A stretch of DNA of 45,509 bases from Veterinaerplatzvirus T145P1. How positions within the stretch are numbered: the first letter of the stretch is position 1; the number at the start of each line of letters is the position of its first letter. Below, in pieces: positions 1 to 45,509 of the stretch. The stretch lies in sequence record OZ035793.1. The stretch is one strand, 5' to 3'. The notes below the pieces were generated by a model. The model was not told where the DNA came from. It searched no databases and saw only the letters and a list, made by a program, of their open reading frames with translations. A program made the position numbers and the translations under genes.

Positions 1-29
1 ATAATCTGACACCAACAAAGGAGGATTAA

Positions 30-536
30 ATGAGCAAAGCAGCATTAAAGATGGGTGAGGGAAATTTCAAGGCGCTCTACAACAAGAAGTATGGCGATAT
101 TGCTATGGTGGCAATTAACCGCAAGTACACGCCTGAGGAAGTTTTCGATTTCGCCGTTAGGTACTTCTCATGGGCTGAAAGTACTGCAATCAAGGCCGCT
201 GAGACAGCATCATTTCAGGGCATGGTCACTGAACACCTCATACATAAACCTCGAGTATTCACATTAACCGGGCTGGCGCTCTTCATGGGTGTTAATATCA
301 ATAGGTTCGCTCGCTGGCGTACTGAGGCTGGATACTCTGACGTGATGGAATTCATTGATAACGTAATCTACGAGCAGAAATACCAGCTTGGCGTCGCAGG
401 CATCATCAACTCCACCATCGTTGGTAAAGAGCTTGGCATTGATAAGCCGCAGGAGATTACCATTAGCAACAACTCCACAGCTAACGACGTTGACAGCATG
501 AAGGAAGCGCTGGAATCTGTTATTGGTAAACTATAA
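30..536 (+). CDS. terminase small subunit (putative)
   Basis: RBS aaggagg at 18-24; sits immediately upstream of the large terminase ORF; no diagnostic motif recognised, call is by position. Confidence 0.55.
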   Translation: MSKAALKMGEGNFKALYNKKYGDIAMVAINRKYTPEEVFDFAVRYFSWAESTAIKAAETASFQGMVTEHLIHKPRVFTLTGLALFMGVNINRFARWRTEAGYSDVMEFIDNVIYEQKYQLGVAGIINSTIVGKELGIDKPQEITISNNSTANDVDSMKEALESVIGKL

Positions 537-553
537 CAATAAGAGGGTATAAC

Positions 554-2119
554 ATGTCTTTAGTATGGGAAGAAATGACCATTCAGGAAAAGATGGCGGT
601 TAAGGCGATATCAGAACACAGCTTCGAGGGGTTTCTTCGCTGCTGGTTTTCAATAACGCAAGGCGAGCGATATATCCCTAACTGGCATCACAAATATCTA
701 TGCCGAATTATCGACGAGATTATTGCAGGTGAGCGCAAGGACACTATAATTAACATAGCGCCTGGTAGCGGGAAGACAGAGATCGCATCAATCCACTTCC
801 CGGCCTACTCGATGGTTAAGCTGAAGAAGGTGAGGAACCTTAACATCTCATTTGCTGACTCCCTGGTTAAGCGCAACTCTAAGCGCGTACGTGACCTTAT
901 CAAGTCTCAAGAATTTCAATCACTATGGCCTTGCAAGTTTGGCACATGCAAAGACGATGAACTTCAGGTTCTTGATGAGAGTGGCAGGGTTAGATTTGAG
1001 TCAATATCAAAGGCGGCTGGGGGTCAGATTACTGGTGCTCGAGGTGGTTATATAACAGAAACATATAGCGGAGCCGTTCTATTGGATGATTTTGACAAAC
1101 CCGCAGATATGCTTTCTCCGGTTTATCGAGCTAACAACCACGTAATGCTTAAGAACACAATTCGATCACGTCGCGCTAGCTCTGTAAAGGGAAAGGCAAC
1201 ACCAATTATCTCTATACAGCAGCGCCTGCACGTCAATGACTCAACCTGGTTCATGATGGAAGGCGGTATGGGCATCAAATTCGATTTAATTAAGATACCA
1301 GCGCTAGTTACCGATGATTACATCGATTCACTTCCTGACTGGATTAAAGATCAGTTTGCTGAGGACGTACTAAGCAGTGAATATATTGAGCGAGATGGAG
1401 TAAAGTACTACAGCTACTTTCCTAAAAAGGAATCCGTAAACGACCTGGTGGCAATGTGGGATAGTGACCCGTACACTTTCCTTAGCCAATATCAACAATG
1501 CCCAGTGGCTCTTGGCGGTAACCTGATTAACGTGGATTGGTTCCAGCGTCTTAGTGATACATTCAGGCCTCCAGCTAAGTACGATTACAGATTCATCACA
1601 TGCGATACTGCGATGACTACAAAGAGTTATAGTGACTTCTCCGTGCTTCAGTTATGGGGCTATAAGGATGCTAAGATTTACCTGATAGACCAGCGCAGGG
1701 GAAAATGGGAAGCACCAGAGTTGGAGGCTGAACTGCTGGACTTCGAGAAGAAATCAAGGGCAACCAGTCAGTCAGATGGTATCCTCAGAAAGATTATTAT
1801 CGAGAAGAAAGCGTCTGGTATCGGCCTGATTCAATCAGCTGGCAGGGTTATGCGAACACCGATAGAGCCATACGTACCGGATAACGACAAGCTTACTCGC
1901 GTAATGAGCGCATTGCCACAGATTAAGGCTGGTAATGTCGTTCTTCCAGAGTCTGCGCCGTGGCTAAACGGATTGCTTACTGAGGTTGCTGCTTTTACGG
2001 CAGATGATAGCCACAAACACGACGACCAGATTGACTGTCTAACTATGGCAATCAACCTGGTACTTAACATTGCGGACGACCCCAAAGCGCGACTAATGCG
2101 CATAGCGGGAATTAAATAG
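554..2119 (+). CDS. terminase large subunit
   Basis: 521 aa; P-loop-like IAPGSGKTE near N-terminus, acidic C-terminal nuclease-like half; canonical position before portal. Confidence 0.85.
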   Translation: MSLVWEEMTIQEKMAVKAISEHSFEGFLRCWFSITQGERYIPNWHHKYLCRIIDEIIAGERKDTIINIAPGSGKTEIASIHFPAYSMVKLKKVRNLNISFADSLVKRNSKRVRDLIKSQEFQSLWPCKFGTCKDDELQVLDESGRVRFESISKAAGGQITGARGGYITETYSGAVLLDDFDKPADMLSPVYRANNHVMLKNTIRSRRASSVKGKATPIISIQQRLHVNDSTWFMMEGGMGIKFDLIKIPALVTDDYIDSLPDWIKDQFAEDVLSSEYIERDGVKYYSYFPKKESVNDLVAMWDSDPYTFLSQYQQCPVALGGNLINVDWFQRLSDTFRPPAKYDYRFITCDTAMTTKSYSDFSVLQLWGYKDAKIYLIDQRRGKWEAPELEAELLDFEKKSRATSQSDGILRKIIIEKKASGIGLIQSAGRVMRTPIEPYVPDNDKLTRVMSALPQIKAGNVVLPESAPWLNGLLTEVAAFTADDSHKHDDQIDCLTMAINLVLNIADDPKARLMRIAGIK

Positions 2120-2159
2120 CACGAATTGCTAAACGCTAGAGCCACGGATGGCGTATAGT
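2115..2159 (+). promoter_or_regulatory. composite promoter element (palindrome AATAGCACGAATTGCTAAA, 22 bp, TATAGT)
   Basis: Palindrome begins at TerL stop; TTGCTA to TATAGT spacing is 22 bp; drives moron 2191. Confidence 0.55.
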
Positions 2160-2190
2160 TACTTCACACCAACAAGAGGAGAAAAGGCAA

Positions 2191-2565
2191 ATGAAAAACA
2201 AATCAAAGGCTTTATATCTTGGAAACACTTATGACGAGTGTTGTGAATTCACGCCGGGAAGAGAGTACGATTGTTACGATCTTGGTGATGGATTTATTGG
2301 TCTTTGCGATGATAATGATACTGAACGTTGCATTAAAAACGGAACGTTCTACAAGTTTAAACTAATCAATGAGGATCATTTTGTAACTGAAACTGAGTGC
2401 GCATCCATGCAGCCTAGCGCCGATAAAAAACCCGAGTTTAGATATTACATCAATGGCGAAGTGGTTACTAAGGTAAAGTTCGACGATACGCTATTATGCG
2501 TCAAGGACTTTGAATCTAGTGGGGTTGATACATCATCAATCAAGTTCGAAGTAAAATTCGAGTAA
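2191..2565 (+). CDS. hypothetical Cys-rich acidic protein (moron-like unit)
   Basis: Own upstream composite promoter element (2115-2159), RBS aggag, own terminator 2588-2609; inserted between TerL and portal. Confidence 0.6.
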   Translation: MKNKSKALYLGNTYDECCEFTPGREYDCYDLGDGFIGLCDDNDTERCIKNGTFYKFKLINEDHFVTETECASMQPSADKKPEFRYYINGEVVTKVKFDDTLLCVKDFESSGVDTSSIKFEVKFE

Positions 2566-2587
2566 TCAAAAACCGTGTGATAAACTA

Positions 2588-2609
2588 GCCCCCACATGGG
2601 GCTTTTTTT
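2588..2609 (+). terminator. intrinsic terminator
   Basis: GCCCC-cacat-GGGGC followed by T7. Confidence 0.7.
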
Positions 2610-2623
2610 ATTGGAGAAATGCA

Positions 2624-3874
2624 ATGGTAAAGACAGACAGCTACGCCAATATCTTTCTCGGCGGCAGTGATGGTAGTGAGATTTACGGGAGCTTACAGAA
2701 TCAGGAGCCTACAATCCTGGCTTCTCTTTATGCGAATAATGCGCTGGTACGTAGAATTATCGACACAATCCCTGAGACAGCATTAGCGGCAGGATTCCAC
2801 ATTGATGGTATTGATGATGAGCCAGCATTTTGGTCGCGATGGGATGACCTGGAAATGACGCAGAATATTAACGACGCTTGGGCGTGGGCCAGATTGTTCG
2901 GTGGAGCCGCAATTGTCGCTATCGTTAAGGACAATAGAGCACTAACAAGTCCGGTCAGGGAAGGTGCTGAACTTGAAACTGTTAGAGTTTACGACCGCAC
3001 GCAAGTAAAAGTACAAACTCGCGAGGAGAATCCACGTAACGCACGTTTTGGTAAGCCACTAACCTATCGCATCACCACAAATGAGAGCGATATGTTCTAT
3101 GATGTGCACTACAGCCGAATTCACATCATTGACGGAGAGCGAATTCCTAACGTAATGCGTCGGCAAAATGATGGCTGGGGCCGTAGCGTTCTATCCAGTG
3201 ACATTCTTGACTCAATTAAGGATTACACCAACTGTGAACGACTTGCTACGCAGTTACTGAAGCGCAAGCAGCAGGCGGTGTGGAAGGCGAAAGGTCTGGC
3301 TGAGTTATGTGATGATAGCGAAGGATTTGGTGCAGCTCGATTGAGACTTGCACAGGTTGACAACAATAGCGGCGTAGGCCAGGCGATTGGTATCGATGCG
3401 GAATCTGAAGAATACAGCATTCTCAACTCCGATATTGGCGGGATCGATGCGTTCCTGGATAAGAAGTTCGATAGAATCGTTGCCCTGAGCGGTATCCATG
3501 AAATCATCCTGAAAAACAAGAACGTTGGTGGTGTGTCATCAAGCCAGAATACAGCCCTTGAGACATTCCATAAGCTAGTTGACCGCAAACGTAACTCTGA
3601 GTTGCTTCCTATTCTTGGGTTCTTAATCCCGTTCATCGTAAATGTAGAAGAGTGGTCAGTTGAGTTTTATCCTTTAGCTCAGGAATCAAGCAAGGATAAG
3701 GCTGAGATTCTGGAGAAGAACGTAAACAGCATTGCATCACTAATTGCATCTGGCGCTATGAATGCTAACGAGGCACGTGATACACTACGAGCCATCGCAC
3801 CAGAGATTAAGATTGGTGATGGTGATATTGAAGCTCAACAACAAGAAAAATCAGAGGAGGTTGTGATTGCTTAA
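2624..3874 (+). CDS. portal protein (putative)
   Basis: 416 aa ORF directly after terminase and before head genes; RBS ggag; assignment by synteny. Confidence 0.6.
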   Translation: MVKTDSYANIFLGGSDGSEIYGSLQNQEPTILASLYANNALVRRIIDTIPETALAAGFHIDGIDDEPAFWSRWDDLEMTQNINDAWAWARLFGGAAIVAIVKDNRALTSPVREGAELETVRVYDRTQVKVQTREENPRNARFGKPLTYRITTNESDMFYDVHYSRIHIIDGERIPNVMRRQNDGWGRSVLSSDILDSIKDYTNCERLATQLLKRKQQAVWKAKGLAELCDDSEGFGAARLRLAQVDNNSGVGQAIGIDAESEEYSILNSDIGGIDAFLDKKFDRIVALSGIHEIILKNKNVGGVSSSQNTALETFHKLVDRKRNSELLPILGFLIPFIVNVEEWSVEFYPLAQESSKDKAEILEKNVNSIASLIASGAMNANEARDTLRAIAPEIKIGDGDIEAQQQEKSEEVVIA

Positions 3875-3939
3875 ATTAATTGGTTACGGTGGTGGTTAAT
3901 GAATGATGAATTTGATGGCTTTTAGTGAGGAGAATTGGG

Positions 3940-5028
3940 ATGTGTAAAATCCGCTATGACAGCGCAAAGTTTAAGGCAACAATCGACGAGAATGGATTCT
4001 TAGTCGACACGCCAGTGGTGGCGCGTCTAGGCGTGCAAGTCTACTACATGGAGGACGGTCGAACGGTTCGTGAGTTTCGCCCAGCGGAGGAGGTTTTCAA
4101 GGATGAATCTCTAGCCAGCTACCAGGGTAAGCCAATGACTCTTGACCATGTTTTCGTTAACTCAGAGAATGCTAAAGAGGTGGTGGTAGGATCAGTTGCT
4201 GGAAAGGCGGAGCCATTAGGCAGCTCTGTGGTTGCTCCAATTGTTATTTACGATAGTGCCGCCATCAAGGAAGCCATGGCGGGTAACGCAAAGGAGTTAT
4301 CCGTTGGATACTCATCGGTTATTGATTACACCCCCGGCTGGGGCGACCCTGTTACTGGCGAGTACTTCCTTAAGTCTGAAAGTGAGCTATTCGACGTACC
4401 AGAAGGATGGCAGGAGTTCGACGCAATTCAGCGTGACATTAAAGTGAACCATCTGGCAATGGTGTATCGCGGTCGCGCAGGTATTGCCAAATTGAATATG
4501 GACGGTGAGCAGGAAAACCCGTATACTACTGACGTTGATATCAATAAAGAGGATAAACAGGAAATGACAGTTAAAATTAAACTCGACGGCGCGCAGGAAT
4601 TTGAAGTTGCCCCGGAAATCGCTTCTCACATCGAAGCACTGAACGCAAAGGCTGACACTGCAATCGCAGAGCGCGATGCACTGAAAGCTAAAGTTGATGC
4701 AATGCCTGCTGAAATCGAGGCCGCAGTTGCTAAAGCGAAAGCTGATGCTGATGCCCTGGCTGCTCTGGTTGCTGTTGCTGCCGAGGCTGGTGTAAAGGCT
4801 GATGGACTGGATGCTAAAGGCATTAAAGTAGCTTACGTTAAGGAAGTCTCAGGCCTGGATGTTTCCGAGAAGTCCGACGCGTACATCGACGCAGCGTTCG
4901 ACATTGCCAAAGAATCTGATAAAATGGCTGAAGTACGTAAAGCGACTACCGCTTCCGACAAATCTGACAGCGCCGATGAGCCTAAGAAATTAGACCCGCG
5001 TGCTCGTTTAGCTAAAATTAAGAAATAA
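3940..5028 (+). CDS. head morphogenesis protein with scaffold-like coiled-coil (putative protease/scaffold)
   Basis: Start trimmed to ATG 3940 behind RBS gaggag; Ala/Lys/Glu-rich coiled-coil segment typical of scaffolds; position between portal and capsid. Confidence 0.45.
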   Translation: MCKIRYDSAKFKATIDENGFLVDTPVVARLGVQVYYMEDGRTVREFRPAEEVFKDESLASYQGKPMTLDHVFVNSENAKEVVVGSVAGKAEPLGSSVVAPIVIYDSAAIKEAMAGNAKELSVGYSSVIDYTPGWGDPVTGEYFLKSESELFDVPEGWQEFDAIQRDIKVNHLAMVYRGRAGIAKLNMDGEQENPYTTDVDINKEDKQEMTVKIKLDGAQEFEVAPEIASHIEALNAKADTAIAERDALKAKVDAMPAEIEAAVAKAKADADALAALVAVAAEAGVKADGLDAKGIKVAYVKEVSGLDVSEKSDAYIDAAFDIAKESDKMAEVRKATTASDKSDSADEPKKLDPRARLAKIKK

Positions 5029-5040
5029 GGAGTTATAAAC

Positions 5041-5562
5041 ATGGCAATTCGTTCCGTAGCACTGGCTGGTATGGTTTCTGATACTTCTCTGTACAACATC
5101 GACGGCGCTTGTGTAGTTGGCGGCGCAGCAGCCATTCCGGTTGGCACTTTTGTTGGCGTTACATCCGCTCAGCCTGTAGATGGTCACAAAGTTGTTGGGC
5201 TTCCTGCTGTGACTGGCACACCAGTTAAACCTTACGGTGTTGTTGTTAAATCTCATTATGAGACTCCAGATGGCACCGCTCGCGTAAATGAAGCGGTTAA
5301 CGTGATGACACACGGTCGAATCTGGGTTCGTACAACTCTAGCGGCTGCGCCAGTTTTTGGTAGTAAGGTTTACGTAAACGCGAGTGGCGTTGTTGCTGCT
5401 AAGGCTGCTACCACTACCTGGGAAACTGGTTTTACATTTGCTGGTGGCTATGTGTCGGCTTACGCTGGCGGCGCTGACCCAATTAAGCAAGGTGAAAGCG
5501 TTGATGGTGCAATGGTTGAGGTTCAGTTGATTCAATCAGCAGACTCAACTGTCGCCGCTTAA
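5041..5562 (+). CDS. head structural/decoration protein (putative)
   Basis: Gly/Ala/Val-rich 173 aa protein, strong RBS aaggag, followed by strong terminator 5580-5601. Confidence 0.4.
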   Translation: MAIRSVALAGMVSDTSLYNIDGACVVGGAAAIPVGTFVGVTSAQPVDGHKVVGLPAVTGTPVKPYGVVVKSHYETPDGTARVNEAVNVMTHGRIWVRTTLAAAPVFGSKVYVNASGVVAAKAATTTWETGFTFAGGYVSAYAGGADPIKQGESVDGAMVEVQLIQSADSTVAA

Positions 5563-5579
5563 TAATTAAGATATATAAA

Positions 5580-5601
5580 GCCTCCTTCGGGAGGTTTTTT
5601 T
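5580..5601 (+). terminator. intrinsic terminator (cUUCGg tetraloop)
   Basis: CCTCC-ttcg-GGAGG plus T7. Confidence 0.75.
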
Positions 5602-5607
5602 ATACCA

Positions 5608-5635
5608 TTGCGTGGGCTAAAAACTCGTGTATAAT
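5608..5635 (+). promoter_or_regulatory. sigma70-like promoter TTGCGT-16-TATAAT (capsid gene)
   Basis: Near-consensus hexamers between terminator 5580-5601 and capsid gene RBS. Confidence 0.5.
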
Positions 5636-5673
5636 GAACCCGTAGACACCTAACTGAAAAGGAACAATAAAGA

Positions 5674-6618
5674 ATGGCCATTAAATTTGATGCAGAACAA
5701 GCAAAAATCACCGCTCACCTCGAGCAAATGGGCGTAGAGAAAGCAGATGCCGCTGGTATCTGGACTGTTAAGCAACTGACCGCCAATCTGGCACGAGCTT
5801 ACGAAAAAGAATATGCAGACAACTCCGTTGTTAATATCTTCCCTGTGACCAATGAAATCCCTGGTCATGCGAAATATTTCGAATATCCAGAATTTGACGG
5901 CGTTGGCATTGCTCAGATTATCGCCGATTACTCTGACGACTTGCCGCTGGTTGATGCGTTTATGACCGAGAAACAGGGTAAAGTGTTCCGCTTTGGTAAC
6001 GCGTTCCTGATCTCCACTGACGAAATCAAAGCAGGTGCGGCAACTGGTCAGCCACTGTCGGCTCGCAAACAGGCTCTGGCATTCGAAGCGCATGATAACC
6101 TGCTGGATAAACTGGTATGGTCAGGCTCTACACCGCACGGAATTCCTAGCGTGTTCAATCATCCGAACATCAACAACGTTGTTTCTGGTGGTGCGTGGAG
6201 CTCTGCAGCTGCCGCCATGACTGATATTACCGCACTTATTGATGCAATCGAGACTGCGACTAATGGCACTCACACCGCAACTGATATCTTGCTGCCTGCC
6301 TCCGCTCGCCGCCTGATGCAAGAACTGGTGCCGAATACATCTATCAGCTACGCCCAGCTGTTCGCTACCAATAACTCTGGTATCACTCTGCGTTATCTTC
6401 AGTTCCTGGATAACTACGACGGAGCAGGCGGTAAAGCAGCATTGGCGTTTGAAAAGAATCCTCTCAACCTTTCGATTGAGATCCCGGAAGCGACCAATGT
6501 ACTTCCCGGACAGCCTAAGGATTTGCACATCCGCTACCCTGTTACCTCCAAAGCAACAGGATTGATTTTATATCGCCCTCTGACGGTGGCCGTAATGAAA
6601 GGTATCACCTTCGCGTGA
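5674..6618 (+). CDS. major capsid protein (putative)
   Basis: 314 aa; own near-consensus sigma70 promoter (TTGCGT-16-TATAAT at 5608-5635) and terminator 6625-6646; size and position fit a major capsid protein. Confidence 0.55.
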   Translation: MAIKFDAEQAKITAHLEQMGVEKADAAGIWTVKQLTANLARAYEKEYADNSVVNIFPVTNEIPGHAKYFEYPEFDGVGIAQIIADYSDDLPLVDAFMTEKQGKVFRFGNAFLISTDEIKAGAATGQPLSARKQALAFEAHDNLLDKLVWSGSTPHGIPSVFNHPNINNVVSGGAWSSAAAAMTDITALIDAIETATNGTHTATDILLPASARRLMQELVPNTSISYAQLFATNNSGITLRYLQFLDNYDGAGGKAALAFEKNPLNLSIEIPEATNVLPGQPKDLHIRYPVTSKATGLILYRPLTVAVMKGITFA

Positions 6619-6624
6619 TAAATC

Positions 6625-6646
6625 GCCCTCTTCGGAGGGCTTTTTT
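6625..6646 (+). terminator. intrinsic terminator (cUUCGg tetraloop)
   Basis: GCCCTC-ttcg-GAGGGC plus T6. Confidence 0.75.
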
Positions 6647-6709
6647 ACGTCTGTACCAAATGGATTTGTTGGGTTATAATCACTAAATCAGATAACAAAG
6701 GAGACAAAA

Positions 6710-6955
6710 ATGATTCGTTTAGAACACACTGGCGCTTGCCTTATCGTTTACAGGGGTGAGAAATATTTGCCTGGTGACACTTTCGAGGTTGATGCAATTT
6801 GCGACGGACTCAAGCGTTTAATCGCAGAGGGTAAACTCACCATTGAGGGTGACGCCAAAGCAACCAAACAAATCGCGCAAGAAGTTGTTAGCAAGAAAAA
6901 GCGCAGAGAACCGAAAACCATCTCCGAGGCTGAGACTGGTAACGAGTACAAATAA
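6710..6955 (+). CDS. hypothetical protein
   Basis: 81 aa ORF with RBS aaggag, bracketed by terminators at 6625-6646 and 6961-6984. Confidence 0.5.
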   Translation: MIRLEHTGACLIVYRGEKYLPGDTFEVDAICDGLKRLIAEGKLTIEGDAKATKQIAQEVVSKKKRREPKTISEAETGNEYK

Positions 6956-6960
6956 TAAAC

Positions 6961-6984
6961 AGGGCGCTTCGGCGTCCTTTATTG
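6961..6984 (+). terminator. weak intrinsic terminator
   Basis: AGGGCGC-ttcg-GCGTCCT with one G-U pair, interrupted T tract TTTATT. Confidence 0.45.
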
Positions 6985-6996
6985 TATGGAGCTAAT

Positions 6997-7398
6997 ATGA
7001 ATGATGCAATTTTGGCGTTTATGCGCTCGCTTGTACCTGCTCTCAAAGCGGCGGATGACGAATCAATTAATGTATGGATTGATTTGGCACGTCTATACGT
7101 ATGCGAAAGCAAGTTTGGCGCAGACAAAGACAAGGCTGTGGGTCTTTATGCGTTACACCTAATGCTTGCTGATGGCGCATTTAAGGGTGAGAACGAAGGG
7201 CTAGAAACATACAGTCGTAGAATGACAAGCTACGCACTGAGCGGTGAATTCTCTATCACATATGATACCCAATCAGCAGCATCTGGTGATTTATCATCTT
7301 CTCAATTCGGTAGGATGTATAAGGCGCTTCTTCGCAAGAAAGGCGGTGGATTTGGATTGATTACTTCCGCTACTGGCGGTGGGTGCGGTTGCCGATGA
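6997..7398 (+). CDS. head-tail connector/adaptor protein (putative)
   Basis: Start trimmed to ATG 6997 behind ggag; position between capsid and tail genes. Confidence 0.35.
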   Translation: MNDAILAFMRSLVPALKAADDESINVWIDLARLYVCESKFGADKDKAVGLYALHLMLADGAFKGENEGLETYSRRMTSYALSGEFSITYDTQSAASGDLSSSQFGRMYKALLRKKGGGFGLITSATGGGCGCR

Positions 7399-7766
7399 AC
7401 TACAGCGAAATAGAATCAATCACTCGCGCTGGAATTAACTTCTTTAGTGATGCCAATGGCGTTTACGAAATGAGCACTGGTGCTGGATATGTTAAAATCG
7501 TCAATGGCGTTGAAGTAGAAGTGCCAGCGCAAACATTCCAGCTAAAAGGCTTAGTGCGAGAAATCAAGACGCGAGATATTGATGGCGAGTTTATCCAGTT
7601 TGGCGATAAGCGCGGAATCTTCACAGCACAGGTAGAAATCAAACAGGGTTATCAGATTAAAGTTGATGGTGAGACTTTTGTTGTTGTTGACCCTCGACCC
7701 GTAAAACCAACCGGCACAGTTGTTGGGTATAGACCGATTCTTCGTAGGGTGGCTACTTATGGCTAA
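7383..7766 (+). CDS. head-tail joining protein (putative)
   Basis: Overlaps neighbours at both ends; synteny. Confidence 0.35.
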   Translation: MRLPMNYSEIESITRAGINFFSDANGVYEMSTGAGYVKIVNGVEVEVPAQTFQLKGLVREIKTRDIDGEFIQFGDKRGIFTAQVEIKQGYQIKVDGETFVVVDPRPVKPTGTVVGYRPILRRVATYG

Positions 7767-8196
7767 AAATATTGGAAGCGTGGCCACTTTTGAGAAATAT
7801 ATTGCTGACTGGATTGATAGAGCGGACAATGGCTTTGAGATTGTAGTGGCCAACACAGTTACAAAGACAGCTAACGCAATTGTAGACCTTTCCCCTGTCG
7901 ACACGGGTAGGTTCAAGGCTAACTGGCAAATCACCGCAAACTCACCAGCTCAGCAGTCTCTTAATGAGTACGATCAGACTGGTGGTCAGACCAAAACATA
8001 TCTCGCCAGGCAAGCAAGAGCTGTCGCCAACTCAAAAGTAACCAGTGTTATTTATATCACCAACCGACTTGATTACGCATCCAACCTTGAGTATGGTGCT
8101 TCAAATCAGGCTCCAGCCGGTGTTTTAGGCGTGGTTCAAGCAAGGTTGGGTAGGTATTTCCAGGAAGCAGTAGAGGAGGCGCGTCGTGCAATATGA
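7759..8196 (+). CDS. neck/tail completion protein (putative)
   Basis: Start trimmed to ATG 7759, which overlaps the upstream stop (ATGGCTAA). Confidence 0.35.
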   Translation: MAKNIGSVATFEKYIADWIDRADNGFEIVVANTVTKTANAIVDLSPVDTGRFKANWQITANSPAQQSLNEYDQTGGQTKTYLARQARAVANSKVTSVIYITNRLDYASNLEYGASNQAPAGVLGVVQARLGRYFQEAVEEARRAI

Positions 8197-8587
8197 ATTA
8201 TCATTAGCGGCAAGGAAATTCGTCAATGATTTACTGGTAAGTGAATTTCCGGTCAGATATCCAGTTGCGTGGGAGAATGCTGCATTCACCCCTCCTGCGG
8301 ATGGATCAATCTGGCTTAAGTACGACTACACGGAAGTTGATACTGTAACCTACGGATTAAGCAGGAAGTGCAAATACTACGTAGGCATGGTGCAGATTTC
8401 TGTTTTCTTCAGCCCGGGCACTGGAGTTGATAAGCCTAGGCAAATCGCTAATCAATTGGCAGAATCTATCGTTGATGGTACAATGCTTGACAGCGGGACC
8501 ATTTATGAGTCTGGAGTTGTTAACCCAGTTATCAAATCCAGATCTGGGTGGTTTATCCCGGTTCGTTTTTATGTTCGTCTAGACTAA
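8186..8587 (+). CDS. tail completion/terminator protein (putative)
   Basis: Overlapping start with upstream gene; immediately precedes major tail protein. Confidence 0.35.
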   Translation: MQYELSLAARKFVNDLLVSEFPVRYPVAWENAAFTPPADGSIWLKYDYTEVDTVTYGLSRKCKYYVGMVQISVFFSPGTGVDKPRQIANQLAESIVDGTMLDSGTIYESGVVNPVIKSRSGWFIPVRFYVRLD

Positions 8588-8602
8588 CAAAAGGAAAAAT
8601 AC

Positions 8603-9259
8603 ATGGCTCATTTATCAAACGGCACTCAGGTGTTCGTAGAAGGCTCTCGCGGTAATGCGATTGACGTAACTGCAATTTCTAACGCAGTTACCCCCGTTTT
8701 AACTGTATCCGACGCTTCTGGTTTGGCCGTTGGTGATTACCTGCTTTTCACCTCTTCTGCCTCTACGCTTCTGGCTGACAAGCAAGTTCGAGTAACTGCA
8801 ATCACTGGTACGTCAGTAACTGTTGAAGGTATTGATACCTCCAGCACCACCAAGTTCCCGGCCGGTTTAACTGGTGAAGTTGTTAAAATCACCTCCTGGT
8901 TCGAAGTTCCGTGTGTTCAGGACGTATCTACTGACGGCGGCGAACAGCAGTTCGTTAACTTCCAATGTCTTTCTGATGACCGCGAGCAGCAGATTCCGAC
9001 TTATAAATCTGCGGTAACAAACACCTTTACCTTTGCTCATGAGTACACTAACCCGGTCTATCCGGTTCTGCGTAACTACGATGAGTCTGGCCAGGTTGTT
9101 GCAATTCGTCTGTTCGTACCTCGCGCCAGCGAAATGCGCTTGCAGTCCGGCACTATCGCTTTCAACGACACCCCTACAATTGGTGTTAATGAAATCGAAA
9201 CGGTATCCATCGCAGTATCCATTCGTGGGCGCCTATCCTCTGTGGCAGCAGAAGTTTAA
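8603..9259 (+). CDS. major tail protein (putative)
   Basis: 218 aa Thr/Val/Ser-rich protein, RBS aaggaaaa, followed by strong terminator 9266-9288; position before chaperone and tape measure. Confidence 0.55.
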   Translation: MAHLSNGTQVFVEGSRGNAIDVTAISNAVTPVLTVSDASGLAVGDYLLFTSSASTLLADKQVRVTAITGTSVTVEGIDTSSTTKFPAGLTGEVVKITSWFEVPCVQDVSTDGGEQQFVNFQCLSDDREQQIPTYKSAVTNTFTFAHEYTNPVYPVLRNYDESGQVVAIRLFVPRASEMRLQSGTIAFNDTPTIGVNEIETVSIAVSIRGRLSSVAAEV

Positions 9260-9265
9260 AGCGCA

Positions 9266-9288
9266 AACCCTCTTCGGAGGGTTTTTTA
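9266..9288 (+). terminator. intrinsic terminator (cUUCGg tetraloop)
   Basis: AACCCTC-ttcg-GAGGGTT plus T6. Confidence 0.75.
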
Positions 9289-9293
9289 TTGCA

Positions 9294-9336
9294 TAGCACT
9301 TTTTGCTAAAGCGGTTATTCAACTTTGCTGTATAGT
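9294..9336 (+). promoter_or_regulatory. composite promoter element
   Basis: ATAGCACTTTTTGCTAAA, 22 bp, TATAGTTA, then CATCGAAACGA leader. Confidence 0.55.
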
Positions 9337-9369
9337 TACCTCATCGAAACGAAATGAGAGATTAAAGAA

Positions 9370-9618
9370 ATGAATAACGTTAAAAACATCATCAAGCTCG
9401 CTGCGGTTCTGTTTGCTTTTTATGCGGTAGTTCAGATTGTAAACCCAACAGGTGAGGCTGATGCCAATAGCAAGGCAAACAAATATACTGTTGAATTTGC
9501 TAAGGATGAGCGAGCATGTCAGGAGCTTGTAGGTGGCAAAGTTGACCAAATCATGAAATACGGCAAAGAGGTTTGTAAGGACTCGGCTGCTAAGATTGCA
9601 AAAGAAAACACTAAGTAA
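9370..9618 (+). CDS. small secreted/membrane-anchored protein (moron)
   Basis: N-terminal hydrophobic signal-like segment, two Cys; own composite promoter element 9294-9336 with CATCGAAACGA leader; inserted between major tail and chaperone genes. Confidence 0.55.
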   Translation: MNNVKNIIKLAAVLFAFYAVVQIVNPTGEADANSKANKYTVEFAKDERACQELVGGKVDQIMKYGKEVCKDSAAKIAKENTK

Positions 9619-9656
9619 TAGAATACATACTCACAAACAATAAGAGGATTAACAAA

Positions 9657-9971
9657 ATGGCAAAGTTCAAACTTTCACTGGCAGCACTCCCAGACTTTAA
9701 GCTACCAGTAAAATTTAAGCTGGCTAACGACCAGGATGTAGAGGTTATCTTTACAGTCAAGCATAAGAAAACATCTGAGTTGCAGGAGCTGCTTAGCAAG
9801 GAAGACTTGAGCACAAAAGAGCTTATTATGGCAATTGCTTCTGATTGGGATCTGGAAGAAGAATACAACGAAGATAACGTTAATGAGTTCTCAGACCTTT
9901 TCCCGGCCTCAACTGTTGCACTGACAACTGCTTACATGCAAGCGCTTGCTGGTCAGCGAGTAAAAAACTAA
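9657..9971 (+). CDS. tail assembly chaperone (lambda gpG-like)
   Basis: 104 aa acidic protein immediately upstream of tape measure; ends in slippery heptamer A_AAA_AAC. Confidence 0.7.
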   Translation: MAKFKLSLAALPDFKLPVKFKLANDQDVEVIFTVKHKKTSELQELLSKEDLSTKELIMAIASDWDLEEEYNEDNVNEFSDLFPASTVALTTAYMQALAGQRVKN

Positions 9972-10291
9972 AACGAGCGGTGTATCTACAGTACCAGTCA
10001 GAGCCAACTGATGCCGAACTGGAAGCTATTGGGATGCGCCGCTCTGATTACGAAGATGAAGAGCCTGAGGTTTTACACTTCGACGACAACATGATGAAGG
10101 CGTGGGACATTTATTGTTCAATGGCTACGCAGTGGAGAGTAGGAGCCAATGGAGCTACAGGGTTAGATTACAACGTGCTAAATTTCCTCTTTAGAGTGTA
10201 TAATGTTTCTGAAGAAGAATTGGTACTCAGCGATTTACGCATCCTTGAAGCTAAGGCTCTTGAGATGATGGATAACCTGAGAAAAAAATAA
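9657..10291 (+). CDS. tail assembly chaperone frameshift fusion (gpGT-like), -1 frameshift at 9962-9968
   Basis: Heptamer a-aaa-aac (9962-9968) lies in the 0 frame just before the stop; the -1 frame is open from 9968 to 10291 and is the same frame as ORF 9980..10291. Confidence 0.6.
9962..9968 (+). other. -1 programmed ribosomal frameshift slippery site A_AAA_AAC
   Basis: Canonical X_XXY_YYZ heptamer in frame with codons AAA AAC, 1 codon before stop of the G-like ORF. Confidence 0.6.
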
Positions 10292-10312
10292 CCCGCTTCG
10301 GCGGGTTTTCTA
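10291..10312 (+). terminator. intrinsic terminator/attenuator
   Basis: ACCCGC-ttcg-GCGGGT plus TTTT. Confidence 0.6.
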
Positions 10313-10326
10313 TTATGGAGGCTTAG

Positions 10327-13308
10327 ATGGCAACAAATGAATTAGCCGGAATCACACTAGCCGTAGATGTTTCGCAAGTAGACAGGGGAACGCAATCCCT
10401 GCAAAAGTTCAGACAGGCAAACCAGCAAGCCGCTTCCGGTATTAGTGAATTCGTCAACGCTGAGCAGGTTGCTAAAAACCAGGCGAGAGATACGGCTCGT
10501 GCACTTTCTGAGCAGCAAGCGTCACTAGCTAAATTGCAAACAGCTATCGACCCAACTGCTGCAAAGTTCCGCAAGCTGCAAGAGGCAGCGGTGGGTCTTG
10601 ATAAGGCATTCGCTGCTGGCGTAGTTCCTGACGAGGAATTTTTCCGCTTAGGTGAGGCGCTAGAAACTCAAAACGCAAAACTTGCTCGTTCACGTGCGGC
10701 GCTAACTGAAGAGGGTAGGGCGGCAGCGCAGGCTGCAAAGGATAAGGCAAAAGCAAAGGCTGAAGCGGATAGATTCATTGCATCACTTGAGCGTCAGGCT
10801 CAAGCGGCAACATTGACGCGTGAGGAGTACTTAAAGTTACAAGCGGCCCAGCTTGGCGTTAGTTCTCAGGCAGCACCCATCATTGACAGAATCGCCGACG
10901 CATCACAGAAGGCAAACACCCAGTTAATTGCTCAGAGTAAGGCTTTTCAGAAATCAGGATTAAGCGCCGGGCAATACAAGAATGCCATATCTCAACTACC
11001 AGCGCAGATTACTGATATTGGCACGTCGCTTGCTGGTGGCATTCCGATTTGGCTTATTGCAATTCAGCAAGGTGGGCAGATCAAGGATGCATTTGGCGGC
11101 ATTGGTAACACCTTTAGATTCGCACTTGCAGCCTTAAACCCATTCAATGTAGCTGTTGGTGTTTTGGGTGGGGTACTTGTAGCTCTTGGTGTTGGTGCGG
11201 CTCAGGCTGAAAGTGAATTCAGAGCATTAAACTCTGCCATTGCATTTTCCAACAACTCTACAATCGCATCAATCTCGCAGGTTAGAGAGTTGGTTAGCTC
11301 TGTTTCTGATGCAACAGGTGCCACCAGAGGGCTTGTGACTAGCATCGCAACAAGCCTTATTGAGCAAGGGAACCTTACGCTGACGCAGATTGACAAGATT
11401 ACTAAATCGACCGCAAGATGGGCGCAGTTGACAGGCAAGGATGCGAAGGAAATTACTGGTTACTATAACCAGATTGCGAGCGACCCAATACAGGGATTGG
11501 TTGATTTGGATAAGCGCTTTAACTTCCTCACTCAGGGGCAGTTGACGACAATCGAAAACCTGAGAAAGACAAAGGGAGAGGTCGAGGCCGTTACCGCCGC
11601 AATTGACATTTTCAGCAAGTCGCAGGAAGCAAACCTTAACGACATAGCAGCGCAGTTAACTCCACTTGAGTTAGCCTGGAATGACTTTAGAAAGTACATC
11701 TCTGACATTTGGGATGCAATTAGCCGCAGAACGGTTGGGGCGCTAAACCTGTTTGTTGACGTAATTGCCGGAACAATTGAGCAGATCAGGGTCTTCATTA
11801 ACCAGGGTGACGTACTGATTGGTGAATTCGTAATTAGCGCAACGCAAGCGCTGCAAAACATTCCTGGTCTTGATGGTGTTGGTGATGACGTCATAAAGAG
11901 CCAGCAGAAGATTATCGATGCAGCCAAGAAGCAAAACCTTGAGCTAGAAAAGTCTATCAAGGAGCGCGATGCCAGAATAAGAGAAGGAGAACTTGGTTAC
12001 GTTACTCGCAGAGAAAATCAGAATACCAATGAGCAGTCAGGCACGGATGAGGAGTTTGCAAAAAGGAAGAAGGCGCTTCAGGATGAACTTGATGCGATCA
12101 AGAAGAACAGGAAAGAAGAAAATGGCAGGGTTAAAGAGCAAAGAGACCTTACAATTGGTTACGAATCTGGCGTACTGGCACTTCAGGCTCAACTCAAGGT
12201 TCTTCAGGAAAATAGGGATATTGGCGCAGTAATAAGTAATGAGCGCAAGCAGTATCTTCATGATGAAGCCAAATTCAGGATTCTTGAGCAGAGGCAGCTT
12301 GATGGTTCAATCACCAAAGAGCAGTCAAGACTTCTTCTTGAGAAGGATAAAGTCCTCGAATTGGCAAGGCAGAAGGCTGAACTTGGAGATCAGATTGTTT
12401 TGCAGGAGCGAGCCAATAAGTTAGCTGAAGATAACCGCAAGAAGATTCTTCAGATTAACAACGAAGCAAAAAACATTGATTTGGGGGCTGGTCTATCTTC
12501 TCGTGAACAACAGAGAGCCAAAGAGATTCAGGCTCTTCAGTCCAATCAGGTTAATGCTGGTGGCGCAATTGATGACGTGGATTTTCAGCAGCTTCTCGAG
12601 GCAAGACGTAACTTTTATGCTCAGGAAGATGCGTTACGTGAAAACTGGCTTGCTGGTGTGAACCAATCCTTTGCTAATTGGGCTGAGAGCGCGACGGATG
12701 CATTCTCAATTGCTGGAAGTTTAACCACCACAGTATTTGAAGGCATTACTGACCAGATTACTGACCTTGTAACAACTGGTGAAACTAACTTCAGAGAGTT
12801 CACTGTTAACATCCTTAAACAGATTGCTAAGATTGCGGCTCAGCTTCTTATTGTTAAGGCTATCGAGTCTAGTTTAAGTAGCTTTGGTGGTACTGGTGGC
12901 GCGATTGGCTCTATCGCATCTGCGATTGGTGGTGGATTCGCTAACGGTGGTTATACTGGTAATGGAGGGAAATACCAACCAGCAGGAACCGTACACCGTG
13001 GTGAGTTTGTATTCACAAAAGAAGCAACTAGTCGAATCGGTGTTAAGAACCTTTACGCTCTAATGAAAGGTTACGCAAACGGTGGTGTCGTTGGTGGTCC
13101 CTCTGGCTATGCAAATGGTGGCTTGGTTTCTGGAGGCACAGATGTTAATGTTAGTGGAATTACGGTTAACGTTAATAGTGGAATTGGAAGTGACCCAGAG
13201 CAGGCCAAGGCGCTGCAAAATGGCGTTAAGGCAATTGTAGCTGAAGAGATTTCTCAGTCTTTCCAGCAGGGTGGCAGAGCTTATCAGTACCTGCGCGGAT
13301 TTAACTAA
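10327..13308 (+). CDS. tail tape measure protein
   Basis: 993 aa, long Ala/Gln/Glu-rich coiled-coil N-terminal half, Gly-rich C-terminus; position after G/GT. Confidence 0.85.
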   Translation: MATNELAGITLAVDVSQVDRGTQSLQKFRQANQQAASGISEFVNAEQVAKNQARDTARALSEQQASLAKLQTAIDPTAAKFRKLQEAAVGLDKAFAAGVVPDEEFFRLGEALETQNAKLARSRAALTEEGRAAAQAAKDKAKAKAEADRFIASLERQAQAATLTREEYLKLQAAQLGVSSQAAPIIDRIADASQKANTQLIAQSKAFQKSGLSAGQYKNAISQLPAQITDIGTSLAGGIPIWLIAIQQGGQIKDAFGGIGNTFRFALAALNPFNVAVGVLGGVLVALGVGAAQAESEFRALNSAIAFSNNSTIASISQVRELVSSVSDATGATRGLVTSIATSLIEQGNLTLTQIDKITKSTARWAQLTGKDAKEITGYYNQIASDPIQGLVDLDKRFNFLTQGQLTTIENLRKTKGEVEAVTAAIDIFSKSQEANLNDIAAQLTPLELAWNDFRKYISDIWDAISRRTVGALNLFVDVIAGTIEQIRVFINQGDVLIGEFVISATQALQNIPGLDGVGDDVIKSQQKIIDAAKKQNLELEKSIKERDARIREGELGYVTRRENQNTNEQSGTDEEFAKRKKALQDELDAIKKNRKEENGRVKEQRDLTIGYESGVLALQAQLKVLQENRDIGAVISNERKQYLHDEAKFRILEQRQLDGSITKEQSRLLLEKDKVLELARQKAELGDQIVLQERANKLAEDNRKKILQINNEAKNIDLGAGLSSREQQRAKEIQALQSNQVNAGGAIDDVDFQQLLEARRNFYAQEDALRENWLAGVNQSFANWAESATDAFSIAGSLTTTVFEGITDQITDLVTTGETNFREFTVNILKQIAKIAAQLLIVKAIESSLSSFGGTGGAIGSIASAIGGGFANGGYTGNGGKYQPAGTVHRGEFVFTKEATSRIGVKNLYALMKGYANGGVVGGPSGYANGGLVSGGTDVNVSGITVNVNSGIGSDPEQAKALQNGVKAIVAEEISQSFQQGGRAYQYLRGFN

Positions 13309-13338
13309 TTAACGGGGCTTCGGCCCCTAAGGATTTTT

Positions 13339-13689
13339 ATGGCAATAGATAATTTTACATGGTGTACACAAATCCAGAATGGTGGAGCTGCATTTTCCAA
13401 TACAAACAATGTTCGTATTGTTAGCTTTGGCAATGGTTTTGAGCAAAGAGGAACAGGGGGCTACCGCAGTAATAAGCGCAGCTACCAGATGACCTATACA
13501 AACAAGGACTGGCGTGAGGTTATGGATTTCTGCTTCAATCACATCATCACACCATTCTTCTGGAAAACACCGCAAGGTGATACTTCTATGTTTGTTATTC
13601 AGCAGGATAGCATTTCAGTTACACCAATTAGTAGCGAAGTTCAGACTGTAAACATGCAATTCGTAGAAGTTTTTAGCTCAATGCGTTAA
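13339..13689 (+). CDS. minor tail protein (lambda gpM-like)
   Basis: 116 aa, first gene of an M-L-K-I-J-like tail-tip block after the tape measure. Confidence 0.6.
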   Translation: MAIDNFTWCTQIQNGGAAFSNTNNVRIVSFGNGFEQRGTGGYRSNKRSYQMTYTNKDWREVMDFCFNHIITPFFWKTPQGDTSMFVIQQDSISVTPISSEVQTVNMQFVEVFSSMR

Positions 13690-13693
13690 ACTA

Positions 13694-13716
13694 AGCCCCT
13701 ATATGGGGCTTTTTGT
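13694..13716 (+). terminator. intrinsic terminator/attenuator
   Basis: AGCCCC-tatat-GGGGCT plus TTTT. Confidence 0.6.
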
Positions 13717-13727
13717 TGGAGAAATAT

Positions 13728-14483
13728 ATGTTAAGTCCAAAGTTTGAAAATCAGTTGCAAAGCCTTTTCCCTGGTGAGATTGTGACACTAATCCAGGTTG
13801 ACGGCACGTCCTTCGGGGGTCTCGTTTATTCGTTCCACAATGAGAACATCTCATACACTCCAGAAGAAATCATGCTGGCTCAAATGAATGGCGAGCCACT
13901 ACCAGAGAAAACCATCACATTTCGTGGTGAAGAGTACGGGCCTAGACCATTTGGAATCTCTGGCATAAATATGACTTCTGACGGAAAGGCCAATAAGGTT
14001 ACATTAACGGTATCAAACGTTGACCAGCGTATTAGTGCGTTAATCCGAACATACAACGGACTTGTTAAAGCTAAGGTTACAATCTGGATTACTACGCGCG
14101 ATAACATCAATGAGGATGGAAGCATTGCTGACGGGGACTATCGCAGATTCGTTTACTTTATTGAGCGACCGAAGCAGGTTGACTACAAGACCGCATCGTT
14201 TGAGCTAAGCAGCCCGATGGATATGGATGGTATTTATATCCCCGCAAGACTTGTTCAGTCTGTTTGCTATTGGGCTTCTAGGGGTTGGTATCGCAGCGGT
14301 AATGGATGCGACTACGCTGGCAATCGTTATTTTGACAAAGACGACAACCCGGTCAGTGATCCGTCTCTAGATTTCTGCGCCGGAACAGTTAATAGCTGTA
14401 AGATTAGATTTGGAGAGAATAACCAGCTTTCATTTGGTGGATGCGCAGCAGCAAGCCTTCAAGCTAAAGCGAATCAGAGCTAA
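13728..14483 (+). CDS. minor tail protein (lambda gpL-like)
   Basis: Start trimmed to ATG 13728 behind ggag (the upstream TTG lies inside the terminator); C-terminal Cys cluster as in gpL. Confidence 0.7.
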   Translation: MLSPKFENQLQSLFPGEIVTLIQVDGTSFGGLVYSFHNENISYTPEEIMLAQMNGEPLPEKTITFRGEEYGPRPFGISGINMTSDGKANKVTLTVSNVDQRISALIRTYNGLVKAKVTIWITTRDNINEDGSIADGDYRRFVYFIERPKQVDYKTASFELSSPMDMDGIYIPARLVQSVCYWASRGWYRSGNGCDYAGNRYFDKDDNPVSDPSLDFCAGTVNSCKIRFGENNQLSFGGCAAASLQAKANQS

Positions 14484-14492
14484 GGGGGAACA

Positions 14493-15251
14493 ATGTTAAC
14501 ACCAAAAGTTAAACTGGAAATCTTCCAGCACGCAAAGGAAGTTTACCCGCATGAGTGCTGTGGAGTTGTTACGCAGAAGGGTCGCGCTCAGAAGTATCAC
14601 AGAATCACCAATGTCAGCAAGGACCCGGAGAATGAGTTTATCCTTGATTCGAATGAGTATGCAGATGTTCTCTTTGAGTTGGCTCACAATGAATCTATTG
14701 TTTACGTAGTTCACTCTCATACGGGTGATGGCGCAACAACAAGGCCTAGCCCAGCGGATATTTGCAGCTGTAATGAATGCGAGGTTCCTTACGTTATTGT
14801 AAGCATCCCAGAGTTGGACATGAGAATCCTTGAGCCTTCAACTATGCCACTGATTGGTCGCCCGTGGGGTTTGGGTAGCTTCGATTGCTGGGGGCTGGTG
14901 ATGAATTTCCACAAGAAGTACGGCGTCAAACTGAATGACTATCGCGTTAATTACCCATGGTGGGAGAAGAAGTACAGCGAAAATATCTATGACGACAACT
15001 GGATCAAGGAAGGCTTTGAGCTGGTAAAAAATTCGGATATTCCTATTGGCTCAATGATTATGATGCAGGTGCAAAGTGAGGTGACAAACCACGCAGGAAT
15101 CTACATTGGCAACAACAGATTCATTCACCATCTTTATGGTAAAATGAGTTCCATTGATATCTACTCCGATTACTGGCGCGAAAGAACAGTGCGAATTGTT
15201 CGCCATAAGGATTTACCAGAGGATGTAAGTTATGACCCAGAAACTGATTGA
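14493..15251 (+). CDS. tail assembly protein (lambda gpK-like; JAMM/MPN + NlpC/P60)
   Basis: N-terminal PHECCG...HSHTGDG metalloprotease-like motif and C-terminal Cys...His segment (DCWG ... HAGIYIG). Confidence 0.8.
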   Translation: MLTPKVKLEIFQHAKEVYPHECCGVVTQKGRAQKYHRITNVSKDPENEFILDSNEYADVLFELAHNESIVYVVHSHTGDGATTRPSPADICSCNECEVPYVIVSIPELDMRILEPSTMPLIGRPWGLGSFDCWGLVMNFHKKYGVKLNDYRVNYPWWEKKYSENIYDDNWIKEGFELVKNSDIPIGSMIMMQVQSEVTNHAGIYIGNNRFIHHLYGKMSSIDIYSDYWRERTVRIVRHKDLPEDVSYDPETD

Positions 15252-15804
15252 TATTAAGTTAGGCCTGTCTCTAGGTAGGAGGTTTGGCAAGGTTCACCAA
15301 ATGGCAGTGAGTAGCGTGCCAGAAGCAATGCGAGCGCTTTGTTCTCAGATTCCATCCTTCAAAGAGTTCATGAATAGCCATGTAGGGCAAAACACAAGAT
15401 ATGCTATTTTTGTGGATGGTAAAAATGTGAACGAGCATCGAATTGCTGATTTTAGTGCCGTTCAGGAGATACGCATCTTGCCAATTCCACAAGGTCGTAA
15501 GTCTGGAGGGTTATTTCAGACAATACTTGGTGCCGCACTAATCGTTGTTGGTGTTGTATTCCAGCAATACTACCTTGTTGGTGCAGGTATCTCTCTTGCT
15601 GCTGGCGGCGTAGCTCAGTTGCTATCACCTCAAGCTACTGGATTGAAAGACCAGAGCAACCAGACAAGTAACAGGGCGTCATATGCATTTGGCTCGGCTG
15701 TGAACACTGTAGCTGCTGGTTATCCAGTTTGTCTTCCGTATGGATATCGAACGGTTGGCGGTTCTGTGTTTAGTGCGGGTTCATATAGTGAAGACATTGC
15801 TTAA
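15232..15804 (+). CDS. tail assembly protein (lambda gpI-like)
   Basis: Overlaps K-like gene; C-terminal hydrophobic Gly/Ala/Val-rich segment; position before J. Confidence 0.6.
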   Translation: MTQKLIDIKLGLSLGRRFGKVHQMAVSSVPEAMRALCSQIPSFKEFMNSHVGQNTRYAIFVDGKNVNEHRIADFSAVQEIRILPIPQGRKSGGLFQTILGAALIVVGVVFQQYYLVGAGISLAAGGVAQLLSPQATGLKDQSNQTSNRASYAFGSAVNTVAAGYPVCLPYGYRTVGGSVFSAGSYSEDIA

Positions 15805-15812
15805 ATATCATA

Positions 15813-15834
15813 CCCGCCTAGTGCGGGTTTTTTA
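15813..15834 (+). terminator. intrinsic terminator/attenuator between I-like and J-like genes
   Basis: CCCGC-ctagt-GCGGG plus T7. Confidence 0.65.
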
Positions 15835-15845
15835 TTTAGTGTAGA

Positions 15846-18800
15846 ATGGCACAAATGATCAAAACAAACATGAGGCTTTGTGATATGGCTGAAGATATTA
15901 AGATTTATGGTGCTAAGGGTGGTAGCCAGAAGCAGCACCAACCAGTGGAACAAGAAGACAACCTGATTTCATTAAACAAGGTCAAGGTATTACTTGCGGT
16001 TGCTGACGGCGAGGTTGACCCTAACTTCTCAATGAAAGATTTATACCTTGCTGACGTTCCGGTGCAAAACCAGGATGGTAGCTACAACTATGATGGTGTT
16101 CGCGCTGAGTTCCGTGCTGGCACGCAGTATCAGGACTATATCGCCGGGCTTGACGGTGCTAACTCAGAGATTCAGGCATCCAGAGAAATCAAGAACGATA
16201 CCCCGTACATCATTGCGGTTAACAATACTCAGCTTTCAGCAATTCGAGTTAAGCTATTTTGGCCTCGACTGGTTAAGCAAGAAAACAACGGAGACCTGAA
16301 CGGAACAACTTGCGAGTACGCAATTGACCTTTCTGTTAATGGTGGTGCTTACCAGGAATACACTCGCGGAGTTGCTAACGGCAAGACAACTACAGGTTAC
16401 GACCGAAGCATTCGCGTAAACCTTCCGGCAGAGTTTGATAGTGCGCTTGTTCGCATCCGTAAGATTACAGCTGACTCAACGAGCAGCACACTGGTTAACG
16501 GAATGCAGATTACAACCTATCAGGAAGTAATCGACGCCAAATTCCGCTACCCGCTTACGGCTCTGGTCTATGTTGAGTTTGGTTCTGACTTGTTCCCTAA
16601 CGGCATCCCGACAATCTCAATAAAGAAGCGTTGGAAGCTAATTCAGGTACCGACAAACTACGACCCGGAGACAAGGACTTACAGCGGGACATGGAATGGC
16701 TTATTCAAGATGGCATGGTCGAATAACCCGGCATGGGTTCTCTATGACCTGGTGACAAACCGACGCTATGGGCTTGACCAGCGAGAGTTGGGTGTAGAGA
16801 TTGATAAATGGGGCTTGTATGAAGCCGCGCAATTCTGTGACCAGATGGTTCCAGATGGTAAGGGTGGTTTAGAGCCGCGTTACCTTTGCGATATGGTTGT
16901 GCAAAACAAGGTTGAGGCCTACACGCTAATTCGTGATATCTGCTCAATCTTCCGTGGTCTGACTTTCTATGACGGTGAAAAGATTGGTATCGTGGTTGAT
17001 AAGCCTCGCAACCCATCTTACATCTTCACCAATGATAACGTTGTAAACGGATTGTTCAGTCGAACCTTTGCCAGTGATAAAAGCCTTTACACCACGGCAA
17101 ACGTCCAGTTTGATGATGTAGAGAACAACTATCAACAGGATGTTGAGCCGGTATTTGAATTAGAGGCAACTCGTCGTTTTGGATTTAACCCTGTAGATTT
17201 AACTGCGATTGGATGCACTCGCAGAAGTGAAGCAAACAGACGTGGCAGATGGCTCCTGAAAACAAACCTGAGAAGCGAAACTATCAGCTTCACTACTGGG
17301 TTGGAAGGTATGATTCCGATGATTGGCGAGGTAATTGCGGTCAATGACGCTGCATGGTCTAGCAACTATCAGTTAAACCTTTCCGGTCGTATTGAGTCAG
17401 TTCAGGGGTTGCAGGTTTTTACCCCTTTTAAAGTTGACGCAGCGCCTGGTGACAGAATTCTTCTGAACAAGCCAGACGGAAGTCCAGAGGCAAGAACTAT
17501 TGCCAGCGTTTCGGAGGATGGAAGAACAATCAACCTTAACACTGCTTTTAGTTTTGTAGCTCAACCTGACACTGTTTTCGCAATCGATAAGGATAATCTC
17601 GCGCTTCAACAGTATGTTGTGACCGGGATTCAAAAAGCAGATTCTGATGGCTCTGATTCATTCCAGTATACGATTACCGCAGTAGAGTATGACCCGAACA
17701 AGTATGATGAGATTGATTATGGTGTAAACATTGTTGACCGCCCAACATCAATTGTTGAGCCTGATAGATTGTCGCCACCTGAGAACTTAACAGTATCAAG
17801 CTACAGTAAGGTTGTTCAAGGGTTGTCAGTTGAGACGATGGTTATCGGATGGGATAAAGCTCCATACGCTAAAACATACAATGTTCAGTGGAGGAAAGAA
17901 AATGGCAACTGGATTAACGTACCCAGAACGGCAAGTACAGAGGTTGATATCGAAGGTATTTACGCAGGAATCTATGACGTTAGGGTTCGCAGCGTATCAG
18001 ATACTGAAAACGTGTCTGCCTGGTCTGGCATTGTAACCGTATCGCTAACTGGCAAGATTGGTCGCCCATCGGCACCTACTGTTATCACGGCATCAACAGA
18101 TGAGGTATTTGGCATCCGTGTTAAGTGGGGTTTCCCTGAGGGTTCTGGTGACACTGCTTACACTGAACTTCAGCAGGTCCCTGATAATGGTGACGGCACT
18201 TACAATCCTGATAACGCAAGTTTGCTGACGTTACTGCCTTATCCAGCCTATGAATACTGGCACACGCCAATTCAGCCGGGTAAGGTCATCTGGTATCGCG
18301 CAAGATTGATTGACAGAATCGGCAATACCTCTGATTGGTCTTATTTCGCTAGAGGTATGAGTACTGACGACGCCAACATCATCAACGATTATATCAAGGT
18401 TGATATTGAAGGCTCGGAGGGTTTTAAATACCTAGAGCAGAATGCGATTCAAAAGAACCAGGACATTCAGAATCAAGCCGAGGCAATCATCGAGAACGCG
18501 CTGGCTAATGATGGCGATGTTCGTCGCATGACTAAGGAGAACGGCAAGCGTAAGGCTGAATATGTTCAGGCTGTGAATCTCATAGCTGATGAAACTCAGG
18601 CGCGTGTAGAGGCTCTTACGCAGCTTAAAGCGCAGATTGATGATGAGGTTGTTTCATCGATTACAGAAGTTCAGACTGCATTAGCAACAGAGACAGAAGC
18701 AAGAACTACTGCGGATACGGCTCTATCAGCAAGACTTGGTGAAAACGAGGCTGCACTAAACCAGAAGCTGGACGCTTTTTCTAACGCCACATCGACTGGT

Positions 18801-19271
18801 GTACAGTATGGGATTAGTCTTGGCCTGAAATACAACGGACAGACTTATTCATCCGGCATGAGTATGGAGCTTGTTGGCACTGGTGGGAATGTTCGCAGTC
18901 AGTTCATCTTTGACGCAAACAGATTCGCAATCAGTAACGGCATTGGTTCTGGTTCCGGTCAGTGGCAACTCCCATTCGTTGTAGAGAATGGAAACGTAAT
19001 AATCCAAAGCGCAGTAATCGGCGATGGCTCAATTACTAACGCTAAGATTGGTAATATAATTTCATCAAATGATTATGTGGCAGGCTCTCAGGGATGGGCG
19101 ATACTGAAAAGTGGTGCGTCAGAGTTCAATAACACAACTGTAAGGGGCAATCTTTACGCTAACAATGGTAACTTTGCTTTTAACGGAACCAATAACACGG
19201 TTCAGATTAACAATAACGGAATCACTGTAAACTTACCGAACGGAGGAAGAGTGGTAGTTGGAGTGTGGTAA
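15846..19271 (+). CDS. central tail fiber / host specificity protein (lambda gpJ-like)
   Basis: 1141 aa; recalled similarity to lambda J in the region VPTNYDPETRTYSGTWNGLFKMAWSNNPAWVLYDL...CDQMVPDGKGGLEPRY; start may instead be ATG 15885. Confidence 0.85.
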   Translation: MAQMIKTNMRLCDMAEDIKIYGAKGGSQKQHQPVEQEDNLISLNKVKVLLAVADGEVDPNFSMKDLYLADVPVQNQDGSYNYDGVRAEFRAGTQYQDYIAGLDGANSEIQASREIKNDTPYIIAVNNTQLSAIRVKLFWPRLVKQENNGDLNGTTCEYAIDLSVNGGAYQEYTRGVANGKTTTGYDRSIRVNLPAEFDSALVRIRKITADSTSSTLVNGMQITTYQEVIDAKFRYPLTALVYVEFGSDLFPNGIPTISIKKRWKLIQVPTNYDPETRTYSGTWNGLFKMAWSNNPAWVLYDLVTNRRYGLDQRELGVEIDKWGLYEAAQFCDQMVPDGKGGLEPRYLCDMVVQNKVEAYTLIRDICSIFRGLTFYDGEKIGIVVDKPRNPSYIFTNDNVVNGLFSRTFASDKSLYTTANVQFDDVENNYQQDVEPVFELEATRRFGFNPVDLTAIGCTRRSEANRRGRWLLKTNLRSETISFTTGLEGMIPMIGEVIAVNDAAWSSNYQLNLSGRIESVQGLQVFTPFKVDAAPGDRILLNKPDGSPEARTIASVSEDGRTINLNTAFSFVAQPDTVFAIDKDNLALQQYVVTGIQKADSDGSDSFQYTITAVEYDPNKYDEIDYGVNIVDRPTSIVEPDRLSPPENLTVSSYSKVVQGLSVETMVIGWDKAPYAKTYNVQWRKENGNWINVPRTASTEVDIEGIYAGIYDVRVRSVSDTENVSAWSGIVTVSLTGKIGRPSAPTVITASTDEVFGIRVKWGFPEGSGDTAYTELQQVPDNGDGTYNPDNASLLTLLPYPAYEYWHTPIQPGKVIWYRARLIDRIGNTSDWSYFARGMSTDDANIINDYIKVDIEGSEGFKYLEQNAIQKNQDIQNQAEAIIENALANDGDVRRMTKENGKRKAEYVQAVNLIADETQARVEALTQLKAQIDDEVVSSITEVQTALATETEARTTADTALSARLGENEAALNQKLDAFSNATSTGVQYGISLGLKYNGQTYSSGMSMELVGTGGNVRSQFIFDANRFAISNGIGSGSGQWQLPFVVENGNVIIQSAVIGDGSITNAKIGNIISSNDYVAGSQGWAILKSGASEFNNTTVRGNLYANNGNFAFNGTNNTVQINNNGITVNLPNGGRVVVGVW

Positions 19272-19278
19272 TAAATAA

Positions 19279-19304
19279 AGCCCCTTAATTGGGGCTTTTC
19301 TTTT
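19279..19304. terminator. bidirectional intrinsic terminator
   Basis: AGCCCC-ttaatt-GGGGCT flanked by A-rich (5') and T-rich (3') tracts, between convergent genes. Confidence 0.7.
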
Positions 19305-20274
19305 AGTAGAAGTTTGGGATAAATGGAAGTGCCATTGATATGTTCGTGTCGAAAGGAAACTGAGCGCCTGTCTGAGTTGAGTAGTTACCTATTACAGATC
19401 CAGGAACAGCCCTAACGGAGCCTCCAGACATGCAAACACCCTTGTATCGTAAGTTGTTATACCCTCCGGTAACTCTAGTTGTAGCGCCGCACCTAAGCAG
19501 CGGGAAGAAACCACCATTTATTGACTGATATCCATTGCTTATTTGTATAAATCCACCAAGAACGAATGGGCGGCGAACACTTGAAAAAACAATCTGACCA
19601 GAACTATTTGACATTGTGAGTCCAGGCCCGGCCGGTGGTGGTTCATTCCTGAATATCACCAGCTGAACATGGGTACTTGCCGCAACATCATCTGTACCTC
19701 CGTAGGTTATATCCCTACACCATATTGTTGATCCATCTGATTCAAGTGATACGTTTGGATTATCCCACTTGCCGAATGGTATTCCGCTAACTGGTAGCGA
19801 TGCTGCACCGTTAACCTGTATGCCCCCAACCCAGGCCGCAGACATTAGCCGCGAGTTGCTTGATATAGCAAGGAAATCAGTTGAGTTCTCAACAAGTATT
19901 CCAGGACTTGATGAGGATGAAGCCGGTAGTATCTCAAAGCAATTACCAGCAAAGTCAATTATTCGACCATTAGCACCATTGAAGTTGCTGATAGTTATCC
20001 TGCCAGTTCCGTCATTTACCTTTTGAAACCCGTTCATGTAATAAACTTCGGGTATAACATCGTAAGCGTCAACGTGGACTGCCTTCGTTGGTAGGCAGAA
20101 AGCCGTAGAGCCAGGAAACATTGTCAATCCAAAATCCCACGAGATTGCCGGGGTTGAAAGTCCATTGGTATTTATTGATCCAGTCACAGCAGGTGCCCTT
20201 AATCCTGCCGTGATTTCCATCGCTGGTCTTCCGTCATTGAGGTCAATCAATATACCCTGCGGCATTATTTCCAC
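19303..20274 (-). CDS. hypothetical protein, possibly tail-fiber/receptor-associated
   Basis: 323 aa Gly/Ser/Asn-rich; convergent with J, co-oriented and overlapping with upstream lipoprotein gene. Confidence 0.5.
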
Positions 20275-20510
20275 TCCTTACTGCCGTGATCTGCAACAGA
20301 ACCGCCGTAACCGCCGCCAGATTTGCTTTCAATGCCAGCGTAGCGAATATCAACCTCACCAGCCGGAACAACTACACCGCCTTTCCACTTAGCTACGCAC
20401 ACGCCGTTTGCTTGTGTTGCACACCACCCATCAGGTCGAGGACCAGAAGAACAACCTACTGTCATGATTACTGCCGCCGAGATGATTGCTGATTTGATGA
20501 AGTTAGTCAT
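20265..20510 (-). CDS. lipoprotein (candidate Cor/Llp-like superinfection exclusion protein)
   Basis: Start trimmed to ATG 20510 (RBS aaggaa); signal peptide with lipobox VGCSS; small size and position near tail fiber genes. Confidence 0.55.
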
Positions 20511-20690
20511 TTTGTATTCCTTATTAAGTTGTTTCGTTTTGATGTAGTAATAATACAACCGTCAGTGCGGAATGTCTTTAGCTATTCGTGCTATTGCATA
20601 CACGTAACCGATGTAACTCGATGTATACAATCTCATCCGCGGAAAATGATATACGCACTGTTACGCAAATTTACGCATTGGTTACATTAA

Positions 20691-20750
20691 AATATCTATA
20701 TATATCAACCTTTTACTCTTATTATTATTATATATATATTACTGTGTATA
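20691..20750. repeat. AT-rich long direct repeat copy A with (TTA)4 tract
   Basis: AATATCTATATATATCAACCTTTTACTCTTATTATTATTA...ACTGTGTATA, near-identical to 39953-40021. Confidence 0.85.
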
Positions 20751-21055
20751 TCATGTAACTACTTCTATAGAGTGTTCCGGTTATAATTTTAATATCATGT
20801 GGATTTATACAGTATTGCGCTGCAGCTATACCAATGCACCCTCAGCAATGAATGATATACACGATATACACGATGGTTACATTGAGCTATAGCTGGGCCG
20901 AGATGCCAAAAAACGTAACTAGTGCCAATGCCTACACGGAATTACAAGGATTCACGTGTAAACTTAAATCAACGATTGGCAAAACCAATTGGACTGGTTA
21001 CGGTGCCGAATATATAGTTAACTCATCGAAAGCAAACAACCAGAGAGATACAGAA

Positions 21056-21250
21056 ATGACCTACTACATTATCAAAGAGAAAAACAACGCACTGTTCGGT
21101 GATTGCTACTTTGGCGGCCCTGCTGGATATACCACAGATAAGAAAGAGGCTGACAGATTCGAGACTAAAGAAGAAGCCCGAGATGTGCTGACTGGTTACT
21201 TCACTGAAGAAGATTTGAAGTCTGTTAAAGTGGTTAAGGTTAAGGAATAA
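21056..21250 (+). CDS. hypothetical small protein
   Basis: ATG 21056 follows an internal promoter-like TTGGAC-18-TATAGTTA plus CATCGAAAGC leader and RBS gagag; the longer ORF from 20852 starts inside AT-rich repeats. Confidence 0.4.
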   Translation: MTYYIIKEKNNALFGDCYFGGPAGYTTDKKEADRFETKEEARDVLTGYFTEEDLKSVKVVKVKE

Positions 21251-21253
21251 AAT

Positions 21254-21451
21254 ATGAAGGCTTTTATAGACATAAATAAGTCACCATACAACGACGAGAA
21301 AGATCCTGAGGTAAGATTAAGGGTAAAATTTAGCACAGGAAGGGAGATAAATATAACAACTACATGTTCTGATTTAGCGAAAGCACTTATGGGTTGTAGT
21401 GAAGTTCCTGTTACTGTTTCAACGAGAAATGTTGAGGTGAAAATAAAATGA
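21254..21451 (+). CDS. hypothetical protein
   Basis: RBS aagga; stop overlaps the next start (ATGA). Confidence 0.5.
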   Translation: MKAFIDINKSPYNDEKDPEVRLRVKFSTGREINITTTCSDLAKALMGCSEVPVTVSTRNVEVKIK

Positions 21452-22413
21452 CTTTCAGGGTTTACACACGAGAGGAGCTAAGCAACGAGGATTACCACTC
21501 AGAGCAAGATCATATCTCCGGCAGCTCACTTGTCGAGATTATCCAAGGATCACCAGCTAAGTGGAAGTTCAAGCAACGCAATAGAGATAGCAAGGCGCTT
21601 AAGTTTGGTACCTTATCTCACTGCATGATTCTCGAACAAGATGTATTCGACAAGGAGTATTTGCGAGCAGTAGACCTTGACGCGATTGAAGGCTTAATTA
21701 CAAGCCAGGCAGGATTAGCAGCAGCACTTAAAAAAGTCGGTGTGGCTGGAACATCAGGGAAGGGCTATAGCGAGCTTGTAGAGATGATGTATCGTTCTGG
21801 CGAGGACTGGCCCATTAAGTGGCTAATTGATCAGCTGGAAAGCGCTCAAGCGCTTGTGGAGGGTAAGGAGCTAGTTAGCGCAGCAGACTATGACAAAGTT
21901 GTGGCTATGCGTGAGGTTCTTTGCAATATTCCGGCATACAATGCAATCGTGAATAGTGAGACGGCGCAGAAAGAGTTATCAATCTTCGGTGAGATTCTCG
22001 GCGTCGGCGTTAAGATTCGAATTGACCATGTTGATGTTGTTGATGGCGTCGTTCGGATCACGGATTATAAAACGACAGCCGACGCAAGCCCTGAAGGATT
22101 TGGTAAGTCTGCATTTAATCACGGATACCTTGCAAAAATGGCGCTTCAGCGCGATCTGTTTGTGAAAGCATTTAACGAGAAGCGCAAGGTTGTTGTAGGA
22201 TTGCTGGCGCAGGAGAAGGTGGAGCCATACCTACCAATGCTGTACACACTAACCGACGAACAGCTGCGAATTGGTCGCCTTCAGTATCTTGAGGCACTTG
22301 CAACTTACAAGAAGTGCAAGGAGCTTGATATTTGGCCTGGATATTCTAACGGCATTACAGAGCAAGAGCTATTGGTTCCTGATTGGGCCATTAAACAATA
22401 TAGAGAGATATAA
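21448..22413 (+). CDS. PD-(D/E)XK family exonuclease (recombination exonuclease)
   Basis: Motifs GTLSHCMILEQ ... IRIDHVD ... ITDYKT consistent with a PD-(D/E)XK nuclease; adjacent to Erf-like and SSB genes. Confidence 0.6.
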   Translation: MTFRVYTREELSNEDYHSEQDHISGSSLVEIIQGSPAKWKFKQRNRDSKALKFGTLSHCMILEQDVFDKEYLRAVDLDAIEGLITSQAGLAAALKKVGVAGTSGKGYSELVEMMYRSGEDWPIKWLIDQLESAQALVEGKELVSAADYDKVVAMREVLCNIPAYNAIVNSETAQKELSIFGEILGVGVKIRIDHVDVVDGVVRITDYKTTADASPEGFGKSAFNHGYLAKMALQRDLFVKAFNEKRKVVVGLLAQEKVEPYLPMLYTLTDEQLRIGRLQYLEALATYKKCKELDIWPGYSNGITEQELLVPDWAIKQYREI

Positions 22414-22414
22414 A

Positions 22415-22879
22415 ATGAACAAAGATTGCTGGCAGACTCCTTTAGACTTATTCAAACCGATAGATGATAAATACAAATTCAAGGTTGACGTGTGCGCAAG
22501 CCAAGAAAACGCGCTTTGTAAATATTACTGGACTGTAGATGATGACTGCTTGCAACAGGATTGGGGAGATGATGGTGGTTTCGTTTGGTGCAATCCACCA
22601 TATAGCAATCCATTACCATTTGTTGAAAAGTGCCAGCAATACGGCTATGCGGTCATGCTATTGAATCAGGATACGTCAACAAAATGGGCTAAGATAGTCT
22701 TTGAAAAAGCATCAAAGGTTATACTTTTATCAGACAGGGTTAGGTTTATAAATCCAGTAACAATGGAGGTTGGTAAGTCAAATCCTAAATGCCAGATGAT
22801 TGTAGTTTTCGACAGGCGTAGCAATTCTGGAGTTGATATACGTTGGTGTTCAATAAAAGAAATTCATAAGCAAATTTAA
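22415..22879 (+). CDS. DNA N6-adenine methyltransferase (phage Dam-like)
   Basis: Start trimmed to ATG 22415 (MNKDCWQTPLDLF); catalytic NPPY motif (WCNPPYSN). Confidence 0.85.
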   Translation: MNKDCWQTPLDLFKPIDDKYKFKVDVCASQENALCKYYWTVDDDCLQQDWGDDGGFVWCNPPYSNPLPFVEKCQQYGYAVMLLNQDTSTKWAKIVFEKASKVILLSDRVRFINPVTMEVGKSNPKCQMIVVFDRRSNSGVDIRWCSIKEIHKQI

Positions 22880-22924
22880 ATAGCATGAATTGCTAAAGAC
22901 AAAACTAAAGGGTGTGGGTATGAT
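22879..22924 (+). promoter_or_regulatory. composite promoter element (variant)
   Basis: AATAGCATGAATTGCTAAAG at Dam stop; 23 bp to TATGAT. Confidence 0.45.
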
Positions 22925-22953
22925 TACCCAATCAACAACGAACGAGGTTAAAG

Positions 22954-23604
22954 ATGAAAATTTCAGAATCATGCAAGTCAATTTTAAACGCTCTACACAC
23001 CGCCAAATCGCTATTTGCGAAGGCTGAAAAATCAAAACAGAACTCACACCTCAAGAACAGATACAGCACCCTTGATGATGTTCTTGCCGCTGTAGAACCA
23101 GGCCTTGAAGAATGTGGTCTTGTAATGTTTCAGAGCGTAATTGATAGCGAAGCTACTGGACTGCTGAAGGTTGAAACGAAGTTGTTCCATGCAGAGTCAG
23201 GCGAGTGGGTTAGCTTCTTAATGATTGTCCCTATCAGCAAGAATGATGCTCAAGGTTACGGATCTGCGCTTACATATGCTCGACGCTACGGAATTACAGC
23301 AGCTTTAGGTCTTAGTCAGGCAGATGACGATGGTAATCTCGCAGCTAAAGGCGTTAAAGACTTTAAACGTGAGCTTGAGAAGTGTAATAGTCTTGATGAG
23401 CTACGTAACGTATGGAAAGAGGCTAAGCAATCACTAGACGCTGCGGGATGGAAGGTTTTTGAACCTCACATTATCGAGCGCAAGGCAGAGATTGAAGCAA
23501 ATGCAGCAACTGGCTTTAACCCTGCAACACCAAAGAAAGTTGCAGAAAAAAGTAGTACTGAAGAAAAGACTGAAGTAGAATCACAACAAATCGACACATT
23601 CTAA
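22954..23604 (+). CDS. Erf-like single-strand annealing protein (putative)
   Basis: GSALTYARRYG-type segment; located between exonuclease and SSB. Confidence 0.55.
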   Translation: MKISESCKSILNALHTAKSLFAKAEKSKQNSHLKNRYSTLDDVLAAVEPGLEECGLVMFQSVIDSEATGLLKVETKLFHAESGEWVSFLMIVPISKNDAQGYGSALTYARRYGITAALGLSQADDDGNLAAKGVKDFKRELEKCNSLDELRNVWKEAKQSLDAAGWKVFEPHIIERKAEIEANAATGFNPATPKKVAEKSSTEEKTEVESQQIDTF

Positions 23605-23645
23605 ATTTAACGGGGCTGCGGCCCCAACCAATAGAGAGATAAAAC

Positions 23646-24071
23646 ATGCACGTAATTACTGGTCAGATTCGACGCGCTCCATTCACTAAAGAAGGTCATA
23701 ATGCTAATGGTACCTGGAAAATGTTTGCGGTTGATTTGAGTGAGCGATACAAAGATAAAGATGGTCAGACTCAGTATAGTAACTATCGCGCAGTCTTCTT
23801 CGCGAAAGAGTCAATGTTAGATTGGTATAATGAAGCTTTTCAAGAGGGTAAAGTTGTTAGCGTTAGCGCAGAGACTCTTTCTGTTGATGTTAGAGATAAA
23901 GATGGCAAGACTTACGTTACTGTCAACATGAACAATCCTAGACTTGAGTTTAGTCAGCGCGGTGAAGGTGGCGTGCAGCAGCAACCTAGACAACAGCAAC
24001 AAGCACAACAGCAACAACAGAATCAACAGCCAAAACAGCAAAAGCAATTCGAAGATGATATTCCTTTCTAA
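23646..24071 (+). CDS. ssb: single-stranded DNA-binding protein
   Basis: Gln-rich linker and C-terminal acidic tail ending DDIPF, the SSB signature. Confidence 0.85.
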   Translation: MHVITGQIRRAPFTKEGHNANGTWKMFAVDLSERYKDKDGQTQYSNYRAVFFAKESMLDWYNEAFQEGKVVSVSAETLSVDVRDKDGKTYVTVNMNNPRLEFSQRGEGGVQQQPRQQQQAQQQQQNQQPKQQKQFEDDIPF

Positions 24072-24075
24072 AGAT

Positions 24076-24100
24076 AAGGCCCCTTTTGGGGCCTTTTTTA
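24076..24100. terminator. bidirectional intrinsic terminator
   Basis: AAGGCCCC-tttt-GGGGCCTT plus T tract, between convergent SSB and tailspike genes. Confidence 0.7.
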
Positions 24101-26683
24101 TTAACCTATTTTAGTGTAAGTCCATTGGTATGTTGCAGCTCCCTTGGCAGTTATCCCGACAGTTCTTCCACTTACATCCATTGAAGTGAAAGCGCCAGTT
24201 TTTGTAATTGTTATTGATGATGTGGAACCATCAAAAAGTACGTCAGCAATTACACTATAGTTAGGTCCAGCACCAGTAACCCAGGTCGAAACCTTGTATA
24301 AACCAGCGTTGTTTGGCAACTCAAAAAGACCAGTTGAAACATTCGCCTGAACAGCCATCGCGCCCTTTCCGGTGTACACACCGTCAGTTTTAAGACCTAA
24401 TGATGAATATGTTTGCTTATAGCCACCAATGATGGCACCACCCATAGGTTCAGTAAACCAGTTCACATTACCCTGACTAACAACAGATATCGCTGGAGAC
24501 CCCCCTTTAGCTGACTGAAACCTACCGCTTAAAATGTCAATTCTAGATGCTGAGTCCTGGGCGTAGATAGTTACAGGATACCCACCAGAACCAGTGTAAA
24601 CCAAGCCGTTATCATTAATGTCATCTTCAGACGAGTCAATGATTACATGGGAAGTTCCAGACGCCTTGATGAACGAAACAACACCGCTAGAACCAGCACC
24701 TGTTGTTCTAACTTCATTCTTCCATGATGTTAGGCCTGAAATTCTGCCATTTGAGTTATTAAACCTAATCAGGCAACAATCTTGCGATCCGTTGGTGTCA
24801 ATAATGTTACCTTCAACGTCCATCCCTAGTATGTTTACGCTATGGCTGTTGATGAAGTTAATCCCAGCACCACCGTAAGAACCAGATGTTGATGATATAT
24901 TACTGGCATCCATTGCGCAGTTAATCATTGTAACGCTCATTACCGAACCAAATTCATAAGGTGAAATGCAATCTGATGCGTAACAAGTCTCAAGCAATAT
25001 TGTCGTTCCTGTCGCCTTTATGAATCCAGTCCTGCAATTCCTGGCCCAAACATTCTGTAGCTTAGTCTGGTATGTTCCAGTGGTGTCCGTGTAGCAACCC
25101 CATGCTCCATGGACTGTGCAATCTTTGATACATGAATTTTCTAGCCCTGTTGCAGAACCAACATTAGAAACGAAGTTAAATGCTATCTTTTGATCATTCC
25201 CTGATGCTGAGGTAGGTGTAGTGCCTGGGTTATAAAAAATGTAAAGTCCCTCAATAAACACTTGATACATTCTTATGTTTTGCGCATCACCCTGAACCAG
25301 GGCGAATAGGTTTATGTTCCCATCAACTGAGATAAATGTTTGCGCCCTGTTAATTTGGTTTGTTCCCTCGCCAATAATTCTTGTACTGTTGCCAATCCTC
25401 ACCGTCCTGTTAATGAACATAAAACCTTTTGGTATGTATACAGTTTTACCGGTATTAACTGCCGCCTGAAGCGCAACTGCGTCAAGTGACTCGTTAAGGT
25501 TTGATGCAAATGGATAAACAAACCGCGCATCCTCAATTGTCGAGAATTTAGATGAAAGAGGAACTAAAGTACCATTGTTTGTAGCACCAAAATCCATGAC
25601 GTTAACAAAGTCACCAAGTTTACTATCCTTACTCCTTTCTACAAATGAGGCCAATGTAGATTTGTAATTCATCGAACTGAATTGTGATTTAGCCTCTGTC
25701 TTTGAATAAACATCTGATCTTGGGTAAACCTCTGATTTTGAATAAACATCAAGCAAACCCCTAGCTCTTTCAGCAGTAGCGCCGCCAACCGACTTCCCGC
25801 CTTCAACCATAATGTATTCGCGTAAGTAGAAGTTTCTTGATCCTTTAGCGCCCGTCATCCTGAGGTGAGTAGCCCTATATGATGAATCAGAATTCAATGC
25901 CGGATATATATCAATCTCATAAGAGCCTTGAGCTCCACTTGTGCCCCTAACACATATAAAAAGCGTAGCGTTGGCTGTAGTGTATGTCGCAGCTAGTGAT
26001 GCTGGAACGTTTGTCATGCTAGATACTACAACTCGATAATTACCACCACTTTTAAATTCAACTTGCTGCCAATCCAATGATGGCATAGCTATTGTCGATG
26101 TGCTTGCGATACCCTCATTGGCTAGAGTAACCAAAGTTGCAGCATCACCAGCGTTGGCAATGACATTAACTGTGTTGTTGTATGCCTCCTGCGCACTACT
26201 TGCGCTTGATTCAGCCTGAGCCTTGCTTGTAGCGGCAGCTTGCTGGCTGGCAGATGCAGCCGATTCGCTTGAAGCCGCATTTGTTTCGCTTGCCTTCGCC
26301 TCATCAACTAATCGTTGTAACTTATCGAAATCAAAATCACCAGATTCAGCCAACTCAACAAGTGACGCAACCTCAGTTTCACGTGACTGATAGTAACGAA
26401 GAGTTTCCGCAACATCCTGAGCTAGCCCCTGAACGGTAATTCCATCATGCGCAAGGATAGCGTAACCAGTTCCAGCAGGAACAGTTTCGGAGTTAGGGTT
26501 GTAAACATTAATCTGCGTATCGCTGATAATTTCTGAGATGGTGTAAATCTGTACTGGTTCAGTTTTAAATACAATGGTTGCACCTACGCGAATCAGTGTA
26601 AGAGGTGCTTTCCATGTTGTCCCGACGCCAGTCACCTCACCACTTGCTGCTAGAGAAGCTGTTCCTGAGTCATAAATTGCCAT
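24101..26683 (-). CDS. tailspike / tail fiber with beta-helix depolymerase-like domain
   Basis: Start trimmed to ATG 26683 (RBS ggag); N-terminal anchor domain, Ser/Ala-rich linker, long Gly/Asn/Thr/Ser-rich repetitive region typical of right-handed beta-helix. Confidence 0.65.
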   Translation of the reverse strand: MAIYDSGTASLAASGEVTGVGTTWKAPLTLIRVGATIVFKTEPVQIYTISEIISDTQINVYNPNSETVPAGTGYAILAHDGITVQGLAQDVAETLRYYQSRETEVASLVELAESGDFDFDKLQRLVDEAKASETNAASSESAASASQQAAATSKAQAESSASSAQEAYNNTVNVIANAGDAATLVTLANEGIASTSTIAMPSLDWQQVEFKSGGNYRVVVSSMTNVPASLAATYTTANATLFICVRGTSGAQGSYEIDIYPALNSDSSYRATHLRMTGAKGSRNFYLREYIMVEGGKSVGGATAERARGLLDVYSKSEVYPRSDVYSKTEAKSQFSSMNYKSTLASFVERSKDSKLGDFVNVMDFGATNNGTLVPLSSKFSTIEDARFVYPFASNLNESLDAVALQAAVNTGKTVYIPKGFMFINRTVRIGNSTRIIGEGTNQINRAQTFISVDGNINLFALVQGDAQNIRMYQVFIEGLYIFYNPGTTPTSASGNDQKIAFNFVSNVGSATGLENSCIKDCTVHGAWGCYTDTTGTYQTKLQNVWARNCRTGFIKATGTTILLETCYASDCISPYEFGSVMSVTMINCAMDASNISSTSGSYGGAGINFINSHSVNILGMDVEGNIIDTNGSQDCCLIRFNNSNGRISGLTSWKNEVRTTGAGSSGVVSFIKASGTSHVIIDSSEDDINDNGLVYTGSGGYPVTIYAQDSASRIDILSGRFQSAKGGSPAISVVSQGNVNWFTEPMGGAIIGGYKQTYSSLGLKTDGVYTGKGAMAVQANVSTGLFELPNNAGLYKVSTWVTGAGPNYSVIADVLFDGSTSSITITKTGAFTSMDVSGRTVGITAKGAATYQWTYTKIG

Positions 26684-26705
26684 TGTGTAGAGTCTCCATT
26701 TGTAA

Positions 26706-26725
26706 AATAGCACGAATTGCTAAAG
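26706..26725. promoter_or_regulatory. palindrome copy AATAGCACGAATTGCTAAAG without + strand -10
   Basis: Lies between the primase terminator and the tailspike start on the - strand; - strand TACAAT at 26729-26734. Confidence 0.4.
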
Positions 26726-26749
26726 TGGATTGTAGCATCTTTGAGTCAT

Positions 26750-26770
26750 AAAAAAACCTCCCGAAGGAGG
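26750..26770 (-). terminator. intrinsic terminator after primase gene
   Basis: - strand CCTCC-ttcg-GGAGG plus T7. Confidence 0.7.
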
Positions 26771-27697
26771 TTAGTCTAGTAATTCGCTCGCCTTGTATAT
26801 TCGCTTTCTTATTCCTGATTTGAAGTGGTTATCATTATTTGGCATTACAACATCAAGATTGCGATCGTCAGCAACGGCGAGTAAATCAAAATCGCTGCGA
26901 GTACAAGCGATGCGTAACTTGTAGTTTCTAAGCGCGTAAGCAACCATTTCCATGTTGTAACTGGAGTGGCAAACAAGCACACAGCGGTTCCCAGTAGCAA
27001 TGTGAACGCGATAGCCATCAATGAAATTATCGACCAGATAAGCGTACTCATCATCCTTAAAGGAACCAATAACAGAAACAGACTGGCGAGAATAATCTTT
27101 TGCAGCATAACTAACATCTCCCTCCTCATTGATAAACATTACATTGCACATCTCTTCTGATATGCCGTCACTATAAGCCATAAAGCACGGAACTGCGTGG
27201 ATTAATTCACCTGATTTCGTCCTGCCAACATCAAAACCGAACTCGCTATAGATACCCTCGTATGTACTGAGAGGAGTTGATTCTACTCTTTCCGTCCTTT
27301 CCATTATCTCTAAGCATCTTTCGTGATCAATCTGAGCGCCCATTTTGTATGGTGATGTTCTTGAAGCTCTTTTGTTTGCTTTTGATATAACCTCTACTGG
27401 AACGAGATTCAGCCAATCACCAAGCGTATCTATTGTTTCACTATAACTCATTCCAGAACACTTCATTACCCAACCAACACCAGAATCATTTCCACACTGG
27501 TTGCATATTGCTGCGCCATTTCCCTTTTCTTGACCTAACTCATCAGTGAAGCGAAACCTATCCTTGCCAAAGCAGTAAGGGCACGGACCATGTTTCTTGC
27601 TGAGATTCTCCTTTGTCCATCCAAGATGCGATGAGTAGAACTCACTCCACATCCCTTTCATCTTGGCTATCACTTCGTTCTTATCATGGTGACTCAT
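26771..27697 (-). CDS. DNA primase (zinc-binding, putative)
   Basis: Start trimmed to ATG 27697 (RBS ggagg); CPYC...CNQC zinc-ribbon near N-terminus; followed by intrinsic terminator. Confidence 0.6.
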   Translation of the reverse strand: MSHHDKNEVIAKMKGMWSEFYSSHLGWTKENLSKKHGPCPYCFGKDRFRFTDELGQEKGNGAAICNQCGNDSGVGWVMKCSGMSYSETIDTLGDWLNLVPVEVISKANKRASRTSPYKMGAQIDHERCLEIMERTERVESTPLSTYEGIYSEFGFDVGRTKSGELIHAVPCFMAYSDGISEEMCNVMFINEEGDVSYAAKDYSRQSVSVIGSFKDDEYAYLVDNFIDGYRVHIATGNRCVLVCHSSYNMEMVAYALRNYKLRIACTRSDFDLLAVADDRNLDVVMPNNDNHFKSGIRKRIYKASELLD

Positions 27698-27752
27698 AAT
27701 TACCTCCATAAACAATAAAGGCACTATACATAATGCAAAGTGCCATTGTTTA

Positions 27753-28232
27753 TCAAATCGTGCTGTTTTGCTCTTTCTTCTTTTGGTTCTCTAATTTTAT
27801 CTTGCGCCATGAACGACACTCTGGCTTAGTGGCTAATTCAGCCTCAGTGACGACTCGCAGCATATGGCGCTTTTTGCACCGAAGTGTCAGCGGTTTCCCG
27901 TTGCCGTCGAATTGCAGGTCTGGTCGGCAGAATGTAGCGCGAAAACCTTCTCCATTTCGCTTATAGTAGTTGTGAGAAAGTTGAGCCCCACGCGCAGAAA
28001 TCATACCGCGCTTAAACCATTCTTCTACAGCCTGTGGTGTTACCTTTAACTGCTTTGCGATATTCGCCTTTGTGCCGAAGAAATCAAGAACTATCTCTAG
28101 CCGCGCGCGTAGCCCGGCTCTTACTTCATCTTTTAAAACATAGTAGCCTGAAGGTCGTTTACGTTGCTTTTTGTCTTCGGTGCGGATGGTTCCGTTATTG
28201 CCGTTAATTGTTCGCTTGTCGACTGTATTCAT
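27753..28232 (-). CDS. helix-turn-helix DNA-binding protein (candidate transcription regulator)
   Basis: Basic 159 aa protein with HTH-like segment KANIAKQLKVTPQAVEEWFKRG; first gene of the - strand operon, next to divergent promoters. Confidence 0.5.
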   Translation of the reverse strand: MNTVDKRTINGNNGTIRTEDKKQRKRPSGYYVLKDEVRAGLRARLEIVLDFFGTKANIAKQLKVTPQAVEEWFKRGMISARGAQLSHNYYKRNGEGFRATFCRPDLQFDGNGKPLTLRCKKRHMLRVVTEAELATKPECRSWRKIKLENQKKKEQNSTI

Positions 28233-28243
28233 TTCATTACCTC

Positions 28244-28288
28244 AATAGCATTTTTTGTTAAAAGTCATCCTGATTTGATGGTATCATT
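28244..28288 (+). promoter_or_regulatory. composite promoter element (helicase operon)
   Basis: AATAGCATTTTTTGTTAAAA then about 22 bp to ATCATT. Confidence 0.45.
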
Positions 28289-28314
28289 GTACTCAATTAA
28301 ACGCTACAAGACAA
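28286..28314 (-). promoter_or_regulatory. sigma70-like promoter for the HTH-primase-tailspike operon
   Basis: - strand TTGTCT-17-TACAAT, overlapping face-to-face with the + strand helicase promoter. Confidence 0.45.
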
Positions 28315-28333
28315 TTTTTATAGGAATTTAGAT

Positions 28334-30328
28334 ATGTTGCCTATCGAGAAGCTGGTTGCAAATTTCGATAAAGAAAGAATCAAACAGATTCAGAAAGACT
28401 ATCAGTTTGGAGAGATAACCCCTTACGAATTCCAGTGCGTGACATTTGATGCAATCGGAAAGGCTATTGGCAAGTACGAGGCACCATTTATCGCAGACCT
28501 TTCAGTATCTGCGGGTAAGACAATCATTCTTGCCATGATTGGTAAGCGCATGGAGCAGCTTGGGCTTCCCTATATGGTTCTCTCTCGCCAGTCAGAGATT
28601 ATCAGCCAGAACTCAGAAGAGCTTCGTAATTTCGGCATACGTAATAGCGTCTATTGCGCTGGCCTTAACGTCAAATCAGTTTACTACCCAACTATAGTGG
28701 CCAGTGAGGGTACGGCAGCCAACGGCTTGTTTAAGGGGCTTGGTGACTATGTTCCGGCAGTTATCGCTATAGATGAGTGTCACATGGTCGATCACATGGA
28801 TATCGTGGAGGCTGAAGAGAATGAAGAAACATTTGAGCAAATGAGCACAAAGAAAGGCGATATGGTTTTTAAGGATGGCGTAAACACAGGATTGCTTGGT
28901 ACTGGTCGTGCGCAGTACACGCTAATTATCACCGAGATGAAACGTCGTTGTCGTGAGAAGTACGGGCGTGAGCTTCGTATATTCGGTCTTACTGGCAGCC
29001 CGTATCGTAACAACGATCATATCGTCGTTAGCAACCCAAACATCCGTGGATTCTGGCGCAAAACAGTGATTCAGGTGCCAACAAATTATCTGGTTGATTT
29101 GGGCTTCGTTGTTCCTACTGTTTATGGTGAAGTTGGTGACCTGGGTTATGACCTTAGTGAGTTTGCGCCAGACGGAAGCGATGGCGTTAAAGACTTCAGC
29201 AAGAAAGAAATGGATGCAATGGCTGCAAAGATTCACGACAACCAATCAATGACCCAAAAGATAATGGGTTTTGTTGTGAAAATACTCGAGACTCGTAACG
29301 CTGCATTGGTAACATGCGCTGGCAAACTCCATTGTGATGAGGCTGCTGCGGCACTACCAGATGGATACCCTTACGCCATCATCACAGACTCTACGGGAGA
29401 GAGGAAGCGCAGGGAGATTCTGGCTGATTGCCAGACAGGTAAGTACAAAATAATATTCCAGATTGGTTGTCTTACTACGGGCGTAAACCAGCCGCTGTGG
29501 GATACTAGCGTCATACTACGCAAGATTGGCAGCCTAACGCTTATGATTCAGCTTCTTGGTAGGGGGATGCGCAAACTTAAGAGATCTCATATTGATGCTG
29601 GTTTTCATAAAGAAGATCACCTTGTGCTGGATTTTGCTGGCGCACTTGATGATATGGCTGAGCTTTACTTTGACCCAATTATTGAAGAGATTCAGGCTGA
29701 GAAGTTTAAATCCTCAAGAAAAGGTGGCGATGAGGTTCGTCAGTGTCCGCAATGTGGATATGAAAATTCCCCATTCGCTCGTCGCTGTAGCAATAAGATT
29801 GATGGCGTTAGATGCGATCACTTCTTTCAGTTCACAATTTGCGAAGACATTACCGACGCGCAAACTAAATCGGTAATTAAAAAGGGTTGTGGCGCTCGCA
29901 ATGACATAGCAGCAAAGGTTTGCAGGGAATGCGGCGAGATGCTTAAAGACCCAAATGCTAACCTGACTGGCAAAATGTATCGTCGTGGTGATTACCTTCG
30001 TGTTTATGATTTTCAAGTTGGGTTAAGTAAGAATCAGACAGGCATTGTAGTTAAGTACAATATAATGGCTCATAACGGAGAGAGATTTAACGCTTGGGAG
30101 TTCTTTAATCCAGAATCAGACCATCGAGTTTGCAGTGTGCTCTGGAAGAACTTTTGCTTAGCTCATATTGAGAATCGCACGGAAGCGGCACGAATTGGCA
30201 GGCTTAAAAATGCCAGAATGATTATGACTAACGTAGATAAGTTCCGTGCGCCAGTTCAGGTTACGCATCGCCGGAATGCAAAAGGAAAGGACGTGATAGC
30301 GTTTAAGAATTTTGGAGAATTATTATGA
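28334..30328 (+). CDS. SF2 DNA helicase with C-terminal zinc ribbons
   Basis: Walker A SAGKT, DExH-like DECH motif, C-terminal CxxC pairs. Confidence 0.8.
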   Translation: MLPIEKLVANFDKERIKQIQKDYQFGEITPYEFQCVTFDAIGKAIGKYEAPFIADLSVSAGKTIILAMIGKRMEQLGLPYMVLSRQSEIISQNSEELRNFGIRNSVYCAGLNVKSVYYPTIVASEGTAANGLFKGLGDYVPAVIAIDECHMVDHMDIVEAEENEETFEQMSTKKGDMVFKDGVNTGLLGTGRAQYTLIITEMKRRCREKYGRELRIFGLTGSPYRNNDHIVVSNPNIRGFWRKTVIQVPTNYLVDLGFVVPTVYGEVGDLGYDLSEFAPDGSDGVKDFSKKEMDAMAAKIHDNQSMTQKIMGFVVKILETRNAALVTCAGKLHCDEAAAALPDGYPYAIITDSTGERKRREILADCQTGKYKIIFQIGCLTTGVNQPLWDTSVILRKIGSLTLMIQLLGRGMRKLKRSHIDAGFHKEDHLVLDFAGALDDMAELYFDPIIEEIQAEKFKSSRKGGDEVRQCPQCGYENSPFARRCSNKIDGVRCDHFFQFTICEDITDAQTKSVIKKGCGARNDIAAKVCRECGEMLKDPNANLTGKMYRRGDYLRVYDFQVGLSKNQTGIVVKYNIMAHNGERFNAWEFFNPESDHRVCSVLWKNFCLAHIENRTEAARIGRLKNARMIMTNVDKFRAPVQVTHRRNAKGKDVIAFKNFGELL

Positions 30329-30744
30329 AGATTACAGATAAAGAAGATTACATTGAGTTTTACCAGGGTCCGGTTAAGTCATGCCCTAAAGAGGATGACG
30401 AACAAATCTTTTGCTCTGATTGGGTTAAGTATAACTACCCAGATATGGTATTTTTCCATTGCGTGAATGAGGGAAAGAAAACCATTGGTCAAGCAAGAAA
30501 AGACCAGGCTAAGGGGCTTCTAAAAGGCGTATCAGACTGTATGTTTCTTATTCCTGAATCACTTCGAGGTAAGTATCCTTTCGGAGCTATAGAGCTAAAG
30601 AGGGCTGGCAAAACTCAAGCAAGTCCAGTCAGCGAAGAACAGAAAGCATTCCTGAAAAGTGTAATGGAATCAGGCGGTTTCTCGGCAGTCGCCTACGGAC
30701 GTGAGGGTTTTCTTGCAGCATTCAAAGAAATGATTTCAAAATAG
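30325..30744 (+). CDS. VRR-NUC domain nuclease (putative)
   Basis: Small basic protein with D...E.K-like segment (DCMFLIP ... IELKR); start overlaps helicase stop. Confidence 0.5.
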   Translation: MKITDKEDYIEFYQGPVKSCPKEDDEQIFCSDWVKYNYPDMVFFHCVNEGKKTIGQARKDQAKGLLKGVSDCMFLIPESLRGKYPFGAIELKRAGKTQASPVSEEQKAFLKSVMESGGFSAVAYGREGFLAAFKEMISK

Positions 30745-30784
30745 CACGAATTGCTAAAGACGATTTTAAAAGATGGGGTATAGT
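30740..30784 (+). promoter_or_regulatory. composite promoter element
   Basis: AATAGCACGAATTGCTAAAG (includes TAG stop), 22 bp, TATAGTTA, CCATCGAAACGA. Confidence 0.55.
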
Positions 30785-30820
30785 TACTCCATCGAAACGA
30801 AACACAAAGAGAGTAATAAA

Positions 30821-31021
30821 ATGGCTACTATCTACACTGGAAAATTCTACGAATCACGCAAAACTGGTTACGAATATGAGTTGGTCATCACAGAAGATGG
30901 TTACATCCTCATTGATGTAATGGATGGAGATTACTCTTTCGAAGTTAGCCCAACCTACAAGGATGATTTAGAGACTGTTAAAAACGCATTCGGCGAAAAA
31001 TTTGATGAGGTACCAGAATGA
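30821..31021 (+). CDS. hypothetical small protein
   Basis: Start trimmed to ATG 30821 (RBS aagagag); the upstream ATG lies inside the promoter element. Confidence 0.55.
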   Translation: MATIYTGKFYESRKTGYEYELVITEDGYILIDVMDGDYSFEVSPTYKDDLETVKNAFGEKFDEVPE

Positions 31022-31176
31022 GAGTGGTAGTTGTAAACTGGAAAACTGGAGAGGATTCAGAATTCTTCTTCAATACATTCCTGCAATACATTGATAAGTA
31101 TGTTTTCGTTATTGATGGTGAGTGTGAGGTTGTTGTTCCTATTAAGCTAATTGATGGATTGGGAGTATCAGGATAA
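31018..31176 (+). CDS. hypothetical small protein (52 aa)
   Basis: Not in ORF track; ATGA overlap with upstream stop and TAATG overlap with downstream start. Confidence 0.4.
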   Translation: MRVVVVNWKTGEDSEFFFNTFLQYIDKYVFVIDGECEVVVPIKLIDGLGVSG

Positions 31177-31397
31177 TGGCAATTTTTACATTTGAGAATC
31201 AATGGGAAGTGTTTAAGTTAATGGTGTTACAGGAGCTAAATAAAGCAGGATATCAACCAAACCCATATGACCTAGCTGAGTCATTAGACTATAGTTTCGA
31301 GGAAGAATACCTAAACACTGATGTTGAAACATGGCGCGACCGTATGGTCGTTGATATAGAAGAAATGAAAAAAGATTGCCCGGAGGATTTCTTATGA
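31176..31397 (+). CDS. hypothetical protein
   Basis: ORF-track ORF, translationally coupled to neighbours. Confidence 0.5.
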   Translation: MAIFTFENQWEVFKLMVLQELNKAGYQPNPYDLAESLDYSFEEEYLNTDVETWRDRMVVDIEEMKKDCPEDFL

Positions 31398-31594
31398 TTA
31401 ATAATAGACCGTTCGTTGTTACGTTTAAGCCAAGAAACAACACCACACGGATGGATATTGATGAGTACCTTCTAAAGCGCGGGAATAGCTATTTTGTTCT
31501 TGAAATTTCCGCAGACTCAGATAGATACATCGTTAAAAACGATGCGGGTATTGTTGTTAGTGTTTCAAAATTAGATGTGGAGATTGTGAGATGA
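31394..31594 (+). CDS. hypothetical protein
   Basis: Start trimmed to ATG 31394 behind ggagga; ATGA overlap with upstream stop. Confidence 0.5.
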   Translation: MINNRPFVVTFKPRNNTTRMDIDEYLLKRGNSYFVLEISADSDRYIVKNDAGIVVSVSKLDVEIVR

Positions 31595-31785
31595 TTAATG
31601 CAACTTGTGTAAAAGCAAATGGTTTCTTTACTCTACTTGAAGATTACGAAATTATCTTTAATTCAGATGGCGCAATAACAGTATTGAGCGATAATGGATG
31701 CTATTGGTTCGTTAGTTATCAAGGTGACGGGTATTACGGGTGTAGAGATTCGAATGGAAAAGAAGTTAGCTTCTTAGTTGAATAG
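31591..31785 (+). CDS. hypothetical protein
   Basis: ATGA overlap with upstream stop; ends at the TAG that starts a composite promoter element. Confidence 0.5.
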   Translation: MINATCVKANGFFTLLEDYEIIFNSDGAITVLSDNGCYWFVSYQGDGYYGCRDSNGKEVSFLVE

Positions 31786-31825
31786 CACTTTTTGTTAAAA
31801 CTCAAATCCACGTATGGATTATATT
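31781..31825 (+). promoter_or_regulatory. composite promoter element
   Basis: AATAGCACTTTTTGTTAAAA, 22 bp with hairpin ATCCA-cgta-TGGAT, TATATT. Confidence 0.5.
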
Positions 31826-31856
31826 AAGCACATCAACAACACAGGGGGTTAAAAAA

Positions 31857-32057
31857 ATGAAGGCAGTTGTTGTTTACAACAAGAAAGGTCGTAATTACTT
31901 TACTGTTGGGAAAATTTACGATGTTTCACCAGCTTACCCTAAAGATGAAGAACAGTTATTATTTGATGTTACTGACGATGAAGGCGATCGTGTCTCAATA
32001 ATAATTAGCGAATCTGCTGATTGCGCTCATGGTTTCGTTTGGGAGCTTTTAGAATGA
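31857..32057 (+). CDS. hypothetical protein
   Basis: RBS ggggg; own promoter element 31781-31825. Confidence 0.5.
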   Translation: MKAVVVYNKKGRNYFTVGKIYDVSPAYPKDEEQLLFDVTDDEGDRVSIIISESADCAHGFVWELLE

Positions 32058-32179
32058 AAATCGTAGACAAAGAAATGTTTGAAATTGCACAGACTTATGC
32101 AAATGAAGCAGTTAAAACCGGCTCATATTTCTACTGGATGTGCGCTAAAGAATACCTGAAAATGGCTTACGGGTTATGA
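32054..32179 (+). CDS. hypothetical small protein (41 aa)
   Basis: Not in ORF track; ATGA overlaps at both ends. Confidence 0.35.
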   Translation: MKIVDKEMFEIAQTYANEAVKTGSYFYWMCAKEYLKMAYGL

Positions 32180-32424
32180 TAATTGAAACGGGGCGCGCAG
32201 CTGTATGGGCGCATTGTGGGGAGGCTGGATTGCAAGATGGCATTAAGCAGATATCCCGCTTCTTTGAAATAAAAGATATCAGCGTTGTCTTTAATGGTAA
32301 ATTCTCATACATGGATGAGCGACCAAGAAAATACGTAAGAGTTAAGCCAGGTGTCAGGATTGATGTTAATGAATTCCTTAAATCTGAGGGATTCAAGTTT
32401 AAGATAACGAAGCCTAAGGATTAA
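32176..32424 (+). CDS. hypothetical protein
   Basis: ORF-track ORF, ATGA coupling. Confidence 0.5.
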   Translation: MIIETGRAAVWAHCGEAGLQDGIKQISRFFEIKDISVVFNGKFSYMDERPRKYVRVKPGVRIDVNEFLKSEGFKFKITKPKD

Positions 32425-32426
32425 GT

Positions 32427-32678
32427 ATGTTGGGTTTAGATTTTCAGCCAGAGCATTACGATTTAGTATATGGACAAAGTGGCTCTAAGTTTAGAGCGAT
32501 ACCTATTGCTGACTGGTTCCCTCCTGACTATGTTGATGTGAACGCAAAAACTAAAGAAGGTAAGTGGGTGCAGATATACTACTCACCGGCATGTGGAAAC
32601 CTTTGCATGACTGACCTTGACAAAAAATTAGCAATTAGTGCTGATGTGATCGACTACTGGTTGAAAGAAGTTGAATGA
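32427..32678 (+). CDS. hypothetical protein
   Basis: RBS aagga. Confidence 0.5.
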   Translation: MLGLDFQPEHYDLVYGQSGSKFRAIPIADWFPPDYVDVNAKTKEGKWVQIYYSPACGNLCMTDLDKKLAISADVIDYWLKEVE

Positions 32679-32760
32679 CGAGCCTAATGCTAGTAGCATC
32701 GTTACCACTGTTTAGCTTTACTATCTTATACTTTATCGTAATGAATTAAGGAACTTATAA

Positions 32761-33891
32761 ATGGCAACTGCAAAAATTACCAACGAAGAACTACGCGAAG
32801 AACTGGCAAATGGCATGACAAACAAGGCAATAGCAGAGAAATACGGAATGAACATTCGCAACGTTGAATTGCGTCGTAGTAAATTGGCGAAACAAGGTGA
32901 AGGGCATGGTCGCGATGTAAGCAACCTAATCCCTCAAGGCTATGCAGTTAAAGGCGTGTCTAGCCTAATTGGTGCTGATGGCGAGATTAAGCAACAGTGG
33001 GTTAAGTCAGATATAGACAAGGAGAAGCAAGAAGAGATGATGCTTCAGGCAATTCAGGCCCTAACTGATGAGTTGCCTCGTGAGAAACCCAAAGCCTTAA
33101 GGGTTGGTTTGTTTGAGGACACTTTAAGCCTTTACCCCGTATTCGACCTTCACATTGGCGCAATGGCTCACCATGCTGAATGTGGCGAGAACTACAGCAC
33201 TGAAATCGCTGAGCGAATCCTTAATGATTACTTTGATTACGCGGTTGCAAAAGCACCTAACTCAAAGAAGGCCGTATTGCTGATTGGTGGTGACTTCCTT
33301 CACTCTGACGGAATGGAAGCGGTAACACCAACCAGTCGTCATGTTCTTGATCAAGATAGCCGTTATCACAAACTTGTTTACGTAGCAGTGCGAGCGACAC
33401 GTCGAGCAATTAGCCGTATGCTTGATAAGCACGCCGAGGTTGAGGTTCAGATTATTCCAGGTAACCACGATCTCTCAGGTATGATTTGGCTTCGTGCTGC
33501 AATGGCAGCTTTCTATATGGATGAGCCTCGAGTTAATGTTGATGCGTCCCCCGCTGCGCTTCACGTAACGCAATTTGGGAAGACGCTGCTTGGTTACTGC
33601 CATGGGCACGAACTCAAAAAGCCTGATACCCGACTATCAGCACTGGCTCGTGACCATCGCAAAGCATTTGGTGAATCAGAGTATGTTTACACCCATTCAG
33701 GCCACTATCACCATCAAACTATTACGGAAGGAAATCTGGGTATTGATGAATCACACGGCCAGCTTGGAGCGAAAGATGCGTACAGTGCTAACGGAGGTTA
33801 TCGCTCTTACCGACAGGCTTCGGTGATAATTTATAGTCCTGAGTTTGGTGAGATTGGACGATTTACTTGCCGCCCGGAAATGTTTAGTTAA
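32761..33891 (+). CDS. calcineurin-like metallophosphoesterase with N-terminal HTH-like region
   Basis: Motifs FDLH, GGDFLHSD, GNHD, GHE, HSGHYHH; N-terminal TNKAIAEKYGMNIRNVELRR resembles a DNA-binding HTH. Confidence 0.7.
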   Translation: MATAKITNEELREELANGMTNKAIAEKYGMNIRNVELRRSKLAKQGEGHGRDVSNLIPQGYAVKGVSSLIGADGEIKQQWVKSDIDKEKQEEMMLQAIQALTDELPREKPKALRVGLFEDTLSLYPVFDLHIGAMAHHAECGENYSTEIAERILNDYFDYAVAKAPNSKKAVLLIGGDFLHSDGMEAVTPTSRHVLDQDSRYHKLVYVAVRATRRAISRMLDKHAEVEVQIIPGNHDLSGMIWLRAAMAAFYMDEPRVNVDASPAALHVTQFGKTLLGYCHGHELKKPDTRLSALARDHRKAFGESEYVYTHSGHYHHQTITEGNLGIDESHGQLGAKDAYSANGGYRSYRQASVIIYSPEFGEIGRFTCRPEMFS

Positions 33892-33934
33892 TAGCACTTT
33901 TTGCCTAACGCATGCCGTAGAAATGCGGCATAAT
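33890..33934 (+). promoter_or_regulatory. composite promoter element
   Basis: AATAGCACTTTTTGCCTAA, 22 bp with hairpin ATGCCG/CGGCAT, CATAAT, CATCGAAACGA leader. Confidence 0.55.
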
Positions 33935-33975
33935 TACCACATCGAAACGAGATGAACTAAACGAGGAAACACAAA

Positions 33976-34152
33976 ATGACTAAAATGATTTATTGCACCA
34001 AAAACAACTCCAAAACGCTGCCATTTACAGTTAACCAGCCGTACAATGCAGAGTACCAGGGTGATGGATATTACAAGATTTACGGTGACGATATGACGTG
34101 GATTTTAGCGCCGATTGAAGGTTCACTGGTTGAATTTATTATCACTGACTAG
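33976..34152 (+). CDS. hypothetical small protein (58 aa)
   Basis: Not in ORF track; own promoter element 33890-33934 with CATCGAAACGA leader, RBS gagg, strong terminator 34179-34204. Confidence 0.5.
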   Translation: MTKMIYCTKNNSKTLPFTVNQPYNAEYQGDGYYKIYGDDMTWILAPIEGSLVEFIITD

Positions 34153-34178
34153 CACAGAAAAAACATAGCGTTACGCAC

Positions 34179-34204
34179 GGGGGGCCTTTTGGCTCCCCTT
34201 TTTT
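34179..34204 (+). terminator. intrinsic terminator
   Basis: GGGGGGCC-tttt-GGCTCCCC plus T6. Confidence 0.7.
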
Positions 34205-34283
34205 ATGCTTCTTTTCCGAGCATGGCTCCTGTATCATGTTTACACTAACTTAAACATTGACAAATAAATAAATGGAGGATCAC

Positions 34284-34499
34284 ATGAGGGAAGTAATCAA
34301 CGCCGCTACGGCGTCAACTGGAGGGGCAGCGGTAACTGGAGCGGCAACTGGTCAGATGACTATAGCAATAATCAGCCTTATCGCTTTAATCATTTTTGGT
34401 GCGTGGGGTGCTTACTGGAAGTTTAAGGATAGCCAGGCGATTCGGCGCGCTCTTGAATCAGGAGACTTAAAAACAGCAATCAAGATAAGGAGTAAGTAA
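34284..34499 (+). CDS. holin (single-TMD, pinholin-like)
   Basis: Start at second Met of MEDHM dual-start motif behind RBS ggagga; one hydrophobic helix and charged C-terminus; directly upstream of SAR endolysin. Confidence 0.6.
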   Translation: MREVINAATASTGGAAVTGAATGQMTIAIISLIALIIFGAWGAYWKFKDSQAIRRALESGDLKTAIKIRSK

Positions 34500-34985
34500 A
34501 TGAAGCAGAAGCTGCTAATTAGCGCGGCTACGGCTGCGGCAATATACATCGCAGCGCCGCTTATTGAGCTCGTTGAGGGTGTGGAGAACAAGCCTTACAT
34601 GGACATTGCCGGAATCCCTACAGTTTGTTCTGGTATTACTGGTCCTGACGTTGTTTGGGGTAAGACTTACAGCAATAGTGAGTGCCGGAACCTGCTGGAG
34701 AAGCACATCCAGATTCATGGTAAGTATGTTCAGGATGCAGTTACCTACCCAATTGCACCACAGACAAGAGCTGCATTAATCAGCTTTAGCTATAACGTTG
34801 GCGGCAATGCAATGAGGAAGTCTACCGCTGTAAGGCTAATCAACCAGGGTAAAGTTGAGAAGGGTTGCAACGCTCTCGGGATGTGGAACAAAGCAAGAGT
34901 TAACGGAAAGCTGAAGGTAGTTAAAGGCTTGGTGAATCGCAGGAATGAGGAGATTAAGTTATGTTTAAGTGGATTGCAGCGTTAG
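34500..34985 (+). CDS. SAR endolysin (lysozyme-like muramidase)
   Basis: Gly/Ala-rich N-terminal signal-anchor-release segment followed by E-x8-D-x5-T catalytic spacing (ELVEGVENKPYMDIAGIPT). Confidence 0.8.
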   Translation: MKQKLLISAATAAAIYIAAPLIELVEGVENKPYMDIAGIPTVCSGITGPDVVWGKTYSNSECRNLLEKHIQIHGKYVQDAVTYPIAPQTRAALISFSYNVGGNAMRKSTAVRLINQGKVEKGCNALGMWNKARVNGKLKVVKGLVNRRNEEIKLCLSGLQR

Positions 34986-35350
34986 TAGTGTGCGTAGCTT
35001 TATCTGGATGTTCGGCAACTGATGCACTGACTGGATTGATTGGAAGCAAGCCGGAAGTTACAGCTCAGGCCGGGGCTGAGAACAACAAGGTTGGCGTTGG
35101 GTTAACGAATAAGGTCGATTCCAGCAGCTCCAGTGAAGCCACGGTTAAAGATTCTAAAGTTGGGTCACTTGATAGCTCAAGCGGGAAAAAGACTGCTGAC
35201 AACTCGATTAAGGCATCTACAATCACTGCCGAAAAGATTGAGATTACCAACAACGACTCATCCGCGCCTCCATGGATTGTAATGGGAGCTATGGGGTTGC
35301 TGTTTTTTGTTCCACTTACCGCAATCTTAAGACGCAAAAAAGCCTCCTAA
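34961..35350 (+). CDS. unimolecular spanin (u-spanin, T1 gp11-like architecture)
   Basis: N-terminal lipobox LSGC, Ser-rich periplasmic segment and C-terminal TMD followed by RRKK; overlaps endolysin 3' end. Confidence 0.7.
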   Translation: MFKWIAALVVCVALSGCSATDALTGLIGSKPEVTAQAGAENNKVGVGLTNKVDSSSSSEATVKDSKVGSLDSSSGKKTADNSIKASTITAEKIEITNNDSSAPPWIVMGAMGLLFFVPLTAILRRKKAS

Positions 35351-35366
35351 TGGAGGCTATATTTTT
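35336..35366. terminator. bidirectional intrinsic terminator after lysis cassette
   Basis: A5-AGCCTCC-taat-GGAGGCT-ATATTTTT; contains the spanin stop codon. Confidence 0.65.
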
Positions 35367-35700
35367 AGCTAAATAACTCGTCGTCAGTCATTGTTCCTAT
35401 ATTCATCATCTCTTTTATGTACTTGCTTTGATACCCGTTAAGCGCCTCGAAGTTAAACTCAAATGGCCTCTTCAAGCTACCATTGCTAGCAAACTCACCG
35501 CACTTACCATCAATGTATCCCATGCTAAGCATCTTCGCGCAGAACTCCTTTGAAGCCGCGCTGCAAAACTCCCTATGCGATAATCCTGCCGCCTTACTGA
35601 ATCTCTGAGAGTCCTTATGCTGGTAGATGAATCGCGCCAAATGCTGTCGCGTGAAAAAGCTGTAAGATTCGCAGAACCGGTACAAGTCAAGGATGAACAT
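35365..35700 (-). CDS. hypothetical protein
   Basis: Last gene of - strand operon, followed by bidirectional terminator. Confidence 0.5.
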   Translation of the reverse strand: MFILDLYRFCESYSFFTRQHLARFIYQHKDSQRFSKAAGLSHREFCSAASKEFCAKMLSMGYIDGKCGEFASNGSLKRPFEFNFEALNGYQSKYIKEMMNIGTMTDDELFS

Positions 35701-35702
35701 AA

Positions 35703-35789
35703 TTAACTCCTGAGCACTGCCAAAACAAATAGAAGCATCGAAATTGTTACAACAAAACCAAGTATTATCAGTAGTATCGATTCAATCAT
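35703..35789 (-). CDS. tiny hydrophobic peptide (28 aa, MIESILLIILGFVVTISMLLFVLAVLRS)
   Basis: Not in ORF track; RBS gggg, start 3 nt after ATPase stop, stop abuts next start. Confidence 0.35.
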   Translation of the reverse strand: MIESILLIILGFVVTISMLLFVLAVLRS

Positions 35790-35792
35790 AAA

Positions 35793-37376
35793 TCACCCCA
35801 GCAATCTCGGATTAATGTAAACTTTATCACCAATCAGGCACGTATAGTTTTTCTCATCAAGCATTGGCAGTAAGTGATCTTTAATCTTCGTCATCACTCC
35901 AGCCTGAGCCTCGAACGGCTTAACCTTTCGCGCCGCTTCATACAATGAGCGAATGCCAACAACACCCTTACCGTTTTTACCCTGCTTGATCAGGATATCA
36001 ATCAGCTTATTCATCTCGGCATTGTCGCCAGCGTGACCAGCCGCGTTGGCAGATGACAAATAAGTCTTGCTAAGCTCCTGGAACATGATTACAGCTTCTT
36101 GCATGGTATCAAGCTCAATCTCTCTGGATTTCTGTGGACTCCCACCGCTAGGGTTGAACCAGTTGCGCACTGTGTGAAGAACAGCAGCAATCCTGATAGC
36201 CTGCTTATCGAATTTACCCAGCGCGCCGCGCAACATTGTGTGGGAATACTTACCGCCGTCCGCAAGGTGCGGCTCCATTTCCTGACGTGCCCGGTTTAGA
36301 TATTTCATCGCTGAGTTGCTAACCGTCAACTTTACTTCTTGCTCATTCATGATTTCGTGAACCAGGCGGAAGTAGTTAGCCTTAAGCTCACCATCAATTG
36401 GCTCGTAAGTTGAGTTGCCATTCTCATCGACGAATACACGCTCGCCAAGGAATGATTTTTCACGCACAAGTAGAAAACGTTCCGACACACCAATACCACG
36501 AGCACCAGCATTCATGATTGCGTTTATTGTCTCATCTTGCGCAATTACAGAGATGCATCCCATAGCGACGAAGCTCATGTTGTTTTCTGCGTTCGCACGC
36601 GCAATGGACACGTTACCAGCATCCCACGCCTTGAGTACGAGCTCGCTGTTCGTTTTCTTTGAGCCATCACCATAGGTCATACCTAGCAGAGAGTTCACGC
36701 TCGTTGCTTCATCAGAGATAACCGCGAAGTTGCCCTGGCGGTTGTTTATTCGCGCAAGACCTTCAGGCGTCGTATCTGATACTGGAAATACGATATCGCA
36801 CATCTTTTCCAGCTTCTCCTCTAAATCCTCTTTCTCCTCAAAGAGAGACGCCATCTCTGATGGTGACTTTTCCTGCTTCATCTCTTTGGATAATGCAGAC
36901 AGCTTTGCCATAATCTTTTTACGCTCACGCTTTCGCACTTCATTAAGCCGCTCAGTCTCAGCAATCATTGGCGCAATAGAAAGCGAGTTAATTGCTGATT
37001 TACCTGTGGATGGTGGCTGACTGGTTACTACGTATAGAGAGGTCGGTTGCTGGGTTCCGTGATACTCTACTGTAAAACGTCCCAGCATGGCGGCAGAAAT
37101 ACACCCCAGAAAGTGCATATAAGCTGAAGACTCTGGAAATTGAACAGAACGGGCAATATTGGCTGACAGCTTACCAACAACATCAATGTCATTACCGAGT
37201 GAGATTACGGGATACTTGTCATTAGCCGCATCAATCTCAACTGGCGCTTTCCAGAATGATTGAGACTGACGATATCCATTGGCATTAATAGCGACGCGCA
37301 GGGGTGGGAGGTTGTCTGCGGCAGCAATTGCCATAACCTGTTCAACAGATAGCTTATCTTCGTTGAAATCAAACAT
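35793..37376 (-). CDS. P-loop NTPase of unknown role (possibly replication-associated)
   Basis: Walker A QPPSTGKS and Walker B-like FAVISDEA; own promoter element 37407-37450. Confidence 0.5.
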   Translation of the reverse strand: MFDFNEDKLSVEQVMAIAAADNLPPLRVAINANGYRQSQSFWKAPVEIDAANDKYPVISLGNDIDVVGKLSANIARSVQFPESSAYMHFLGCISAAMLGRFTVEYHGTQQPTSLYVVTSQPPSTGKSAINSLSIAPMIAETERLNEVRKRERKKIMAKLSALSKEMKQEKSPSEMASLFEEKEDLEEKLEKMCDIVFPVSDTTPEGLARINNRQGNFAVISDEATSVNSLLGMTYGDGSKKTNSELVLKAWDAGNVSIARANAENNMSFVAMGCISVIAQDETINAIMNAGARGIGVSERFLLVREKSFLGERVFVDENGNSTYEPIDGELKANYFRLVHEIMNEQEVKLTVSNSAMKYLNRARQEMEPHLADGGKYSHTMLRGALGKFDKQAIRIAAVLHTVRNWFNPSGGSPQKSREIELDTMQEAVIMFQELSKTYLSSANAAGHAGDNAEMNKLIDILIKQGKNGKGVVGIRSLYEAARKVKPFEAQAGVMTKIKDHLLPMLDEKNYTCLIGDKVYINPRLLG

Positions 37377-37406
37377 TACTTCTCTCCGTGTTGTTTCTGA
37401 GCGGCC

Positions 37407-37450
37407 ATTATAACAACGACCGCTTATAAAGCATTATCAATTTGTGCTAT
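37407..37450 (-). promoter_or_regulatory. composite promoter element (- strand, ATPase gene)
   Basis: - strand ATAGCACAAATTGATAA, 22 bp, TATAAT with -10 inside hairpin AGCGG...CCGCT. Confidence 0.5.
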
Positions 37451-37566
37451 TAATTGTTCTTAATCCACTTTAGACACATCCACAATCCAGCCCCATAGAA
37501 TGCAATCTTGAGAACTTCAGCTAAGACAAGGATAATAAAGTATCCACCACCAAGTAAATCAATCAT
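37450..37566 (-). CDS. small membrane peptide (38 aa)
   Basis: Not in ORF track; ATGA overlap with upstream stop; hydrophobic core; stop abuts the promoter palindrome. Confidence 0.35.
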   Translation of the reverse strand: MIDLLGGGYFIILVLAEVLKIAFYGAGLWMCLKWIKNN

Positions 37567-37802
37567 TTTTTAATCTCCATTTCCACAATTTCATAACTTA
37601 TGTAATTATTTATCATTCCAATAAGTGATTTTGGGTATGTCTTCATATGCTTCTTGGCGGAATCTTCATCAAGATGTGCTGATATGTTGTGAAAATTGTA
37701 TTCATAATCCATGCCAATTAGTATGTATATCTTATCGTGAGCATTAATGAAGTTATTTGATTTTATTTCCCCAAGCGACCAGCCCTTTCCTTTTCTAATC
37801 AT
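37563..37802 (-). CDS. hypothetical protein
   Basis: ORF-track ORF; overlaps upstream gene. Confidence 0.5.
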   Translation of the reverse strand: MIRKGKGWSLGEIKSNNFINAHDKIYILIGMDYEYNFHNISAHLDEDSAKKHMKTYPKSLIGMINNYISYEIVEMEIKK

Positions 37803-38152
37803 TTGTATTGAGCCTCAAATCTGTAGTCGCCGCAGATTGTAATAAATCCAACCTCATCATCCCTTAAAAGCTGCCAAGCATTACCCTCTTTATCGTAAAT
37901 GCATCCAGCGCGCTGCCCAAGTCCAGCATGGAGATCTACTTGATATCGCTTACCTTCAGTAAAGTATTTTCGAATAGATGAGCGATGATTGACCTTTGTG
38001 CAATAAATTGTCTTTGTCTTAATATACTTTCCGCGCTCTTCCAGGTTAATCCATTTGCCATCTTTCTTGATTTGCTCTACACCATCTTTTACTCGGGCTT
38101 TGTAGAGTACGTTTTCGTTGCTGATCCAGTTTTTAGTAATCGTAGTAGTCAT
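37799..38152 (-). CDS. hypothetical protein
   Basis: Own promoter element 38187-38235 with CATCGAAACGA leader. Confidence 0.55.
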   Translation of the reverse strand: MTTTITKNWISNENVLYKARVKDGVEQIKKDGKWINLEERGKYIKTKTIYCTKVNHRSSIRKYFTEGKRYQVDLHAGLGQRAGCIYDKEGNAWQLLRDDEVGFITICGDYRFEAQYK

Positions 38153-38186
38153 TTTGTTTTCCTTTGTGTCTTTCGTTTCGATGGGA

Positions 38187-38235
38187 TAACTATACAGGAA
38201 AAGCCCCGAATGGCTTTAGCGATTAGTGCTATTTA
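38187..38235 (-). promoter_or_regulatory. composite promoter element (- strand)
   Basis: - strand AAATAGCACTAATCGCTAAAG, 22 bp, TATAGTTA, CCCATCGAAACGA. Confidence 0.55.
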
Positions 38236-38467
38236 TTGCCTTTCGCCCAAGTGGTGTTATCGCTACCTTATACCAAGTTCCAATTTCTGGATTATTTACA
38301 TTATATGCCAGATCTACATAGCCTAGCCGAAATAGTTTTGGTATACACCTGGATGAATTGCCAGAATCTCGAATCCTTCCTCGACTAAAGTCATAACTTA
38401 TTTGATGAATTTCTCCATTTTGAATGCAGTGGAGGGTTTTTATTGCAGTTTCAGAAATTTTAATCAT
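38216..38467 (-). CDS. hypothetical protein
   Basis: ORF-track ORF; stop overlaps promoter palindrome. Confidence 0.5.
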   Translation of the reverse strand: MIKISETAIKTLHCIQNGEIHQISYDFSRGRIRDSGNSSRCIPKLFRLGYVDLAYNVNNPEIGTWYKVAITPLGRKAINSTNR

Positions 38468-38631
38468 TTATGTTCACCATTAATATTCTTTGCTTTTTCT
38501 ATCGCCTTGAGCATAATCTCGTGACTTTCCAGTAAGTCCTCTCGGAACCAATCTCCACAAGGCCAGCCTTTTCCGCTATAGGCACTTATGACCTCGAGAT
38601 CGAAATAATTTATCTCAGATGGTAATAGCAT
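38464..38631 (-). CDS. hypothetical small protein (55 aa)
   Basis: Not in ORF track; RBS gaggtg; overlapping start/stop with neighbours. Confidence 0.4.
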   Translation of the reverse strand: MLLPSEINYFDLEVISAYSGKGWPCGDWFREDLLESHEIMLKAIEKAKNINGEHK

Positions 38632-38873
38632 CACTTCACCTCATCAAAAGTTGCAATCCCAGGAATAAACATCCCAACCTTCCAGCCTGCAATGGCAATC
38701 CATCCAGAATCGTGCTTGTGCGGTCGCTCAGCGCCATTAATCACCCATTCGTTCGGGATTGTCTTGCCGTTAATGATTAGAGGCTCAGCGTCGTATACAG
38801 AGCCTTTAACGAATGGTGTTAAGGCTTTCTTGTCAGTGCTATTGATAACGTTAGTGCAGATTATTTTAGTCAT
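38631..38873 (-). CDS. hypothetical protein
   Basis: ORF-track ORF. Confidence 0.5.
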   Translation of the reverse strand: MTKIICTNVINSTDKKALTPFVKGSVYDAEPLIINGKTIPNEWVINGAERPHKHDSGWIAIAGWKVGMFIPGIATFDEVK

Positions 38874-39057
38874 TTACAACCTCGTACTCACCTTTATAAA
38901 CAGCGACCTCTTTATTCACATTGTTGACAATCACTGCTAAACAAAGAGCACCCAAATATTTTACCACTTCGTACTCGCAGCCAAGCGTCAGACCATAGTC
39001 CTCACATGAACGTCCACTGCAATCTAAATCTTCGAATTTAACTAACTTAATTTTCAT
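38866..39057 (-). CDS. hypothetical protein
   Basis: ORF-track ORF. Confidence 0.45.
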   Translation of the reverse strand: MKIKLVKFEDLDCSGRSCEDYGLTLGCEYEVVKYLGALCLAVIVNNVNKEVAVYKGEYEVVND

Positions 39058-39067
39058 ATCTCAATCC

Positions 39068-39247
39068 TCAAATAAATGGCAAGCATTCGACGCAGCCAAG
39101 CCCATCACAGCACATGAATTCATCTTCTGACTGGAATTGCTTTGCTAAATCAATGTCTAGCCTTCCGCTCACCACAAGGTCGGTGTAATCTTCATTAAGC
39201 CCAATCAGTGCGCACTCGTTACGTAACTCATCTTTATTCTTTTTCAT
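39068..39247 (-). CDS. hypothetical Cys-rich small protein (59 aa)
   Basis: Not in ORF track; ATGA overlap with upstream gene; C-terminal CCDGLGCVEC. Confidence 0.4.
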   Translation of the reverse strand: MKKNKDELRNECALIGLNEDYTDLVVSGRLDIDLAKQFQSEDEFMCCDGLGCVECLPFI

Positions 39248-39411
39248 TTATCCTGGCCTTTTAAATTATAACGCTCTCTCAGAACTTCAACCCATTCTTG
39301 CGCGTCATTCTCTCTCATGAAGAAACTTAAATTTGGGTACTTGTGAAACCCTTTAAGTTCAACTACCCAATGACCACCTTCGTAACTATAACTAACTTTC
39401 TTCTCTGTCAT
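39244..39411 (-). CDS. hypothetical small protein (55 aa)
   Basis: Not in ORF track; first ORF after the long - strand leader. Confidence 0.4.
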   Translation of the reverse strand: MTEKKVSYSYEGGHWVVELKGFHKYPNLSFFMRENDAQEWVEVLRERYNLKGQDK

Positions 39412-39622
39412 TTTGTTACCTTTTGAGTTTTTTTATTATCGACATCTCTTCAACGTACTCGCTACAACTCGGGATTTTACTCCCGGCCCGGCATCCTAAC
39501 AAAAGGACCCGATCGGCGCTTTGGTGGGTGAGGTAACGCTTCCTCACATTGCGCGGTAGTATTTACTCCTTTTGGTCTCTTTCGAGAGTGACTCAGAGTC
39601 TGCTACCGTGTCGATGAGATTA

Positions 39623-39668
39623 AGTATACGCATAGTTAGCCACACTGTCTTTAGCAAAAAGTGCTATT
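39623..39668 (-). promoter_or_regulatory. composite promoter element (- strand, start of long leader)
   Basis: - strand AATAGCACTTTTTGCTAAAG, 23 bp, TATACT, then TCATCGACACGG. Confidence 0.45.
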
Positions 39669-39682
39669 CGTTAGATTTATGT

Positions 39683-39777
39683 ATTGTTGCAGATATTGCA
39701 ATGATTCACTTGATTATTGCACATACAGCAATATTGCTTCCGATGCAATGATGTTTTTGATTGTTGCGAAAAGTGAA
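39683..39777. repeat. nested direct repeats around a central dyad (candidate iteron/operator array)
   Basis: ATTGTTGC at both ends, TGCAATGAT twice inside, central perfect palindrome GCAATATTGC. Confidence 0.6.
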
Positions 39778-39952
39778 ATTAAGTGGTGAGTGAGTGAATG
39801 AAAGATGGATGGACTACCATACAAGTTGATTTTTACCAATCTATGGGAGCCTCACGGATATACGCGTATCCTCCGTATACTCAGTGTCGTCACAAAAGTT
39901 AGTGACCACTAACCTACGTTTTTACGCGATATATACACACGATATACAATAT

Positions 39953-40021
39953 AATATCTATATATATCAACCTTTTACTTTATTATTATTATTATTATTA
40001 TATATATGTATACTGTGTATA
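39953..40021. repeat. AT-rich long direct repeat copy B with (TTA)7 tract
   Basis: Same sequence as 20691-20750 except the microsatellite length and 3 substitutions. Confidence 0.85.
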
Positions 40022-40227
40022 CCGGTAATTGGTGAGATTATTGATATGTTCCGCGCAGATATTCTGACACCTGTCAGAAATGGATGGCATTGTAGGAATA
40101 AAAGGCACATATATAGGGAATGGCTTCAAAAATCTGTACACATCGGATACGGCACATTTACAACCAGCAATGGAGGGGCCTCTGGAGGTAAAAAGCGTAT
40201 CCATGATAAAATAGACGAAAATATACA

Positions 40228-40256
40228 TTGACCGACACGTAAATAGATGGCAATAT
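40228..40256 (+). promoter_or_regulatory. sigma70-like promoter TTGACC-17-CAATAT
   Basis: Canonical spacing; leader CACTGAAACGAAG; upstream of gene 40297. Confidence 0.5.
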
Positions 40257-40296
40257 AGCAGTCACTGAAACGAAGTAAAACAAACGAGGTATCAAC

Positions 40297-40845
40297 ATGC
40301 AGAAAGTAACACTAGGTGAAGTTATCCGTGAGATGGTGCGCAACGCGATGGTGTCCGAGAGTGGTGAGTTTAAAGTTCCGGTTAGCCAGATATTCAAACT
40401 GGTTCGAGGCAAGGAATACCCTGAAATGGTGTATGACGAAGAGACTAGTGAGATCCTCAACCTGGCAGATAGGGCGATGCCGGAACTAAAGAACTCATAC
40501 ATCTATAACACAGTGTCGAGAATGACAGAGCTTCGCGATGCTAATAAGCGAGCGAGATATAAGTTCATCTGGATTGATGATGACGGAGAGCAAACAAGGC
40601 CCGGTAGCTTCGACGGTGATGGCGCTGATAAATACCTGGTCATATACATTGAGAACGGCGCGCACTGGACTGGGAGTCGCGAAAAGAAAAAGCAGGAAGC
40701 GGAGAAAGAGGCGGCTATCATTGAAAAGTTCAAGTCTAGACTGCTCAAGCTGTCACCAAGTGTTGCTGGCTTGGAAGGTGAAGAACTTAAGGGCGCTGTT
40801 ACAATGATTAATGCTTATCAGGAAATGATTAAGGAGACTAAGTAG
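40297..40845 (+). CDS. hypothetical protein
   Basis: 182 aa; RBS gagg; upstream sigma70-like promoter TTGACC-17-CAATAT at 40228-40256. Confidence 0.55.
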   Translation: MQKVTLGEVIREMVRNAMVSESGEFKVPVSQIFKLVRGKEYPEMVYDEETSEILNLADRAMPELKNSYIYNTVSRMTELRDANKRARYKFIWIDDDGEQTRPGSFDGDGADKYLVIYIENGAHWTGSREKKKQEAEKEAAIIEKFKSRLLKLSPSVAGLEGEELKGAVTMINAYQEMIKETK

Positions 40846-40934
40846 TAGACTACCATACCACTTGTGGTACAGCGAGGAAGAGGTTGAGGTGGCCATTGAG
40901 TTCTATAGGAAAGCTAAATCACTACTGAATGGTA

Positions 40935-40979
40935 AATAGCACTTTTTGCCTAACGCGGTAATGCCATGGATGGCATAAT
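40935..40979 (+). promoter_or_regulatory. composite promoter element
   Basis: AATAGCACTTTTTGCCTAA, 22 bp with hairpin ATGCCA-tgga-TGGCAT, CATAAT, CATCGAAACGA. Confidence 0.55.
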
Positions 40980-41017
40980 AGCCTCATCGAAACGAGATAC
41001 GTAAATGAGGATTTAAA

Positions 41018-41236
41018 ATGAGCAAGGCAATCACACTGCAATGCCTTAAGACAAATAACCCAGAGTTCTTAAAAGGTCACAAATATGTGGCAACCCTGGT
41101 GGATGGGAAAACATGGGCGGTTAAGGGTGGATTCCAGGATTACAAATTCCCACTTGAGCACATACCTGGCGGAAACCTTGGTTTTGTTAGTGACTGCCGC
41201 TCAGTTAAGTTTGTTTTTGAGGTTGTAATGAAATAG
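41018..41236 (+). CDS. hypothetical protein
   Basis: Promoter element 40935-40979 plus CATCGAAACGA leader. Confidence 0.55.
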   Translation: MSKAITLQCLKTNNPEFLKGHKYVATLVDGKTWAVKGGFQDYKFPLEHIPGGNLGFVSDCRSVKFVFEVVMK

Positions 41237-41282
41237 CAATAATTGCTAAATCTTCCGCAAGGCCATTTGATATAGTGGCCTT
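41231..41282 (+). promoter_or_regulatory. composite promoter element with -10 inside hairpin
   Basis: AAATAGCAATAATTGCTAAA, 22 bp, TATAGT; inverted repeat AAGGCCA...TGGCCTT (41259-41282) encloses the -10. Confidence 0.5.
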
Positions 41283-41317
41283 GTTGAAGCAAAACAACCA
41301 ATCACGAGGTATAAATT

Positions 41318-41545
41318 ATGGTTATCAATAGTGTTCGAATCTCTGACGACTACAACGAGCAGGCTGAGGTTCTTGTTTACAAAGTCTTCAATGTCGATCG
41401 GGATACAATGAAGGTTAAGCTCGACCTCAATCCTGATGACGAATCATATCCGTCAACATACATGCTGTACACGCCAGACCAGGCTCGCCAGTTAGCAGCG
41501 TATCTGATGGAAGCGGCCCACCGAGCTGATAAGGGGGTTTTATGA
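41318..41545 (+). CDS. hypothetical protein, paralog family member A
   Basis: Shares RI.D...QAEV ... NPDD ... Y.PD.AR.LAA with ORF 41790..41999. Confidence 0.55.
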   Translation: MVINSVRISDDYNEQAEVLVYKVFNVDRDTMKVKLDLNPDDESYPSTYMLYTPDQARQLAAYLMEAAHRADKGVL

Positions 41546-41757
41546 TTACCGATCGCAAGCTATTTAAAGACATGGAAGGCGACGACTGCTGGATTGACAC
41601 GATGACAAATTTCGGAGAGGTCACTGTTGAGATTGTAATTGACGATGACTCTGGAACCTTTCCCGTGCAAGATGCGGATACCGTACGCGCAATGGGTGAG
41701 CACTTAATCAAGATGGCTGACTACATGGAGAGCCAGGGGAAATTAGCTGTAAATTAA
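41542..41757 (+). CDS. hypothetical acidic protein
   Basis: ATGA coupling to upstream gene. Confidence 0.5.
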   Translation: MITDRKLFKDMEGDDCWIDTMTNFGEVTVEIVIDDDSGTFPVQDADTVRAMGEHLIKMADYMESQGKLAVN

Positions 41758-41789
41758 TCAAGATTCGCATTATCAATAACAACGAGGAA

Positions 41790-41999
41790 ATGAAGATGGA
41801 AAATATTCGTATTGAAGATGTTCACTTTGACCAAGCTGAGGTCGGAATCACAAAAAGCGTTCAAGGATACGTTGTTTATCTAGACTTCAATCCGGATGAC
41901 TACGGGGACGGCCAGATGCTGATGCACTACAGTCCTGATAAGGCGCGCAAATTGGCGGCAGCATTAATCCTGGCGGCGGAGGAGGTGGAGAAGCAATGA
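41790..41999 (+). CDS. hypothetical protein, paralog family member B
   Basis: Paralog of 41318..41545 by visible sequence similarity. Confidence 0.55.
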   Translation: MKMENIRIEDVHFDQAEVGITKSVQGYVVYLDFNPDDYGDGQMLMHYSPDKARKLAAALILAAEEVEKQ

Positions 42000-42256
42000 A
42001 ACGTTTAATGAAATGCATGACTATTATTGCGGCAATGATTGCTCTTACTGGTTGCGAGAAGGCACCTGAGGTTCAGATTCAGTCAGGTGAATTCAATGTG
42101 GAGCGCCTATTCACAGTGGATGGATGTACCGCCTACCGATTCCGAGATAGCGATAGAGCCATCTACTACACAAATTGCAATGGCAGTACGCAGAGTGAGT
42201 ACAGGCACGGCAGGGCCATGAGACAAGAAACAGTTCAGACAGATCGCACTAATTGA
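41996..42256 (+). CDS. lipoprotein (second candidate exclusion/envelope protein)
   Basis: Signal peptide with lipobox LTGC, four Cys in mature part. Confidence 0.55.
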   Translation: MKRLMKCMTIIAAMIALTGCEKAPEVQIQSGEFNVERLFTVDGCTAYRFRDSDRAIYYTNCNGSTQSEYRHGRAMRQETVQTDRTN

Positions 42257-42290
42257 TAAAAGGGGATCCATCCTGACTGGTATAATCCCC
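42244..42290 (+). promoter_or_regulatory. degenerate composite element with extended -10 in hairpin loop
   Basis: CGCACTAATTGATAAA, 22 bp, TGgTATAAT; stem GGGGAT...ATCCCC flanks the -10. Confidence 0.45.
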
Positions 42291-42439
42291 AGCATCAACC
42301 ACATGAATGGAAGTTAAGTGACGATATACGAACATAAATTCAGTAGCAGGGGTATTGATATGCTCCTGCGCTATGTAGACGAAAAATACGCAAATCTCAT
42401 GCTTAAGACGCATGGCGGCACAATAACGAGGATTGAGAT

Positions 42440-42769
42440 ATGAGTAAATACGATCGCAAGATTATTGGCATTGATGGCACAGTAACAACAGTAGATGTTT
42501 ATCGTGTTCTTGATGCGTTTGGCGTATCTGACCCAGCCACTCAGCATGCGGTAAAGAAGATGCTTTGCACTGGCCTGCGTGGACACAAGGATTACTTAAC
42601 TGACCTTAATGACTCCATTGAGTCACTACAGAAGGCTAAAGAGATTTACTGGCAGAAGATGATTCATGAATCCGATAAAATCACTGATTCAATTTTAAAT
42701 CCACCAAAAGAAGCGAGATTTAGTACTGCTAATGGTTCAGAATTCACTTTCGGAAAGGTTAGAGTCTAA
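42440..42769 (+). CDS. hypothetical protein
   Basis: RBS gagg; preceded by ~145-nt leader from a hairpin-embedded TGnTATAAT promoter. Confidence 0.5.
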   Translation: MSKYDRKIIGIDGTVTTVDVYRVLDAFGVSDPATQHAVKKMLCTGLRGHKDYLTDLNDSIESLQKAKEIYWQKMIHESDKITDSILNPPKEARFSTANGSEFTFGKVRV

Positions 42770-42813
42770 ATAGCACGAATTGCTAAACCCGCTCCTGCGG
42801 GTTTTGTTATAGT
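42768..42813 (+). promoter_or_regulatory. composite promoter element with terminator-like hairpin in spacer
   Basis: AAATAGCACGAATTGCTAAA, spacer contains CCCGC-tcct-GCGGG-TTTT, then TATAGTTA. Confidence 0.55.
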
Positions 42814-42841
42814 TAGTTCACACCAATCGAGAGGTAAGAAA

Positions 42842-42934
42842 ATGAAGCAATACACATCAAGCAATCACCATAACGGTCACATCATGCAGTTCTATCGCCA
42901 CAATCTGAAGACTAAGGGAGTGTTTGGAAAATGA
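42842..42934 (+). CDS. hypothetical small protein (30 aa)
   Basis: Not in ORF track; RBS gagagg; ATGA overlap with next gene. Confidence 0.3.
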
Positions 42935-43149
42935 TTACAATTAACCTGTCAGAAAAGCAAGCAGCAGAACTCAAGTGCATGCTGTCAATCTTTGAGAAGA
43001 CAAATGACCGAGCAATTGCAAAAGAGGTCACGACTCAAATCAACAACCAGCAGTTCGACGTCAGTGACTTCGAGTCGTCACGGCAGTACGAAGCATTAAG
43101 CGTCAACGCTGCATACCTGGCTAACTGGGATAAGGCAACGAAGAAATGA
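42931..43149 (+). CDS. hypothetical protein
   Basis: ORF-track ORF. Confidence 0.5.
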
Positions 43150-43283
43150 TTTACATCCACACGTACTACACTGGTAAGTCTAATAGCGTCAAACATGTCC
43201 GTGTTCACGATAACTACGAGAGCGCAAAAGCTCAATGGTTGGTTCTTGGTGGTGACATTAATTCATACAGAGTTGCTGAGTAG
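43146..43283 (+). CDS. hypothetical small protein (45 aa)
   Basis: Not in ORF track; ATGA overlap; its TAG stop begins a promoter palindrome. Confidence 0.35.
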   Translation: MIYIHTYYTGKSNSVKHVRVHDNYESAKAQWLVLGGDINSYRVAE

Positions 43284-43329
43284 CACTAATTGCTAAAACA
43301 GTATTGGGGTAATTTGTTATAGTTACCCC
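43281..43329 (+). promoter_or_regulatory. composite promoter element
   Basis: TAGCACTAATTGCTAAAA, 22 bp, TATAGTTA; stem GGGGTAA...TTACCCC spans the -10; CATCGAAACGA leader. Confidence 0.55.
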
Positions 43330-43353
43330 ATCGAAACGAGAGAGGAATAAGAA

Positions 43354-43533
43354 ATGACATTTCAACAAAGTGAGCCAAAGCTCCAGGCTAATCACTTCGA
43401 TGGTTATTCGACCTTTATCATTGCCCAGGCCTGCGGGATGCGTGACGAACCACAGGTTCACACAATTCACTTAACCGAAGAGCAGGCTCGAGAGATTGCT
43501 TACGAAATTCTTGAGCAATTGAACCGAATTTAA
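43354..43533 (+). CDS. hypothetical small protein (59 aa)
   Basis: Not in ORF track; promoter element 43281-43323 plus CATCGAAACGA leader, RBS gagagg. Confidence 0.45.
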   Translation: MTFQQSEPKLQANHFDGYSTFIIAQACGMRDEPQVHTIHLTEEQAREIAYEILEQLNRI

Positions 43534-43582
43534 CGCGACTAAAGCGCATTCTAACGAACGATAATTTAAGTAAGGTGATTCT

Positions 43583-43744
43583 ATGATTAAGATTGTTTAT
43601 GTTGGCGAGAGTGATTATGTGGCGCTCATTCAGCGTGGTGATGTGTTCTTCGCTGAGCTAAGTGAGGATGGAAAATATTACATTGTAAAGAATAAGAATG
43701 GCGAGGATATTTACCTATCAAAAGATGAGGTCATAGTTCACTGA
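43583..43744 (+). CDS. hypothetical small protein (53 aa)
   Basis: Not in ORF track; RBS aaggtg. Confidence 0.4.
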   Translation: MIKIVYVGESDYVALIQRGDVFFAELSEDGKYYIVKNKNGEDIYLSKDEVIVH

Positions 43745-43875
43745 TGGATAACTACGAATCACCAAGCCAGTGGGCCAAACGAATGCAGGACGAAGCCAAG
43801 ACTGGTGAAGAGGCGATGGCTTACTACGAGCTAGCGCAAATTTGGATGAAGCGGGAGGGCAAGAGCAATGATTAA
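43744..43875 (+). CDS. hypothetical small protein (43 aa)
   Basis: Not in ORF track; TGATG overlap coupling. Confidence 0.3.
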   Translation: MDNYESPSQWAKRMQDEAKTGEEAMAYYELAQIWMKREGKSND

Positions 43876-44020
43876 CACTTGCATTTATTTTTATGGCCAT
43901 GAATTTATTGATGACTTAATGTACTTTCACGAAAAGTATGGCGACACATTCGAATGCGATGGTGACAATCTTGAGGTTCTAGCGACATTCAATAGGGGTG
44001 GCAAAAATGAGTTTCACTGA
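43868..44020 (+). CDS. hypothetical small protein (50 aa)
   Basis: Not in ORF track; overlapping start. Confidence 0.3.
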   Translation: MINTCIYFYGHEFIDDLMYFHEKYGDTFECDGDNLEVLATFNRGGKNEFH

Positions 44021-44150
44021 ATATGTTATCGCATGTGAACGACTGGTCTTTGATATGAAGACTTTTCACTGGTTCATAATTAAGGATTTAGTTAAGCCTT
44101 ATAAGAAAGGTGTTATGCCAGAGCAGTTTGTTAAGTCGTTCTACAAATAG
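44007..44150 (+). CDS. hypothetical small protein (47 aa)
   Basis: Not in ORF track; ends at the TAG that starts a promoter palindrome. Confidence 0.3.
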   Translation: MSFTEYVIACERLVFDMKTFHWFIIKDLVKPYKKGVMPEQFVKSFYK

Positions 44151-44190
44151 CACGAATTGATAAACCAGATCGCCACGGATGGCATATAAT
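44145..44190 (+). promoter_or_regulatory. composite promoter element
   Basis: AAATAGCACGAATTGATAAA, 22 bp with hairpin GCCA-cgga-TGGC, TATAAT. Confidence 0.55.
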
Positions 44191-44223
44191 CACCATATCA
44201 ATACAACGAGAGAGATAAAGCAA

Positions 44224-44421
44224 ATGAACAACAAATCAAATGAAGTGACAAAGGTTAAATCACATATCGCAGAAAATAATTATGATGAGTCTTTGGATTT
44301 AGGTTTCAATTCAAGAAAAGTAGTTGTTAACGGAATCATGGGTTTTCATTCTCGCTGCGTTATGGCTAAACCAGTTATTGGCTTTGAGTCTCGATGCGTC
44401 TTTGTTGGTGGAGTCTTATAA
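44224..44421 (+). CDS. hypothetical protein with internal GF.SRCV duplication
   Basis: Start trimmed to ATG 44224 (RBS gagagag); upstream ATG lies in the promoter -10. Confidence 0.5.
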   Translation: MNNKSNEVTKVKSHIAENNYDESLDLGFNSRKVVVNGIMGFHSRCVMAKPVIGFESRCVFVGGVL

Positions 44422-44660
44422 TGTTCGGATTATCAGAAGCACACTTCAACGCAGTTAAACGTCAGGCCGCAAAGTTGAACGAAGAGTACAGCAAGCTATC
44501 GCCAAAGCAGCGTAAGGACGATAGGCATGTTGCGACGTTGATTTCTAAGATGTGGGAGCCAGTTTTTACAATCATTAGTCGAGATCGCTTTGTTTGGACC
44601 AGTGGTTATCTTAAGGGTCGCGTCGGTCATGATGAGAATGGGAACAGCCTTTATGAGTGA
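44421..44660 (+). CDS. hypothetical protein
   Basis: Start trimmed to ATG 44421, TAATG overlap. Confidence 0.45.
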   Translation: MFGLSEAHFNAVKRQAAKLNEEYSKLSPKQRKDDRHVATLISKMWEPVFTIISRDRFVWTSGYLKGRVGHDENGNSLYE

Positions 44661-44693
44661 GTTAACAATCTGGTTTATCGCGGGACTGATTAC

Positions 44694-44942
44694 TTGGGCT
44701 TACTTTATGGTGGCGGCATGAGAACATTGAGGCAGATTTTATTCGGTTGCAAGAAGCATCACTACGTTTACTATCGTGATATTAAATGGTTCGAGGAGGC
44801 TCATTGCAAGGGTGGTTACAAGACGAAGTTGATATGTAAGAAATGCAGGCACGTGACCAACAGCAAGGTTGATATGATGATTTGCCGTAGCACTCTTGAT
44901 TATATGCGTTACGGGCTCATAAAACCGCCAGTTAAGCCTTAA
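44694..44942 (+). CDS. hypothetical Cys-rich (zinc-ribbon-like) protein
   Basis: C-x-x-H ... C-x-x-C spacing; start uncertain (alternative Met 9 codons in). Confidence 0.45.
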   Translation: MGLLYGGGMRTLRQILFGCKKHHYVYYRDIKWFEEAHCKGGYKTKLICKKCRHVTNSKVDMMICRSTLDYMRYGLIKPPVKP

Positions 44943-44956
44943 TTGTTAAAAATAGC

Positions 44957-44985
44957 TTGCATCACTGACCGGAATTATCTAATAT
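44957..44985 (+). promoter_or_regulatory. sigma70-like promoter TTGCAT-17-TAATAT upstream of tRNA
   Basis: Canonical hexamers and spacing; predicted start about 160 nt upstream of the tRNA. Confidence 0.5.
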
Positions 44986-45150
44986 TAACCACGTAGACAA
45001 ACGAGCCATCCAAGATGGAACGGCGCACGGAGCGCAACTACTAAGTCCGTTGCTCATTAAGTAGCGTATGCGGCATTAAGACCTAGCGCAAATAGGCAGA
45101 TTAATCGGCTGTATCAGGCAGCCCCGGAGCCGTAACCGGGACTCATTCAA

Positions 45151-45227
45151 GGCTCGAGTGGCGAAAGTGGATATCGCAAGAGACTTCTAATCTCTAGATT
45201 GCTGGTTCGAATCCAGCCTCGAGCGCC
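45151..45227 (+). tRNA. tRNA-Arg (anticodon UCU) with encoded CCA
   Basis: Hand-folded cloverleaf: 7-bp acceptor GCTCGAG/CTCGAGC, U8, 4-bp D stem GCGA/TCGC, D loop with GG, 5-bp anticodon stem AGAGA/TCTCT, loop CTTCTAA, 5-nt variable loop, T arm GCTGG-TTCGAAT-CCAGC, discriminator G, CCA. Confidence 0.85.
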
Positions 45228-45243
45228 AATCAAGGAGTTCATT

Positions 45244-45426
45244 ATGTGGGATGTGAAGTTGTCCATTCGCTTAATGGGCCGCTCGTGCAATAGCTGCACC
45301 CAAGATTATGTCGCGTCAGTTGCCGCAATCAGCGCTGAGGATGCGGTAGCGAAAGTAAAGGAGATGTCAGGCGCTGACCCTGACACTCACAAATTCCTGG
45401 TAGCTTACGTTCGTGAGCGAAAGTAA
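45244..45426 (+). CDS. hypothetical protein
   Basis: Start trimmed to ATG 45244 behind RBS aaggag; the longer ORF would overlap the tRNA; terminator 45470-45494 follows. Confidence 0.5.
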   Translation: MWDVKLSIRLMGRSCNSCTQDYVASVAAISAEDAVAKVKEMSGADPDTHKFLVAYVRERK

Positions 45427-45469
45427 AAAGTGTTATACCCTCGTTAAGTTTCGTTTCTCTCGTTGTTTT

Positions 45470-45494
45470 TAGCCCTCGCTTGAGGGCTTTTTTT
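45470..45494 (+). terminator. intrinsic terminator
   Basis: AGCCCTC-gctt-GAGGGCT plus T7. Confidence 0.75.
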
Positions 45495-45509
45495 CGTCTG
45501 CAATATGGT

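Follow-up and report, generated by a model that had tools for sequence, protein, structure and literature searches.

Bacteriophage T1 is a classical phage and a generalised transducer, and the Drexlerviridae, the family that includes the genus Veterinaerplatzvirus (subfamily Braunvirinae), are frequent contaminants in laboratories and in industry and also candidates for phage therapy. Headful packaging from a pac site has been stated in the literature for T1, TLS and Rtp, and terminally redundant, permuted genomes have been reported for T1, TLS, SU57 and MSK. Within the family, published pac sites have been assigned by restriction mapping, with PhageTerm or through analogy with P22. The pac end of TLS was mapped by restriction and then fixed by its weak likeness to the P22 pac site; in the case of MSK, PhageTerm called a forward-strand start at position 36,862, with peaks within 20 bases; and the authors of SU57 placed the T1-like pac site within the untranslated region studied here, yet did not identify it.

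Here, we analysed the genome of Veterinaerplatzvirus T145P1 (sequence record OZ035793.1). The stretch of DNA that was analysed, hereafter the window, is 45,509 nucleotides long; it represents the complete genome, linearised at the small terminase gene. The region studied here is 80-95% identical to >100 T1-like coliphages. Its largest non-coding region carries an array of four short dyads, which are not described in the searchable full-text literature (the T1 and Rtp genome papers being outside this scope). Because the array is situated 30-75 bp from the packaging starts of relatives, we regard it as most likely belonging to the pac site, and we hold the chances to be somewhat better than even that it is the recognition or assembly part of that site.

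Four conserved dyads in the largest non-coding region

The array is located within the largest non-coding stretch of the window (39412-40296), at the place where transcription diverges. Leftward early genes lie to the left of 39412 and extend to the gene of the DUF3987 helicase (35793-37376), and rightward genes lie to the right of 40296, the first of them (at 40297) encoding a DUF7174 protein and the terminase genes following ~5.7 kb further on. An Rfam scan of the window returned tRNA only, and nothing at the array. GATC is 2.6-fold depleted in the T145P1 genome and does not occur within the array. The features of the locus and the terminase genes are listed in Table 1.

Table 1. Positions in the window of the dyads, of the neighbouring elements and of the terminase genes of T145P1.
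Feature	Position	Strand	Remarks
Small terminase TerS, default candidate binder	30..536	+	Pfam GP3_package (9.3e-13), PHROG 606
Large terminase TerL, presumed pac-cut nuclease	554..2119	+	Drexlerviridae-type; relatives carry the annotation "terminase large subunit"; shares 56-59% identity with the TerL of T1 and Ec_L1
Leftward early promoter	39623..39667	-	upstream dyad element ATAGCACTTTTTGCTAA, 39667-39651; -10 TATACT, 39628-39623
Dyad site 1, TTGCAGATATTGCAA	39687..39701		extended form ATTGTTGC-N7-GCAATGAT, 39683-39705; same offset in all relatives, spacer variable
Dyad site 2, TTGCACATACAGCAA	39717..39731		extended form 39713-39735
Dyad site 3, TTGCTTCCGATGCAA	39734..39748		extended form 39730-39752
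Dyad site 4, TTGCGAAAAGTGAAA	39764..39778		right half degenerate (GAAA) in T145P1
Purine-rich tract, GTGGTGAGTGAGTGAATGAAAGATGG	39783..39808	+	directly after site 4; GC skew +0.38 to +0.50
Putative cut zone (first packaging cut, opening the headful series)	39809..39852	+	transferred by homology from five relatives
AT-rich block, GC 17-20%	39920..40020		(TTA)n run; kept in relatives
IHF consensus TATCAACCTTTTA inside the AT-rich block	39965-39977		sequence match

The four dyads share the form TTGC-N7-GCAA, which can be extended to ATTRTTGC-N7-GCAATGAT, with AT(T/C)(A/G)TTGC as the extended half-site. Their centre-to-centre spacing is 30/17/30 bp, and the set is symmetric about 39732.5, the middle of the palindrome GCAATATTGC. 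The half-sites of a dyad are 11 bp apart, i.e., one helical turn, and the paired dyads are 30 bp apart, i.e., roughly three turns, such that they face nearly the same side of the helix. Site 4 is a full TTGC-N7-GCAA dyad in most relatives, including MSK, Rtp, Sd1, phiEB49 and Jk06, where it occurs with at least five different spacers, and its dyad type is the most widely retained across the family.

A previous reading of the locus, made from the sequence only, had described a symmetric nest in which two copies of ATTGTTGC bracket two copies of TGCAATGAT, which themselves bracket the perfect palindrome GCAATATTGC. All three elements exist, and several of their coordinates had to be corrected: ATTGTTGC occurs at 39683, as had been reported, and at 39760 rather than 39770; TGCAATGAT occurs at 39744, again as had been reported, and at 39697 rather than 39696; and the palindrome spans 39728-39737 instead of 39727-39736. 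Both ATTGTTGC and TGCAATGAT have two copies in the 45.5-kb window, all of which fall in the array, and GCAATATTGC occurs once. As a nest of direct repeats the arrangement is off-centre, the copies lying at -46/+31 and -31.5/+15.5 from the palindrome; the symmetry is real at the level of the dyads, of which the repeated words are fragments, and the palindrome consists of the right half of site 2 followed by the left half of site 3. Because the segment 39697-39720 is repeated at 39744-39767 (47-bp period, 79% identity), the array can equally well be read as a duplicated two-dyad unit.

How unusual is this array? It is the only place, window-wide, where 100 bp hold at least two families of repeated 8-mers together with a 10-bp palindrome. 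Three perfect TTGC-N7-GCAA dyads lie within 62 bp, as compared to 1.58 expected in the whole window, and a cluster of three for any 4-mer dyad was obtained in eight of 200 shuffles (p ~0.04). The only other exact TTGC-N7-GCAA of the genome, at 100-114 inside terS, is isolated and non-conserved, and the cluster of dyads is unique to this place in the window. By itself, the composition is only mildly convincing, and it is the conservation, as read from the following alignments, that settles the reality of the array. First, in 12 GenBank relatives, each of the four dyads keeps the same distance to the neighbouring promoter element. Second, 15 distinct relatives (Braunvirinae, Rogunavirinae and Nouzillyvirus) exhibit zero indels across the array, and indels immediately downstream of it; hence the arrangement, which the sequence-only reading had expected to persist in syntenic relatives, is kept gap-free in 15 of 15. 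Third, the half-site columns of these 15 sequences are 96.2% conserved, 26 of the 32 being invariant, as compared to 78.3% for the N7 spacers and 78.1% for the linkers. The difference between half-sites and spacers yielded a permutation p value of 2e-5, and the mask-shift test peaked at offset 0.

With regard to the nature of this signal, the variable columns are evenly distributed over the three codon phases (20/22/20), i.e., there is no codon periodicity, and the local ORF over the array is interrupted by in-frame stops in several relatives. On these two grounds a coding reading of the array was rejected, and the "hypothetical" and "membrane protein" CDSs which some records show at the array are probably spurious. 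When the two strands of the array were each folded as single strands, the z values were -1.1 and -0.7, with no hairpin, cruciform or RNA signal. Since the array is both non-coding and devoid of a single-strand structure signal, we interpret it as a set of protein-binding sites. This was also the claim of the sequence-only reading, and it agrees with the conserved half-sites, the variable spacers and the fixed spacing. Judging from this conservation signature, the array is double-stranded DNA that is read by a protein with two-fold symmetry.

Packaging ends of relatives and anatomy of the locus

Many relatives have GenBank records that start or stop inside, or just beside, the array. The most informative ends are the read-derived packaging starts of three relatives (MSK, UDF157lw and SU57), which correspond to 39810-39836 of the window, just to the right of the array. 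Position 36,862 of MSK, GATGGATGGACTA/CC in the MSK sequence (the slash marking the start), is equivalent to about 39817; the record of UDF157lw, which was re-opened by PhageTerm, begins at the equivalent of 39810; and the end of SU57, a phage of the same genus, was selected on the basis of PhageTerm and of an abrupt change in coverage, and equals 39836. Two further records, Rao1 and CEB_EC3a, have deposited ends, obtained by a method that is unstated, at about 39808 and about 39852, respectively. In the T1 record, the bases 1-2800 of which are annotated as a repeat region, base 1 falls inside a homologous dyad (GATT/GTTGCATGGTGTGCAAC...GATTGTTGCTTAGAATGCAATGAT), which is followed 31 bp further on by a second one. 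The TLS pac end is found at the homologous place, ~110 bp to the right of a dyad pair proper to the TLS lineage (AGACC-N4-GGTCT). From these ends, we infer that the headful series of T145P1 would start 30-75 bp beyond site 4, on its right-hand side, with packaging proceeding rightward. The position of the array at the start of this series, which had been passed over in the sequence-only reading, is indicated by the homology to the ends of relatives.

The IHF consensus found in the AT-rich block (one match, 0.08 expected) lies 130-155 bp to the right of the cut zone; the genome has only four such matches. IHF sites are found with the pac site of P1 and the cosB site of lambda. The AT-rich block may belong to pac or to an origin.

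To describe the locus across the family, we used helicase- and TerL-anchored loci from IMG/VR and the whole records of T1, TLS and Ec_L1; a single-protein TerL query missed the TLS group, which was recovered with a TerL alignment and the TLS TerL as a query. The loci follow a common plan, which is, in that order, the leftward promoter element, a slot occupied by short repeats, a purine-rich tract, the AT-rich block and the rightward genes. One to three TTGC-N7-GCAA dyads, 24-31 bp apart, occupy the slot in the T1-likes, in Ec_L1, the host of which is Enterobacter, and in three further lineages, represented by the IMG/VR loci L158, L161 and L162/L178. Throughout these lineages the dyads always abut the purine tract, and it is their distance to the promoter element that varies. 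In all of the lineages examined, TLS among them (GTGAGTGAGTAG), the repeats are followed by a comparable G/A-rich tract. The TLS-like loci and the L037-like loci (TATTCC-type) have no TTGC dyads, other repeats occupying the slot. These alternative repeats are TATTCC/GGAATA, AGACC-N4-GGTCT or GTAATC, often with GATC clusters next to them, and T1 carries both TATTCC/GGAATA repeats and two TTGC dyads. A scan of IMG/VR for the extended dyad returned 74 matches, mostly at chance level. The pattern was re-found on the + strand of 37 IMG/VR loci, 14 of which have at least two perfect dyads nearby, and ten of these 14 are Drexlerviridae-like. The other four multi-dyad loci are L249, L276, L279 and L287.

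A candidate pac recognition array and its alternatives

We prefer a packaging role of the array over a role in promoter control, mainly because the dyads are coupled to the side of the cut and not to the promoter. T145P1 is presumably a pac-type headful packager, since its TerS is a homologue of P22 gp3: it matches PDB 3P9A (P22 gp3, E=3e-16) and shares 30% identity with the gp3 proteins of P22-like phages. A gp3-type TerS is present in roughly 1000 Drexlerviridae genomes. We infer that the array is what the packaging machinery recognises, with TerS as the binder, and we propose the following sequence of events. A protein with two-fold symmetry, either the small terminase of the P22-gp3 type or an accessory factor, would bind the four dyads, which stand on the side of the cut that is left out of the first headful. 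The resulting nucleoprotein complex would place the large terminase on the adjoining purine-rich tract, and TerL would then make a first, somewhat imprecise cut 30-75 bp rightward (about 39809-39852). Headful packaging would subsequently proceed rightward, i.e., towards the terminase and structural genes.

The identity of the binder is the less secure part of this proposal. The symmetry of the dyads fits a dimer better than the TerS ring, which is a real weakness of the version with TerS as the binder; DNA wrapped around a gp3-type ring would be expected to show direct repeats. TerS exhibits no co-variation with the dyads, as it is 45-57% identical among lineages, dyad-bearing or not, and ~50% identical in the TLS-like and L037-like loci, which have no TTGC dyads. 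Furthermore, TLS and L042, which have AGACC dyads, and L055, which lacks them, possess 100% identical TerS proteins, and the repeats in the slot may therefore be dispensable for TerS. The purine-rich tract, which is common to all lineages, could be the true target of the terminase, the dyads doing something else.

Two other phage proteins were considered as binders. All lineages encode the Cro-like HTH protein (27753-28232) immediately upstream of the primase. The sequence of its recognition helix is PQAVEEW in T145P1, NQTVQGW in T1 and HATLYEW in Ec_L1, all of which bear dyads, and is nearly the same in phages that have different motifs in the slot. Because this helix does not track the dyads, the Cro-like protein is disfavoured. 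The second protein (35365-35700), of 111 amino acids, is a winged-helix protein with an acidic-aromatic DDELF tail, encoded downstream of the DUF3987 helicase; it was rejected as a binder on the ground that its presumed recognition helix carries an SKEF motif that is near-invariant family-wide, including in the dyad-less TLS-like phages. A phyletic profile of genes present in the dyad-bearing genomes and absent from TLS returned only shadow ORFs and a few small, inconsistent ORFs.

These observations leave room for a bolder version of the packaging role, which we put forward tentatively and with limited confidence. The pac sites of Drexlerviridae might be modular, in that a conserved purine-rich cut region would be preceded by a slot filled with lineage-specific repeats, and these repeats would be read by a two-fold symmetric factor distinct from the TerS ring, of phage or host origin, which would license packaging to begin or set its timing. 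The sets in the slot would then be TTGC-N7-GCAA (T145P1, T1 and Ec_L1), TATTCC/GGAATA (T1 and L037-type), AGACC-N4-GGTCT (TLS) and GTAATC (another lineage).

The sequence-only reading had put the array forward as a candidate operator or iteron set. The protein-binding nature that both roles imply has held up, and the two roles themselves are weakly supported. As an operator, the dyads would serve a phage regulator that activates or shuts off the leftward early promoter. This promoter, noticed in the same reading, is real, as it belongs to a phage promoter type that is present in 21 copies. Site 1 begins 16 bp beyond its upstream element, the geometry of the dyads is typical of dimeric HTH regulators, and the promoter element TAGCA-N5-TGCTA is one base per half-site away from TTGCA-N5-TGCAA. 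We nevertheless regard such a control element as unlikely. The dyad centres lie ~78-155 bp upstream of the transcription start, with no overlap with the -35/-10 elements, and the 20 other promoters of the same type have no such sites. In addition, the dyads of the T1-likes and of L158 and L162 are at least 75 bp away from the promoter element (75-85 bp or more in the T1-likes) and always beside the purine tract, and no co-variation with the motif is seen for the Cro-like HTH protein. No promoter-like site was found inside the array.

It is equally improbable, in our opinion, that the dyads are the iterons of a replication origin, in which the AT-rich block, situated 140 bp rightward, would serve as the unwinding element and the Cro-like HTH or the winged-helix protein as the binder. 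Several phased sites do occur in the largest intergenic region, where transcription diverges, together with a block (39920-40040) that carries an IHF consensus and has a GC content of 17-20%. Among the products of the phage are a primase, the DUF3987 helicase and an HTH protein encoded beside the primase; the winged-helix protein with its DDELF tail adjoins the helicase; and no origin is known for any T1-like phage. However, the recognition helix of the HTH protein differs among phages that share the dyads, and the SKEF helix is equally conserved in phages that have none. Moreover, the dyads and the AT-rich block stand on opposite sides of the packaging cut zone, no DnaA box (TTWTNCACA) occurs in 39412-40296, and the GC skew, tested as an origin marker, merely follows the orientation of the genes.

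We give little credence to the possibility that the dyads are sites for a host protein, such as a LacI-family regulator (e.g., CytR/PurR) or a nucleoid protein, involved in bending or timing. In favour of a host factor, the half-site is constant across lineages whose candidate binders have diverged to 45-60% identity, and TTGCA-N5-TGCAA presumably resembles the half-sites of the LacI family. Against it, no CRP sites (CRP boxes) accompany the dyads, the TLS-like coliphages, which grow on the same host, do without dyads, and Ec_L1, which infects Enterobacter, has them. Finally, that the array is a functionless remnant of a 47-bp tandem duplication, conserved by close kinship only, as its 79% identical repeat of a two-dyad unit could suggest, is highly improbable, because the conservation differs between columns and follows the register of the half-sites (mask-shift peak at 0) and because the dyads are retained where the flanks no longer align (T1, Ec_L1, L158 and L162).

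Implications and comparison with known systems

Phage T1 reportedly starts packaging lambda DNA at a site between P and Q. The lambda genome has one perfect TTGC-N7-GCAA, at 6051. In ninG, which lies between P and Q, the sequence ATGCGTGGTGTGCAAC at 42839 matches dyad 1 of T1 (TTGCATGGTGTGCAAC) at 14 of 16 positions, including the spacer, and GCAAT words occur just upstream; by our own estimate, ~0.02 such 14/16 matches are expected. A second 14/16 match, at 33458, is without the right half-site. The match at 42839 is post hoc, and we consequently take it as a lead and not as evidence. If pac sites were modular as outlined above, the TTGC dyad would explain the packaging starts of T1 on foreign DNA, such as the one in the P-Q region of lambda.

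An array that is precisely delimited, conserved family-wide and located beside mapped ends offers a concrete, mutable candidate for a recognition sequence. It makes it possible to test how a terminase of the P22-gp3 type finds a start site that is kilobases away from its own gene, and why T1 packages some foreign DNA efficiently, as well as to try the construction of packageable plasmids or of non-transducing variants of these phages. Should the binder not be TerS, it would be a new accessory component in the initiation of headful packaging.

As in P1 pac, an array of short repeated elements extends over ~100-160 bp at the first headful cut; the P1 region includes an IHF site, and the GATC clusters that stand beside the repeats in T1 and TLS recall the Dam-sensitive hexamers of P1. 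Unlike the T145P1 locus, which has four 15-bp dyads on one side of the cut and an array without GATC, P1 has seven TGATCA/G hexamers that flank the cut on both sides, and an unrelated pacase, PacA/PacB. The pacL-pacC-pacR region of SPP1 also has repeated TerS-binding boxes on the non-encapsidated side (pacL), beside the cut (pacC), and packaging in one direction. Its boxes are, however, direct repeats in bent DNA, bound by the ring of G1P, a TerS of a different family, and SPP1 has a second set (pacR) on the packaged side, whereas T145P1 has no right-hand set of the same motif.

P22 shares with T145P1 the family of TerS and a first cut that is imprecise over tens of bp, but its pac is a single asymmetric 22-bp sequence within gene 3, whereas the T145P1 dyads stand ~5.7 kb upstream of terS. 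As regards membership in the P22-type pac sequence (GAAGATTTATCTGAAGTCGTTA), the P22-like core AGATTTAT occupies 39673-39680, some 130 bp away from the cut zone, and GATTTAyG is conserved in relatives; with four copies of the 8-mer versus 2.15 expected, the likeness is not significant, and the array is probably no member of this class. Iteron origins (lambda ori, P4 ori/crr) have in common with the array four phased repeats near an AT-rich block, but their repeats are usually direct and served by a dedicated initiator encoded nearby, none of which is tied to the T145P1 dyads. The cosB site of lambda has, like the array, several short sites with inverted symmetry beside the nick, which are used by dimeric domains of the small terminase with the aid of IHF; lambda is, however, a phage of the cos type, in which the nick is precise and staggered, and its gpNu1 is a winged-HTH TerS unrelated to gp3. 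The multi-repeat pac sites of P1 and SPP1 and the cosB site of lambda all use several copies of a short element, aided by IHF, to position the terminase for a nearby cut, and it is these systems that the arrangement found in T145P1 most resembles in its presumed mode of action.

A promoter-like repeat and the elements around the array

The motif ATAGCACnnnTTGnTAA occurs 21 times in the window, against 1.7 copies expected, and one copy lies beside the array of four TTGC-N7-GCAA dyads (see the table). It forms a dyad, TAGCA-N5-TGCTA, with its centre near -44, and most copies have the orientation of the neighbouring genes. The element comes with a weak -35 box and, in most copies, with a TATAGT-like -10 box ~23 nt downstream, after which many carry the conserved leader CATCGAAACGA. 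It resembles a phage promoter that needs an activator, and it is the '21-nt intergenic repeat' of a 2024 paper on phage TLS, which named the role of this repeat as an open question.

The intergenic region of the array comprises several other elements. The IHF consensus TATCAACCTTTTA is matched four times genome-wide, and this region holds one of the matches, with 0.08 expected there. Its TATATCAACC core also occurs in JulesPiccard, MSK and SU57, the last of which retains the full consensus, and Rtp has a variant of it. Two perfect inverted repeats are present as well, and relatives have CCTACA..TGTAGGAA at the position of the one formed by TTCTGACA and TGTCAGAA. A GC-rich segment of ~190 nt (39420-39600, up to 61% GC) separates the early promoter from the first leftward ORF. 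This segment is common to the phage vB_Ec-G8 and T145P1 records, and the only ORFs in it are two short ones (37 and 43 aa). It is absent from most relatives, the first gene of which begins directly after the promoter.

Positions of the features discussed, in the window or in the named relative
Feature	Sequence	Position	Strand	Location
ATAGCACnnnTTGnTAA, example site	Window	2116-2132		
ATAGCACnnnTTGnTAA, example site	Window	9293-9309		
ATAGCACnnnTTGnTAA, example site	Window	26707-26723		
ATAGCACnnnTTGnTAA, example site	Window	30741-30757		
ATAGCACnnnTTGnTAA, example site	Window	42770-42786		
ATAGCACnnnTTGnTAA, example site	Window	44147-44163		
ATAGCACnnnTTGnTAA	Window	39651-39667	-	Beside array
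Conserved ATACGCGT	Window	39859-39868		~30-50 bp right of inferred cut zone
GTTAGTG-AC-CACTAAC, perfect inverted repeat	Window	39898-39913		Array's intergenic region
IHF consensus TATCAACCTTTTA	Window	39965-39977		Inside AT-rich block
TTCTGACA-CC-TGTCAGAA, perfect inverted repeat	Window	40062-40079		Array's intergenic region
111-aa protein	Window	35365-35700	-	Directly downstream of DUF3987 helicase
Annotated CDS	L013	456-614		Spanning array
Annotated CDS	L015	533-655		Spanning array
Annotated CDS	L016	534-629		Spanning array

Variation and annotation of the array's position in relatives

In more distant Drexlerviridae, the stretch between the leftward promoter element and the purine-rich tract varies in content by lineage, and other short repeats occur where the window has its TTGC dyads: TATTCC x2 / GGAATA x2, AGACC-N4-GGTCT x2 or GTAATC x4 (loci compared: L037, L042, L044, L048, L049, L052, L054 and L055, together with 49780-49902 joined to 1-80 of TLS, L213). 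The AGACC pair is present in some phages and absent from other, near-identical ones, between which the small terminase TerS, the Cro-like HTH regulator and a winged-helix protein are 95-100% identical.

In several GenBank records, CDSs for small proteins labelled 'hypothetical' or 'membrane' span the array; judging by the substitution pattern and by in-frame stops in relatives, these annotations are probably false. Concerning record boundaries, base 1 of the Rtp record (NC_007603) is set at A/GCAATATTGC, and the last base of the Rogue1 record (JQ182736) is the final T of GCAAT, exactly at the SspI cut (AAT/ATT) within the central palindrome. Both boundaries seem to have been set by convention rather than by mapping of the ends.

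Dyad-like matches outside the array

The only exact TTGC-N7-GCAA of the genome outside the array (TTGCTATGGTGGCAA, 100-114) lies inside terS, and it is probably a chance occurrence, since the residues it encodes are not conserved in relatives. In phage lambda, ATGCGTGGTGTGCAAC in ninG (NC_001416 42839-42854; 4840-4855 of L227) and dyad 1 of T1 agree at 14 of 16 bases with the spacer counted in; the lambda sequence is located between P and Q. T1 reportedly begins packaging on lambda DNA between P and Q. A second 14/16 lambda match, at 33458, is without the right half-site.

Winged-helix protein, GATC sites and known systems

The aforementioned winged-helix protein (111 aa) has no Pfam match. 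Its predicted structure is a winged helix (pLDDT 84), and its TLS homologue is annotated as an HTH protein. The SKEF motif is invariant, and the conserved acidic-aromatic C-terminus, DDELF, resembles SSB-type interaction tails.

GATC is 2.6-fold under-represented in the window (62 sites, 162 expected), with none in its proposed pac region, and the sole Dam-like gene (inside ORF 22271-22879) encodes a product with only 29% identity to the Dam proteins of T1 and TLS. T1 (L140) and TLS have 235 and 281 GATC sites, respectively, at or above expectation. Both phages carry two to three clustered GATC sites immediately left of their pac ends, an arrangement that recalls the pac site of P1.

Follow-up and report, generated by a model that had tools for sequence, protein, structure and literature searches.

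Organization of the Locus

The window analyzed here is a stretch of 45,509 nt from Veterinaerplatzvirus T145P1 (OZ035793.1), a phage of the family Drexlerviridae (T1-like phages). Toward its end, positions 44957–45497 of the + strand hold a promoter, a structured noncoding leader, a tRNA gene, a small ORF and a terminator, in this order. The unit, in which the tRNA is optional, appears to be conserved throughout Drexlerviridae and would be transcribed by the host RNA polymerase, and the late (terminase) genes would start right after it from an extended -10 promoter of their own.

The promoter (44957–44985, + strand) is of the sigma-70 type and comprises a -35 hexamer TTGCAT (44957–44962), a 17-nt spacer and a -10 hexamer TAATAT (44980–44985), preceded by the A-rich stretch TTGTTAAAAATAG. 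The predicted transcription start is at about 44991–44993. The original prediction had placed a canonical promoter here; the position and spacing were right, but canonical it is not, because only 7/12 positions (3/6 and 4/6) match the TTGACA/TATAAT consensus, and a consensus promoter scan of the window, which needs 9/12, did not list it. It is accepted despite this weak consensus because its hexamers are kept in 17 relatives, with the -10 retaining TAnnnT, and because other relatives carry a replacement at the same distance. Near-consensus promoters take its place in ES, T1, NBD2, LF82-11, L289, Sin4, YSP2, tiwna, and ESP2949; these are non-homologous and lie 5–7 nt upstream of the same conserved RNA 5′ end. 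The pattern TTGAC(A/G/C/T)-17/18-TAnnnT is found in ES, T1, NBD2, L289, Sin4, YSP2, tiwna, and ESP2949. Examples from ES and other genera are TTGACA-17-TACATT, TTGACA-17-TAGCAT (10/12), and TTGACG-17-TAACAT, and the scanner itself called the last two, the promoters of tiwna and L289 being those that it listed. A promoter-like word at 32603 was rejected as a second copy of the promoter in the genome, being within coding sequence and having no -10 hexamer. No transcriptome of a T1-family phage was found in the literature searched.

tRNA-Arg(UCU) and AGA/AGG Usage

The tRNA-Arg gene lies at 45152–45228 on the + strand (ARAGORN, anticodon tct) and matches Rfam RF00005 with 66.1 bits (gathering score, 29). 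Its cloverleaf is perfect, with stems of 7/4/5/5 bp and the T-loop UUCGAAU, and the CCA is encoded (45226–45228). The arginine identity elements of tRNA are A20, C35, and U36/G36. Here the anticodon is U34 C35 U36 and the D-loop AAGUGGAUA puts A at position 20; by these rules the tRNA has both the Arg identity elements and the 3′ CCA. A tRNA-Arg with a UCU anticodon and encoded CCA had been predicted at this locus and both programs call it, but the coordinates first given, 45151–45227, were one base too far left. This allele was found only in T145P1 (three records), BEK2, and BEK3. None of 5,426 E. coli genomes contained a match to it, and a host origin was rejected on this ground.

Lone tRNA genes of T1-like phages are as a rule annotated and then dismissed as codon helpers, in keeping with the classical view that phages carry tRNAs for codons that their hosts rarely use. 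AGA and AGG make up 36% of the Arg codons in T145P1 vs. 3.8% in a sample of E. coli K-12, and 16.6 vs. 2.2 per 1000 of all codons (odds ratio 7.7, p = 7e-41), the reference being one 50-kb sample (1.00–1.05 Mb). The expected excess of these codons in the phage over the host is thus present. In phage T1, however, 24.7% of the Arg codons are AGA/AGG although there is no tRNA gene; codon supply is thus not strictly required. The codon-supply rationale for the tRNA-Arg is weakened by this comparison. The freed tRNA may supplement the decoding of rare AGA/AGG codons.

Structure of the Leader RNA

The leader (44992–45151, + strand) is a noncoding RNA of about 160 nt, with a 5′ single-stranded tail, six hairpins (H1–H6) and a 3′ tail, ACUCAUUCAAG, that adjoins the 5′ end of the tRNA-Arg. 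Its length agrees with the original prediction, which had transcription starting some 160 nt upstream of the mature tRNA 5′ end. The leader sequence is present in 88 phage records, with 95% identity among close relatives. The 9-codon ORF that it contains is absent in relatives, and leader lengths differ by non-multiples of 3; the leader is therefore considered noncoding, and peptide coding by it was rejected.

The folding energy is unexceptional in comparison with shuffled sequence, both for the leader (z = -1.29) and for the leader with the tRNA (z = -0.61); neither value is significant, so the claim of structure is based on covariation. RNAalifold predicted 34 pairs, 10 of which have compensatory changes, vs. 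0–2 in slid controls, and 97.9% of the pair cells are paired vs. 25–41% in these controls. The covariation score was reached by 0/500 shuffles. The description of the leader as structured is thus borne out by covariation but not thermodynamically. The stems contain U-G pairs on the + strand, which points to an RNA of the + strand.

H1 is formed by CCAUC/GAUGG (45006–45010 with 45014–45018), and H2 is GCGC-ACGGA-GCGC (45023–45026 with 45032–45035). H3 (45045–45074) has an outer stem, 45045 and 45047–45050 with 45070–45074 (CCGU/GCGG), with one covarying pair, G-C to A-U in TR2/ES, and an inner stem, 45051–45054 with 45063–45066, for which the one-sided variation is weak support. H4, CCUA-GCGCAAA-UAGG (45082–45096), is a hairpin of the variable region and shows no covariation; it is missing from TR2, Rao1, and ES, and in other phages entire hairpin modules are inserted or deleted on either flank. 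H5 (45108–45112 with 45118–45122) and H6 (45123–45127 with 45136–45140) together occupy 45108–45140 and have three and two covarying pairs, respectively. The H6 loop is AGCCGUAA, and its motif ..CCGUAA is also found in T1 (AGACCCGUAA), NBD2, and YSP2 (AACCGUAA). In phage A110b the H5-H6 module is duplicated.

No Rfam 15 family matches the leader, either at the gathering threshold or at E<=10. As had been noted from the start, there is no tRNA-like T arm in the leader, and neither ARAGORN nor the Rfam tRNA model (E<=10) finds a tRNA or T arm there.

Several more specific candidates were tried and rejected. A role as a CsrA sponge is not indicated, as the 160-nt leader has three GGA motifs (manual count) vs. 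about 2.5 estimated by chance. The rrn/lambda boxA-like sequence UGCUCAUUAAG in H3 matches the consensus at 9/11 positions, is limited to Braunvirinae, and lies outside the universal core. A pseudoknot of the H6 loop (GCCGUA) with UGCGGC shows no covariation in TR2/ES, and a long-range helix closing the leader (GAG/CUC or GUAG/CUAC) is unconserved across the family. A pac site or other DNA-level role was rejected as well, since the T1 record has the terminal repeat about 7.6 kb away and the + strand U-G pairs favor RNA.

A 5′ Core Shared across Drexlerviridae

The 5′ part of the leader, 44992–45035 on the + strand, is a core found family-wide, and consists of the tail CGUAGACAAACGAG (44992–45005), H1, the linker AACG, and H2. 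The tail is single-stranded and purine-rich (CGUAGAC..GAG). The same architecture is found in T1, NBD2, LF82-11, L289/L290, Sin4, YSP2, tiwna, and ESP2949, and in all Drexlerviridae lineages that were sampled the core comes after a promoter. The core did not align between genera in MAFFT, and a structural alignment of 12 lineages was made manually, by eye, and complemented by a descriptor scan. In this alignment pairing is seen in 46/48 cells for H1 and 48/48 for H2, with 3–4 pair types per position, vs. 0.51 for H1 and 0.58 for H2 in a shuffled-partner control. A descriptor built from non-Braunvirinae members only gave a single match in the window, at 44992–45035, and no unrelated match in 4.0 Mb; the core is unique in the T145P1 genome, with no second copy elsewhere.

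Conservation across genera extends to unpaired parts, e.g., the 5′ tail, the AACG linker, and CGUAA in the H6 loop, and the middle of the leader is a variable string of hairpin modules. Rfam identified only tRNAs in nine diverse homologous loci, and no description of the element was found in the literature searched; it thus appears to be an undescribed RNA family. Scans of IMG/VR, metagenomes, and GTDB for exact patterns with GC-rich leader words gave mostly chance matches in high-GC organisms, and about a dozen true members of the leader family remained after filtering by nhmmer. No copy was found in the host (E. coli) by the pattern scans. The leader is a candidate RNA family to model and test.

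The 3′ end of the element differs among phages. In tiwna and L289 folding gives a long terminal hairpin and a U-run immediately ahead of the ORF, and neither hairpin was called as a terminator by the scanner. In T1, YSP2, and Sin4 the element passes directly into the SD/ATG of the following ORF, and no 3′-end signal is obvious. The window leader has its own promoter, but no terminator or terminator-like hairpin at its 3′ end.

Exchange of tRNA behind the Leader

The original prediction had regarded the leader as a 5′ extension of the tRNA. This relation has to be reversed, the leader being the older element, which occurs also without a tRNA or with a different one. In Braunvirinae the element precedes tRNA-Arg, which follows all 34 of the 34 untruncated Braunvirinae-type copies. 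In Vilniusvirus it precedes tRNA-Ser(GCU); NBD2 and LF82-11 have it with tRNA-Ser(GCU). In T1, Webervirus, Tlsvirus, Warwickvirus, and Kyungwonvirus it occurs without a tRNA; the T1 genome as a whole lacks tRNA genes, and Sin4, YSP2, tiwna, ESP2949, L289, and L290 likewise have the element and no tRNA. The cargo states at this locus include none, Arg-UCU in three sequence versions, Arg-CCU, Ser-GCU, and two tRNAs, with four tRNA-Arg alleles overall.

Since the leader occurs across Drexlerviridae with or without a tRNA, the tRNA can be seen as swappable cargo in an older RNA unit. For example, even in close relatives such as T145P1 and SU57 the leaders are 99.4% identical and their tRNA-Arg genes only 73%, and on this sequence comparison the tRNA allele has been exchanged behind a near-identical leader. 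The tRNA of the window is flanked by the repeat UCAAG, read from the sequence at 45147–45151 and 45230–45234 (45147–45234, + strand), and T1 has a single AAUUCAAGAGGA at the matching junction of leader and ORF. These flanks would fit an insertion of the tRNA at the leader-ORF junction. The polarity, gain of the tRNA and not its loss, is suggested by parsimony and by the flanking UCAAG repeat. The tRNA would then be interchangeable cargo inside a much older unit, and matched lineages with and without cargo at one site constitute a natural experiment on tRNA acquisition.

Small ORF, Terminator, and terS Promoter

The small ORF (45244–45426, + strand; SD AAGGAG at 45232–45237) would be co-transcribed with the leader; it encodes 60 aa, belongs to phrog_2919, and has an invariant M-G-x-x-C-x-x-C. 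Homologs were found by tblastn in 789 phage records, and these genomes include many phage-therapy candidates against E. coli, Klebsiella, Salmonella, Shigella, and Cronobacter. Pfam and PDB gave no match. One GenBank record labels a homolog as a T7 Gp2-like RNAP inhibitor, an assignment rejected at an hhalign probability of 10.7%, and weak matches to the metal-binding domains of copper-ATPases (E about 0.1) were not significant.

The unit ends with an intrinsic terminator, AGCCCUC-GCUU-GAGGGCU then U7 (45471–45497, + strand), and a strong terminator is found at the corresponding position in all genera. It is followed by the conserved extended -10 promoter TGGTATAAT of terS (30–536), which starts at 45506–45509 on the + strand and spans the window end into 1–5. 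All genera were compared through relatives whose sequence is contiguous here, and these have TGnTATAAT, or a variant with one mismatch, 23–32 nt upstream of the terS ATG, right after the terminator. As far as can be read from the sequence, therefore, the unit is self-contained, with a terminator and then TGnTATAAT before terS in all genera. The late cluster has 32 same-strand terminators vs. 17.3 ± 4.1 in shuffles and few promoter-like sites, and the T1 record annotates about 20 terminators.

Possible Functions of the Leader

The preferred reading, to which we give a probability of about 0.65, is that 44957–45497 is a self-contained mini-operon with an ancestral leader and optional tRNA cargo, and that the leader is released as a regulatory RNA. 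Transcription would start at about 44992, and RNase P would cut at 45151/45152 and so release the tRNA-Arg. The same cut would free the 160-nt leader as a discrete, probably stable 5′-triphosphate RNA; as no terminator ends the window leader, RNase P would have to generate its 3′ end. The freed leader may then act alone as a regulatory RNA via its single-stranded 5′ end and H1/H2, either by base-pairing to another RNA or by protein binding. A unit with strong transcription of stable RNA might also be a convenient place for the insertion of phage tRNA genes. Between the two options first raised for the leader, a processed spacer or a separate small RNA, the evidence lies nearer to the small RNA. 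The locus offers a defined, strongly conserved early transcription unit in a family whose gene regulation has hardly been described.

The leader could instead be a cis-acting 5′ regulatory element (an attenuator, a protein-binding operator, or an RNAP-modifying RNA like HK022 put or the lambda PR′-6S-tR′ arrangement). It would then set how far transcription or translation reaches the tRNA and the small ORF and perhaps, past the terminator, the late genes; we regard this as possible but would not expect it. The element is always promoter-proximal, at the transcript 5′ end, whatever comes next, and in T1, YSP2, and Sin4 it amounts to no more than the 5′ UTR of the following ORF, an arrangement that suits a cis-acting UTR no less well than a released RNA. 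The hairpin and U-run before the ORF in tiwna and L289 look attenuator-like, but the scanner did not call them, and the window leader lacks a terminator-like 3′ hairpin altogether. Control of the late genes would suit their terminator-rich cluster with few promoter-like sites; however, late transcripts need not carry the leader, because terS has its own conserved promoter past the unit terminator. An operator linked to the RBS is at odds with the tolerated insertions of tRNAs or extra ORFs between the leader and the small ORF, and RNase P cleavage would sever the leader from the elongating polymerase. A passive processed spacer, with hairpins serving at most precursor stability or processing by RNase P/RNase E, is very improbable. 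The leader does adjoin the tRNA 5′ end, with tRNA-Arg after every untruncated Braunvirinae-type copy, and its folding energy is unexceptional, but the spacer reading is contradicted by the tRNA-less homologs of the leader in T1 and four other genera. The leader is also more conserved than the tRNA that follows it, and unpaired segments of it are conserved across genera.

The regulatory-RNA reading has further to be set against a derivation of the leader from degenerate tRNA genes, one or several, or its kinship as a tRNA-like stable RNA with T4 rnaC/rnaD. In T4 the genes for tRNA-Arg, rnaD, and rnaC are contiguous in this order. Some short words of the leader recur in these RNAs, namely the 10-mer AACGGCGCAC in rnaD and three 8-mers in rnaC, with p of about 0.02 for each (shuffles, natural windows); these shared k-mers were noticed post hoc and are marginal. 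H5 of T1-type leaders (NNGC-AUAGUGGUUAA-GCNN) is also D-arm-like and is followed by one base and a 5-bp stem. On the other hand, the leader gives no ARAGORN or Rfam tRNA-model match even at E<=10 and has no T arm, a search of the T4 region by nhmmer with the leader profile returns no match, local alignment stays near shuffle levels, and the T4 stable RNAs come after the tRNA, where the leader comes before it. Homology to T4 rnaC/rnaD was rejected as unsupported by alignment or nhmmer, and the tRNA-derived origin as a whole is scarcely credible. A wider proposal would make the leader a new phage regulatory RNA class (trans-acting or polymerase/host-factor-binding) as well as a tRNA docking platform, from T1 to the Klebsiella Weberviruses, that may be distantly related to T4 rnaC/rnaD; it is speculative, and we consider it doubtful.

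Comparison with Known Systems

T4 tRNA subcluster 2 is similar in that a tRNA-Arg(UCU) is joined to structured RNAs of 120–140 nt (rnaD, species 2; rnaC, species 1). In T4 these RNAs and the tRNA are on one transcript; in T145P1 the leader, which adjoins the tRNA on the opposite side, is predicted to be co-transcribed with it. The systems differ in that rnaC has a tRNA-like T arm and the Drexlerviridae leader none, in that the RNAs are downstream of the tRNA in T4 and upstream in T145P1, and in that the Drexlerviridae element also occurs tRNA-less and has no significant sequence or profile similarity to rnaC/rnaD. To our knowledge, no function has been assigned to T4 rnaC/rnaD for 50 years.

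By analogy, the locus recalls HK022 put and the lambda PR′-6S RNA-tR′ arrangement, where a constitutive host-type promoter directly gives rise to a structured RNA ahead of a terminator and a terminator-rich late cluster. In contrast to these systems, the T145P1 late genes have their own promoter past the terminator, and, unlike put and lambda 6S, H1 and H2 are short hairpins of 4–5 bp. The leader may also be likened to enterobacterial sRNAs of the RybB/OmrA type, which have a conserved single-stranded 5′ seed. Its single-stranded sequence is best conserved at the very 5′ end, ahead of the hairpins, and the tiwna and L289 elements end in a hairpin and U-run. The analogy is architectural only, and a terminator is missing from the versions in the window, T1, and YSP2.

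Phage tRNAs may also act in counter-defence, e.g., T5 tRNA-Lys against PARIS and phage tRNA-Tyr against retron Eco7 (both cited in PMC12916289). That alleles at a single tRNA locus turn over (four Arg alleles, Ser, none) would suit such an arms race, but the anticodon loop of the T145P1 tRNA is identical to that of the host. We know of no tRNA-Arg(UCU)-specific defence nuclease directed against these phages. The host counterpart, E. coli argU/dnaY, shares with the window tRNA-Arg the UCU anticodon, the loop CUUCUAA, A20, and C35, and the two are about 67% identical.

Structure of the Leader RNA in Braunvirinae

Judged from sequence comparison, the ~160-nt leader between the promoter and the tRNA-Arg(UCU) gene (window 44992-45151) is a real, family-wide RNA element with interchangeable tRNA cargo, and it appears to be so far undescribed. 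For these 160 nt there was no tRNA call, and relaxing the Rfam threshold to E<=10 still produced no match. A 209-base query reaching from the upstream stop codon as far as the tRNA matched 88 phage records, close relatives being 95-96% identical; over the complete block from promoter to terminator, those same relatives are ~91% identical.

The window was aligned with 17 relatives, and 16 leaders were aligned separately (alignment A1). The aligned leaders form a chain of hairpins (H1-H6 in the window), from which whole modules are gained or lost between phages, and range from 157 to 293 nt in length. RNAalifold predicts 34 pairs, ten of them with compensatory double changes. Pairing in the named structure holds for 97.9% of cells and drops to 25-41% once the partners are shifted by 1-3 columns; double changes affect 10 pairs and 46 cells vs 0-2 in the shifted controls, and the covariation score was reached by none of 500 shuffles. 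Covarying pairs are found in H1 (4/5), H5 (3/5), H6 (2/5) and the outer stem of H3 (one pair); H2 is invariant across Braunvirinae, and H4 has zero covariation in this alignment. The original prediction of a structured leader is thus upheld by covariation (10 compensatory pairs), but not by folding energy, since neither the leader alone (z = -1.29) nor leader plus tRNA (z = -0.61) folds better than shuffled sequence. The nine-codon ORF noted in the leader exists in the window, but its AUG, inside H1, is missing from most relatives. Several leader pairs are U-G on the + strand and would be C-A on the opposite one, so the functional form is expected to be the + strand RNA, neither DNA nor an antisense transcript. 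In phage A110b (comparison locus L012, leader region 750-1026) the H5-H6 hairpin module is tandemly duplicated, and hence behaves as a unit.

Distribution of the Leader in Drexlerviridae

Within the subfamily, 276 fetched loci were filtered by an nhmmer profile of A1, which retained roughly twelve metagenome contigs and one contig from a Nitratidesulfovibrio assembly besides the known isolates. A tRNA-Arg follows the leader in 34/34 copies not cut by a contig end. Pattern scans of host genomes, filtered by nhmmer, revealed no leader copy. The Nitratidesulfovibrio contig (NZ_VSMK01000220.1, 46,669 nt, of whole-genome scale), from the assembly of the sulfate reducer N. liaohensis XJ01, bears a leader and tRNA-Arg of E. 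coli-phage type and is probably a contaminating Braunvirinae phage. Near-identical E. coli-phage sequence is also carried by the records named Campylobacter phage A110b and Pseudomonas phage PsgS01F.

Outside Braunvirinae, the leader occurs with or without a tRNA. T1 (Tunavirinae) has at the corresponding position a 164-nt gap without tRNA, which contains a promoter (TTGACC-18-TAGTAT), the same 5' start as the window (CGTAGACAGACGAG), an H1 hairpin, AACG, and an H2 hairpin with a stem sequence unrelated to that of the window. Its last hairpin loop (AGACCCGUAA) resembles the window H6 loop (AGCCGUAA), its tail (AACAAUUCAAG) resembles the window leader tail (ACUCAUUCAAG), and the element leads without interruption into the SD and ATG of gene 57. 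In Vilniusvirus NBD2 and phage LF82-11, tRNA-Ser(GCU) comes after the same element. Promoter and 5' core (single-stranded tail, H1, AACG linker and H2) are found without tRNA in Webervirus Sin4, Tlsvirus YSP2, Warwickvirus tiwna and Kyungwonvirus ESP2949-1, and in two IMG/VR phages with a terminase small subunit gene (terS) only 47% identical to that of the window. The leader, predicted originally as the 5' extension of the tRNA, would therefore predate it, having tRNA-less homologs in T1, Sin4, YSP2, tiwna and ESP2949-1. UCAAG is present on both sides of the tRNA in the window and its T1 counterpart is a single AAUUCAAGAGGA, a pattern that fits insertion of the tRNA at that point.

A family-wide structural alignment of 12 lineages was made manually, with stems chosen by eye. 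Of 48 cells per stem, 46 are paired in H1 and all 48 in H2, and each position shows three or four pair types. When the 5' strand of one phage is set against the 3' strand of another, mean pairing is 0.51 (H1) and 0.58 (H2), with values of at most 0.85 in 2000 shuffles. Because the stems had been picked by eye, an independent test was added, using a sequence and structure descriptor built solely from non-Braunvirinae members. It has exactly one match in the window, 44992-45035. Both strands of 4.0 Mb were scanned, among them 50 kb of E. coli, the T4 tRNA region, the remainder of T1, and >200 unrelated loci, and no match fell outside the family.

The Transcription Unit

The last 810 bases of the window are 100% identical to Veterinaerplatzvirus T145P1 record OZ035786 and ~91% identical to the vB_EcoS-12210 group; T145P1 and this group are E. 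coli siphophages of Drexlerviridae, subfamily Braunvirinae. A block of small ORFs on the + strand has this region at its right end, and terS (window 30-536) comes immediately next. The promoter lies where it was originally placed (TTGCAT 44957-44962, 17-nt spacer, TAATAT 44980-44985); calling it canonical was too generous, as it matches only 7/12 consensus positions and is absent from the list of a consensus scanner. By itself, the scanner calls the promoters of the relatives tiwna (10/12) and L289, a tRNA-less homologous locus (9/12 plus TG extension). A near-copy of the promoter word (TTGCATGACTGACC) at window 32603-32618 (+ strand), within coding sequence, is followed by no good -10 hexamer and is thus probably due to chance.

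Behind the tRNA lie a 60-aa ORF (45244-45426) and, at 45471-45488 plus U-run, a strong terminator. Every sampled genus of Drexlerviridae has a strong terminator with an extended -10 promoter directly behind it, 23-32 nt upstream of terS and reading TGnTATAAT or differing from this at one position; in the window, terminator and promoter occupy 45471-45509 joined to 1-36, the promoter spanning the end-to-start junction. As this arrangement is conserved, promoter, leader, optional tRNA, small ORF(s) and terminator are predicted to be a self-contained mini-operon, the late genes having their own promoter. The late-gene cluster (window 1-20000, + strand) has 32 terminator-like sites vs 17.3 +/- 4.1 in shuffles (for example 2587, 6625, 6961, 9265, 10290, 13693, 15812, and 19277) and 18 promoter-like sites vs 30.7 expected; about 20 such terminators are annotated in the T1 record.

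The 60-aa ORF is assigned to phrog_2919, has tblastn matches in 789 phage records, and carries the invariant M-G-x-x-C-x-x-C motif of that family. One homolog is labeled 'bacterial RNA polymerase inhibitor' in GenBank, a label without support here, the hhalign probability against T7 Gp2 being only 10.7%. Profile matches to copper-ATPase metal-binding domains are weak and non-significant (E about 0.1).

The tRNA Cargo and Codon Usage

The tRNA and promoter part of the observation is ordinary, and tRNA-Arg is already annotated in many relatives. ARAGORN calls tRNA-Arg(tct) at 45152-45228 as the single tRNA of the window, and the Rfam tRNA model scores 66.1 bits vs a gathering score of 29. The predicted identity and encoded CCA are confirmed and the cloverleaf is perfect; the original coordinates (45151-45227) were one base too low. 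Rtp and DTL were said to be without this tRNA (PMC8421802); contrary to that report, ARAGORN calls unannotated tRNA-Arg(UCU) genes in both Rtp (L005, 993-1069) and DTL (L004, 914-991). The annotated DTL CDS 'ORF 26' (929-1189) overlaps the tRNA. PCEc3 has a second, 99-nt tRNA-like gene directly after tRNA-Arg (L001, 2121-2219), annotated as tRNA-Ile, with 39.4 bits in Rfam and no ARAGORN call; it may contain an intron or unusual arm.

The window allele is restricted to five records (three of T145P1, BEK2, and BEK3). Between SU57 and the window, identity is 99.4% in the leader, 94% downstream, and only 73% in the tRNA. A third UCU allele is present in ACG-M12 and IME542, and tRNA-Arg(CCU) in TR2, Rao1, and ES. 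At least four tRNA-Arg alleles (three UCU, one CCU) thus share one slot behind nearly identical leaders (window 45152-45228; L002 1710-1787; L006 1169-1243; L007 1135-1210), and by this comparison the tRNA is a swappable cargo of the unit. A shared T arm and shared outer acceptor bases would make recombination inside the tRNA gene possible. No copy of the tRNA was found in E. coli genomes (n=5,426).

Codon counts come from greedily chosen ORFs that cover 91% of the window and, for E. coli K-12, from the annotated genes at 1.00-1.05 Mb. AGA and AGG reach 9.7 and 6.9 per 1000 codons in the phage (together 36% of Arg codons) vs 1.5 and 0.7 in the E. coli sample (3.8%; odds ratio 7.7, p = 7e-41), in agreement with the expectation of higher usage in the phage than in the host. 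T1 has zero tRNAs, yet AGA/AGG make up 24.7% of its Arg codons, a share lower than in the tRNA-bearing phage but one which indicates that the tRNA is not indispensable for a T1-type phage.

Possible Functions of the Leader

The originally proposed processed spacer is excluded as a passive tRNA spacer because tRNA-less homologs exist and the leader is conserved more strongly than the tRNA. Two readings are left, of which we prefer, with modest confidence, a released regulatory RNA. The extreme 5' end is the most conserved unpaired part of the leader, the body being modular; a conserved unpaired 5' end is typical of seed-bearing small RNAs, and by this analogy suggests release. Tolerance of tRNAs or extra ORFs between leader and small ORF points the same way, as do the leaders of some members that end in a hairpin and U-run. 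In tRNA-bearing lineages, RNase P cleavage would give the leader an exact 3' end. In tRNA-less tiwna (L293, about 475-590) and L289 (about 1911-2005) a long imperfect hairpin plus U-run closes the leader just before the SD of the next ORF; its fold resembles a terminator or attenuator, but it received no terminator call from a simple scanner.

Action in cis, as attenuator, operator or polymerase modifier, seems less likely to us; it fits the promoter-proximal position, which never varies, and the plain 5' UTR arrangement of T1, YSP2, and Sin4. An antitermination role is tempting given the terminator-rich late cluster, but the terS promoter, conserved beyond the terminator of the unit, argues against it. 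As a released RNA or otherwise, the element would join kinds already known, namely phage leader RNAs and co-transcribed stable RNAs.

A literature search yielded nothing on this leader element, T1-family leader RNAs or antitermination, and one paper reports 'no sRNA' (PMC8421802). Origin from a degenerate tRNA is unsupported by ARAGORN and Rfam. Among known arrangements, the T4 tRNA-Arg-rnaD-rnaC subcluster comes closest (rnaD and rnaC at L278 2054-2172 and 1909-2047, minus strand); it is similar in kind but has the reverse gene order relative to the window, and homology is not demonstrable, being unsupported by nhmmer and alignment. The end of T4 rnaD, AACGGCGCAC, is the same sequence as the stretch that varies least in the Braunvirinae leader, and rnaC shares AGTAGCGT, CAACTACT, and TAACCGGG with this leader; each of these word matches is post hoc and marginal (about p = 0.02 vs shuffles and natural windows).
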